Shown here: positions 1 through 64,000 of the stretch, in pieces | Layout of the letters: every line of letters begins with the position of its first letter | Numbering within the stretch: position 1 is the first letter of the stretch | NCBI GenBank assembly: GCA_025558095.1 | Contig: JAIVFI010000004.1 | Location: forward strand, 310,001-374,000 | Direction of reading: 5' to 3' | From: Hyaloraphidium curvatum SAG 235-1 | Taxonomy: Eukaryota > Fungi > Monoblepharomycota | Length of the DNA: 64,000 nt | Translations under genes and position numbers: made by a program | The notes under the pieces: generated by a model | Told to the model about the DNA's origin: nothing | Database searches by the model: none | What the model saw: only the letters and a program-made list of their open reading frames with translations

Positions 1-795
1 GACGCCCTTCTGCGTGAGCTGGATGCGCGGGCCAGAGAACTGGATGCCGAAAGAGCAGAACGTGGAGCACTGGCTGAGAAGCTTCGCGATATGGAGGCGA
101 AGCTGCTCGTCGGCGGGGTGTCCATCCTCGATCGACATCAGGAGCAGCAACAGCAGCTCGCGCGGCACACTGCGGAACTCGAGGAGCGCAAAATGAGAGA
201 GCGGCAGATGCGCCGCGAGCTGGAAGAGAGGGCAGAGCAGACGATCCAGATCGAAGGGTCGTATGCCAGCCTCCAGGAAGAGGCGGCCGCAAAGACCAAG
301 AAGCTAAAGCAGCTCTGGGCGGTCCTGACGAGGCAGAAGCAGGAGATCCGGAACGTGCAGGAGCTGTTTTCAAGGGAGCGCGAGGACCTGCTCGAGGTCG
401 TGAGGAGCCTGGCACGAGAATTGAAGCTGAAGATGCTGGTCCTGGACGCATGCATGCCTGAGGAGGAGCTTTCGTTCCTGGAACAGAACGCCGTGTGGCG
501 GGAGGACCTCGGCGTTTGGACCTTCAAAGGCATCGACCTCGGAGATCAATCGTCTTCGAAGCGAGGCTCCAGCAAGACCGCGTCCGGCTCTGGTCGGACA
601 AACCGGCGAAACGCTTCCCCGGAATCCCAGTCGCCATCCAAAGCGGAGAAGGAAACCCCCGAACCTCCACAAGCTGAACAGCAGGATGGCGGCTACGAAA
701 AGTTGTTTGAGAACGTGTACCTCTCGGCGGCAAAACTGACGAAGGGAGAGGCGTCATCGGCACAGAACCCACGGCAGCTCACGGCAACAGCTTGA
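1..795 (+). CDS. Kinesin-2 (KIF3/kinesin-II-like) motor, C-terminal stalk and tail; 5'-truncated by window
   Basis: Frame is open from base 1. The KLLVGG..ILD..EQ motif and coiled coil YASLQEEAAAKTKKLKQLW match the KIF3A/B stalk-tail. Confidence 0.8.
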   Translation, partial: DALLRELDARARELDAERAERGALAEKLRDMEAKLLVGGVSILDRHQEQQQQLARHTAELEERKMRERQMRRELEERAEQTIQIEGSYASLQEEAAAKTKKLKQLWAVLTRQKQEIRNVQELFSREREDLLEVVRSLARELKLKMLVLDACMPEEELSFLEQNAVWREDLGVWTFKGIDLGDQSSSKRGSSKTASGSGRTNRRNASPESQSPSKAEKETPEPPQAEQQDGGYEKLFENVYLSAAKLTKGEASSAQNPRQLTATA

Positions 796-877
796 TTCCA
801 GATGTCAAGCAGATGCTTACAAAAGATGCCAAATGCCAGTTGGTCAAGATATCCGTCGATCAGAAAGCTCGGTACCG

Positions 878-1975
878 TCATTGTTCACCATCAGTGTCCG
901 TGTCCTCCACGACGTCTGCGTCTCCGTCGGCGTCCTCCCCGCTTTCTTCCTCGTCTTCCTCCGAGCTCCACTCCACAGCGTCCCCGTTCACGTTGCCGTT
1001 TTCCTGTTGCTGGATCGCCACTTGCGGAATCCCTCCGCCCTGGGCACCTTGCACCCGGCCGGCCATGGCCGAAATCATCCTCGACACCTCGTCGATCGTG
1101 GTTCGCAGCTGCGGCCGGAGCCTCATCTCCTGGAGAGGCGCGTAGAAGATGGATGCGAGGGCGACGGGAAGCCTGTTCAGCGTCGTCATGGCGCCGCGGA
1201 GGCTGGACAAGTACCGGTTGTTGAACACCGGGTTGAGCGCAAAGTCGTTGCGCTCGCGGACGAAGCAGGCGACTTCTGCCTCGCCCAAGTCGCTGGGCAC
1301 GACTCGCGTGAGAATGAGTCCGACAAAGAGAACGGGGGCCTCGCTGTTTGCAATGTAGGTCGGCGAGGTCGGAGAGGGAGCGGAGCCGTTGCTTTCGGTC
1401 GGCGAAGCTGACGTCGGAGAGGGCAGGGCTTCCGAGCCTTGCGGTGTGCCCTGCGCTGAACCACTGGCGCTTTCTTCGGTCCACGCGGAGTAACCCCATC
1501 CCATGTGGTCCCCACACACGGCGCAGTAAGCCTGCCTCCATGCCGTTCCGGGAAACCAGCAGTGATCCGGCGTCGGCCGAGTCCAGTGGTCGGGCCCGCC
1601 CCGCGGCCGCTCGAACTTTATCGCCGGGGTGGGCCTGATGCGAACGACGTCGAAGCGGTGGGAAGTCGGGTTCGTCGCGCTGTAGGCCCACACGACAAGA
1701 GGCTCCAGAGTTCCGTCAGGATATCCGTGGTCCCCGCGCTCCGGGGCCGCTCCGCCCGTCTCCGACTCTTCCTCGATCACGTGGCCTTCATCGAGAGAAA
1801 AGAGGTACTGAAAGACGGCCGGCCGCCAGCACTCGATGCGTTCGAGGAGCAGGTCTTCCGGGCCGGCTATTGGAAACCTGCACGTCGAGCAGACGAGGTA
1901 GCGACGCTTGGACGAGTCTTCCGCGGCGAGCTCCGTCTCGTACGCCTGCTCGACGGCCTCCGGCTCCGGTTCCAT
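878..1975 (-). CDS. CULT (cereblon thalidomide-binding / Yippee-Mis18 fold) domain protein
   Basis: Two Zn-binding CxxC pairs (CSTC, CAVC) plus TNPTSHRF, CWFPGTAW and HMGWGY motifs. Likely ATG at 1975 (MEPEPE); intronless. Confidence 0.8.
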   Translation of the reverse strand: MEPEPEAVEQAYETELAAEDSSKRRYLVCSTCRFPIAGPEDLLLERIECWRPAVFQYLFSLDEGHVIEEESETGGAAPERGDHGYPDGTLEPLVVWAYSATNPTSHRFDVVRIRPTPAIKFERPRGGPDHWTRPTPDHCWFPGTAWRQAYCAVCGDHMGWGYSAWTEESASGSAQGTPQGSEALPSPTSASPTESNGSAPSPTSPTYIANSEAPVLFVGLILTRVVPSDLGEAEVACFVRERNDFALNPVFNNRYLSSLRGAMTTLNRLPVALASIFYAPLQEMRLRPQLRTTIDEVSRMISAMAGRVQGAQGGGIPQVAIQQQENGNVNGDAVEWSSEEDEEESGEDADGDADVVEDTDTDGEQ

Positions 1976-2095
1976 CGCGTTCAAGGGGGCCAAGTCACGG
2001 TGTTGCGTGCGGCAACGCGCGTGATCAGACCCCACCAATCTGTCCCCCACGGCCGCTTCGCCGTCCTCATCAACGAGAAGTCGCAAATTCCTCCG

Positions 2096-3361
2096 ATGGC
2101 ACCTGCCATCGCGTCGGACCCCATCCTCGCCGCCGAAGGCGGCCCCAAAGCCGTCACGCGCTCCTTCCCGTGGCCCATTTTCGACCAGACCGAGGTCGAC
2201 GCGGTCGCGGACGTTGTCCGTGCGGGCAAATGGGGCAATCCCGACTGCGGCGACGCCGTCGAGGCCTTCGAAACGGAGTTCGCGGCCTTCTGCGGGGCGA
2301 AGTTCGCCGTGAGCTGCGTCAACGGAAGCGTCTCGCTGAGGATCGCGCTCATGGCGTGCGGGGTCAAAGCGGGGGACGAGGTCATCGTGCCTCCGTACAC
2401 CTTCATCGCGAGTGCATCGGTCATCGTGGAAGCCAATTGCGTTCCGGTCTTCGCCGACATCGATCCGGAAACGTACAACATCGACCCCGACGCCCTCGAA
2501 AGGGCAATCACCGAGCGAACCAAAGCCGTGATCGTCGTGCACTTTGCCGGGCAGGCTTGCGACATGGACCGGATAATGGAGATTGCACGGCGCCGAAACC
2601 TACGGGTGATCGAGGACGCCGCGCACGCGCACGGGGCCGAATGGCGGGGCCGGAAGCTGGGCACGATCGGCGACGCGGGGAGCTTCTCCTTCCAGAGCTC
2701 CAAGAACCTGACCAGCGGCGAGGGCGGGATCGCCATCACGGACGACCCCGAGGTCGCGCGGATGATGCGCTCCCTCCGCAACGTCGGCCGGCTGGACGGC
2801 TTCCAGTGGTACGACCACTTCAACCTGGGATGCAACTACAGGCTCAGCCCGCTGCAGGCGGTGCTCCTGTCGTGCCAGCTGAAGCGCCTGGACGAGCAGA
2901 CCCGGCGGCGGCACGACAACGGGACCTTTTTGAACTCGCTGCTCTCGCGAATCGAAGGCATCCGGCCCATGCGCCGCGGCCTGGGCGAGACCGTTCACTG
3001 TTACCATCTCTTCATGTTCCGCTACGATCCCGAAGCGTTCGGCGGCATGCCCAAGGCGCGGTTCGTGGAGCTTCTCGCTGCCGAGGGCGTGCCCTGCTCG
3101 GGCGGCTATCCGCACCCGCTGTACAAGCAGCCCGTGTTCCAGAACCGGAGCTTCCTGTGCTACGTTGTGCCCGAGACGGTGGACTACAAAGAGGTTTGCT
3201 GCCCGGTGGCGGAGAGGGCGTGCAACATTGAAGCGGTGTGGATCTTCCAGCAGGCGATGCTGGGCACCCGCGAGGACATGGAATCTTTTGCGGAAGCTGT
3301 TCGCAAGGTGCAGGAATGGGCGAGGTCGGCGAAAAATGTCGGTGCCGGCGCCAGCCCGTGA
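2096..3361 (+). CDS. DegT/DnrJ/EryC1/StrS family PLP-dependent aminotransferase (RifK/BtrR/StsC-like)
   Basis: GDEVIVPPYTFIASAS, IEDAAHAHGA and the PLP-lysine motif SFSFQSSKNLTSGEGG. 421 aa from ATG 2096; no introns. Confidence 0.93.
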   Translation: MAPAIASDPILAAEGGPKAVTRSFPWPIFDQTEVDAVADVVRAGKWGNPDCGDAVEAFETEFAAFCGAKFAVSCVNGSVSLRIALMACGVKAGDEVIVPPYTFIASASVIVEANCVPVFADIDPETYNIDPDALERAITERTKAVIVVHFAGQACDMDRIMEIARRRNLRVIEDAAHAHGAEWRGRKLGTIGDAGSFSFQSSKNLTSGEGGIAITDDPEVARMMRSLRNVGRLDGFQWYDHFNLGCNYRLSPLQAVLLSCQLKRLDEQTRRRHDNGTFLNSLLSRIEGIRPMRRGLGETVHCYHLFMFRYDPEAFGGMPKARFVELLAAEGVPCSGGYPHPLYKQPVFQNRSFLCYVVPETVDYKEVCCPVAERACNIEAVWIFQQAMLGTREDMESFAEAVRKVQEWARSAKNVGAGASP

Positions 3362-3424
3362 TCGGAACGACGTGTAGCCGCAAAGGGTATTGAAGAAAGC
3401 TATTTACAACGATTCTTCGGGGTA

Positions 3425-4198
3425 TCAAGTTCCTGATCCGCTAGGCCGGTCTTGCGGCGGCCGCGCTGCGGAAATGTCCTTCTCGATCGCTTCCAGCCTC
3501 GTCCTGAAATCAGCGACCACCTTGGCGGCATGGGAGTCCTCTGTAGTCGGCGGACGGACCTCCAGCGGCCCGTCGGCTTCGCCCACGTCTGGCACGAGGT
3601 GCCGGAAGTGCGCCTCGGGGAACAGCTCCTCGTAGCGCAGGTGGGCGAGGTCCGAGTGTAGCTCGGCGAGCTTCGCGGCTGCGGACGCCAGCACAGGGCT
3701 CACTTCGACGGTCTCGGGCACGTCGGCGGTGCGGAGAAAGTGGAGCAGGGCGCTGCGGAACGTCACACAACGAGGACGGCGCAGTCTCGCGAGGGTGCCC
3801 ACCTTGCCCGGCCCCGAATGATCCCGAGCTGCATGCCGAGCTCCGCGCCGTCTGCGAAGCCGTCGTCGAAGCCGTCCTGAAGCTTCTGCTCCTTGGCTTC
3901 CTCTATGCCCTCCCGGTACCCGTCCTGCCGCGATCGGAGCATTCCCATGAGCTCCTGGACGATCGATCTTCCCACGAGGAAACCGTACCACGCCATGCAA
4001 TCGCTGCAGCTTGTTCCACTCGAGCTCGGCCATGCGGCGATCGTAGTCCGTGCCCCTACCGCCCCGTCGCGGTTCCGCGGTCCCCGGCGCCTCCCCGCCG
4101 ACCGATGCCGCGCTCGACGGCCCTCCAGCGGTTCCCGCCGGGGGTGCCGGGGCCGGGTGCTCGTCCTCCGAGGAATCGGCCCACACATCGCGGTCCAT
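3425..4198 (-). CDS. YAE1: Yae1 family protein (Yae1_N, deca-GX3 motif), 2 introns
   Basis: EWNKLQRLH then, after an intron, DGYREGIEEAKEQKLQDGFDDGFADGAELGMQLGIIRG, which is the GX3 repeat of Yae1/Lto1. Confidence 0.8.
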   Translation of the reverse strand: MDRDVWADSSEDEHPAPAPPAGTAGGPSSAASVGGEAPGTAEPRRGGRGTDYDRRMAELEWNKLQRLHGVVRFPRGKIDRPGAHGNAPIAAGRVPGGHRGSQGAEASGRLRRRLRRRRGARHAARDHSGPGKVGTLARLRRPRCVTFRSALLHFLRTADVPETVEVSPVLASAAAKLAELHSDLAHLRYEELFPEAHFRHLVPDVGEADGPLEVRPPTTEDSHAAKVVADFRTRLEAIEKDISAARPPQDRPSGSGT

Positions 4199-4369
4199 GG
4201 TCGAACGCGGGCGAAGAGTTTGGAAGCTGCTGTGTGGTTGTGGCTGGGGTGAGAAACCTAGCCATAAAGTGCGCGTTCCGATCGATCACCTTGCGAACTG
4301 TTCTCACGCGACCCCGCTCCACGGACGGCCTTTTGAAAGCGAGTCGGACGCCCACACTCACTCGCCGCG

Positions 4370-5672
4370 ATGCCTGTGAGTATGCGACGACGGCGAGGCG
4401 GCGGCGGCATCGGCGGCGGCGGCGGGTGGCGAGGTGCCTGCCGGGAGGCATCGCATCTCCACCGCTCCTGCGGGCGGATGGCGGCGGCGGCGATGGCGGG
4501 GGAAGGCGGCCCACTTCGGCACTCTGCGCGGCGTCGACGGGGCGCGGCGGGCTGCGGCGGGCTGCGGCGGGCTGGGCGGCACCGGGCTCCCACGTCGACT
4601 CGGCCATCGGCGATGGACCGGCGCGCCGCTCCCCCATCGGCCAGTCGCGGCCCGCCGTGCCTTTGGATGCCGACGAGGCAGCACGCACCGCCGGGAGGCC
4701 CCCCGGTGGAGGGGCACTGCGCAACGGGCAACCGCGCCGCGCTGCGCCGGTCTGCGCAGATCCCCGCCCCGCCTTCCCCGGATGCCGCGCCGCCGCATCG
4801 GCCGCATTTTCCTGCTTTTCTCGGATCGCAGTCGCTGACCGGCGCCTGCCCGTGCTCTCTTTCCACCCCAGCTTGCCGTCGACCTTCTCAACCCCTCCGT
4901 GGAGTCGGAGAAGCGGAAGCACAAGCTCAAGCGGCTTGTGCAGAGCCCCAACTCCTACTTCATGGACGTGAAATGCCCTGGTATGTTGTTTTGCCGCGGC
5001 GGACGCGTCCCGCCTTTTCCAACCTCGGCGCGCTGACCTCGACGCCCCTCTCAACAAAGGCTGCTTCGGAGTCACCACCGTTTTCTCGCACGCCCAGACC
5101 GTCGTTGTCTGCAGCGGGTGCAGCACCGTTCTTTGCCAACCGACCGGCGGCAAGGCACGGCTGATGGAGGGTGAGTTTCGGCATCACTTTGGGACGGGGT
5201 GGGCACGGCCTCCTGGCCTCAACGATGTGTGCGCCGGACGGGGCCCCCTGGGTTCCTGACCGGCGTCATCGGCACGATATGGGAAGCACGCGGGGACCTC
5301 CGGATCCCTTCCGTAGTGTACGGTTCCCGCCGACGCATCGAAAAGCGACCTTGGCCGCGGCTGGCGGGCACCCCGACGGGCTCCCGCGAAGCCGCCTCGA
5401 GCGGAAACCTGCCGTGGCAGTTCTTTTTCGCTCGGCGGTGGGACCCGGACGGGCGCTCGGCCGCCCGGCTGGCTACTGTATATTCTATGTCGTTCCGGAG
5501 GGTTTATCCCTGCGTCACTACGTGGCGATGATGGTTGGGAAAAACCATACAGCAGACATTTATTCTCGGAGGATTTTCTGGATGGGATCGGGAGGGCGTG
5601 TCGTCAGTTGCTAACTCTTTCCTTCTTTTCCTTCTGCCTCTAGGATGCCAATTTCGGAAGAAGGTCAACTGA
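4370..5672 (+). CDS. RPS27: 40S ribosomal protein S27 (eS27); exons 4370-4375, 4872-4980, 5060-5170, 5644-5672
   Basis: Spliced product [84 protein letters not shown] with GT-AG introns. Confidence 0.97.
5218..5561 (+). ncRNA. snR30: U17/snR30 box H/ACA snoRNA in RPS27 intron 3 (5' end approximate)
   Basis: m1-like ATATTCTA (5480-5487); m2 AAACCAT (5542-5548) exactly 7 nt before the ACA box (5556-5558) followed by TTT. Closing stem CTACTGT/ACAGCAG and 5' stem CGATGTGT/ACGCATCG. H box not canonical. Confidence 0.8.
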
Positions 5673-5815
5673 TTCTTCTTTGACGATACCGGATTAGACC
5701 TCCTACTCCCGTGTACATTTGACCGCATGTAATGCTGAAACATGCACTCAAACTCTGACTGTTGCCGTGCAGTCCGCCCGACCGTGCCTCAGAGATCGTC
5801 CGCCCTCAAACCTGA

Positions 5816-7287
5816 CTATGCTCGGCCGAAGAACCCCTTCATGAAATCCCGCTGCTCCTCCTTGCCCGTCTTCAACGACCCAGATTTCTTTGCCGGCGGC
5901 TGCGCGGCAGCGAATGCCGCCCCATGCGGCCTCTTTGCCGTTTGCGCAGGTTTGGCCGGCTTTGCGTTGTTCATCGTGTTCACCGGCCCGAGCGGATTCC
6001 GGGGCACGTTGGATTTCGGCGCCAGGTTGCTCTTCGGCTGCGATCGGAAAGATGGTTAGTGGCGGGCCCGGTGAGGCGTCAAGGGGACCCACGTGGTGAT
6101 CACCCGCGGCAACGCGCTGCTTGGTGCTCCGGAAAGCCGCTGCGCCGGGCATGAACACGGGATCGTCGTCCGACTCTAGCGGCAGCTCCGAAGAGTCCTT
6201 GATTTCGATCACGTCCGGCTCCTCGTCGAAGATGTGCAGGTCGTCGCCGATCGCAGGAGGCTGGGCGACCGCCGCCGGGCTCGGGCGGTTCGCCGCCGCA
6301 GGCGCCGGCTTCGAAGGCAGTGGCGGCCGCAGGTCCGGTGCGTGCTCTTTGCCAAAGAGCCGGTCCTCCAGGCTGACTTTCGGGCCGTCGTGGTTTCTCT
6401 CTGCGGCCTTTTTGGCCTCGGCAAGCTGCTGCTCCAGCTCCTGGTTCTTTTTCTTCAGCTGCTTGTTCTGGAACGGAAAGAAGAGGAGTCAGCCTAGCGA
6501 CCATCAACACAGAGACCCGTGCAACCTCTCTATCGAGCTTGAAGTGGTTCTTCTCGTAGTACGACTTGGCGTTCTCCGCCTCCTTTATCACGTGATCGTA
6601 ATGAGCCTTGGAACGCTCGAGTTCCTCTTCCTTCAGCTTCGCTTCCCTATCCGAAACAAGAATGAGCAAATGCGACATTCAGTAGACTCCGTTCCCCACC
6701 TGGCCACCGCAGCCTCAAACTCGGTCCTCCCGTCCTCGAGCCTCTTCCGCCTCTGCTTCTCGTAGGTGTGATTCTCCCTGGCCGTCAACAGCTCACCCTT
6801 GAGGTGCTTCTCGCTCATCCGGAGGGAGATGATTTCCTCGTTCGCCTTGTCGAGCCGCTTGGTGACCCGCTTGGCCTCGCTTTCGGCCTCCTCGAGCGAG
6901 CTCGCCAGCTTCCGGTTCTTGGCCTGCTCCTCCTCCAGCTCCTCTTGCTGCGCAAAATTCCGGTCGGTGAGCGACGCCAAATGGAGCGCGCACGGTGTTT
7001 GCGCCCACCAGATGCGCCTGGACCGTGTGCGGCTCGAACGTCGGCCTCCGAATGCCCGTCAGGTCCAGGTAGAGGCGAATCGGCTTCCCGGTCTTGTTCG
7101 CCTTCGCCAGCGTCACCGGCCGCTGGCGGCAAACGGGACATTCGTTCTTGGTCCGCAGGTGGTGTCCCAGGCACGCCTCGCAGAAGACGTGCCCGCACAA
7201 CAGGGTCGAGAGGATCTCGCATTTTGTGATTTCCTCCATGCAGATGGGGCAGGTCCGCCCTTCGGCGGTCGTCCCGGCGTGCGCCAT
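5816..7287 (-). CDS. N-terminal RING finger plus coiled-coil protein (putative E3 ligase), several introns
   Basis: CPICMEE...CGHVFCEAC...CPVC RING, followed by coiled-coil exons (6633-6980) and a low-complexity tail ending MKGFFGRA. Confidence 0.75.
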
Positions 7288-7658
7288 GGCAGCGCGTTGT
7301 CCGTGAAGGTCTTCGAGGGGCCTGCTCTGAGCGCAGTGCCTTCACGCGAGTCGCGGCCCAGGGCAACTTCCGCGCCGGGCCGCGTCGCCGCGCCGCCTAA
7401 GAATTCGCAGGGGTCTCTGCACGCCTGCCAGGCGCCAGGCGCCAACCGCCCGTCATGGGGCCGCGCGGCGGGCGTGATTCGGAGGTGAGGTCCACTTCGG
7501 CGCGCAAAACGAAGCGCGGACCATCAAAGGAGGCGCCCTCTAACATTCGTTCTGAGCTTGATTTGCCCCGATCATCGCTACAATAAATCAGAGTATGGTA
7601 TCGAAGTGCCCATGCAGTTTCCCTCGAGCAACCGTTGCGCGGAATGCCGTGCGCCAAA

Positions 7659-10600
7659 TCACGACTTCTTCTTCGGCGTCGCCCCTGGCGCATCGAACCA
7701 GTGTTCCCGCCGCTTCTTGAGCAGCTTCGCAAACTCCATGCGGACCTTGTGCGGGGCCAGGCTAATCTTGGCACCCGGGAGCTTGGCCTTCTCCTCATCC
7801 TCCAGGGTGTCCCCGGCCGCGAGCCGCTCCTGGAACCACGGCCGCAGCATGCCGATGATCTGGGAGTCCGGATCCGTGACCGGGGGAAAGGGAGCCGCCT
7901 CGGGATACTCGTTGGCCACGACGACGGCGGCAGCCGCTTCGCCGGGGCCGGTCTGCGCGCGCTTTCGCACCGCACGCCGGAAAGCGCTCCGGGCAGCTTC
8001 CGGCTCCTCGCCCTTCCAAAGTGATTCCGGAATCTGATAATACAATAAGCAAAAGGCCCAAGCAAAGGACGGCGGACGCTGAAGCTCACCGGAACGTGGA
8101 TGCCGAGCTCTTTGAGGCCGAGAATGTCGATGCCCAGATCCTCGCCGAGGTTTCCGCTCACGAACGCCTCGTCGCCGTCCGCGAAATCGATCTCCTCGTC
8201 CTCTTCGAGCGACTCTGTCAGCACCTCCTTGTACTTCCGCTGCAGCTTCCTGCGCAGCTCCGTCCTCGCGTTGCCCGAGTTGACGATCCCATTCCTAACG
8301 TACTTGGTGAAGTCGTCGATCCCCTGCAGGCCGCCGTCCATCAGGGCGTGCCGCAGGATCTGCTCGAAATCCATCTGCGGCCCGAAATCGTCCAGGTAGG
8401 ACCGCACCAGGCGGGCCAGCAGGCCGAGGTACTCGATCCCGGCGTCGGTCACGACGTTGAGCGCCTCGGGCTTGGCGCTTTCGAAGCCCTCGTGGGCGAG
8501 CAGCCGCGAGCAGACCTGCCGCATGGAAGCGTGGCCTATGGCCTCGTCCATGCGCAGCGGGGGTAGAGCGGATTCGTCCGAGGAGTGCGAGCTCTTGGGC
8601 GTCAGCGTCGGCCAAGGACTTGGTTCGTGGTCCGTCCCGTTCTGCCGCAACACATTAGCAAACGCCAAAAAGACGGGCGGAGTTGACCGCACCATGATCG
8701 CCGAAATCCTGCCGTGCAGCTCCTGTATCCTCCGCATCTCGTGAATGTTCCTCCCGATCGCCTCGGCGAGCGGCCCGCTCCCGTCCATCCTGGCCCTCTG
8801 GTACGCTGAAGCCGACGGCATAGGCACCTCCACCAGCGCCTCGAACAGGATCGACCCCGTAACCTCCACCGGCCCTTCGATCTCGGGCACCGAATCGCAC
8901 GGGTACGTGAGCTCGGGCAGGAAGTGCTCGAAACCCTTGAGCTCGCCCTCGCCGCCCTCCCCGCGCAGCCGCGCGTTGCGCTCCAGGAACCACCGCCTGT
9001 TCTTCTCGTACTCGCCCATTTCCTCCCCGGTCCTGACCATGCCCGCGCGCTCCGGGAACGGCTTGCCCGCGTCCTTCTCGCGGCGGAGGAGCTGCGCCGC
9101 CCTAGTCTCCCGCGTGGTCTCGTACCATCGCCGTACCTGCGGGTCCTCGAGCTCGGCGGCCAGGAACGCTCGGTCCTCGTCCGTCGGGCCCACGGGCTCG
9201 GGGGTGGGTTCGCGGGGGGGTTCTTCGACGGGTTCGGGCGGCGGCGGATCCGGTGCCGCGGGCGCAGGCGAAGGATCGGGCGTCGGCGCGGGCTTGGCGT
9301 CGTCCGTGTCCATGGGCACCGCCTCGTCTGGCTTGGCCTCCGGCGCCGTTTCCTCCTCCGTCTTGGCCTCTGGCGCCGGCTCCGCGGACGGCGTCAGCAC
9401 CTGCACCGCAGCGGGCGCCGGCGCCGGGCTCTCCCCCTCGACTTTGACCTCAACAGTATCCCCGCCGAACATCTGCGCTTCGAGCCGCTGCGCCTCCAGT
9501 CGCTCCGCCTCCTTGCGCTGCGCCTCGAGCCGCTGCGCTTCCTGGCGCTGGGCCTCGAGCCGCTCCTGCCGCATCCGCTCCCGCTCCCGCTCGCCGGGGT
9601 TGTGCTTGGGCGGACGTTGGTGCGAGCCGTGGGAGCCGCCGCCGGCGCGGGACTTGTGCCCGTGCTTCGAGCCTTTGGATCCCTTGGAGCCTTTGGATCC
9701 TTTCGATCCTTTGGCGCCCTTGGATCCTTTGGCGGCGCCCTTTAGCCCCTTGGCCGACGTCTTGGCGGGGCCGCCCATGGAGCGCGAACCAGTTGGCCCT
9801 TGCGGTTCTGTGGGGACAATCGTAGAGCAGATGTCAGCGGGATCCCGCGGACGCCTCTTCGCAGCACCCACCGTCCTCCCCGCTATCCGTATCCCCCTCG
9901 TCGAACTCCTCCTCCTGCGTCGCCGGCAGGTCTGTCCGCACCCTGATCACCACGTCCGGCATGAGCTTGGCCAGCGCGTCACTCCGCTCCTTCATCCGCT
10001 CGCCCGCGATGCGGTAGATGTTGGCCGGGTCCGTGTTGTAGGTGAAGCAGTTGGACCAGATGAGGTCCAGGTCGGCGACGATCTCGGCTTTGGAGAGGTA
10101 CTCGAGGGACTTGAGCTTCTTGGTCATGGTGCCGAGGTCCATCGGGTTCTTGATGACTGGACGCGGGCGACTTCAGCTTCCCTGACATCATGACCGCGCG
10201 GAGGGGCCCACTCTCGTAGTAATCCGGGTACTCCCTCCGGTTGACCTTGATCAAAAACGGCCCCGAGTACTCCTTGTAGTCCTTGAGCTCCTGGATCACC
10301 TTCTCCGCGGCCTCGTAGAGCTCCTCCTGGCCGATGCGCACGTCGCTGGCCCACTTGGACCGGCTGACGGGCTTGATGTCGGCGATGAGGGTCTTGATGT
10401 CCTTGGAGAGGTTGGGATCGAGCTTGTCGATCTCGGCGAGGAGGTGCTGCGGGTGCACCGCGTTCTATGGGTTCAGAGGCAGGCCACTGAGCGCGCCGTC
10501 GTCGACCCACCTTCCGCGAGAACGTGAGTGGCGGCTGCGGAATGAGACTCAGCACGGGGGCGTCCTGTGCAGGGGTCACCGCAGCCGGTACAGGCGCCGG

Positions 10601-11206
10601 CACGGGCGTCGCGGGAGCGGGAGACGGCGCGGCAGCCTGCTCCATCCGGCCGTCAACATCTCCCCATGGGCATTCAGCCGCACCACCAACCCTCTCCGCC
10701 CTCGCCTCCGCCAGCGTGACCCTGTCCAGCTCCCTGGAGTAGTATCTGTCGTCCACCACGGCCCTAGCCTCGTCCAGAAGCGTGTACCCGTCCTCCCGCG
10801 GCCGTTTCCGCGACGCCGCCGTGTCCTCCGACCCCGGTGACGACATGTCCTCCGCCGTCGGGATCGCCGCGGCCAGGTGCGGGTACAGCACGGGCAGCTG
10901 CTGCTCCAGGATCATGGTGCGTGCGCGGAACGAGGCCACATAGTTGGCCGACTCGAGGTTCGGTGCGGCGGGCAGCGCCTGGAGCATGTAGAATCCGTCC
11001 CACTTTTTCTCCGACTCGAGCGCGTTGCGGAATATCTGCAGGTGCTCGTCGGAGAGGTACGCGGCGGCCACGCCGAGCGCGTCGAGGCGCTTGGCGATGT
11101 GGAACGTCGTCGAGACTCTCGGCGGGGTGGGCGGCTTCGGGGGCACCGCGGCTCCGGCCCCGTCGGCGGTGCCTTCGGCCGTCGCAGGCCGGTCCTCGTC
11201 CTCCAT
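7659..11206 (-). CDS. SPT7: SAGA complex subunit Spt7 (bromodomain plus histone fold), multi-exon
   Basis: SKWASDVRIGQEELYEAAEKV; bromodomain PFLIKVNRREYPDYY..PMDLGTMTKKLK..IWSNCFTYN; histone fold LLAHEGFESAKPEALNVVTD; FVSGNLGEDLGIDILGLKELGI. Confidence 0.92.
9476..9755 (-). repeat. Coding tandem repeats in SPT7: 15-nt (QR/EA pentapeptide) and 9-nt (KGS) arrays
   Basis: Translates to KGSKGAKGSKGSKGSKGSK and ERLEAQRQEAQRLEAQRKEAERLEAQRLEAQ. Confidence 0.8.
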
Positions 11207-11371
11207 CTCGGACGAGGCCGCGGAATGGGAAGGGGTAAGGGGTTTCCAAAGTCGGTGGAACGCTACAACGGCGGCGCTGCGACCTGCGCGAGCTCTGGCT
11301 GACATACTCAGAGTAGCAATAGACGCCTGGAATCGCTCATCCGGACAGTTCGACGCGCCTTTAGTTGGGAC

Positions 11372-11899
11372 ATGGCGTCGCCGAGCGGAACGCCGGGCGC
11401 GGGACGGCCCGGGTCGCCCGCCGGCCCCACTCCTGTCGCGCCCATGCTCTCGGCCCCGCCTCCCGGACGCGGCTCGGTGGCACGGCCGCAGATGACGCCG
11501 CAGATGCTGCAGCTGCTGTTCGCACTCGGCGACGACCGGCCGTACGCCGACACCGCCGCCGCGCTCGAGGCCATCCTGCTGGACTACGTGTCGAACCTGT
11601 CGGCGGCGACAGCGCGCAACGCGCAGCGCAGGGGCGGCCGCGTGCGGCTCGACGACGTGCTGTCGGTGCTGAAGCGCGACCCGCCAAAGTACGCGCGCGC
11701 GTCGGAGCTGCTGGTCAAGGTCAAGGAGATCGACCAGGCGCGAAAGACCGTGGACGTGCGCGCCTACACAAAGGGCGGCGCGGAGGTCGACGAGCTGTTC
11801 AAGGGCGGCGCGAAGGAGGAGACGCTGGAGGGCGTCGACGTCGAGGCCGAGATGGACGCGGGCACGCCCGGTGGTGCGGACATGGACATCGACCTGTAG
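11372..11899 (+). CDS. TAF13: TFIID subunit TAF13 (TFIID-18kDa histone fold)
   Basis: LLFALGDDRPYADTAAALEAILLDY and LDDVLSVLKRDPPKYARASELL motifs. Confidence 0.85.
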   Translation: MASPSGTPGAGRPGSPAGPTPVAPMLSAPPPGRGSVARPQMTPQMLQLLFALGDDRPYADTAAALEAILLDYVSNLSAATARNAQRRGGRVRLDDVLSVLKRDPPKYARASELLVKVKEIDQARKTVDVRAYTKGGAEVDELFKGGAKEETLEGVDVEAEMDAGTPGGADMDIDL

Positions 11900-11993
11900 A
11901 ATTGCGGGACGAGTGGCTCAAGCACGGTTGTACGGGCGTGGTTCCCGTTGTGGGGTGATCAAGGTAGCATTTGCCGACGAGCATTCATCGTCT

Positions 11994-12917
11994 CTACGCC
12001 GAGGACGGCGCCTCGCCGTGCTGCGCCTCGCCAGGCAGCGCGTCTGCCGGCTTCTCCTCGGCGGCCTTTTCTGCCGCCTCCTTCGCCGCCTTGGCCTTGC
12101 CGCCCCGCTTTGCCGGCTCATTCCACTTGCCCAGGATCTCCCGCACCTTTGCCATCACCAGGCTCGCCGGGTCCGTCGGCCTCGCCAGCCGCTCGTCGAT
12201 CGTCTCTGGCCCGTTCTCCTCCTCGCCCTCGGGCACGTTCTCGGCCCTCCACTGCGCCTCGACCTGCCTCATCCGCCCGCCGAACCCGACCCTCTCGGGG
12301 GTCCACCGCTCCACGTCCACCCGCACCCCCGGCGGGGCGTTCTCCCGCAGCCACCACTCCCACGCGTCCGCGGCCCTTCCTGCGGTCCCGCGCACCTCGA
12401 GCACGCGCAGGTGCACCTTGCGCTCGAACAGGTCCTTGGTCTTGGCCTGCGCGAACGGCGAGCGGTTGACGCGGTAGCGCCGCAGGAGCGGCGGCGGGGT
12501 GCGCTGCTGCAGCGGCAGCCGCAGGGCGCGCGCGGCGTGCTCCGCGAAAAACGAGTAGAACGAGACGTGGTCCGGCATGAACGACGAGACGGTGGCGCGC
12601 GCGAGGAGCGGCGCGTCCGGCGCGGCCTTGGCCGGCGGCAGCACCGGGATGGCGAGCTCGGGGACTGCGGGCCATCAGCACTCTGGTTTAACGTCTTAAA
12701 AATCCTATGGCAACTCACTTTCCAGCAGCTCGCGCGTGTAGAAGTTCTTTGCGTCGTCGGGCACCTCGACCTTCTTCGTCGGCCGCCACGCGTCGCTCGG
12801 CCACGCAACGCCGCCGTGCAGCCGCGGGAACGCAGGCGGCGTCGAGCCGAACGCGCGGGCCCCGGAAGGCGCTGGCGCGCGGGCGCGCATCGTGCGGGGG
12901 AGCCGCGGTGGTTGCAT
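11994..12917 (-). CDS. Mitochondrial ribosomal protein uS10m (Rsm10-like), 1 intron
   Basis: VNRSPFAQAKTKDLFERKVHLRVLEV is the S10 signature. Arg-rich presequence-like first exon; intron at about 12665-12718. Confidence 0.8.
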
Positions 12918-13474
12918 CGTTGGTCTGGGGTGGTGACGCGTCGATTTGTTGACAACTCAATCATCGGACCGCCGTCCTCGCCAGGAGGGCTCATCGCCGC
13001 GAAAGTCGGCCAACGCCTCTTTCACTGCTTCCCGCTACATCGATCGCAGCCGGTACCTGGGTGTGCTGCCGGCACAAGGGCTCCGATCGCGGTCCGCTTC
13101 CCGTGAACCCCGTCGCGCCCTCCTCCCCATCCCCTCGCGAGCATTCCCCCGAAACACGACCGGAAACCGCATCTGAGAAGCTAAAAGAATCATTGGGTCG
13201 CGGGATGGAGCCGTGATGGCTGCGGTTCGGACGGTTCGAGATCCCCCGACGCACGGGGCCAGCCCGCTACCGCTGCAGCAACGGTGCCGAAGCCGGCACG
13301 GCGCATCCGAACGACTTGCAAGACCCGAGATCGTCATCGTTCAGGTGCTAAATCTGAGTTTTCGATGTTCGCCATGCCCGACCGGCGTTGCGCGCTATTT
13401 CCTTTCCTGGCTCATTCGCTGCGGCTTCGCCTCGTCGCGCGTTCCCACCCCAGGTCCCCCCTCTCCCGGCCACG

Positions 13475-16060
13475 ATGCGGGCGCTGATCCTCGCCGCCTT
13501 CCTCGCGGCCGTCGCTCCGGCGACGGCACAGCTGTCGTCGGGCTCCGGATCGCTCTCGGCGACCCGGACGGCCGCGCAGACGGCGACCATCATCCGCCCC
13601 GCGACGACCACCTCCGCGGCCCCCTCCTTCGAGCCGCTCCCGAGCCCGACGCTGTGGGACAACATCCTGAAGGTCACGTCGGGCGAGATCAGCCCGGGCT
13701 ACCAGTTCAACCAGTTCAAGCGGCTCGTGGACGCCAACCCGGCGATGCGAGACCTGCTCTGGGGCCGCAACTTCCCCTCGCGCACCAACATGACCCTGTT
13801 CGCCTTCACCGACTCGGGGTACACGAACATGGGGAGGGTGTTCGGGGCCGGCTACGTGGCGTACGTCGAGGGCCAGTCCGCGGACCTGATCAAGTGGGTC
13901 CCCCCCCGGGGAACCGGCCCGCTGGGCCCCCAGCGCGGTGCTGATGCCGCGATCGGTCCCGCAGCTACCACCTCCTGCCTAAGCGGATCCAGCCCCTGCC
14001 CGAGGAGTTCCTGTGGGAGCGCACGATGCTGGGCAACACCGGCGGGCTGAGCACGGTACCCATTCCACCGCCGAGGTCCCGCCGCCCGCGCTGACGGACG
14101 CCTTCAGATTGCCGAGGGGCAGGTCATCCAGATCGATGCGACGGTCAAGCCGCCGACCCAGGCCCAGTGGAAGTACGTCCAGAACGGCTTCAACGCCCAG
14201 GGCCGGATCGTCGACACCCTGCCCGCGACGTGGGTCCCGTTCGGGCCGCCCTTTCGATGGATGTGGTGCTGACGGGCGGTATTCGTAGCAACGGGATCAT
14301 CTACGTCGTCGACCAGGTCGTCGTCCCGCCCTTCGCCCCCAGCCAGGTCGCCAAGACCGGCGGGGACGCACTCAAGGGCTTCTACGACGCCCTCGAGCGG
14401 AGCAACGCCGCCGCGGCGGTCGACGGTCTGACCCGCGCCACTGTGTACGTTTTGCTGGCCGCGCATGGCCCTGCCTGCTCTGATCGTCCTCCGCAGCTTC
14501 GCGCCCGTAACGTCGGCGTGGGACGAGATCCCCCAGATCTTCACCGAGCTCACCACCGCCGAGCTCCAGGACGTCATGAACCACCACGTCATCCCCAACC
14601 AGATCCTGTTCGCGTCCAACATCACCAACGGCGTGTTTGTCCAGACCGCCTCGGGGGAGACCCTCGACTTTATCGTCGACGGCGACTCGATCCGGATCAC
14701 CGACGAGGTGAACGACGCGCTGGTCGGGATCAAGGACACCGTGACCAAGAACGGTCTGGTGGGCGTCGCCGTCGCGGGCGGTCCGATTCGCGGCTGACCG
14801 TACCTTCACAGCTCCACCAAATCAACAAGGTCCTGCTGCCGCCCAAGTTCAAAAAGCGGCTACTCCCCACCATCATGGACACCGTCTCGCGGATCAACAC
14901 CGCCGCGATCGGCGTCAAGAACTACAAGCTCGGCACCCTGGAGGCGCTCCTCGACAAGATCCCCTCCTACAAGGCGATGCTCAACGGCACCGCGGGCGGC
15001 AACGGGACCATCACGCTCTTCGCGCCCACCGACCGCGCCTTCTTCAACATCGCCCCCACGGACGGCCTGGTCTCGGAGGACCAGGTGCCCGCCGTCCCCG
15101 AGATCCTGGCGTACCACGTGCTCCCCTCGGAGACCAAGGCCGCGGACTGGACCGGGAACGACGTCTTCCGGACCATGCTGACCGACAAGGGCGCGCTGGG
15201 GCTGACCAGCCTCGACGGGCAGAGGCTCCTCGTGGCCCGCGCCAACGAGTCGGGGGTGTCGCCGAGGCAGGCCGAGACGGACTGGGCGCTGAAGCCCTAC
15301 GAGTGGGTCGTGCTGCACGGGGCCAACCGCGTGGCGAGCATCGTCGACACGATCGAGTGCAAGTGGGTCTTGAAACGTTCTTTTGCGGCGTTCCGGAGTT
15401 GCTGACCGGCCGCTTGTTCCAGGAACGGCTTCATCCACATTGTTGACAATGTTTTGGTTCCCCCTGCCACGGTGACCGAAAGCGCCCGGAGCCTCGGTTA
15501 CACAGCCTTCGTGGACGCACTGGCCGCTCTTGGCCGGAACGCCACCATCGACGGCCTGCAGAGGGTCACTGTGTAAGTGCAGCATGCGCCTCTCGGATTG
15601 CGCTCGCCCTGATCCGCAAACCCACAGCTTTGTCCCGACCAACGAGGCCTTTGCTGCCGTTGCCGACTCGATCGGCGCCCTGACTCCCAACCAGCTGGAG
15701 TCTGCCCTCGCTCACCACATCCACAACGGGCTCGTCTACTCGGACGTGCTCGCCAACGCCTCGTCGGCCACGATCGTGACCGCGGACGGCACCGACCTGA
15801 CCCTCACCAAGCTGGCCAACGGCACTGTGACGGTGGACGGGGCCACGGTGGTGAACGCGGACGTGCTGACCAAGAACGGCGTCATGCACGTCGTGAACCG
15901 GGTGCTCGTGCCCCGGGTGCTGCCCTCCGCGTCGAGCGTTGCCACGGGCACCGCGACATCGGTGCCGACCTCGACCTCGCGGCCGGCTTCGGCAGGGAGC
16001 ATCAAGGCGGGCTGGATGGCTGCTGGTGTCGCCGCTGCTTTGTCGCTGGCTGCGATCTAG
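13475..16060 (+). CDS. Secreted, probably GPI-anchored multi-fasciclin (FAS1) domain protein, about 7 introns
   Basis: Signal peptide MRALILAAFLAAVAPATA; repeated TLFAPTD/FVPTNEAF and NGxIHVVxxVLVP FAS1 motifs; Ser/Thr stalk and hydrophobic C-terminus. Confidence 0.9.
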
Positions 16061-16117
16061 ATCGTGCGATATCTTTGATATTTGCTATTGGAACAAGCTT
16101 GAAACCACAATGAGCGA

Positions 16118-17549
16118 TCACACGAAGCAGCCCTTGAGCAACGGGTCGTTGTCGATCACGTCCCGGATCTCGGGAACGCAATCGCGCGAGCTCAGCACAG
16201 TGTAGAAGTCCTTCTTAACGTTCGGCGCCTCTGCTGCGGCCGCGAGCCAGTCCTCCCGACTGAAAGGCTTCTGCCGGATGCAGTCCCAGAAACCCGTATC
16301 CGTGAAGAGCTTCCCGATCCGCTCCGTGGCTTGGCCCTGCAACCGAGTGATTATGTACGTCGCAACCCCGCACTGCAAGCCGTGCGGTTTGGGCGGCTGG
16401 TTGCGCGACTCGGCGAGATTGTCGAGGGCATGCGACAGCAAGTGCTCGGAACCCGACGCCGGCCTCGAAGAGCCGCAGATTTGCATCGCTATTGGCGAGC
16501 CGACAATCAATCAGTGCTTGCAATATGGACGAAAGTGAACACACCGATCCCGTTGAGCATCAACGAGGTTCCCAGCAGCCGCATCCCTTCCAGATCCCTG
16601 GTCGGGTTTGCGATGAACTGGTACACGGTCGAGTCGGAAAGTAGGGCGGCAAAATCGTTGACAGGGGTGCCGTCTTTGTGCCACGCAAGCTTCCAGTCGA
16701 ACACTGCCGTGGCCTTCGCGGCGAGGTCGCCCACACCGCTCAAGAACAGAGACGCGGGTGCAGCTAGGCACACCTGGGTATCGATAATGACGCCAAAAGG
16801 CATGTGCGAAGGCAGAGAGCGCTTCCGACCGTTCACCGTGAGGGAGGATTGGGGGGAGCAGAACCCGTCGTTCGACAAGGAAGTCTGCCCGCTGCCGCCT
16901 CAGCTCGGGTCGACTTGGGAGCATTCCACCACTCACCGGAACGGCGAAATATGGCTTCTTGAGCATGAAGCTGACGTATTTTGCGATGTCGAGGGCCTTC
17001 CCGCCACCCAATCCAACGATCGCCTGAATGTTGGTCGGCAGATTCTTGAAGAGCTCCACCGCGTTCTCGAACGAATCGTCGTCGATCTCGCACTGTGCAA
17101 CAATCTGTATCGGCTCCGACGACTCGTGCCCCTCGACGATGGCCGAATCGACCTGGGCCGATTTGCCAAAGATGCCCGTTCGCGGAAGGCTCATGCGACG
17201 CGTCGCCTGGGCCGGAGGCTCGGACCCGTTCGGTGCAAACGCTGTTGGGTTCCCGCCCGGACCGGCACTCTTGGTCGGCTTCGCGCAGCCCTCGACGACG
17301 GCCTCGACATGTTGGGGCGGGAGCCCCTTGGAAACGAACAGGGCAATGTGCTGGAAACCGAATCGCCCCACGTACTCCCCGATCCGTCCGAGAACTGTCC
17401 ATGAACACGCAGAGGTAGCCAATTGTCGAATGTGGAGGGCAGCCGTCAGTCATTCCCATGTGGAGGTAGGGTTTCCGGGGTTCACCATTCGGCTTGATGC
17501 GGACCAGTGTCGGCACCTCAATTTGGGCACCGAGCGAAGAGTACGACAT
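16118..17549 (-). CDS. Glycerol-1-phosphate dehydrogenase (EgsA/AraM)-like metal-dependent alcohol dehydrogenase, about 3 introns
   Basis: GLGGGKALDIAKY, PTSLSNDGFCSP, SGVGDLAAK, SSRPASGSEHLLSHALD and HGLQCG metal-binding motifs, spread over ORFs 16511-17422, 16507-16878 and 16118-16510. Confidence 0.85.
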
Positions 17550-17743
17550 GGCCAAGACGAGCACGAATTGCTTTCGACGGTCTGAAGAGAGGCGGCGGCG
17601 GCCGATGTGGCGTGCCTCCCAACCGCCGAGGGCCCTGATCGAAAACTCCGAATCCCCAGCGACCGATCACAGCGCTTTCTTTACTGCTGCCCACTCTTCG
17701 AGCCACAGCAGTGCGTCTTTACATGAGAAGATACAACCGAGCT

Positions 17744-18529
17744 CTACTTCACCATCCTGGTAGAGAAAATGGATGAGAGCCCACCAGCCTGGTGCTTTGC
17801 CAGCCAGCGCTGGTACCGCTTCCACAAGTCGTCGACGTCTGATCCTGTCAGAAAGTAGAAGAAGGATTCCTCAAACTTGTGCGTCGCCATCATCTGGTTG
17901 AGGCGTTGGACAAAGAGAGGATGCGGTTCGTCCAACCAAATGAGAAACCAGGTCGCGGATTCGTCCGTCCAAGGGGTGTTCTTCGGCGCAGGGCGGGGAA
18001 CGCGCCAGCCGATCGGCGCGTAGCCGTTCTTGACACGCGTCCAGTCGGCGACGCCCTCGATCAGGCAGCCAGGAGCAGTGCCCAAGGCGTCCCATTGGAA
18101 GGCGTGGGTCAATTCGTGCGTGAGCACCCCCGGAAGCTCGCGCTTCATGATCATGTGCCCGCCTGGAGAGTTTAACACGTCGCGGAGATAGAGCGACGAA
18201 AGGTGGGTATGGATCACGTGGCCCGTCTTGTCGCGGTCCGTCCACGCGACTCCAGGCTCACGGACCACGTAGAAGTGGACGACTCGGCGCGGAGGGACAA
18301 GCATCCATTCCCGGTCAGGCAGGTAGCCCAGCCGAATCATAACGTCCTTGCAGATCCGTGCGAGCCAGGCTGTCACTTGATCGCCGGGCACGAATGTCTC
18401 GAAAATGCCCCCGGTGTCCTCGGAATCGTCCCGGTTGATGTAGTTGAACTCAATCCCCGGCCACGTGTCCGGCGCGGGCTCGGCGGTCTCGGTAGACACG
18501 CGACGCGCGGGAAAGCACGGGAGCCCCAT
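17744..18529 (-). CDS. BSP (basic secretory protein / plant-bacterial peptidase) family zinc metallopeptidase
   Basis: GVAWT, GVLTHELTHAFQW (HExxH) and LIEGVADWTR. Likely start MGLPCF at 18529, since further upstream the ORF overlaps the divergent gene. Confidence 0.85.
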   Translation of the reverse strand: MGLPCFPARRVSTETAEPAPDTWPGIEFNYINRDDSEDTGGIFETFVPGDQVTAWLARICKDVMIRLGYLPDREWMLVPPRRVVHFYVVREPGVAWTDRDKTGHVIHTHLSSLYLRDVLNSPGGHMIMKRELPGVLTHELTHAFQWDALGTAPGCLIEGVADWTRVKNGYAPIGWRVPRPAPKNTPWTDESATWFLIWLDEPHPLFVQRLNQMMATHKFEESFFYFLTGSDVDDLWKRYQRWLAKHQAGGLSSIFSTRMVK

Positions 18530-18667
18530 TGCACGCTTCAGTGGATGCAACCCTAAATGAAACTGAAATTTCTGAGAAGCGATGCTCAATGTCGTGGGCG
18601 TTTCGCTGAATTCCACGTTCATCCGCTGAGAACGGTCGATAAAAGCGCCCGAAAAGGAAGCATAACG

Positions 18668-19652
18668 ATGGAGGGATCCGTGATTGGACCGGGAGCTGGA
18701 CCGGGAGCGCCGTCTCGGCTCACGCTGACTTTCGGCATCTATTGTCCAATCTGCTTCGTGAAGGTCGGCAACCATTTCTCGATGCCCCGGGCCTTCATTG
18801 ATTCCTTCGTTCCTTTTCAAGGTGCGAAACCCTGTTGCATGCCCCAGGGGCCACGTCTTCTGCAAGTCCTGCTTCGAAACATGGAAGTCCGCGAGCGGAA
18901 ACGCGGTACGCTGCCCCACATGCCGGGCTCCCGCGGACGACGCCTTGACCCTGATAGGAGGCCCGGCCGCTGACCCCGACGAGAATGTCGACTTTGCAAG
19001 CCCCACACTCGCGGCCGAGCTGGCCGAAGCCAGGCGATTGCGACGCGTGCGTATCGAGGCTGTGATGAGGCATTACGACGCCGAGAACACGCGCTGGGAG
19101 GAGGCCAACCGAACTCTCGCCAACGAGCTTGCTGCGGCGCGGCGCCGTATCGCCGAACTGGAGCAGGATCTGACAAGGGCCCCGCCTACGCCGTCGACGG
19201 CATCGTCCGGCACGCTCCATGTGCCTTCTTCTCACTTGACAACCCCGACAAAAGCGGCGCTGCTCAAGATTCGCTTCCGTACCGGGGCGGGCGCCGCTGC
19301 GCCGCGGCAACCGAACTTTGAACAGGACGATGATCCGCTTCCGCCGCAAAAGCGTGCGCGCGTGGATCTGGACGCCGCCAGGGATACGGAGGCTCAATCA
19401 CAAGTTGTGGCGGCGCTCCAAGACGAGATCGAAAGACTTGAGGCAGAAAACGCGGCGCTACGGCAAGCCGCGTCAGCCGTCCCGCCGTCGCCGTCAAAAT
19501 GGCCGGGACACGAGATTTCCAACTCGCGGCTCAGGATCAAGGAGCTGGAAAAGGAGCTAGCGGCAACGAGGAAAGCTCTAGATGTCGCAGACGACTACAC
19601 GGAAAAGTTGTCGGCGCGAATCGCGGAGCTGGAGACGACCGGGAGACGGTGA
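18668..19652 (+). CDS. RING finger plus coiled-coil protein, 1 intron
   Basis: CPICFVK, intron, VRNPVACPRGHVFCKSC...CPTC; three coiled-coil segments follow. Confidence 0.75.
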
Positions 19653-19982
19653 CCAAAGTTCCCAGAGCGAGAAACATGTCTTGAGGAAATGCAATCTGTG
19701 GCGGGGAAGCACGTTAGCAACTCGCTCAGTCGGTTTCCCTCCACTGCATTCCGTATCGCGGCTCAGAGTTTGGACAGAGTTTCGGCCATCTTGGGCGCCG
19801 GAGCGTCCTTATGCCTAACGAGGAATTCCACCGATGTCTCGGCAGAATGGCATCCTTGCCATAGTCGCTCATTTGCCGGTCCGATGCTCACCTGAGGAGG
19901 GCTCGCTGCTTTTGTTTACTCCGAGTCTCGGCGTGGCGTCATCACAACGGCCGCCGGCCGCCGGGTCGGCCCGGTGGCCATC

Positions 19983-22436
19983 ATGGAAACTCCGATATCG
20001 GTTCTGCACGCTCCAACTTTGGCGCTACGGAGGCTCAACCAGACGGCCGCGCCTTTGATTAGGCAGGCGGCCAGCAAAATGGCCTCCCGGACGCCCAAGC
20101 TGTACGGGAGTCCGGGGGCGGCGAACGTGCTGGTCTATACCGGCCCCGGGACGTCCAAGTTCGCCGTGGAGAACACGCTGACGACGCTCAAGGCTCTGCT
20201 TGTGGGCCAGTATGACGTGATGAGCATCGACGCCAAGGTCATCCTCAACGAGCCGTGGCAGGTTGGTAGCATCGCCCGGATTCCCGCCCCTGGCTAACGC
20301 GGCGCGGAACAGGAATCCACTGCGATGCTCGTCATTCCCGGCGGACGCGATTTGCCGTACGTCCGCGAGCTGTCTCCGCGGGGAACGGCCCTCATCAAGG
20401 ACTACGTGGAGAAGGGCGGGCGCTACATGGGAATCTGCGCGGGCGCGTACTTTGGCTGCGACAGGATCGAGTTCGAAAAGGGCCGGGAGCTGTACGAGGT
20501 GACCGGCGACCGGGACTTGAAGTTCTTCCATGGCCTCGGCGTGGGCAGCGCGTATCCGGGCTTCGTGTACGACACGGAAGCTGGAGCGAGAGCGATCGAC
20601 ATCGTGGCAACGCAGCCCAAACTCGAGGCCCCGGAGGCAGCTTCTGCTTTTCCGCCGGTGGAGAACGATGCTCGGGTCATCAAGACCTACCACAACGGGG
20701 GTTGCGCGTTCGTGGAGGACGAGACCAGCTCGGTTCCTTCCCTCGTGCTGGCCCGCTACGCGCAACCTGTCGTGCTCTTTTCGGGAGAAACCATGGCGGA
20801 CCCGAACCCGCCTGCGGTCGTGCTGACCCGACCGGGACAAGGGTATGCCCTCCTTTCCGGGGCACACATCGAATACGACGCGGCGCTCGTCTCTCGACAA
20901 AAGGGCGGGAAGGAAGCGAAGCTCGGGGAGCTCGGTCCCGAGCTGATGAAGACGGAAAGCGACAGGACGAACTTCATGAAGGCGTGTTTGCTCGCCATGG
21001 GACTCCGGGTGGGCCCGTCTCCCGCAGGCGGTGCGGAAGCCGAGCCGGAAGGCAGCGCGATCGCTCCCATGCCGACTACCGCGCACCTGACTTTCGGGGA
21101 CGATACTGGGGCGGCTTTCCTGCCGGACCTCAAAGCAAAGTTTGCCGCGCAACGCGAGGTCGTCGAAGGACACGAGGTTCCCGTTCTGGAGGACTCGGCG
21201 TTCCGCCTGCGGATGTTTGACGAATCGGAGTTGAAGAGCAAGGACGGTATCGAGGATGTCATTGCCCACTTTCAGGGCTTGGATCTGGACGCTCAGTTGA
21301 AGGCACAGGTTGTCACTGGCGATGCTGCGCCGGCGCTGCCGAAGCCTGCAGTCAACTTCGTGATCCACAAGCCCGGGCAATACCCCTCCACCTCCGAATC
21401 CCCCTACTTCAACCACTTCCTGTACCACGAAACGCTGTCTGCGCTGACCCGGTCTTCCACGTCGATGGCCCCCATGTTTGGCGCGGCAGTGTGGCATAGC
21501 CACGTCATTCCCAGCACTCAGACTCTGCTCGACAAGTTGGTCCACGTGGCATCGCCGTTCCGAAACTCGTTTCTGAAATCGTGATTACAGGAACTTCAAG
21601 TTCTCGACGGCCCTTCGGGACGGCTTCACCGCCGTCGCCACGCACCAAACCGCGGGTCGCGGTCGTGGCCGCAACTCGTGGATTTCGCCCCTCGGATGCC
21701 TTCAATTCTCCCTCCTCCTCAGCCACCCCCGTGACGCCCCTCCGGTTGTCTTCATCCAGTACCTCTTTGCTTTGGCGGTGTGCGAGGCCGTGCGCAGTCG
21801 GCCCGGATGCGAGGACCTGCCTGTCCACATCAAGTGGCCCAATGACGTCTACGCCAAGTTCAAAACCAAGGGAGCCGACGGGGCAGAGAAGGAAGAGCTG
21901 AAGAAGCTCGGCGGCATCCTCGTGAACTCGAGCTTCTACGACGGAAAGTTCCTCATGGTCATTGGTGAGATTCGATGACGATTGCACGGTGCGGTCTGCT
22001 TACTCGGTCATTCTCCGCAGGCCACGGTCTGAACGTCGCCAACGCCACGCCCTCGACCTGCCTCAACTCTGTTCTCGACTACCAATATCCGAACGGCCTG
22101 CCATCGGGAGTTTCGTACTTTACCCAGGAGGAGATCCTCGCCGCCATCCTCCACCGGTTCAGAATCCTCTACTACGACCACTACCTCACTGGCGGATTCG
22201 ATTCCGTCGAAAAGAGGTACCGAAAGTACTGGATCCACCAGGACCAGGTCCTCGGCATCGAGAACCTGGAAGGCAAGGTGAAGATCAAGGGCATCAACAG
22301 CGCGGGCGAGCTTGTCGTGGTGAAGCTGGACAAGGATGGCAAAGAGCGCGCGGGCAAGGACGCAACGCTGTGCCTGACGCCGGACGGGAACGGCTTCGAC
22401 ATGATGCGCGGTCTTCTGGTAGCGAAGAGCACATGA
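19983..22436 (+). CDS. BPL1: Biotin--protein ligase (holocarboxylase synthetase) with BPL_N domain, multi-exon
   Basis: NVLVYTGPGT, PGGRDLPY, YMGICAGAYFG (BPL_N); STQTLL, QTAGRGRGRNSW, IKWPNDVY, KLGGILVNS, LTPDGNGFDMMRGL. Confidence 0.95.
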
Positions 22437-22503
22437 ACGGCATTGGCAAAACTCAATACAGACTACACCCGACCCCGGCACACGAGAGCGCGCTGCTTCC
22501 CGT

Positions 22504-24664
<2,161 letters not shown>

Positions 24665-24794
24665 CCTGCCGAGGTTTCGCCGGCGGGAGTGGAGGATGCG
24701 GGGCGCAATAGTGCACGATTCGTTTGGAGTGCGGAGGGGCGACGCGCCGCGGCAGAAAGCCGACGAAGGCGGCACACGAATGAAATCATTCGAT

Positions 24795-27700
24795 CTATTT
24801 CGCGCTCCGGAGGAACACGTTGCGTCGGAACCTTGGCAGCACCAGATCTCCGGGCAGCGAAGGCAGCAGGCGCAGGCAGGCAGACTCGCAGTCCTTGAGC
24901 CCGACCTGCACGGAGCCCACCAGGTTGCGCGCAACCGTTGCCATCTGCTCGTCGGCGTCCGAGTCGGAAGGGTTCAGCGACTTGACTGTCGACACGATCT
25001 TTAGCTGCTTCGACAGGGTCGAGATGCGCTCCAGATCCAGTCCTAGCTGCCGCACGAGGGACGGATCGCTGCACGCGCGCAAGATTGGCCTCGCCTCCTG
25101 CGATAGCTCGTTCGCCTCCCCGATCATCTGCGCGCTGGCATCCAACAGCTCCTTCTTGAGGCGGGCCATTGTCACCAGGACATCAGCGGATCCAGACCTG
25201 GCAGCAGCATTGAGCTGCGCCTGCAGGTCGGCGATCCTTGCCAGGATCTGACTCATTGCAACCACATGCTGGATCAGCGGGTTCGAGACCTCGGACCATT
25301 GCGCGGAGGTGACTTGCAAGTCCACGGCGGCGGCCTACGCGAAGAACTGTGGTCAACATCACCGATCGCGGTTTGAGTGTACGACCAAACCTTCAGCGGC
25401 TCCTTCGCGGCCTGCTCCGATTCCATAGGTTGAGGTTCGGCTGCGTCGACGATCATGACCTCCTTGCCGTCCATGACCGCTTCCTTGGTTTCACCGAGCA
25501 CCGTTGGCACCCATTCTTCCGTTGATCCTGACGGCGCACTTTCTTCCTCTTCGTAAATGGTTGGAAGGGCCTCTGCCTTCCTGCGTCGCGTCTCGACCCG
25601 AATGAGCCCGTCCAATCGATCCACCACCAGCCCGAGGTCTTCTACATCCGGCCTGATTCCTTCGAGGATCTCAGCAAGGTATGTCGGAGTAACCAAAGCG
25701 GCGCTGTTCTCGGCGTCATCTAGAAGCACCGACGCCTTGGATGCTATGTTGATGGCAACTGCGCGGCGGTCGTCAGCATGCGCTCGGAAACGCTTCACAG
25801 CTGATACACACTGTGCTCGAGGGCGTCACACTCGTCAAGAACCTTGGCCGAATAAGCCTCCTGTTCCCCGTGCATTTCGGCATCATTTCTGGCGATTGAA
25901 GTGCACTCTGCAACCCTTTCCAAGAGGGATTTTAGGACGTGCTTGGCCGCTGAGGGGCTCTGCATGACCTCCGGACTGAAAAGGCGGTTCGACATGTCCT
26001 TGATGATGTGCTCTAGTCGGGGAATGCTTTCGATCAGCAAGCTTTGCCGGACAGAATCGCGAGAAACCTACTGGCTGCGCCGATCATGATCCCGGTGTCA
26101 AACTCTGCCGTCCGATTCTCGGCGATGCCGCTGCCGACCGTTTCGCGAAGGCGCTTGACACCCGTTTGCCACGCGCCCTTCACACCGTCCCAGTGTTCCT
26201 TCGCAGTCGCACCGCCGACAACCTCCGAGACGGCAGCCGCAAGCTGAGCTGCGGCGCTCACGATCGGAACCAGGTGCTTCAGATCCTCCACCCTCCCGAC
26301 GACCGCATCACGGTCGCGCCGGCCGACAAGGCCGCAGTCAGCTGCCTTGTTCACCGCGCTCCTGACGGCATCCAGATTCTCGTCGAGGCGATCCCCGTTC
26401 CTCATGCTCATCGGGTCCTCCATGACCAGCTCCGATTCCTCTTCGATTGCATACAGGGCCCTCTGGCACGATCCGATTGTGTAGGAAGCCACCTGATCGT
26501 GGACGGCAGTAATCTGCCCGACGAGAGCAAAAGCGTGCGCAAGTAGCGATCGCACGCTCTCTTTTCCGGATCGGGCCGCGAGCTCCGTCAACGTAAGCGC
26601 CAACTTGCGAAGCGCCTCGGCCGACGGGTTGGTGGTGAGGTTTGGTGGGTCTGCGAGCCTGGCGGTCAACAACGTGGCGAGAAAGTCACTGGCAGGCATT
26701 TACCTTCGGCCAGCAAGGCCGTATTGTCGCTAATCTTGCGCAGCTCATCCGCAGCGCTTCGCACCCCTTCGGCGTCGTTGCGCTTAGCGGCATTAACGAG
26801 CTTGGTCAGAGCCTTGTTCGCAAGCTCCGGCTGGGGCTCATGGTCGATCGGCGCCGCCCTCGATCCCGCAAGCTCGGCTCCTCCGACGGTATCTTCGATT
26901 CCAAGCCTCTGAAATTCCTCGCGGAGCTCGTCCAGCACACCGATGCCTGTCGATCCGCCGTTGTCCGGGTCCGTGCTAAGTGATGTTTGCAAGCTGCCGC
27001 ACAAGTCCTTGATGATCTGTGCCCAGATGTGCTTCACCCCCTTAGCTTGGACCGTGCTTTGGCCAGCAACGTCGGCTTCGACCTCGCAACGGACCGCGTT
27101 GCCGAGCAGCGGCCAGTAGCGCTCCATGTTGGCGACGCCGTCCGAAATCTGGCGTAGGATTTCGGGCCACGGGGCCAGCTCGGGAAGGCGCGACTTGACG
27201 GCATCGACCATGCGGCTTGCGTCGTCCGAGGTTGATCGCAGAATCTCGGAGAGCCTGTCCACGTCCGCCTGGGTCCAGTTCCCCTGCGGGCCGCGCGCAG
27301 GTACGAACGCGGTGATCCTTTCGATGCCGTTCACCACGAGGAGGCATGAACGAACGATCTTTGCGACTTCGATCCGGTCGGAAATGTCCAGGACGCGCGC
27401 GGTGCCGTGAAGAATGCCCCGCACAGCTTCGACGAGCATGTCCCGGCCGGTAGCGGAGAGCGAGTCCTCGAAAAGAAGATCGCTGGCATCGATGAGGGAC
27501 GACGACGAGGACAACAACAGGTCGATGCTCGGTCGGAGGAGCTGTGCCAGGGTGTTGAGCTGTTTCGAAGTCTCTGTCCTTCGGTCAGCAGAAACCCCGG
27601 CAAACCCGGGCAGAATCGTCCAGACCTCCGGGCGCCTGCTGCAGGTTCAATATGCTTTCCAAGACGGTCTCCGCCGCGCGCGCGAGGTTCTTGACCTGGG

Positions 27701-27848
27701 TGTCCACCGCCCCGGAAAACTGTCTCAGGTCGGGCCAGCCTGCCGCGGCCCGGCTGGAGCCCATCTCCAGCTCGGCATTGAACACGACGAGCTGAGCAAG
27801 AGAGTCGGAGATGGGAGAAAGGACCTCACGGACTGTTGCCGTGAACAT
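24795..27848 (-). CDS. Vinculin / alpha-catenin family protein, multi-exon
   Basis: N-terminus MFTATVREVLSPISDSLAQLVV..PDL..AVDTQVKNL resembles vinculin D1. C-terminus LERISTLSKQLKIVSTVK..EQMATVARNL..V..CESA matches the vinculin tail. Confidence 0.85.
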
Positions 27849-27985
27849 TGTGGGGTTCGGAATTTCAGCTTTCCAGGGTTCGAGTCAGTTGTTGTGGACC
27901 CGAAGTGCGGCGCGACAGAAGATGGCGACCACGCACGTTACAGCCAGCTTACGCCGCGAAAGAAAACGAGTCAATCTGCTCTTCC

Positions 27986-28684
27986 CTATCTTGCAAGCGC
28001 GGATCGCGATGCGTGGGGAGGCGGGCCGGGCCGCTCGCTGCGGAGAATACTTTCGATGTCCCACGGGCCAGGCTCCCAGCGATCCAGCATGCCGCGTATC
28101 GATTCCTCGGGGACCCCGTGCGTGTTGCGGGCAATGAGATCCGGTACCGATCGCGCGATCCACCAGGGTGTCGAAGGCTCCAGGACTTGAACTTCGTACC
28201 CGTACCGAAGAGCCAGTTCTACGTACGGTCTGAACGGGGCAACACGCATATGAAGTCGGCCACAACAAGTGTCGGGGTGCCGATCCCACCTTGCCTCCCA
28301 TCGGCACACGTTTGTGTTGTCCACGATCACAGTGCCGAGCTCCCGTTCGCACTCGGACTCACACCGCTGCCGGTTCCACTCGTGAGCAGCGCCGAGAAGT
28401 GTACGATCAAAGACATAGCGCCCGTCTTGGTCGAAGTAATCGTCCGTTGACAGAATGACGCCCCGTGAAGTGGCCCCCGCCGTTCGAAGGCCCAGAATCT
28501 GCTTTGCCAGAAACGACTTGCCGGATCCAGGCGCACCCCTCATAATGAACATGCGTTTGGTGTCCGACGGGGCGAAACGCGTGTCCGCCGAAGCGGGCTC
28601 GGACACGCGCGTTTGTGCCGAAGAGGGCGCCGGTGCGACAGGCAAGGCTGCCGCTGGCTTCGAGGCCGCCGCGGCGTGGCTCAT
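27986..28684 (-). CDS. NEDD4-binding protein 2-like P-loop kinase (AAA_33), 1 intron
   Basis: FIMRGAPGSGKS, ILSTDDYF, AHEWN, VIVDNTN..WE..PYV, EPSTPW and RNTHGVP motifs. Confidence 0.88.
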   Translation of the reverse strand: MSHAAAASKPAAALPVAPAPSSAQTRVSEPASADTRFAPSDTKRMFIMRGAPGSGKSFLAKQILGLRTAGATSRGVILSTDDYFDQDGRYVFDRTLLGAAHEWNRQRCESECERELGTVIVDNTNVCRWEARWDRHPDTCCGRLHMRVAPFRPYVELALRYGYEVQVLEPSTPWWIARSVPDLIARNTHGVPEESIRGMLDRWEPGPWDIESILRSERPGPPPHASRSALAR

Positions 28685-28879
28685 CGCGGGTCAAATGTGC
28701 TCAATGCCGGGGCTACCGAGCGCTCCACGGGCACTTTCGGTGGCGCGGTCGGGGGCGCGAGCGCGCGAGACTTGCACGGTCGCTCCCTCATCAACGTGGT
28801 TGAGCCCTGAATGCTACACGCCCTCCGCGCCGGCCAATCCCGTGTTTTCGCCCGCTCCTTCCACGCATCGTCTCGTAAC

Positions 28880-29431
28880 ATGGGTTCGTGACGCTGCCAG
28901 AGCGCGATTCGCCCCGTTTAACGATCCTGCCGTGCTTCTGCCTACGTCCCATCCCGCCGGCGTTTCGGCATGCCATCTGCCTTTTCCGCAGGTGTCAAGG
29001 TCACTTCGCTGCAGGCTGGGGACGGAAAGAGCTACCCGAAGAAGGGCGACAAGGTCACCATTCACTACGTCGGCACCCTGAAGGACGGAAAGAAGTTCGA
29101 CAGCAGCAGGGACCGCGGCCAGCCCTTCCAGTGCACCATCGGCGTCGGTCAGGTCATCAAGGTGACCGCAGTTTGCTTTTACAATGACTTGGAAGCAGCG
29201 CTCATCATGATTGTAGGGCTGGGACGAGGGCGTTCCCCAGATCTCCGTGGGCGAGAAGGCCAAGCTGGAGATCACGCCCGACTACGGCTACGGCGCTCGC
29301 GGAGCCGGCGGCGTCATTCCCCCGAACGCCGACCTCATTTGTACGTTTTGTGGCCGAAACGAGGACTCGGCATTTGCTGACCCGATCATTGTCACCTCAA
29401 AGTCGAGGTCGAGCTCCTCAAGATCAACTGA
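28880..29431 (+). CDS. FPR1: FKBP12 peptidyl-prolyl isomerase, 3 introns
   Basis: Spliced [90 protein letters not shown]. Confidence 0.96.
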
Positions 29432-29600
29432 TGCTCTCTCTTTTGTTGAGCAAAGTCCGTGTTATGCTGTCTCGCTATTGCGGACCAATCGAGGCAATAG
29501 ATCATGCTAAGCTAAGCCGACGATAAGATTCATTTGTGCAAAAGGCGACAGAGAGGGTATCAGGGTATCACATCAGCACCAGCACCACCGTGACACCAGT

Positions 29601-31243
<1,643 letters not shown>

Positions 31244-31512
31244 CGTGCCCGGGACGCGAGGATTTGTCGCGCAAGCTCGCGAGGCGGCTCCACCCGGAAC
31301 CCTTTTACCGTGGACAAGTCGTGACACAGCAGTTCCAGTTGCCCCGCCCGATCCGGGCAGAATAACAAAAGCAGCAATTCTAAGATGCCCGCAGATTCTT
31401 CAGGAGCGCCAGCCTCTTGACTTCGCGCCCGCCGGCTGTCTCTTCCACGACGATCCTGCAATCACCGTTGTGAGCCGCGATCTGGGGTCACAAGGTCCAC
31501 GGAAGGCGGAAC

Positions 31513-34500
31513 TTACGTGCCGACATCCTCCTCCTCCTCCTCGACATATCCGTACTTCGAAAGGGTCCTGAAATCGCATCAGTGAGCCACGGTGTCCGAG
31601 AATGTCAAGCGCAAGTTCCCTACCGCGTAAGGTGCTGGAGATCAAGCCACCACGGCTTCTCCAAGGCCTTGCGCTTGACGAGATCGGTTTCCGCCATCAG
31701 GGTCTCAATCGGCGTGAAGACGACTTCTGCACCCCTGATACCGATGACTGCCGCAGTTTCCGGCTGCGGGCAGTAAACTGACTGCAGCTTTGCCGACGGT
31801 CCGCCTTTGGAGGACGAAGTCTTGGCTGCGGCCGCTGCTGCAATGGCCGCGATCGCGGTGTGTGCGCTCGAGACGGTGTTGATACCGCCGGTGTCCGAGG
31901 GCAACAGGGGCGTCGTCGTCCTCCTCTGGGGAGTGGCGCTTGCGGTTCTGTCCTTGCCTGCCGGCACCAGGTCGGCAAGTCGCCGATCGATGCTGGCGAG
32001 CGCGTTGGCCTCGACCCATTCGGCGCAGGAGACGGCCATCCGCGTTGCGCGGATCCGGTCCAACGGGCTGGGCACGCCCCCCTGCTGAACATGTCCGAGT
32101 GTCGCTGTCCTCGAATCGAAAAGCCCCCGGCCCTCCTCGTGGAAGATGCTGGAGAGGACTTCTGTCGTGTACGTGCTGCCGCTGACGCCCTCGTTCCTCA
32201 GAATGATTCTCCCTTCGTTGGGAATGCCGAGTTCGTCCTCTTCGCTGTACCGCCGGATGAGGTGCTTGACGTCGTTCTGCAGCCGTTCCAGGTTCACCCC
32301 TTCCTCCGGAATGTAGCAGTTTGTTGCGCCCGTGGCAAGGCCACCCAGAGTGGCCAGGTAGCCGCAGTTGCCTCCCTGGACTTCGACAACGAAAACCCGC
32401 TTGCGACTGGCAGCGGCGCTGAGCTTGATGGTGTCGCACGCTGACACGATCGCGTTCAGCGCCGTGTCGGAACCGATCGAGTAGTCCGTTCCCGGTACGT
32501 TGTTGGAGACTGTGGCAGGCAGATGGACGATCGGGATGCAGAAAGCCGGGTAGATGCTCCTCCCTTGGTACAAAGTGATCACGGACGTGAGCGCCTGCAG
32601 AAGCGTTAGCTGCGCCACCTGCCGACGAAGCCCCACCGACCTCAAATCCACCAACAATCATGAGCGCCTGGATGTTGAACTTTTGCAGGTTGTAGGCGAT
32701 GAGAGCGATGTCGACGAAAGAGCCCCCCTTTGACTTGATCGACAATCCAGCGGGGGTCGCCAGGGGACTCGGCTGGTCGCGGTTGGTTCCCAGCTCGCTG
32801 CCGCCCTTTGTAGTCCACCCGTTCACGTCCGCCCAGCTCAGAACCTTCATGCTCCCTTCCGACAAGCCCACAAAGCCGTTGAAAATGCCCAGAACCGTGT
32901 GGCCGCGGTTGAGCAGAAGCCGAACGAAGGCCCTGGTGGCAGCGTTCATGCCTCCGGCCGGGGCGCCGACGTGCATTACAGCAACGCGCAGCTTCCTCTC
33001 CGGATCCACCGGCATGTCTCCGATCTGCTGCGAAATGATGGTGGACATGACGTAGGCATCGTAGGCGGCCTGAAAATCGGGATCGCGGAGCTCCATAGCG
33101 CGAGCAAAGTCATGCTTCGCGACCGCCGCGGCAACCTCGTGGGTCTAGAATGGAAGACGATTTAGGGAAGGACAGCCAGCGAAACGCACAGGCGTACCAT
33201 CTTGACCGCTTCCATGAGCGGGATCTTGATGATCTGGTTGTTGCTCATCCCAATCATGGGACTCGGCGTCTCGGGGGTGGATTCGAGGACGGCATCGACA
33301 GCCTTGGCACCTTGAACGGTTCCCAGGTAGCGGTCGAAGGCGCTCGGCGTCCCTCCCCTCTGAACATGGCCGAGAAGCGTGACCCTGGTGTCCAGGCCCA
33401 ACCTCTCCTCCAGAACCTTCTTCACCATGTCGCTGGTGATGGGCTTCAGGTCGCGGTCGATGGCGCCCTCCGCAACGATCACGATCGTCTTCTTGTTCCC
33501 CATCTTGCGCGCTCGTGCCAGAGACTCGCACATTTCCGTCTGCCAGTCACTGTAGGCCTCAGTCAACGGCGGGGGTCGCTCCGGCAGGAACACCCAGTCG
33601 GCAGCGACGGCAATGGCCGCCATGAGCGCCAACCAGCCGCAATGGCGACCCATCACCTCCACGACAAAGGCACGCTGATGGCTGAGTGCCGTGGAAACGA
33701 TAGAATCTAGCGACTCGCAGATCCGGTGGAGCGAGGTATTGGCGCCGATAGTGATGTCTGGCCGACAGGGGTCAGCAGCTACGCTCGCGTCCCTCAGTTA
33801 TCTGGAAACCCACCAGTGCTTGCCATGTCGTTATCAATGCTGCCAACGAGGCCCACGATCGTGAGCATCTTCTTGACGGGCTCCGCCTGCTCGGCAGTGA
33901 TCCTATTCTGGCTCAGCAGCTCTTCGATGAGGCTCGGCCACTCGGACCGCAGCATGTCTGCCCCCGTGAGCGATCCGTCGCCGCCGCAGACAATGAGGGC
34001 ATCGATACCGGCAAGAACCATGTTGAACGCCGCCCTCAGTCGGCCTTCGCGCTTGCGAAAGTCGACCGAACGGGCACTGCCGATCACGGTGCCCCCCTGT
34101 GGTGTTATGACAGGTCAAAAAAAGGCTTTGCGGTCCGGCACGGAGTTGAAGTCGCACCAAACTCATGATCCCGCGGACGTCTTCCCAGCCGACGCGCTTG
34201 AGCTTGCTGCCACCGTCAACGAGGCCCTGCCACCCCTCAAAAACAACGTAGGGAATGCAGCCACGAGCCAGGCTCATCCTGACGACCGCTCGAACGGCCG
34301 CATTCATTCCTGAGACGCTGGACCGTGAGCGCTGGATCCCCGAGCCCAAGGAATCGCGGCCCACCCGAAGAATCGCCTCCCGAGGTCAACACGCCGATCC
34401 TTTTCCTCCTCCGCGATGATCCAGTCAGCAAACCCGACGGGACGTTGGATGCAATCGGAAGAGGGAGGGAGATTCTGGCAGGCTGCCGCGCAAACGGGCT

Positions 34501-35101
34501 CCGCGACGCGGTCGTGAAGCACAAGAGGTTCCCCAACGGGTCGTATGTGAAGAGCTCCGAGAATCCTGGCTCGTTCACGTCCGCCGAAGCGTGGTTGACG
34601 CGGAGGTTCGGGCTATCCAGGGACCGAAGGATGCCTTGGACAGCCTGTCGGGAACGTTGAGCTTAGCAGTCACAAAAGGTCGCCGAGGATGCCCACCCCG
34701 ATATCGGCGACCAGGAAACTGAAGGTTACGATCTCCTTCCCAATCTCGTTCCGGTCCAGAGCGCGGCTCTTTTCCTGGAGGCGTTCCAGGTAGTCCTCCT
34801 TTAGCTCAACCGTTTCCGGATCGTGGAAAACGACCAGCCTGATGCTGAGCTCATTCTCCCCCGTCGCGGCAAACAGATGGAGCCACGCTTCGATGTCCTC
34901 GTGCCCGCTGGTGCCGTTTGCCAGGGTCTGTCCAGGCGCCGGGGGCTCTTCCGAACCTCCGCTGAGCGAGACGGTCGGGATCCCCAGGGCATTGTAGAAG
35001 AGGATGACGCGCTCAAAGAGCTGCCGGTTCGGCGCGGCCAGCGTGATGTGTGAGACCGCTTGAACGCCCGGCCGCACGGCGCCCGCATCCCCGCCGTTCA
35101 T
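31513..35101 (-). CDS. PFK: ATP-dependent 6-phosphofructokinase, fungal type with N-terminal Pfk_N domain, multi-exon
   Basis: [53 protein letters not shown]; second half [10 protein letters not shown] and [12 protein letters not shown]. Confidence 0.96.
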
Positions 35102-35561
35102 GGTACGATGGGTCACGCCGTGAGAACTCAAGGGGTCCAACGCGCTAATCTTCCCGGGGCGACGCGGGTAGGGCGACGCACCGGGGGTGGCGCTCAGAGA
35201 TTATCTGCGCGTTCGCGCGTCCGCGTGGTCCGCCGCAACCCCCAGGCTGGTGATCTGATCGATACTCCGCCCCACCACACGAAGAGATCGGCGAAAGAAA
35301 CGACTCCGTCATGTGGCTTCGGCAGTGGGCAAGATTGCATCAAACTCTCGGTCTCCCGGCTGCCTTCGCGAGCGGATCGACGCCTCCGATGTTTGGGTGG
35401 ACACACGTGCACTACACATGGACTGTTGAGGGTGAAGCGACGATGTTCACGCATAATGTACAGATTACACCAAATCATGGTATCCAGTAGTCTATGCCTT
35501 TGGCCAGGCGGTCATCCGCCGGGTATCTCGGTTCCAGCCTGCGTCCTCCCGGGCGCCTGCT

Positions 35562-38500
35562 TCAGGCCTGCACGGTCATGCGCTCCACCTGCTCCGTCGT
35601 CTTGGCGATCGAGGCGTCGCTTTCCCACTTGGCTGCGGGCTCCTCGGCATCCCCGGCCGCGACGCTGGGGCTGGAGCCAAACACCTCGGGGATCTCCCCG
35701 CGGATGATGGTCATGCTCCTCGGGTCGTTCATGGGCGCGACGCCCGGCATCTGCACCTGCGAGACGCCGCGGGAGAAGGGCTTGGCCGAGGGGCCGACGG
35801 GCCTGACCGATGGGTGCAGGTTGTCGGGCACCACGATCGACGCGCAGCTGGCCGCCTTGAGTACGGCCGAGATGAGCGACGAGGCCGAAGCCTGGGCATC
35901 GTAGCCCTCGGCGGCAGCCATGGTGTCCTGCAGGCGATCGGGGGTCAGCTTCGCGGCAGCGGATCGCAGCCGCCGTTGGTGCCCACCTGCTCAAAGAAGA
36001 AGAGGCTCTTGTACTTGGCCTTCTTGTCGTCCGCATCCGCGTCCGCCTCGCGGGCCACAGGGCGCTCCCCGGATCCGGAGGCAGCCCCGCCCTCAGAAAA
36101 ACCCGCGGCAGGCTTGGGCGGGAGGATGCCGTCGACGTCGTCGCGGACGGCGGCGAGGCGCTGCAGCAGGCGCTCGTGGAAGGCCTTCTCGGCCTCGAGC
36201 TTGTTGAGCGCGGCGAGGAAGCTCTTGCGGATCTCGACCATGGGGTTCGAGGCGTTGACCATCTCGAACTGCTTGGACATGTCGTCGAACTGCTTGGAGA
36301 TGGCCCCGTGCAGCTCGCCGACCCGGCCGGCGACCTCGTTGCACTTGGCGTCGTAGATCCCGCGGGCCTCGTCCAGCTCGCGGCGGTCCTTCTCCATCTC
36401 GCGGTCGAACATGTTGCGCATCTGCGCGACCTGCACGTCGACGATCTTGGTCAGCACGTTGAGCATCTCGACGTCCTCGGTGAGCTGCGGATCGAAGCCT
36501 AGTCAGCGACGTGCACGGAAACCGCAAGCAAGCCGCGCAGCAGCCCACCTTCTGGGTGTCCAGCCTGAACTTCTCGTGGAAGTGCTCCGAGAACTGCACG
36601 ATCTGCTGCTCGAACCTCGCCAGCGACTCGAGCTCCGGCGCCCCGTCCTTGGGGAACCTGAAGCGCCCCTTGAGCGGCGCGATGGCCGCCACCAGCGCCT
36701 CGAGCTGCGCCGCGTACCCGGCGCGCTCCGTGGCCAGCGTCGCCTTCTCCTCGTCCAGCTGTGCCAGCTGCCTCCGCAGGTCGGCGACCGAGGCCTGCAC
36801 GGGGCGGCGCGACTCGAGGTCGATGCGGGCCTCGAACGAGTCGGCGACCTCCTTCTTGCGCTGGATGCGCTCGTTGAGCATGATCAGGAGGCGGCCGCGG
36901 TCGCGGATCGAGTCGACCTGCTCGTCGACCCTGTCGGAGCCCTCGAGCTCGGCGATGCGGCGCACGAGGGCGTCGATCTTCTTCATCGGCGGGTCGACGG
37001 CCGCGAAGTCGGTCGAGGGCCGGGTGACGGCCGCGGCGAGGGCGCGGGTGACGAAGGACAGCACCTTCTCGGGCCTGCCGCGGGCGAGCGTGCCGCGGAC
37101 GGCGGCGAACTCGGCCTCGCACGGGTCGAACGAGGCGTCGTACGATGCGAGCGAGGCCGCCCTGCGGGCCACCTTGTCGAGCCGCTCGGTGAGGTACGAC
37201 TCGAGCGGGAACACCATGGGGCCGAGCACGCTCTTGACGGCGTCGTTGGTGGCGAGGTCCAGGGCCGGGTGGCAGTTCTCGTCCGTGAGCGGGAGCATCT
37301 CGGGGAACCGCGCCAGCAGGTCGCGCACGATGCCCGAGTGCCCGGCGGCGGCGGCGATCATGACGGCGTTGCGGCCCAGGCGGTCCACGCACGTGTGGTC
37401 GACCTGCTCGGCGACGAGGTACTTGACGATCTGCAACACTCGGGTCAGCGGTGCATCTTGCTGCGGTGCGTGCACCCCGGACATACCTCGGAGCTGCCCT
37501 GGCCTGCGGCCAGCAGCAGCGGCGTGTTCCCGCGGTAGTCCGCGGCGTCGAGCACGGACCTGTCCGCCCCCCGGAGCACCCTGAGCACCTCAGTGAGCCC
37601 CGCGATGGTTGCCACGTGGGCGGGGGTGTATCCCTCGCGGTCCTGCTTGGACAGGTCCGCGCCCTTGCTCACGAGGCACCCGGCGACCTCGACGCGGCGC
37701 TGGTCCAGGGCCAGCAGCAGCGGCGTCGCGCCGAGGGCGTCCACGGCGTCGATCATGCCGGGCCGGATGTTGAGGATGAACCGGACGACGTCCATGTGGC
37801 CGCGCAGGCCGGCGACGTGCAGGATGTTGCGGCGGTTCTCGTCCGTGGCGTCGGCGTTGGCGCCGCGGTCGATCAGGAGGCGGAGCACGTTGAGGCGGCC
37901 GTTGGCGGCGGCCTCGGTGACGGCGGACCAGCCGCGGAAGTCGGCCCAGTTGAGGTGCTCGGGCTGGGGGTAGCGCTCGATCAGCTTCTGGACGGTGCTG
38001 TGCGGATGGGGTGGATCAGCTGGTGCGTCTCGGCGAGGCAACGAGGCCACCAACTCGAGGAATCCGTTGCGCGCAGCCAGCTGCAGGGGCGACGGAAGCT
38101 TGCGGTCCGAGGTGAGGTAGCGGGCGCCGGTGTCGAGGAAGCGCTCGACGACTGTCGGAGACATCCATCAGCGACATCAGAGTGCAACGAAAGCGGTCCG
38201 ACGTACTGGCATCGAAGCCGTAGTGGCTGGCGTACATGAGCGCGGTCCAGCCACTGTCGTCGGTGTCGTCGACCGCGGCGCCGCGGTCGAGGAGGAGGGT
38301 GACGGCTGCGGCCGCCGGGGTGAGTTTGACGAGCGGGCGGAGGGCTCCGCGGCGGACCCACTGGACTCCCGGCCCCAGGTCGAGGCCCACATCAGCGGGT
38401 TCCTGCCCTTCTTGTCCCTCTTCTTCATGTCGGCCCTGTTGTTGAGCAGGAGACGGATGATGTCGTCGCGGCCTGTCACGTGCGAACAGGGTGAGATTCC

Positions 38501-39043
38501 GGTGCACGGATCGGCCGCAAAGCAGGGGAAAACCCACCCTCCTGGGCGGCAAACATGAGGCCCGTGTGTCCCTCCTGGAATGGGCGCAAGAGACCGGCTG
38601 TCAGACCCGAAGTGCGTGCGATGCGGGGGCGGCAAACAAGGACGCACCGAGTCGGCGTCGTCCACCAGCTGGTCGATCGCGATCCCGCCCGACTTGAGCA
38701 GCCCCGCCATCGCGGCGAGGTCGCCATTTGCCAGCGCCCTGGTCCACATGCCGCCGGGCGTGGTCGCGTCGACGTCGTCCACGCACGGGCGGATCCGCGG
38801 GGTGTCGGAGCCCGGCTGGGCGGCGACGCCCGGGGACAGGTCCTGCTTGCCCAGCGTGGCCGATCGGGACAGGCCGACGACCGAGGTCACGGCGACGTCG
38901 ACGGTGGGCTTGGGCGCGGGGGCGGCGACGTTGGGCGCCGGCGCGGGGACCGGCATCGGCGCGGCGGCGGCGTCGGCGGCATGCTTCTTGGCCTTGGAGT
39001 CGGACTTTTTCCTGCGGTGCAGGAGCGAGACGCCGCTGAACAT
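35562..39043 (-). CDS. Ankyrin-repeat protein with C-terminal coiled coil, multi-exon
   Basis: Roughly 10 ankyrin-like repeats (GWTALMYA, GWSAVTEAA, GATPLLLA, GYTPAHVA, GNTPLLLAA), then coiled-coil exons. 3' end tentative. Confidence 0.82.
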
Positions 39044-39374
39044 GTCTGCTGCGGCGCTTTGAGGTCTGGCGGGTGCCGGTCTGCGGGGGGACGCTTGTTA
39101 GGCGGCGGGGACACGGGGGCGCCGCGGGGCCGGCGGCGGCGATGGGCGGCGGGTGGGCCGCCGGGAGCTCGGCGCACCTGCGAGCGAGCTTTGCGGCGTG
39201 CGATGGGCGCCTCTCTGGCTGTGCAGCGTGCTCGCCTGCGTCAGCTTTGGGGATCGGGTGTGTTGTTTGGCCCTCGTTCGCCTAGCCGCCTTAAATAGCG
39301 CGAGCGAAGACCGGCGAACTCCGCCGGCTCTCCTTTTGCCAACCCGCGGCATCCCGGCGCAGGCCCCGGCCGCG

Positions 39375-41311
39375 ATGACCAAATCGGCGGCACCGCGCAG
39401 CAATCCACGCGCAAAGGTGGGCGGAGCGGGGCGGCGGGCGCGGACGCCGGGGCGGCGGGCGGGCGGCCCCCGGGGAACTCCCCGCCGTCGGAGATCCGCG
39501 CCGCGCCAACGCGCGTCCGGGCGATGCCGCGGCGGCCGCTGACTCATCGCGCGCTCCGCTCTCCCAGAAGGCCGGCGGCGGGCAGCCCGGCGGCCGCGCG
39601 GACTCGCCCGGCGGCTCGCCGCCCCCGGAGACGCCGCCCGCCGGCGACGCGCACGGGCCCGCCACGCCGCGGGACGCGCCGGGCGCCCTCGCGCAGCTCC
39701 AGTGGGACCCCAAGGCGCCGCACGCCTTCTCGCTGTGGACGCCGAAACAGGAGCCCGGCGCCGCGCAGGCCCCGCTCGCCGCGCAGCTCGGCAACCCCGT
39801 GCCGCTGGCAAACGGCGCGGACAGCTGGACGAGGCAGAAGCGGCCGCAGGTGCGCAACGCATGCGGTGGGTCGGCGTGCCGGGGAACGCCTTCTGCGCCG
39901 CTGATGTGCATCGTTCCCCTCCCCCGCAGTGCACTGCCAGCGCGCATGCAAGAAGTGCGACAACAACAGGCCGTGCGACAGATGCGTCCGTGCGTGCTTG
40001 CGCCCGCGTGCGCCCGGTTTCCGCTGACCCCCTCCCCCGCCAGGCCTGGGCCTGACCGGATGCGTCGACTCGCAGCGCAAGTCGCGCAAGAAGCACGGCC
40101 AGACACCCAGCGTCGGTGACCCCGCACAGCTCAGCCCGTCGACCGCCGAGCCCCCGAGCCCGCTGCTCGCTTCCCCGGTCGACAGCCTGCCCGACGGCGC
40201 GTCGCCCGCCACCACGCGCTCGGCGTCGGTGTCCGCCTCGCTCGCGAGCTCCCGCGCCCCGTCGCCGCGGGCCTCGGGCAGGAACGGCGCCGCCTCGGCA
40301 TCGAGCTCGCGCCGCACCAGCGGGCAGCCCTCGTTCATCGCCAAGCCCGCGCTCTCGAGCACCGCGGCATCGACGGCGCCCTCCTCCGCCGCCTCCCCGA
40401 TCGCCCTCCCCGCATCCCGCCCCGCCTCGGGCCTGGGCATCGACGGCCTCGCACCGCTGTTCCTCGACCCCGCCCCCGCAAACGGCAACGGCGCCCTGCT
40501 CCTCCCCCTTCCCGCCGCCAACGGCCGCAAGCCGCGCGCGCGGAACCCCCCCAAGCCCAAGGCCAAGCCCGCCCCGGCCCCCGCCGCGCCCGCACCCCCC
40601 GCCGACCCCGAGCCCAGCGACGATGTCCGCCCGGAAGATCCCGCGGCGTCCGACTCGGCGTCGCTGTACAGCACCGCGCCGTCGCTGACCACGGAGCAGG
40701 AGCTGCCCGGGGCGGAGCGCTTCGGGAGCGCGGAGGCGTGGGAGGAGGAGGCGATGGCGGTGGATGCGCCCGAGGACGGTGTGTTGGACCTCGACGTGAA
40801 CGGGGAGGGAGACGTGGACGGGGACGATGAGATGCTCGTGGATGCGCCGAGGGGGCCTTCGCCCGAGGCAACCCCCGCCGTGGCATCCGCCGCGGCTCAA
40901 GCCGCGGTGCCGGCACCCGCGCCCGCATCCGCACCCGCAACGGCCCTCCCGTCGGGCGTGGTCCCCGCGCCCCGCCTGCGCCGGCGCAGCGGCACCCCCG
41001 TCCCCGCGACCGAGCTCACGGTCGGCGACGCCGTCGAGCTGCGCGCGCACCTCCTCAAGCCCTCGGCCGCCGCCGCCGCCGCGGACCCGATGCTCTCGCT
41101 GGCGGCCGTCGCCGTGGCGCTGCTGGACGGGGGGGAGCTGGACCTCTCGGGCGAGATGGAGCTGCCGCCGTGGTTCAAACGGGGGGCGGGGAAGAGGGTG
41201 CCGCTGCATGCGCTCGAGGTGGGGGGGAAGCCGATGTTCGGGGCAGGCTTCGGCACCGCGCTGGAGCTGGACCGGATCGCGGCGAGGGAGGCAAAGAAGC
41301 CGCGGCGGTGA
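39375..41311 (+). CDS. Zn(II)2Cys6 binuclear cluster transcription factor, multi-exon
   Basis: Splicing gives KRPQVRNACVHCQRACKKCDNNRPCDRCVRLGLTGCVDSQRK (C-x2-C-x6-C-x5-C-x2-C-x7-C). Start and first exon tentative. Confidence 0.82.
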
Positions 41312-41332
41312 CGTGCTGTACCCGAGGCCAAA

Positions 41333-42904
41333 CTACATCCTCGCCTCCCCGACGCCCCCCGCATCCAACCCCAGCAGCCCGCAGCACTCTGCCAACCCGG
41401 CCGCCAGCGCCGCGTAGCCCCTCCTCCTGCCCTCCCTCGCACCCCCGTCCGGGATCCCCTTGACCCGCACCGCGTAGGTGGCCGACGACACGGCGCCCGC
41501 CAGCGCGTGCAGATGGCGCGCCGCCGCCGCCGGGTCCGGCACGCCGAAGCACAGATCCCCGCCCGGCGCGCGGGGGAGCCGGTGCGGCGCGCGGGCGAGA
41601 AGCAGCAGCGGCTCCCTCAGCCCCTCGGGCTGCTCGACCCCGCCTTCCTCCGCGGCGGGCGGCGTCGACGCGAGGATCGACGCCAGCTTCGCGCGGACGT
41701 AGTGCACGAATATCCCAGCCGCCGCCGCCGCCGCGCCGTCGTTCCCCCCTCCCGCGTCCCCGGTGTCGGGCAGCGCGAACGCCGACGCCGGCAGCGCCGC
41801 GGGCCCGTCCAGCCCGCGGGCGAGGTGCGGGAACAGCACCGCCGCGCGGGCCAGCGCCGATGCCAGCGCGGCGGAGACCGCCGGTGCCGGGAGGGACGGG
41901 GCGTCGGGGCGGTGGGTGTTTTTCTCGCGCATGGTGGAGGCGGCGAAGCCGCGGAAGGAGGCGAGGAGGGCCGAGGCGTCCGGCGGCGGGCCGGGGGACC
42001 AGGATGTGCGGCCGACGTACGCTTTGCGGAGCGAGTCGGGGGGGCGGGAGGCGGAGAGCATAGCAAAGAGGTCGGATTTGGTGCCGCGTTCGTGGAGGAT
42101 GGCGATCCGGTGCGAGGGCGGGAGGGAGGCGACCTCGTCCGCGGACGACAGGGAAATAGTCCCGCCGAGGTCGGCCACGAGGTCCAGGTTGGATTGCAGG
42201 TGCGGTCCGTAGGCTGGATCAGAGATCGCGGCAAAGGTCACCGTGTTGCCCTCCGCGGAAAGCTGGCGGGAGAGGTAGATGCCCGCGGCGACGAAGCGCA
42301 GGTCGAGGGCGTTCAGGGGGCGGTCCGCCGGGAATCGCGGGTAGACGACGGTGACGTCGCCTGCCGCGCCTTTTGTCGCGTCGGACCGCGCGGCGGGTCC
42401 GCGGTCCTCGAGCATGTAACGAAGAAAGGCCCGCCAGTCGAGGTGGAAGTGCAGTACGAGCTCGTGTCTGGAGCACGAGGCCACCATGGCGGTGGGCCGG
42501 AACGCCGCCACTATCCTGCCGCACTCGGCCTCGGCCAGAGCTCTCGGTGACCGTGCCTCTTCTTTGGTTTCTGCATGTGCGCCGTCCGCAGCCGCACGCT
42601 GCGCGGGCTCCCACGGCACCTCCTGCCCCAGCTCCCGCAGAGCAGCCGTCACCCTCCCCAGCTTCAAAGACACCTGTCCGATCCTGACTGCTGGCTGTTT
42701 CCCGCCCGTTCGGCCTCCGGACGTGGCGTCTGCACCGCCGCTGCCCTCGCCGCCCCACGCCATCTGCACGCCGCTCCGCGCGCTCTTCCAGCTCTTTGGC
42801 GGCTGCGGGTGCTCAAACAGGGGCACGATGAGCTCGGGAGGAAGGGCAACGAGGCGCTGCTCGCGCGACAGCGCCTCAGCAAGGTCCTGCAGGATGCGGT
42901 CCAT
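41333..42904 (-). CDS. DALR anticodon-binding domain protein (DALRD3-like, catalytically degenerate ArgRS homologue)
   Basis: C-terminal GIFVHYVRAKLASIL ... HLHALAGAVSSATYAVRV ... LAECCGLLGL ... RM. No HIGH motif. Confidence 0.72.
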   Translation of the reverse strand: MDRILQDLAEALSREQRLVALPPELIVPLFEHPQPPKSWKSARSGVQMAWGGEGSGGADATSGGRTGGKQPAVRIGQVSLKLGRVTAALRELGQEVPWEPAQRAAADGAHAETKEEARSPRALAEAECGRIVAAFRPTAMVASCSRHELVLHFHLDWRAFLRYMLEDRGPAARSDATKGAAGDVTVVYPRFPADRPLNALDLRFVAAGIYLSRQLSAEGNTVTFAAISDPAYGPHLQSNLDLVADLGGTISLSSADEVASLPPSHRIAILHERGTKSDLFAMLSASRPPDSLRKAYVGRTSWSPGPPPDASALLASFRGFAASTMREKNTHRPDAPSLPAPAVSAALASALARAAVLFPHLARGLDGPAALPASAFALPDTGDAGGGNDGAAAAAAGIFVHYVRAKLASILASTPPAAEEGGVEQPEGLREPLLLLARAPHRLPRAPGGDLCFGVPDPAAAARHLHALAGAVSSATYAVRVKGIPDGGAREGRRRGYAALAAGLAECCGLLGLDAGGVGEARM

Positions 42905-42985
42905 GGCGGGCTGTTGACTTGTGATCGATCAGGCCACGCGATCGACTCCAACTACCGGCGTCGCGGTCCAGACGAAGGCGAGACG

Positions 42986-44781
42986 ATGTCGGGGGACAAG
43001 GACGCCGCCGATGGGCCTTCGGGCGCGCCGGAGCCGGCCGAGGAGGTCGACGGCGTCATCGACGGCGGCTCGCAGGTGCCCGCCGGCTTCCCGTCGCGGC
43101 AGCGGCAGCCGAAGCCGCAGGCGGGCCCGTCGGCGCCGGCCGAGCTGTCAGCGCGCGACTTCGACGCAAAGCAGGCCAAGCAGCTCGAGGACCTGCTCAA
43201 GTCGCTGTCGACGGGCGCCGGCCCCGCGGGCGCGCGCAACGCGCTCGCGCTGCAGCAGCAGCTCGGCCTGCTGGGCAGGGCGGACAAGAACGCCGCAAAG
43301 GGGCCCGAGCAGCACAAATTCTGGGGCACGCAGCCGGTGCCGCAGCACGCGGATAAGGTCGAGGCGGACGGGCCGATCGAGCCGGACAAGGCCGAGGGCG
43401 AGATCCGGAAGGAGCCGCTGCCGCTGCCCAACGAGTTCGAGTGGTGCCTGGTGGACGTGACGGTCGAGGAGGAGGTTGGGGCCGCGCATCGACGCGTTTC
43501 GGGCCGCCGCTGACGGCCGATGGCCCCCGCAGCTCAAGGAGCTCTACACGCTGCTGACGGAAAACTACGTCGAGGACGACGACGCCATGTTCCGGTTCGA
43601 CTACTCGGCGGCGTTCCTGAAGTGGGGCCTGCAGCCGCCGGGCTGGCGGAAGGACTGGCACGTGGCGGTGAGGGTCAAGGAGGGCAAGCGGAAGCTGGTC
43701 GCCTTCATCTCGGCCATCCCCAGCGTGATCCGCGTTCGCGATCAGTGGGTTCATCGGCCAGCGTATCGCAGGGACGGTGTGATTGACCCCGCGGGTTGCT
43801 GCAGCCAGCAGACCATGGTCGAGATCAACTTCCTCTGCGTCCACAAGAAGCTCCGCTCCAAGCGCCTCGCCCCAGTCCTCATCAAGGAAATCACGCGGCG
43901 CGTGCACCTCACCAACTGCTTCCAGGCCGTCTACACCGCCGGCGTGCTCCTCCCCAAGCCCGTCTCGAGCTGCAAGTACTACCACCGCAGCCTGAACCCC
44001 AAGAAGCTGGTCGAGACGGGCTTCAGCCACCTCGGCAAGAACCAGACTATCCCCCGGCTCGAGCGACTGTACAAAATCCCCGCCGTGGGTCCGCCGGCCG
44101 CGCAAATGCCGCCTCCGCGTGCTGACGCGAACGCTTCAGTCCCCGACGATACCCGGCTTCCGCGCCATGACCGAGGCCGACGCGCCAGAGGTCCAGCGGC
44201 TCCTTTCGTCCTACCTGGTGCGGTACGAGCTCGCCCCCGTGTTTTCCGAGGAGGAGGTGAAGCACTGGTTCACGCCCATCAAGGGCGTCGTGGAGAGTTT
44301 CGTCGTCGAGGTGCGTTGGACGCGTCGACGTCTTCGTTCGTTGCCGATCGATCCAACACCTGTGCTCTTTCAAGGACCCGCAAAAGGCCGGCCACCTCAC
44401 GGACTTTGTCTCGTACTACTCCCTCCCCTCGTCCGTCATCAACAACGAGAAGCACCGGCGGATCGAGGCCGCCTACCTCTTTTACTACGCCAGCGAGTCG
44501 GTGCTGGCTGGCGGCGCGCCGGCGCCGCGGCTGCAGGAGCTGGTGCGGAGCGGCCTGATCGAGGCCAAGAACGTGGGTCGCCTGATCTGCCGCAGGAAGC
44601 TCGCTCACCCCGTGGCATGCAGCGCAATTTCGACGTGTTCAACTGCCTGGACCTGATGGACAACCAGACGTTCCTGGAGGAGCTCAAGTTCGGCAAGGGC
44701 GACGGGACGCTGCACTACTACCTCTACAACTTCCGGGCACGGCCGGTGGCGACGGGCAAGATGGGACTGGTGCTTTTGTAG
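42986..44781 (+). CDS. NMT1: Glycylpeptide N-myristoyltransferase, multi-exon
   Basis: [67 protein letters not shown]. Confidence 0.97.
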
Positions 44782-44930
44782 GAAGGGGCGGGAAAAGATG
44801 ATCGTCAATGTAGAGGGAGATCGCGCGGGGCTGGGCGCTCAGCAATCGAAGCTGGGATCAGGCCGCCCGCCGGAGGAACGCGATCACGCGTGCGAATCGC
44901 CACTGAGGTCACGCACACTCCGCCCCAGAA

Positions 44931-47373
44931 ATGGCGCACGCCCGAGCCGGGTGGCCGGGCGGCCAGACGCCGCTGCCGCCGCCGCGCGCGCCCGGGGGCG
45001 GCAGCGACGCGGGGCTCGTCGCGGTGCCGGTCGCGGTGGTGTCGTCGTGCGTGCTGCTGCTGTGCGCTGCGTGGGCCGTGCAGCACTTCTGCGGCGGCGC
45101 GTCGGTGAAGCGCGGCGCGTCGATGTCGCCGGCGAAGGACGGCTGGTTCGCCGTGCGCGGGCGGCGGCGCGCCGATTACCTGCTGGACCGCTGGGAGGAC
45201 GGGCTGCGTGGGGCGGGCATCGACACGGCCCCCGTCCGCACGGTCGGCCCCGATCTGCGCAGGGAGATCGACGAGCGCGGCGGCCCGGCCCTGGCGCCCC
45301 GCTTCGTGCCCAACGCCGACGTCGGCCCGCTGCACGAGACCGGCGACGGCGAGGCGCCCGTGCAGCGCACCCTGTTTGACCTGAACGACCCGTTCGACGA
45401 CGTGCTGTCGTGGGGCGGCGTGTCGGTGCACGAGGGCAAGTCGATCACATTCAGGAAATGGTCCGAGCGGTGCGCCGTCTGTGGGTAGTGGGGTGCACTC
45501 GCAGTCGGGGATCAGATCTGACCGGCCCCCATTTCCAGCGGATCTGCCGCTCTTCAACCCGAATCCCAACGCGGACTACTTCTACTTCGAGGCCATGCTA
45601 TCGCTCGTCGGGCCCGACACGGCGTGGGTTGAGGCGCACCGGATGCAGCAGGCGGCGGCGGCGAGCGCGCAGAACCAGCTGCAGATCCAGGCCCAGATCC
45701 AGAGCCAGCAGGCGATGCTCAACTCGTACGCGGCCGCCGCCCAGGCGCTGGGTCTGCAGGGCTTCAGCAACTTCAACGAGCCGGACGTGCCGCCCTCCAA
45801 CTACGACCGATCCGCCTACGACCGCGACGGCTCGTCGCCCGGCCCCTCTAACCCCACCTCTCCTACCTCTCCGCGGGCGACGCTGGCCCACGTGCTCAGC
45901 GCCGTCGGCTTCGGACATCCCTCGTCGTCATCGGAGCGCGAGCCCCTCGCACCGGGCCAGGAACCCGCGCGCCCGGCGCTCCGCCGCCGCAACTCGGCCG
46001 AGTCCGTGCTCTCCTTCGAGACCGTGAACGAGAACGACACGCGGCAGCGCCGCCGGGTCTACATCCCCTCCTCGCGCACACTCCAGTCCCTCATGCCCAC
46101 CCGGGGCGACCCCCACGTGTCGATGGCCATCGGCCTCTGCGCCCGCCCTTACCCGCCCTTCCTCCTCCCTGGCCGGCACTTCCATTCGGTCTCGTACGTC
46201 ACCACCTCGAACGGCGCCTGGCTCAGCGTGTGCCTGGAGGACGATTTCGGCCGGGAGGTGCAGCGCGTGTACAACCTCGGCCTGACGGGCGGCTGGGTCG
46301 CCCGGCAGGGGGACACGGTCGGCGTCGGGTACCACCCCCGCCGCGGCGGCATCTTCTTCACCATCAACGGCCGCCGCATCCCCATACCGCTGGACGAGGA
46401 GGAGCTAGGGAAGCGGGACGCGGATTCCGAGGAGGACAGGGAGCCGCTGCTCGCGGGGAGCGCGGCGCTGCGGGACGAGTGGGCGCAGTACTTTGCCGTC
46501 GAGGACTCGCGCTACGCATGGCATCCCGTGGTCGGTTCCACGGGGCCGGGCGTGGTGCTCGTCAACACTGGGCGCGACGAGTTCCTGTTCCACGGATCCA
46601 ACTTCGAGGGGGACATCGGGCACGTCGGCCATGGCGCCACCGTCGAGACGGCCGATGTGCCGGTGCCTGGTGGTGCGGCTGGACCCGCAGCGTTGGGTTC
46701 CCCGTCGGGCTCCGCACAGGCTGCATCACCGAACCCTTCGACCTCTGGCCTGGACGTCATGAGGCGGCCTAGCACCTCGGCCTCGGAACGCGCCCCGGCC
46801 GCCGGTCCTTCCTCCGCAGCCGGCTCGTTCTCGACTTCGCACTCCTTCGGAACATCTCCCGTCTCGCAGGCCGACCTGGTCCTGCCCCTCGAGCTGCGCC
46901 GGGCTTACCTGCAGGACCCTGTCGAGGCAATCGACGCCGCGCTGGACAATGTGCGGATCCTGAACCCGCAGGCACGCTCGATCCTTGCCAGATCGCGCGC
47001 CCCGCGCGAGACCTTCGTCATCCCCCGCCCCGGCACAACCGCCCAAGCCCCGCCGCCAGACTACGAGACGGCAGTCACCCCGCCCCCCGGCGCGCAGCCC
47101 GCCGCGCCGTCCCCCGAACGGCGCCCCTCGCTCGCCAGCCCGTCGCGCCCGCGGACCCCGCGGTTGCGCGCGGACGACGACGAGGTGCGCGGGCACCGCC
47201 GCAACCTCTCGGGCACGCCGGCGCCCGACCCGCCCGGCGCGGAGCGGGTGTCGCTGCAGATCCGGAGGTCGATCGAGGACTTCAGGGCGCCGCAGGGCAG
47301 GGCGGGCAGGGTGGAGGTGCTGAAGGAGGACGGGACGCGGGTGGTGGTTGAGGAGGATCCGCCGGATTACTGA
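44931..47373 (+). CDS. Single-pass membrane SPRY-domain Rsp5 adaptor (Ssh4/Ear1-like), 1 intron
   Basis: N-terminal TM (LVAVPVAVVSSCVLLLCAAWAV); AIGLCARPYPPFLLPGRHFHSV and GDTVGVGYHPRRGGIFFTING; PY motifs PPDY twice and PPSNY. Confidence 0.85.
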
Positions 47374-47556
47374 TCGAGTTGCTTCTCTGTTTCGTGCTTG
47401 TTGAATTCAAGTTGCGCATTGCCGCGAAGACCGGAGTCACGCGTCGGCCGAATCATCCTCCCTCAGCGCAGACCACTGCCATGACAGGCATTCGGATCTC
47501 ACAATATCGCGTGATTGAGCTCCTGAAGGGGATGGGGGCTAGCGCCCAAAACATCA

Positions 47557-48487
47557 CTATTCTCTATCATTGGTGCGCTTCCGGGGCTTCCTAGGCGACT
47601 CCTCTTCCTGCTTCCTCTCGTCCTTCACCCACGGCTTCCGTACCTGGCCCGTGTGTGCCACCATCATGTGAGAAGGCATGTCCTCAGCTAGGGACTACAT
47701 TGCAAGACGAGTCAACGGAACACATGCTGCTTGACAGGGGGACAAACCTGGTGTCCGCAGCCGGGAAAGAGACAGAGACTGGGGCGTTTCGGGCACTGTG
47801 CACGGTGCGCTTCGAGCTCCGCGCGGGGGAGAATCGTGCCGCAACCTTGGATCCCGCATGGCTGTGGTACTTTGGGGCAATCCGCTTCGGGATGGTCCTA
47901 GAGATGAATTTTCGTGAGCTTTGCGCCGAGATCGGTGACGACGGCGCCCTCGGTCCTACCCAATCCACTTCCACCTCCGGCCAAAAGCCCGGCATCTTGA
48001 CGGAGTCCCTGCTCCTTTTCACGCACAATGGACACCCGAAACCAGGGCACGTCTTTATGTGCTCTTTGAGGTTCGATATCTCGCCTTTGGGCCACCCGCA
48101 GAACTCCTGGCGGGGACAGTTGACGAGCACGGCGAGGTAGTCGCGGTACGCCCTCCCGCCACGTTCTTCCAAAGAATCCATGCCCGTTATGGTGCCCCGG
48201 CACAAAGGGCATTGCTGCCGAGCGGCCCCCGTGGGGAAGCACTGTGCAACGCACTTTGCGCAGAGCATGTGCTCGCACGGCCTCAGCAACATCGGCATGC
48301 GTTGCGGGAGCGGGAGGCACTCTTCATGGCACACGATGCACTTGATGTCGATGGCGGCGTTCATCCCCTGAGAATCGTGTTGCGGAATTGCTGAGTTGGT
48401 GGGCATCGCTTCGAGTAGGGGTAGTCGCACTTGGTTCAGAAGATCCACCATCCGTTGCACGTCAGCTGGGTCGTAGTTCGATGCCAT
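47557..48487 (-). CDS. RING finger plus TRAF-type zinc fingers protein (no MATH domain), 2 introns
   Basis: CIVC..PCEHMLCAKC..CPLC RING; CPRQEFCGW..LKEHIKTC; spliced exon DCPKVPQPCGIQGCGTILPRAELEAHRAQCPKRPSLCLFPGC; final exon ends RKRTNDRE. Confidence 0.82.
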
Positions 48488-48772
48488 TATGCCTTGAAGT
48501 CCATGGTATGTGGCCTCACGCGTGTCGCAGAACCACAGTGGGAGACGAGGAGCGGCAGCCCGCCCGCGCTGAAGAGGGGCGCGCAACCTGCGCGGTGGTG
48601 GAAGGCGCGCTGTGAGGCAATGCCGCCGGCACGGGGGCGCCTCAGCTCGCCCGCGCACCTGCGCAATGGACTTGAGTGGCGTTCGTGGACCCGTTTGGTG
48701 CCGCCGATTGGGGCGTTTCTAAGTCCATTCCTCCCGGCAGCGCCGCCGCCATTACATGCTCTCCTTGCATGA

Positions 48773-48974
48773 TCCAGTCCCTCATGCCTATCTGCGGGGA
48801 CTCGCAGGGGGCCACGGCTATTGACCTTTGCGGCACGCCCTTCCTCCTCCCGGGACGGCTCTTCCATTCGGTCTCGTGTGTCACCTCCTCCACCAGGGCC
48901 TGGCTCGGCATGTGCCTGGAGATCGATTTCGGCCGGGAGGTGCAGCGCGTGGGCCTGACGGGCGGCTTGGCCGC
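48773..48974 (+). pseudogene. Diverged partial duplicate of the SPRY gene segment 46082-46301
   Basis: Aligns by eye. Shared blocks include TCCAGTCCCTCATGCC, CCCTTCCTCCTCCC, CTTCCATTCGGTCTCGT, GATTTCGGCCGGGAGGTGCAGCGCGTG and GGCCTGACGGGCGGCT. Confidence 0.85.
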
Positions 48975-49225
48975 TCCGATGGAGGGACGTCTCCGAACTC
49001 CCCTCCCTGTGCGGGAAGAGCACTGCAATGGGCCATGTCAATGCTTTAGAATTCGTACCTTACAGTTCAGCCCCTTTTAGCTCCCACCAGGGGTGAAGCC
49101 CCTCCGCTGCAGCCTCGGCACAAGGACTTCGTTTGCCTTTCCCAGCACCTCCTCGATCAACCCCCCTGACCTCGTGCCAGCATCAGCGCATCAGACGGTG
49201 ATTCTGCATACAACTTAGAACTAGC

Positions 49226-52200
49226 TCAGGCTGCAGGAACATTGCCCTGTACTCCAGCTGCAGGTACCACTGCGGGAACCCACCCTGGACCCTCGAGAAG
49301 TGCTTCAGGAACCATGGCGTGGTCGTTGAGCTCGACATGCATGGCAGGCAACGTGCCGCTCTGCTCAAATCCGATTGCATTGCTGCCGCCATCTAACCAA
49401 ACGACCTGCCATGGCGCACCGTGCAATCGATAGAGATTGAAAAGGTCCAGGATTGTGCCAGCTCTGAAAAGCAGCAACTCGATGGGCCCAACGTTGCTAG
49501 GCGAGTTGTGCCGAGCGAAGAGCTGAGCGCACGCCTTCTCCGCGCGGGTCAGGAGCTCAGGCTTGTCCGTCAGCCACAGGATCCTCGCTGTGTTGTCGTC
49601 TCCGGGGGTTACACTGTCTGCACCAAAGACTTGTGCCATCGTTGCCACTGAGTCTGGCTGCTGGTTCGGCTGCTGTCGCCGGCGGGGCCCCAGTTCGATC
49701 TTCACGCCCGGGTTCACGAGAACGCATCCCAGAGCATGGTCTTTGATACTGCAAGCTCCACGTCTGTTATCACGATCCTTAAATTGGCTTAGGCACCTGA
49801 CGCAAAGCTTGGGTTGCTGCAAGGCAAAGCAAAGCACAGTGGTTAGTTTCTCATCGACGGGGAGATCAAAGTCACTACCTGGCGGTTCCTTTCCTCGAAT
49901 CGCTCTCTGTCTTCCCGCTCCTTATCGGACTCAGGCCAGAACGTCTTCCTCGTAAGGCTGTGCAGCAGGAATGGGTGACGAACAACAACACAATAGACAT
50001 GCTTGAATCGGCCAGGCTGTCTCATCGCAGCGTCCAACGCATCAGACATGCCCCCAATTACAGCATCAAGCGCTCCTGGTCTGCGAAGATCGTGCGACAC
50101 GTTGGGCGCATCTCCAGCCCCTGTCACGGGGCCAACGGCAGCGTTTGTTATGGGCCGCGTGTCCCCGAAACGTTCGTGAAGCTGGACAGCGGCGTCCAGG
50201 TCTATGAGCGTCACGGATGACTTGGTGTTAAGGCGCTCCGCAAAGGTGGCGTTGATGGCACCTGAAACCGCTCCATCGTCCCCATCTCCAATGCTTAGCC
50301 TGTCCAACAAGGAAAAGTGGCCGACTCCGGCGTCGATGCAAGCTTGGAGGAGGGTCTGCGCAGTAAAGCGGGCCGCCACGCCTGATGCTGGATCCACCGG
50401 GATGCGGAGGTCCACAGTGTAGCGGGGCGGAGGGTCAGTCGCTAGACCCTTGTTCCTGAGGGCCTGGAGAACCTTGTTCAGCAGCACGCTGCCAAAAGCA
50501 ACGATTGACACCTTCATCTTGTCACTCTCGGTCCTCTGGACGTCACTTAAAACAAGCGAGTGGATCCAGTCGTTCCAGTATGCCACTTCACCTGGGTCCA
50601 GATCTGGTCGGCCTTGGAGGGTTGTAACAGCCTTGTTCCTAGCCTCCTCGGGATTTTTCTCGAGGAGCTCGACCGGCTCTCCGAGGCGGCTTAGCTGGCT
50701 TAGAAGTTGTTGCAAGTCTCCGTTCAACCTGCCCCCATCAGCGGCACGAAGGTCCCCTTCAACCCGTTTCCAAAGTGCCGGGTTGCGAACCAGTTTCCTA
50801 GCTTGAGCAACGTCATCCAGGGACCAGTGCTGCTTGAACTCTAACGCCTCGGCATGGGCAAGGGCCGCACGGATATCGCCAACGCAGCCCAACGTCTCGA
50901 CACGCGCCAAGATACAGCGACTGTTTCCGGCCTCGCGGAGCCCCGTGCAGTCGAGCAAGATCCTTCCCGTGAGCCGTGCGAAATCGGTGCTGAGAAAGTG
51001 GTTCTTGATGTGATCCACCAGCTGCTGACCTGCGCTCACCAGGTCTCCGCGTGCAGGGTACATGCGCGGCACAACCTCTCCGGCGAAGAGAATTTTCTCG
51101 GTCTGTGCGAAGGTGGCGAGCACGGCGCGGGCCACGTCCCGGATGGCATCGGAGACGTCCTTTGGCACGGCCGACACCAGCAGTTCCCTCGTGTTTGGGT
51201 GTGCAAGGTCGAGGGATCGGCACACCGAACGTGCCGTCGCTTCATCACCCGTGACGATCTGAGGCAGCGTAAGCCGGAGTCGTGTCATTGCACGGCGCAT
51301 CTGATCGTGAGAGAAACCCAGGGTCCAGGCCACCATAGTGCTGAAAAGGGTCCGGAGAACGTCGCCGTCCAAAACGAGCCTGCGTCCAGAAATCAAGCTA
51401 GGGAGTCGGCCCAGAAACTGGAAATCGATCCACGCGCGGCGCCCGTTGTTGTCTGGTTTGCCCATGTACACCTGCGTGGCGGTCCTGCGCTTGAAGGCTG
51501 GGTCCATCCTTTCCAGGTGGTTGGTGCCGCCGATGAGGATAAAGTTGGGCACGTCCTGCACCCCGCCTACGTGCGAGAGGATGACGCCGCGGAGGTCGCT
51601 CTTGGCGCCCTCCGCTGTGGCCCCTGACGGGGCGATGCCGTCGATCTCATCGATGGCGGCCGCGCAGATCCGCCACGGAACGAGCCCAGCCCGCGTGGCC
51701 AGCGCCCGGACCATGCCCGCGTTCTCGCCCACGTAGCCGCGGGCAAAGTCGGCCGCGCTCAGCGGGTCGCTGACGAGGTGGATGCCCAGGGAGGCGCACA
51801 TGCCACGCATGGCGTGCGTCTTGCCCGTACCGGGCGGGCCATACAGCAGGGCGCCACGAGGCATCTCCGCATCGGCCCCGGTGTAGTCCAGGACCTCGCG
51901 AAGGAGCACGTCCAAGACGTTGTCCACTCCGATCATGGCCACGATGCTCTTGCTGCCTGGTTTCGCGGATTCGCCAGGCTTCGTCAGCGCCCCAATAACG
52001 ACGTCGCCTCGGAGGGGAGGCAGCCTCTTGATCTCCATACCGAGCACCTCTTGCGACACGGGAACGGGCCGGGGGTGGGTTTCGCACCACAGCGCAACCT
52101 CGGTGAACCCGAGCTCCGAGTCGCGCACGGCCTCGCCTTCGCGGCGGACCTCGGCCTCGTGGGCGTCGAAGTAGTTGAACATCCGGAGGAAGTTGTGCAT

Positions 52201-53079
52201 CTGCGCGCGAGCCCAGAGGCGGCCGTCGCTGGCGTACTGGTCCCGGGCCCGCTCCCACTGCTTGAGCGCGCGAGCGTTCGCGTTCCAAAACTCGTTGCCG
52301 CCTCTCGCGCGCACGACTCTGAGGCCCACGCGATCGAGGTCGAAAGCACTCTCCGAAGGGGGCCCCCTACGCGTGGTGAAGGGGAGCAGCGGGCCTGACA
52401 CCTCCACGGTGACGTGGGGCGGCACGATATCGCAGCGGAAAGCATCTTTGATCAGCAACGCGGCCACGTTGGTTGCCTTCCTCCTCGCCTGCACTTGCGG
52501 CGGCAGATGGCGCTGGTCCTGCCCGCCCTGCGGCGGCTGGTTGCGCTGCCCTCCCGAACGGTCGTCGACCGGCTCACGCACGGCGATGGGGCAGAAAGGC
52601 GGCGGATTCAGCGCGCCGTCCGGGAGCTGCGTTGCATCGGCGGCGTTCAACGTGGCGAAGTAGCGCAGCGCGCCGCGCAGGCCAAGGCCCATGGCCTCGC
52701 GCGTGCCGGGCTCCGCGGCGATGATGGCGTGCAGGTCCAGCGGCACGCCGTTGTGCGTCTCCCCGTCGTCGTGCACGGTCACCGTGACGAGCGAGCGGCC
52801 GCCCTCCGCGCCGGTCGTCTTCCACAGTTCGATGGCGCGCTTGGCGGTGTCCCTCCACCACGCAAACCCGCGCGCCCTCAAGCCGCCCGCGAGCCACGCG
52901 ATGTCGAGGCTGTCGGCCGTATCGTGTGCGATGGCGGGGTCGGCGCCCTCCACCGCGACGAGCTCGATGGCGGCCGCGGCCTTGTCTAGGGCCTCGCGCA
53001 GCGCAGCGGGGTCGCCGTCGGCGAGGATGTCCAGGCGTAGCAGCGCGTTGCGCATCTCGTTTGTGAACGGCGCGGCCAT
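49226..53079 (-). CDS. Large AAA+ ATPase with degenerate second AAA-like region and C-terminal CxxC..C..H zinc ribbon; intron about 49820-49879; possible extra exon ending 49077
   Basis: Likely start MAAPFTNE at 53079. Walker A GPPGTGKT, Walker B AAIDEIDG, SRH GGTNHLERMDPAFKRR; next exon CVRCLSQFKDRDNRRGACSIKDH. Confidence 0.85.
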
Positions 53080-53232
53080 TGCTGCAGCGGGCGGACGAGA
53101 GGGTGGATGAGATGAGGCGCCTGCTGACAGGCCCTGGACAGGACCCGTACTGCGACGAGGAGGACCCTGATGACTTCTGCCCCGACTTGAGACTCGATTG
53201 AGATCAGCACCCCCGACGCCGTCGGCGCTCAG

Positions 53233-55671
53233 ATGGAGGGCCACGACCGCATCGCCAAAGCGCTGGGGCTCGACGCCGCCGGCGCCGTCGGCGACCTGAT
53301 GAAGGCCTTCCCCCCGCCCGCGCAGCCCGCCCCCGCGTCGGGCCCAACGCCCGGCGCGCAACCCGCTGGCCTCGCGGATCTCGTGCGCCGTGGTGTCGCG
53401 GTGCTCGAGCAGGGGCTCTCCATCGCAGCCGGCGTCATCGACGACCCCGAAGCCGCCGCTTCCGAGGTTGACCGCCGCGCCGCAGCCGGGGCCGTGCGCC
53501 GCGGCGCCGAAGCGCTGGAACGCATTCCGGAGCTGGCGCATATACGCCAGTTGGGGATGCTCCGCGGATGGGTGGAATCCATCGTAGCGGGCAACGGGCT
53601 GCCGCAAGCCGCGCAAATGCAAGGCCTGCTCGACCAGGTTGCCGGCGTAGCCGGCGGTCTGATCAACGCGATCATCCCCGTCGTCCCGCAAGGCCTGATG
53701 AACATCAGGCGGGACGCCTTGGACAAGGCCCACCGGGTCGCCGAGCTCGCCCGGCGCGCCCGTGAAGACCCTGCGGCCCTTACCAACATCACGGCCATGG
53801 GCGGCATCGTCGGCGCCCCCGAGGTCCTGCATGATCTCGGAAGCCGGATCACCGAGAATCCGGCGCTGGCCGAGCCTGCCGCGGGCGTCGTGCGCAGCTT
53901 TGAGGACCTGGTCACGTTCGAGAACGATCTGAGGCAGAGCGAGATTCAGTTCCAGGCCGAAGCGCGGGCTGCGGCAGATAGCCTGGAGAACGCGCGCCAG
54001 GCCGCCAGAGAAAACGCCTCGAAGCTTGGAGAACGCAAGAAAGAACTTGCGGCCAAGGACGCGGCGCTTGGCAAGGCCGAAGCGGCGGCCCTTGCGGCCG
54101 CAGCCAAGCAGCGCGCCGCTGCGGCAAACGTCCAGAGCAAGGCGCAGAACCTGGATGCGGCAGTGACGGCGCTGAAGAAAGCCGCGGCGGATCTGGAAAA
54201 CGCCAAGCAAGCCGTTTATGTGCAGGCGGAAATGCAGAAGCAGGCCAGCGCAGCCGCCCAGAAGGCCGGTCAGACGGCAGCTCAGGCACAGCAGCACCTG
54301 AAACAGGCGGACGCGGAGCTCGTGAATGCGCGAAATGCCGAGAAGGCTGCCACTGCAGCCTACGCTGCAGCGCAGCTGGCCACGAATGCGGCCCGCACGG
54401 ACATGAAAAATGCCAATCAGGCACTCGTCATCGCGGAGCAGACGCTTGAAGACGAGCAGATTAAGCTGGTGGGAAAGCGCAAGGAGAGGTCGGAGGCGGA
54501 GCGGGCCCTTCGGGAGGCGAAGCAGAAGGAGGCCGCTGCCCAGCGCCGCCAAAAGCAGCTCCAAAGTGCCCTGGATGCCCTCCGCCGGGCCCGCGCGGAA
54601 ACAGAGCGCAAGATCGAGGAAGCGCGCCGCAAGAAGTGCGACCTCTTCAAAGCCCTGGCCGGCCTCGCGTGCGTCCTCTTCCCCGCCGTGGCCCCGGCCA
54701 TCATGGCCGTGGCGGCGGTTGTGGGCAACGTCGCCGGCGCAATCCATGACGCCATCCATTCGGGCTCTCTCGACCAGATCGACGGACAGATCCGCAACGT
54801 GGAGAGCGCAATGACCACTTGCAACAGCGAGCTGACCGAGTCGACGAGCGCAGTGGCTCATGCCCAGACGAAGCTGACGAACGCGAGCAACCATATCACG
54901 ACGGCGGAGGATGCTGTCCAAAAGGCAGAGAATGATGCCCGGGCTAAGCGCAGCGAGGCCGCCAGCATGCGTGAGCGCTTCAGGGAGAAGGCGGCCGTCG
55001 AGCGGGAGAAGCAGAAGGAGGCTGCTTCCACTGCAGGAAAACTCAAGATCGCCCAGCATGGCAAGGCTCTAGCGGAGCACGCGGTGGCAGTGGCGGCCAA
55101 GGACGCTGCCAAGGCCGCGGAGAAGCAGAAGGAGGCCGGTGATATGCTGTCGCAGGCCAATCGGGATGCCCAGGCGGCAAATGCAAGCATGGCGCGGCTC
55201 CAGACTGAAAGGACGAACGCTGAGGATGCCGCCAACGCCGCGGAGGGAGAATGCAAGACTGCACACACTGAGCTCGACAAGGCCGACGACGAGAGGGTGC
55301 GCACCTACAACGAGTTCTCTTCTGCCGACGGAGAATCGCAGGATGCGCACGAAGAAGTCGCTAAAGCTCAGGATGGCGTTGATGCTGCCCGTGCCGACAT
55401 CGAGTACCACGAGATCGACGGCAACCGCGCTCAGGCATGCGCCCAAGCTGATGCCCGCCTGGCGGCCGATGCGCGCAACATGAACCAGCTCGGCATAGCC
55501 ACCCTGGGCAAGGGACTGGCCTCGGGCTTCGGCGTCCCGGCTGCAGTGGGGTACTTGGCCGATGGCCTTGTCAGCCAGCGTGAGGACGTTAGCGCTGAAG
55601 TCAGGCGCGTGCGCGAGCCACAGACTGAGCCTGAGCCGGAATTTGAACACGACAGGCCCTGGGCCGTGTAG
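53233..55671 (+). CDS. 812-aa Ala-rich coiled-coil protein with central hydrophobic segment; function unknown
   Basis: Intronless ORF with host-like codons. Two long heptad arms flank LFKALAGLACVLFPAVAPAIMAVAAVVGNVAGAI. Confidence 0.8.
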   Translation: MEGHDRIAKALGLDAAGAVGDLMKAFPPPAQPAPASGPTPGAQPAGLADLVRRGVAVLEQGLSIAAGVIDDPEAAASEVDRRAAAGAVRRGAEALERIPELAHIRQLGMLRGWVESIVAGNGLPQAAQMQGLLDQVAGVAGGLINAIIPVVPQGLMNIRRDALDKAHRVAELARRAREDPAALTNITAMGGIVGAPEVLHDLGSRITENPALAEPAAGVVRSFEDLVTFENDLRQSEIQFQAEARAAADSLENARQAARENASKLGERKKELAAKDAALGKAEAAALAAAAKQRAAAANVQSKAQNLDAAVTALKKAAADLENAKQAVYVQAEMQKQASAAAQKAGQTAAQAQQHLKQADAELVNARNAEKAATAAYAAAQLATNAARTDMKNANQALVIAEQTLEDEQIKLVGKRKERSEAERALREAKQKEAAAQRRQKQLQSALDALRRARAETERKIEEARRKKCDLFKALAGLACVLFPAVAPAIMAVAAVVGNVAGAIHDAIHSGSLDQIDGQIRNVESAMTTCNSELTESTSAVAHAQTKLTNASNHITTAEDAVQKAENDARAKRSEAASMRERFREKAAVEREKQKEAASTAGKLKIAQHGKALAEHAVAVAAKDAAKAAEKQKEAGDMLSQANRDAQAANASMARLQTERTNAEDAANAAEGECKTAHTELDKADDERVRTYNEFSSADGESQDAHEEVAKAQDGVDAARADIEYHEIDGNRAQACAQADARLAADARNMNQLGIATLGKGLASGFGVPAAVGYLADGLVSQREDVSAEVRRVREPQTEPEPEFEHDRPWAV

Positions 55672-55872
55672 GGCCCCTTACTTCGACCCCGCCTTGGATC
55701 ACGCAGGAGGTAGGTTTCCCCGTCAGATGTCCAGTTTTGTCGCGCGAGCTCTGACTATGATTCCGTAGTTGGAGATGCAATCCCAAGGAAGATCACAATC
55801 ACGTTGTATCGTGTGTGTTGGTCTATTTGAAAACAGTGACATTGGAAATCAAAGTTGCTTTGCATTGGTACG

Positions 55873-56861
55873 CTACTTTGGGTCCCAGACTCCGGATTTT
55901 TTGAGAGTGTTGAAGAACCAATAGACCCGTTTGCTCTTGCTCTTGTAGACGCGGATGCGATCAGGTGCATCATTGGGCGGGTTGGCTCTGAGTTCCATGA
56001 TGGTGTCATCTCGGTCACTGATGGCAAGGCAATCATCGGCAACGCCCAATGTGAAGGTACCCAGATTGAGCTTTTCCATAGACAACTGCGCACGGAGCTC
56101 CTCAACCGTGTTCTTGAGCCCGGACATCTCCACCAGCTGGGCCTTGAGGTCATCCACTTCTCTCATAAGGGAAGCAATGGCCTTGGAGCTCAGGCGCAAG
56201 TGTTCCTGCGTGCTGGACAAAAGGTGTCGTGCAAGGGCATCTCTGGTGCCCTGCTAAATGCTCAGCTCGGTCCTCCAAATGTCTACGGAAGACAACGTAC
56301 CTCGAAAGCAGGGCAGAGTTCGCACTTTACAAGGTAGTCTGGGCATGTTTCATCATGTTGGTCTTTCCATATCCTCTCCACAGGCCGGAAAAGCTCCATG
56401 CCGCGCTCCTTCACGTGCGCTTGGCAGTTCTCGCAGCGGAAGGCTTGACACTTCGAGAGATGTGCCTCTACTTCCGACATGGCACCTTCCCAGCCGCAGC
56501 TTTTCCATCTTGGGCACTGCACCTTGAAGCTGAGATACTGGCGTTTCCCAAAAGCGGTCCACTCTTCGAAATTGATCGCGCCCACCACGTTTCCCTTGCA
56601 CGATGGGCAGAGCACACGGGTGTCCGGTGGCGCAGGCGCAGGATCGTCCTTCAGGTTCTGCAACGCGTCCGACGCATTGCTCCGACCGTTCTTCCGCCCG
56701 CTCTTGAGCGCTTCCCAGCAGTAAGGCTCCCCGCAGAGATGGTGCTCGCACGCTTTCTCGTCGGTCTGGAGCAGAACAGGATTGCGCCAAGGGTAGCACT
56801 CGTTCAAGCAAATGGGGCACGGGAACGCCGGCGGCGGTGGTTCGCGGCCAACGGTCGCCAT
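55873..56861 (-). CDS. Second RING finger plus TRAF-type zinc finger plus coiled-coil protein, 1 intron
   Basis: CPICLNEC..CEHHLC..C..CPSC; CPRWKSCGWEG..VEAHLSKC; HDETCPDYLVKCELC; exon 2 coiled coil LMREVDDLKAQLVEM. Confidence 0.8.
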
Positions 56862-56997
56862 TGTCTGGAAGAAGGCCTGCGACCGCACGGGGAGCACACG
56901 CGATGGCCTCTGCGGGTACCGGGCTGCAATCGGGGCGCGTTGCTTTTGGCCGCAGAGCCTGTGGTCCGGGGCGTGATATGGATCTGTTTACTAGACC

Positions 56998-57086
56998 AAA
57001 ACCCTCCAACCCGGTTCAACCCTCCTTCAACCCTCTTCAACCCTCTTTCAACCCTCCCCAACCCTCCCCCACCGGGCAAAACCCCC
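56998..57086 (+). repeat. Imperfect tandem array of 10-11 nt AACCCTCY(Y)YC units
   Basis: aaaaccctcc aacccggttc aaccctccttc aaccctcttc aaccctctttc aaccctcccc aaccctcccc; about 7 units. Confidence 0.8.
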
Positions 57087-57381
57087 TGAGAGGCCACCTG
57101 CGCGCCGGTCCCGTCCCAGACACGCGTCGGCGTAGCCTTCTCTGCCCTCGAATCAACGCTACCGTCGCGAGGAGCCTCGCCTTCCCGCGTGTCGCGACGG
57201 TTTATAGCTTCCTGTCCCCGGGAGGAGACGAGGCCTCTGTTGAAGAACCCCTGGGGACATTCTGCACGAGAATGACTCCAAGCAGGGCAGTCTGAGCTCT
57301 AGGAAGGACTGTGGCGCCGAGGACGAGGCCAACTGATCCGAACCGTCGCGTCTCGACGCGACTTCTCGGGCCAGCGGAGGC

Positions 57382-60300
57382 ATGGGTCGGAACCGGAACA
57401 CGGGCGGCGCGAAGAAGGTCTCTGGCGGCGTGAAGAAGGCTAAGGTCCCCGCGACGAAGGCTTCGGACGCACCAAAGCAGACGAAGAAGCGCGGGCGCCC
57501 GCCAAAGACCGCAGCGCCGCCGGCCGGGCAGCCGGAAAGCGGAGGGGAGCCCGCCGGACAGCAGCCACAAGCTTCGGCGGGTGAGGCACCTGCAGAAGGC
57601 CGTCCTCAGCACGGAACGGTCTTCCAGCTCGAGTTCTCGGCCGCCCAAAAGAGGAGGTTGCCGGGGAAGAAGGTTACCCCGTTCACCCATGGTCTCCAGC
57701 CTTTTCCCTTCGACCTACGACGTCATCCGGAGCGCTTCGTCCTCCGGGATGGAGGGGATCCGATTTTCAAGGTCCTCAACGGGCCGGGAACCCCGGAAAT
57801 GGATTCTCTCGTGACGCTTCGGCCGACCTTCATCCTTTCCCCCTGGGAGGGCTACCCGGACTTGGCGCGGCTCATTTGTCCGACGTGCGGCTTGAAGCTG
57901 AAGCCCAGTGCTTGGGTTCAAGATCTCTTCCTCATGCGTGGGCCCCATGGAGAGTTGGAACTTCTTTGCCCCCGGCGATACGTTTGCGAGAACTTTGGGG
58001 AAGCCAAGGCGGGGAAGTGCACCTTCCAAATTGGTGCCCACAACCTGCTCGATAAAATTTCCGCGGACCTGCGCTACGTCGGTAGGAACCGCTCCCCGAT
58101 CGATCTTGTCGACCTCGCTCATCATTCGTCGGCAGTGTTCCCTTACGAACGGGTCGGCCACTCGTACGTGCACATGTCGTTCCTCTCGAAGGTCTATAAC
58201 CTGGTGAACGAGTGCGGGGCGGGCATGACGGCTAAGATCCTGAACGGTACGGCTCTTTCTGAACTGGTTCTTGCCCTTTCGTGACATGTCGGTTCCAGCC
58301 GACCTGGAAGCCGAACATCACGTCGTTGCGCTGCACCTTCAACACCACGGGATGCCGGGCCCCATGCCGGATGCGGAGACGACCAGCGCATTCTTCTCTT
58401 CAGGTAACCTTTTGTGTGGCATCGTGAGGACACGCTGTGACTCCGTTCCCATAGACTCTTCGGGATCCAAGCAAACGAGCATAGATTCCTTTGTCGTGAG
58501 ATCAGACTCGGCTGAAAACGACTCGGCACCTTCTCAGGCGGGGCCCTCCGACGGCACGACCGTACCGACGTTCGCCGGCCTCTTCCGGCAGAGCAGGAAG
58601 AAGCCGCAGTCGATCCAGGAGTCAATGGAGGACGAATTCTCGTGAGTTGGGCCGCGATTCGGGCTGAGCCTTCGCCTGTGTGTTGACTTGGCGTCAGAAT
58701 GGCCGGGGATGTGATCGACGCTGCTTTTGTGACTCGTCTACACGACGCAGTTTGGAACCGATACGGCGACCATCTTTTCCACTCATATCAGTACCAGGCT
58801 GACTGTGGGTTCTGGCGGAACGGATTTGGTTTCGCTAATTGGCTCATCTCCGCCGCGCAGGCCGGAACATTGCGCAGGACGGACTGGAAAAGACCGCACT
58901 GCACCAAGCTTACGTGCACGACGAGGAGAATGGGGGCCACAAGGCCCTCAACTCCAGCAAGCATGCTGACGGCGGTGCTGCCGCGGATGCCGAGAAGGAT
59001 GCGGCTGCAAAGGTGAACGGCGGCCGCGTGGCGGCCGAGTCCATGAGCAGCAAACCTCAGCTGATCAAGTACATCACCGTGACTGGTACTCCTCTTGGCG
59101 CGGTGAGCCGCTCCGCGCTGCCCATGCAGCGGAGCTTCTGACGACGTTCGCAGTACATGGCCCGGAACAAGGGTGACGACGCAGCCAAGCACGGCCTAGA
59201 GGTTCTTCGTAACTCTTTGCGGGCTCAGAAAGCTGCGGGCCGTGGAATCGACGGAAAGAAGCTTGATTCGGGGAAATCTGTCGGCGCCTTTGAGGAGCCG
59301 GGGACTCCGGTCATCGTGCTCCAAGTGGACCGGTGCTGTGGCTCGCCGGGCTCTTTAGCCCCACTCGTGAAGGCTGTGTTTGGCGATCTCGTGGTCGTAC
59401 GTCTCGACCATTTCCACTGGGTGCAACGGATTTGCGAGGACGTCGGGGTCACGGATTTTGTCAAGGACAAGATCATCGGCATCGTTTGGAGTTCCATTCA
59501 GTTCCCGGGAGTTGAGCTCCCCAGCGGGGAGAAGACGCCGCAGCCGATGCTGCCACGCGAGGAAGCCATCAAGGCCTTCGACGCCGCTAAGAACGAAGCT
59601 CTTCGGTACCACGGCGGTCTTCCTCCAAAGAAGGTCGAGGTGTTTGAGAAGAACTGGGCAAACGCTCGAGTGCACCTGGAAAAGGGGTGTTTGGACGATC
59701 CAGAGATTTTGTTCTACATCGCGGCAGACGGCTCAGTGATGGTTGCTAGGGGAAGCAATCGTCTCGAGGGCTATTTTCGGCTTCTGCAGGACTGGCTCGG
59801 CCGCCACGCGAAACTCGAGGACACCATCCTGCAGGAGATTGACCATTTCGATCTCGATTACATGCTGACCGTGTTGCGCATCAAATTCGGCGACTTTTGC
59901 GCCCAGCAGTTGGGCAGGAATCCGGCTCTTTGCCAGGTGCTGGAAGCTCGGAACCGCTTGGCTCGCCAGAATGGTCACCCTGCACAATGCAACCCGCTTC
60001 TGGAGGATCACGAGTGTTTTGAGATTCGTGCCGTCACCTCGGCGGAAGCACGGCAAGCCGGGAAGGCGATCCGGGACCAGCAGGCCCACGTCGCCGAAAG
60101 GGAAAAGGATCCGGCTGTCCCGAAGGCGCGGCCCGCCTCGCCTCGCGGATTCACTCCGAAAAGTCGTCCTTCGCACAAGCCGTCGCCGTCTCCGAAAGCT
60201 CGTGGTAGAGCCGCGCCGAACTACGGCATCAAGGCCGAGTTTCAGCGCACTGTGGCCCAGGTAAATGATTGCGATGGAGTGGATTCATGGTCTACTCAAC

Positions 60301-61398
60301 ATGTCTGCGTTCATTAGCTCGGGTCCGCCGTTGTAGCCACCTCAGGCTTGTTCTCGCCGGTCATTTCGTCTCCAACCGGGCCTTCGAGCCAAATGTCGCC
60401 GAAGGCTGCCTCTACTGCCGCTGCAAGCCAGCCTCTTTCGTTTCCTATGGAGGAAGACACGCTGGAGGTTCCCGTCGTTCCTTCTCTCTCTTCCGCGCCC
60501 GTGCAGGCTCTAAACCGGCCTGTGGAGCCTGTATTGGAGTGGGTGGACGCCATTTTCGGATCTCGGCTTCTGGGCTCATCCCTCGTCTTTTGCAGGACGC
60601 CGGCGCCCTTGCCCGTCGCCTTTCAGCCGTCAAGCGGTGCAATGGCCTTGAGCGGCAAGCGGAAACGTGAGGATTCGGTTCAGGGACGGGCAGATTCGCC
60701 GGCGGCACCGCGGCCGGCCTCGACGTCGGTTCCGGCGGCTAAGAAGCGGGCCATGCCGCCGGCGCCTGGGACAACATCGTCTCTGGCTCTACCCGATGCT
60801 TCCACATTGGCAGCTGGGCCCGCTTTGCTCGAGCACGTGCCGAGGCCCCTGCACTTGCCGCCCGAGATCTCGAAAGAGGCTTGGGCCGAGGCCCTCCTCG
60901 CTGCCTTCGCTCATGTGGCCCAGAAGCTCGTCCAAGGTGCTTCGACTGTGTCGGTGAGCGGCATACCGGCTTCTCTCTGCCGTCGCGCTGGTGGTTTAAC
61001 GTCAGTTGGACCGACAGGTCGCTCCTTCGTTGACCCTGCCGGAAGTTGCTGTTTCGGCCATGGAACCCGCGAAGCCCAAGGTGCGAGGGCATGCCCCAAA
61101 GGATGAAGCTCAGCTATGTCGGCGCTGCGGGCAGCTCAAGGAGGAGACATCCCGGGCTGCTCATGTCCATCGGCTGGGCCTTTGCGATGATGGATTTCGC
61201 CGTAGCGACGACACGCAGCGCAAGATTACCATCCCCGCTTACGGCACGCGCCGCGCGGAAGATGGAGGTCCCGACTGGGCCTACCTGGAGGGAGAGTTTC
61301 TCGACCTCCTTGATGCCAAGGATGCCACGCTGCGTGGCCCCCGTCTGACGGCCTACGAGGCGTTGAAGGTGGTTCTTGTGACGGAATTCCCGAAGTAG
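57382..61398 (+). mobile_element. Multi-exon DDE transposase-like gene (DxxH type, MULE/IS256-related; DUF6729-like N-terminus) with AT-hook and C-terminal zinc finger
   Basis: AT-hook KKRGRPPK; CPTC..RRYVC..C domain; candidate catalytic motifs IAQDGLEK, VLQVDRCC, VRLDHFHWVQRI, GCLDDP and RGSNRLEGY; C-terminal CRRCGQLK..H..C. Confidence 0.65.
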
Positions 61399-62338
61399 TA
61401 GATCGGTTTCATGTATATCATTGTGGAATTCAAGCAGGGCAACTCATCTGAAGTCCCCATTGACCGTCCTGGTGAACACGGACCCGGAAGGCGATCGTAT
61501 GTGCTCGGATGCGGCCATAGAAGTGATTGAATCGGCTCCAGCGGCCATGGTAGAGGTAATGCGATGCACAGAAAGGCATGTGCTTGATGACAGGATTGAG
61601 GAGCTCGACACACCGGCGCAAAGTGGCACTACATCGGGGGAGGGCGTCGGACCTGCTAGTCTTGACCTGCTGGACCACCTACACCAAGCGAAAATCGATG
61701 GCCGGTAGCCGTTCTAGCTTCTGCGCACTTATTTACATCGAGTCAGCGTATTGCGCGGAGCAGACCGGGTTTGGTGCGTGGTTGCGCGCCATCGGCGTCA
61801 ATTTCCACTGACGAGGGGGGGGGTCTGGGTCCCCGAGGTGCTGCGGACCTAAATTGAGATGCAGGCCGAATTCGACGCTTTCATACTACTACTTGAGGAA
61901 TCGGCACGCCTCGCAGTGCTGCATTGCGTTTTGTGAGCGGGATGGCTCCGGAACGGCTCAAAATCGGCCAAAATGGGTCCGCGCCGACCGCCCGCGTTCA
62001 CGCACAGGCGATTCAATCGACGCGGCTTTTCGACAAATCGCGTATTTATATGCATTTCTAACGCCTCATAGCTGTGGACAACTTCACGTCCTCATGCGGG
62101 GGCTCCGCGAGGTCCCAAACTTGAGCATGCCGTGCATGGAGCTCTGGGAGCGCTCGCTGACCAGTAGAGGATGGAAGAAAGCCATCATCCATCGGAATGA
62201 CTTTATTGAACCATGTATGGTACATTGGGAGGGAAGTACAACATCTCTTCTATCCTAGTTGGTCTCGGGGAGGAGAACCGAGCACTAGCGTAGCGTGTAG
62301 TGAAGTTCCAAGATCGCGGTTCGGCGGCGGGTCTCAGA

Positions 62339-62399
62339 GAGTCTATCCAAGGGAGCCCTTGGATAGACTCCCCTTGGATAGACTCCCTTGGATAGACTC
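62339..62399. repeat. One inverted plus three direct copies of CCCTTGGATAGACTC
   Basis: GAGTCTATCCAAGGG (62339-62353), AG, then CCCTTGGATAGACTC (62356-62370, 62371-62385) and CCTTGGATAGACTC (62386-62399). Confidence 0.92.
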
Positions 62400-62967
62400 C
62401 CCCGAACTCCGCTCGGTTTCCGATAGCGATGGCTGGAGACCCGACCGGTGCCACGAGAGAGCACCAAGCCGGACGTCCAGCGGCCTTGTCGTCTGCTTCC
62501 TACTGCCTCTGGACGGCGGCGCATCGGAACATTCCTTCCCCCTCGGTTCGTGCTCCGCCGTTTCGTGGCACGAATCCTGACCAACGGCCGTGTTCTCCCC
62601 CATTCTCGCTCCTATCTGGACCGGAAAAAGATCCTCGGTGCCTCCGTTGGGGCAGCCAACGGCTGTACAGTGCTTGGGGGCCTCGCGATGTAGGTGCCGC
62701 GAAGCTCCTTTTCGACACCCTTGTCTGACGTCTTTGAACCCCTTCCTCCTCACTTTCCGGCCCGTCTATGGTCGCTCGCGCTCATGTTCAAGCCGGTTGC
62801 GGGCTCAGTTCGTGTGTGTGACGCTCTGGTACCCCTGTCTCTCGGCGGAACGTCTGTCGCGCTTCAGGGACCGAAACCGACCCGCCACCGCCTCCTCATC
62901 CCGATCGAGCTTGCATTTGGCCCTCTCCTGCTTCATTGCGGGCCGCTGATTGTCCTTCTGGGCGGAG

Positions 62968-64000
62968 ATGGAGCCCCAGCATGCTTCCAGCGCGCTGGAC
63001 GTGTCCCACCTCGTTTCGCTCGTTGGAAAGTTCGGAACCTATGCCTCGGCGGCCCAGCTCGGATCTGGGCGAGGCCTGCGCTGGATTGCCTACGTCAGAA
63101 AGTCGCTGGACGACGGGAGCGACAATCTGTCGCTCGTGGATCAGATCGGGATCATCCGGGACTGGGCAACCGCGCGCGGGGACATTGTCGTCGCGGTGCA
63201 CGAAGAACTGGCCAGCGGGGCACTGCCCAAGGGGCCTGGGGCGTTCGAACGGAAGGAATTGCATGCTGCATTCGTCTCCTTGCTCGCCTCGAACGACTAC
63301 GCCGGCCTGGTCGTCGTCCGGCTGGACCGGTTGTCTCGCGACATGGTTGCGACCCACAGCTACATTCAGGAGCTCACCCAGGCCCGAAAATCCTTCGTTT
63401 GCGTCAACCAGCCCGAGCTGACCTTCTTCTGGAGCGGCTCGGCGCCGTCGGCTACTTCGTGGCTGTCACTCGCAATGAACTCGCTCATGGCACAGTTTGA
63501 GCGCGAACAGGCGAGCTTTCCCCGTCTTTTGAAGGCGTAGCACCTCTAATCATTGTTCATTTTAGGTTCGCGAACGGACCAAGACATCCGTTGCTCAGCG
63601 AGTGCGCCGCGGCATCGGTGTCTCGCTCCACTCCCCGTTCGGGACGCAGTTCGAGGCGACCATGCCTGACGGCACGCGACGCCTTTCGTTCAGCTCCAGT
63701 GACCTCGTCGGACGCGCCCGTTCGAACGGGAAAGCTTCACCGTTGAATATCGTGGACCATCCGGCTGAGAGAGAGCAGTTCCTCTTGCTTGCCGCCTTCC
63801 ACCTGTCAGCTCTTCGGAAAGGCCAGAAACGGGAGCCGCGGGAGTACGCGGATCTGCTTTCCAAGCACTCCGTGAACGTCAATCATCGGAACCCAGGAAA
63901 GCTGAGAACCAACGGGAACTTGGTCAAGGCGACGATCAAGTCGATCAAGTTCTTCTCCTCCAGGGACGGCGGTAGCTTCGAAGCGGCGGTTGCGGAGCAA
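62968..64000 (+). CDS. Serine recombinase (resolvase/invertase catalytic domain plus C-terminal extension); predicted GC-AG intron 63511-63565; 3'-truncated by window
   Basis: IAYVRKS (catalytic Ser), SLVDQ, EELASG..ERKEL, LVVVRLDRLSR. Splicing restores helix E AQFEREQ|VRERTK; exon 2 is open to 64000. Confidence 0.9.

Follow-up and report, generated by a model that had tools for sequence, protein, structure and literature searches.

The window analysed here is the 64,000-nucleotide stretch C4:310001-374000 in the genome of the monoblepharid fungus Hyaloraphidium curvatum (31.9 Mb, 55 contigs), and positions are given in window numbering unless a contig is named. The right-hand end of the window is occupied by a transposon with two genes; the first encodes a putative DDE transposase and the second, which is preceded by a perfect palindrome, encodes a serine recombinase. 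The features are as follows:

56963-56969, plus strand: left 7-bp target-site duplication (TSD) GGTCCGG; the matching copy follows the right end at C4:375129-375135, 1.1 kb past the window
56970-64000 and on to C4:375128 (window-equivalent 65128), plus strand: transposon body, 8159 bp here and ~8410 bp in the other copies
57003-57067, plus strand: subterminal CAACCC-rich repeats with a 21-bp period, near the left end
57382-61398, plus strand: putative transposase gene, ten exons, 1172 codons; introns from RNA contigs, frame open
62226-62227, no strand: position of a 278-bp deletion private to the C4 copy, in the spacer between the two genes, from the comparison of copies
62339-62370, no strand: perfect 15+2+15 palindrome, core CAAGGG-AG-CCCTTG, central dinucleotide at 62354-62355
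62356-62399, plus strand: right arm of the palindrome present three times, a 29-bp gain private to the C4 copy, in register directly after the central dinucleotide
62546-62630 and 62690-62792, plus strand: two 5'-UTR introns of the recombinase transcript, from RNA contigs
62968-63510, plus strand: recombinase coding exon 1, 543 nt, phase 0, 181 aa (leader of ~40 aa, PF00239 catalytic domain, first half of helix E)
63511-63565, plus strand: 55-nt GC-AG intron with a CTAAT branch; splice signals kept in all four copies
63566-64000, plus strand (stop at 64019-64021 in window numbering): recombinase coding exon 2, 151 aa (the remainder of helix E, then the SPFG linker, a beta insertion and a predicted helical DNA-binding fold like that of the recombinase domain, RD)

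The preliminary description of this DNA had proposed that paralogues be sought and their flanks aligned. This comparison revealed four full copies of the element (C4, C9, C34 and C46), which were 8.2-8.4 kb long and 97.1-99.5% identical, and the ends of the element were defined by their alignment. The termini were GGCG...CGCC, with only 4 bp of terminal complementarity and no long terminal inverted repeat (TIR). The C9 copy was flanked by its own exact 7-bp duplication, CGTGGGC, and no matching TSDs were found at the C34 and C46 copies. These results show that the element is young and multicopy; a single-copy domesticated gene was ruled out by the multiple copies and the TSDs. The C46 copy had the left flank of C9 but the right flank of C34, and its SNP type switched at 58357-58471, which marks it as an assembly or homologous-recombination chimera. 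Fragments on C37 (C37:528953) and C39 (C39:485039) may represent a fifth copy. In the genome DNA examined, no empty site for the C4 insertion was found. Hybrid attL/attR sites were not seen at the element ends, which carry the 7-bp TSDs, the recombinase-type site being internal; we take the TSDs to implicate the DDE enzyme rather than the recombinase in moving the element. The subterminal CAACCC-rich repeats are candidate transposase-binding sites.

Several features of the surroundings were also recorded. The stretches C34:545035-558393, C46:153861-184331 and C9:546392-555094 overlap by 9-13 kb of flank to both sides of the element, representing either redundant or chimeric assembly or recombinants. 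Window positions 49843-56897 contain an AAA+ ATPase gene, a long coiled-coil ORF and a RING/TRAF-like gene, and parts of this region are duplicated 20-30 kb downstream (C4:379966-390387); the insertion point lies ~70 bp upstream of the RING/TRAF ORF. Beside the insertion, in the right flank of the C4 copy (L010:3260-3600), a minus-strand ORF resembled by eye a phage tail-collar/microcystin-dependent-type domain.

The 55-nt intron at 63511-63565 had been predicted from the sequence, and its 63510/63566 junction had been proposed as a check in RNA. We found a spliced RNA contig that skips exactly those nucleotides (joint 63508>63564, movable by at most 3 nt, with 255 nt on the short side), and a protein in NCBI nr is spliced identically. 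The same RNA-type run contained ten GT..AG joints in the same ~6-kb stretch. The splicing evidence is this single run in contig form, so expression levels cannot be ranked from it. The spliced 332-aa product was present in nr in identical form (P0003, from three contigs), together with a 2-residue variant on C9; a paralogue on C9 carries the annotation Hyaloraphidium curvatum KAI9026854.1. The spliced models were searched one exon at a time and whole-protein scans used the record P0003; word-indexed protein searches returned one or two matches each. The frame of exon 2 was open after splicing, as predicted, but the extension proved to be only ~150 aa long, with a stop 7 codons beyond the window. 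The spliced RNA and the four chromosomal copies with fungal flanks bear out the earlier view of a nuclear, intron-bearing serine recombinase in a mobile element. Bacterial contamination was ruled out by the spliceosomal introns, the fungal flanks, the four chromosomal loci and intron-bearing homologues in other fungal assemblies.

The recombinase consists of a leader of ~40 aa, the catalytic domain, helix E and then ~125 residues. Exon 1 matched PF00239 (E 6e-13; E 2.5e-17 for the whole protein P0003; Pfam), and the YVRKS, SG..R and LDRLSR motifs were all found (S46 at 63103-63105), in agreement with the complete resolvase-family catalytic domain reported initially. Y42, R44, S46, D120, R121 and R124 were invariant in 22 aligned sequences. 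Among the genomic copies, the exon 1 protein was identical in all four, and the changes between copies were five synonymous and two nonsynonymous. Judging from these residues, the recombinase is apparently catalytically intact. Pfam scans of exon 1 and P0003 revealed no N-terminal helix-turn-helix (HTH), so the protein is not IS607-type, as had been stated, and an IS607/Fanzor2 identity was ruled out by this missing HTH together with the presence of a TSD.

The C-terminal part was compared with that of the large serine recombinases (LSRs). P0003 had no Pfam match to PF07508 (Recombinase) or PF13408 (zinc ribbon), and the zinc ribbon and coiled coil that are a criterion for LSRs of 400-700 aa were absent, as the protein stops after residue 332 and its relatives have 294-372 aa. 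The AlphaFold model of exon 2 (pLDDT 76) was searched against 48,161 chains, and the top three matches were serine integrases (9dxd, Z-score 5.5; 9teh, 4.8; 4kis, 4.6), followed by Bxb1 and a second phiC31 chain; the Z-scores of these five LSR chains (3.7-5.5) are below the reliable range of the tool. In these chains the aligned part was helix E and the first 100-130 residues of the recombinase domain. Foldseek found no match to the exon 2 model. With middling but concordant scores, modelled exon 2 therefore resembles helix E plus the start of an LSR recombinase domain. Of the LSR-like extension that had been proposed, the likeness to the start of the recombinase domain stands, but the PF07508 match, the zinc ribbon and the coiled coil are missing. 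The identity as a full LSR was ruled out by the early stop, and that as an invertase by the presence of one site only.

The product of the first gene carries an N-terminal CxxC cluster, a C-terminal CxxC..H..C knuckle and the motif series D...D-x-C-C...DxxH...GSNxxE, in which the candidates for the DDE core are a D near 58801, a D near 59328, the DxxH near 59406 and an E near 59766. Its Atlas neighbours were MULE, DUF6729, IS256 and ISL3 clusters, with values of 0.91-0.95 to unnamed and MULE clusters and a recognition score below the threshold, which makes them a lead only. An HMM of the DxxH block built from six other loci (leave-one-out) ranked the window exon first of the 905 window frames (E 3e-5). 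The single-sequence fold of the transposase exon had a pLDDT of 37, and Tn3 and KDZ Pfam domains had no match in the exons scanned. On the basis of these motifs, the first gene appears to encode a DDE transposase of the DxxH type (MULE/ISL3/DUF6729-like). Zisupton/KDZ elements possess a KDZ domain with a CxC domain and make an 8-bp TSD; this assignment was ruled out by the missing KDZ match and the 7-bp TSD.

A profile search of 1.84 billion proteins was used to identify relatives of the recombinase, with the family defined as sequences above 70 bits, as prokaryote-type resolvases scored at most 62 bits. In a quick tree with a midpoint root, sixteen members grouped on one branch (SH-aLRT 85), and nearly all of them have YxRKS. 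The named members are from Chytridium lagenaria, Quaeritorhiza haematococci and Amoeboaphelidium occidentale, and the others from two fungal assemblies and metagenomes. The sequences thus appear to form a separate clade, seen here only in fungi (H. curvatum, chytrids and an aphelid) and metagenome contigs. Motif scans of IMG/VR, GTDB and JGI metagenomes, whose reach was limited by the search pattern, found no family member; a looser motif scan retrieved only prokaryote-type resolvases, which were used as a negative control.

At 9 of 14 loci, the recombinase gene is adjoined by a DxxH-type transposase or its conserved C-terminal knuckle (H. curvatum, three in C. lagenaria, A. occidentale, two more fungal assemblies and two metagenome contigs). 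Five of these pairs are co-directional (the window, L037, L048, L046 and L047) and four are convergent (L036, L038, L039 and L041); L043 and L044 had no clear partner gene. The partner transposases in relatives showed weak Pfam matches to DUF6729 (E 1e-6) and ISL3 (E 1e-4). At C. lagenaria L037, a unit of transposase plus recombinase was present as a 9747-bp direct tandem duplication (3252-12998 / 12999-19283), and at the junction a CGCC right end, like that of the window element, was joined ~560 bp inside the probable left end (2694). Two C. lagenaria protein models, P0013 and P0055, have the transposase C-terminus or the whole transposase fused to the recombinase and are probably mis-joined gene models. 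Separate elements were also observed at these loci. A Tc1/mariner-like element with 37-bp perfect TIRs and an Ulp1-like protease ORF lies beside a C. lagenaria recombinase gene (L036:3369-8732), and another DDE-like element with 87-bp TIRs lies directly downstream of the recombinase gene at L046:11450-15997. In Quaeritorhiza, L043:1-942 carries, as judged by eye, an ORF with a Crinkler-like N-terminal domain and a P-loop, divergent from the recombinase gene and with the palindrome between them.

The 15+2+15 palindrome was present in all four copies of the element, and a search allowing up to 3 mismatches found no other occurrence in the genome. Its core, CAAGGG-NN-CCCTTG, was exact in three C. 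lagenaria and two metagenome loci; Quaeritorhiza and L046 had variants, and A. occidentale was one base off. A GGG-NN-CCC palindrome with at least 5 perfect pairs, 180-740 bp upstream of the catalytic codon, was found at 8 of 14 loci, where chance would give 0.016 per locus, figures that are descriptive rather than held-out because the criterion was derived from those 14 loci. Across the 31.9 Mb, the exact 12-base core was encountered only 3 times beyond the elements themselves, and 200 kb of prokaryote-type resolvase loci, taken as a control, did not contain it. The central dinucleotide varied (AG, AT, GT, GA, TT or AA), and the outer arms covaried, with two-sided changes in 8 of 11 pairs, a result reached in 0 of 500 shuffles and with far lower values in slid controls. 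The GGG-NN-CCC core was absent from L049, which was retrieved later. Res sites of the Tn3 family lie upstream of the resolvase gene (PMC7157771). By analogy, the palindrome is a predicted crossover site that resembles res, as its two half-sites around 2 bp have the geometry of serine recombinases.

A second recombinase family of H. curvatum, family B, is 37% identical and has its intron at nearly the same place. Family B and L044 have the common core CAACC-[CG]-NN-[GT]-GGTTG. The gene upstream of the family-B recombinase is a GCR1_C ORF rather than a DDE gene, which counts against a resolvase function of the module. With a Crypton criterion of a tyrosine recombinase (NDC10_II) plus GCR1_C, the family-B loci had the GCR1_C match and no NDC10_II match in the DNA scanned there; by sequence, the GCR1_C ORF may be Crypton-derived. 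At C9:336634-341290 (L027/L028), a family-B recombinase half-element forms a 4.66-kb head-to-head fold-back with 95.7% arm identity, no transposase inside and a 35-nt centre beside the family-B palindrome; the native sequence is kept from ~5 bp right of the site centre. Both this fold-back and the arm triplication in the C4 copy are scars centred at the sites, which is suggestive, and palindrome fragility alone could explain both.

We consider it likely that the recombinase serves as the resolvase in a eukaryotic DNA transposon with two enzymes, in which the site and the gene would collapse two direct-repeat copies into one (probability roughly 0.6). Anatomy, splicing and conservation were observed; for binding, cleavage, resolution and the mode of transposition we infer the following. 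The DDE transposase would insert the element. A dimer of the recombinase would bind the palindrome through helix E and the RD-like domain and cut at the central 2 bp; having neither the zinc ribbon nor the coiled coil that give integrases their attP/attB directionality, it would join two identical sites. Two directly repeated copies would then be reduced to one, whether they arose as cointegrates from replicative strand transfer, as tandem duplications or as circle dimers. On linear chromosomes, a cointegrate would take the form of a reciprocal translocation whose two junctions each carry a copy, a situation that would select strongly for a resolvase. A tandem-copy or circle-dimer substrate would explain the presence of the module beside a Crypton-like gene as well as the 9.7-kb tandem duplication at L037. 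With the site placed immediately before the recombinase transcript, Tn3-style autoregulation is likely. The fuller proposal is tentative: a replicative element whose cointegrate is resolved at a single 30-bp site, in effect Tn3 logic with a MULE-like transposase and a miniature recombinase-domain enzyme, may exist across chytrids, monoblepharids and aphelids.

Other findings count against the resolvase reading. Each copy has one palindrome, and sub-sites II/III are absent. The GGG-NN-CCC core was lacking at 5 of 14 loci (three of them with a CAACC-type palindrome) and was a one-off variant at another. No product of recombination at the site was seen among the copies examined; the C46 chimera switches 3.9 kb away, and its origin by recombination at the palindrome was ruled out by this distance. 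The HMM of the E block did not recover the window transposase exon, and pairwise similarity among the partner transposases was weak, so their grouping rests on motifs and the profile test. To our knowledge, replicative transposition is not established for MULE-like enzymes. Finally, a conserved palindrome whose centre is free is also compatible with a simple operator for a dimer.

The preliminary description had favoured a large serine integrase that mobilises the element. This found no support, given the missing zinc ribbon and coiled coil, the 7-bp TSDs, the DDE gene and the single symmetric internal palindrome. In a broader form, the recombinase could be the integrase or excisase that mobilises the whole element, or a cassette made up of its own site and gene that hops into other transposons. 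The RD-like C-terminal fold, the association of the cassette with two unrelated types of enzyme, in either orientation, and the loci L043 and L044 are in favour of this explanation. Nevertheless, we regard it as unlikely, because two copies have 7-bp TSDs and the DDE gene is intact, the integrase modules are missing, and a single perfect palindrome lies inside the element, where an integrase would call for two hybrid sites flanking it. IS607 elements, moreover, have an N-terminal DNA-binding domain and no TSD (PMC6188088).

Alternatively, the protein may be mainly a transcriptional regulator, with the palindrome as its operator and catalysis incidental. The recombinase gene invariably has the site immediately upstream, an operator bound by a dimer would likewise be a free-centre palindrome, and the RNA contigs start shortly downstream of the site, although contigs cannot fix a start. 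We judged this improbable, since the full catalytic set is invariant across sequences that are only 23-39% identical and the spacer of exactly 2 bp matches the cleavage geometry of serine recombinases. Similarly improbable is an enzyme that does not resolve intermediates but swaps arms between dispersed or different elements, through module shuffling or circular copies re-entering resident ones. Recombination between transposons at res has been described for relatives of Tn3 (PMC7157771), and the module common to DDE and Crypton-like elements, the tandem duplication at L037 and the C34 and C46 copies without matching TSDs would all fit such exchange; however, unrestricted exchange between dispersed copies would give translocations, the C46 breakpoint is not at the site, and the mismatched flanks may be assembly artefacts or homologous recombination. 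It is very unlikely that the enzyme acts by breaking DNA site-specifically, with repair of the double-strand breaks aiding maintenance or spread of the element (as for TnpB/Fanzor), or that it processes hairpin or linear intermediates: the fold-back element and the arm duplications do centre on sites, but palindromes are fragile without any enzyme and the site lies within the element, not at an empty target.

Upon comparison with known systems, the resolvase reading places the element closest in layout to the Tn3 family (Tn3, Tn501; PMC7157771), in which a large DDE transposase is likewise combined with a serine recombinase and an internal site ahead of the recombinase gene, the genes occur in either orientation, and the elements are TSD-flanked. 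In contrast, the fungal element is eukaryotic and intron-bearing, and its transposase is of the DxxH type (MULE/ISL3/DUF6729-like), not Tn3 TnpA. Its termini share 4 bp, whereas Tn3 has inverted repeats (IRs) of 38-40 bp, and its TSD is 7 bp; it has one palindrome without sub-sites II/III, and the C-terminal domain of its recombinase is RD-like, not a short HTH_7. With the LSRs (phiC31, Bxb1, SPbeta, A118/LI; PMC3783163), the fungal protein has in common the catalytic domain, helix E, the P(F/Y)G linker and, judging from the modelled fold, apparently the beginning of the recombinase domain. It differs in its length of 332 aa, in having no zinc ribbon, coiled coil, PF07508 or PF13408, and in the single symmetric site in place of attP/attB; LSRs owe their attP/attB directionality to the zinc ribbon and coiled coil (PMC3783163).

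The nearest matches outside the family (<62 bits) were prokaryotic proteins of 220-280 aa with a resolvase domain and a short recombinase domain in the same order (P0018-P0029), whose alignment extends through the region that matches the integrases; five members of alignment A3 match PF07508. The prokaryotic proteins have YxRVS where the fungal ones have YxRKS, they are without the insertions that precede helix E and follow the PFG linker, and the fungal sequences form a separate clade (SH-aLRT 85). IS607-type TnpA proteins (Fanzor2 elements, PMC3627910; a Lachancea kluyveri family, PMC2715888) are also serine recombinases in eukaryotic or eukaryote-virus genomes, and they were the published eukaryotic serine recombinases that we found. 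However, their DNA-binding domain is N-terminal, they show neither TIR nor TSD and they are often accompanied by TnpB/Fanzor2, whereas the fungal element has a predicted C-terminal DNA-binding part, a TSD, a DDE partner and no Fanzor. The MULE/Mutator, IS256 and ISL3 transposons of the (C/D)xxH DDE type resemble the first gene in the motif set, the Atlas neighbours and the weak DUF6729 and ISL3 Pfam matches in relatives; the fungal element differs from them in having no long TIRs, a 7-bp TSD and, as its second gene, a site-specific recombinase with its own site. By layout the element is Tn3-like, but it falls outside the Tn3 family (transposase type, IRs, sub-sites), the LSRs and IS607.

We found no description of a DDE-plus-resolvase element of eukaryotes in the open-access literature, and the conservation of the palindrome and the pairing across distant fungi is new here. 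If cointegrates are resolved as proposed, the element would represent a new class of eukaryotic transposon, with Shapiro-type replicative transposition and a dedicated resolvase, and the old question of how Mutator-like elements gain copies would become testable. It would also provide a compact serine recombinase that evolved on chromatin and has a predicted target. In any case, a 332-aa nuclear site-specific recombinase and a 30-bp candidate target are available for direct assay.

Additional observations concern the Crypton-like neighbours of family B. The GCR1_C ORF is located at L006:1-1000 and L007:1-1100, and further Cryptons with NDC10_II and GCR1_C are present on C2, C21, C22 and C49, some of them in tandem. 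We also observed an imperfect palindrome with 20-bp arms ~2 kb downstream of the family-B recombinase (L006:3383-3423 on C22, and also on C9, C2, C14 and C21), which could be a tyrosine-recombinase site or an element end.
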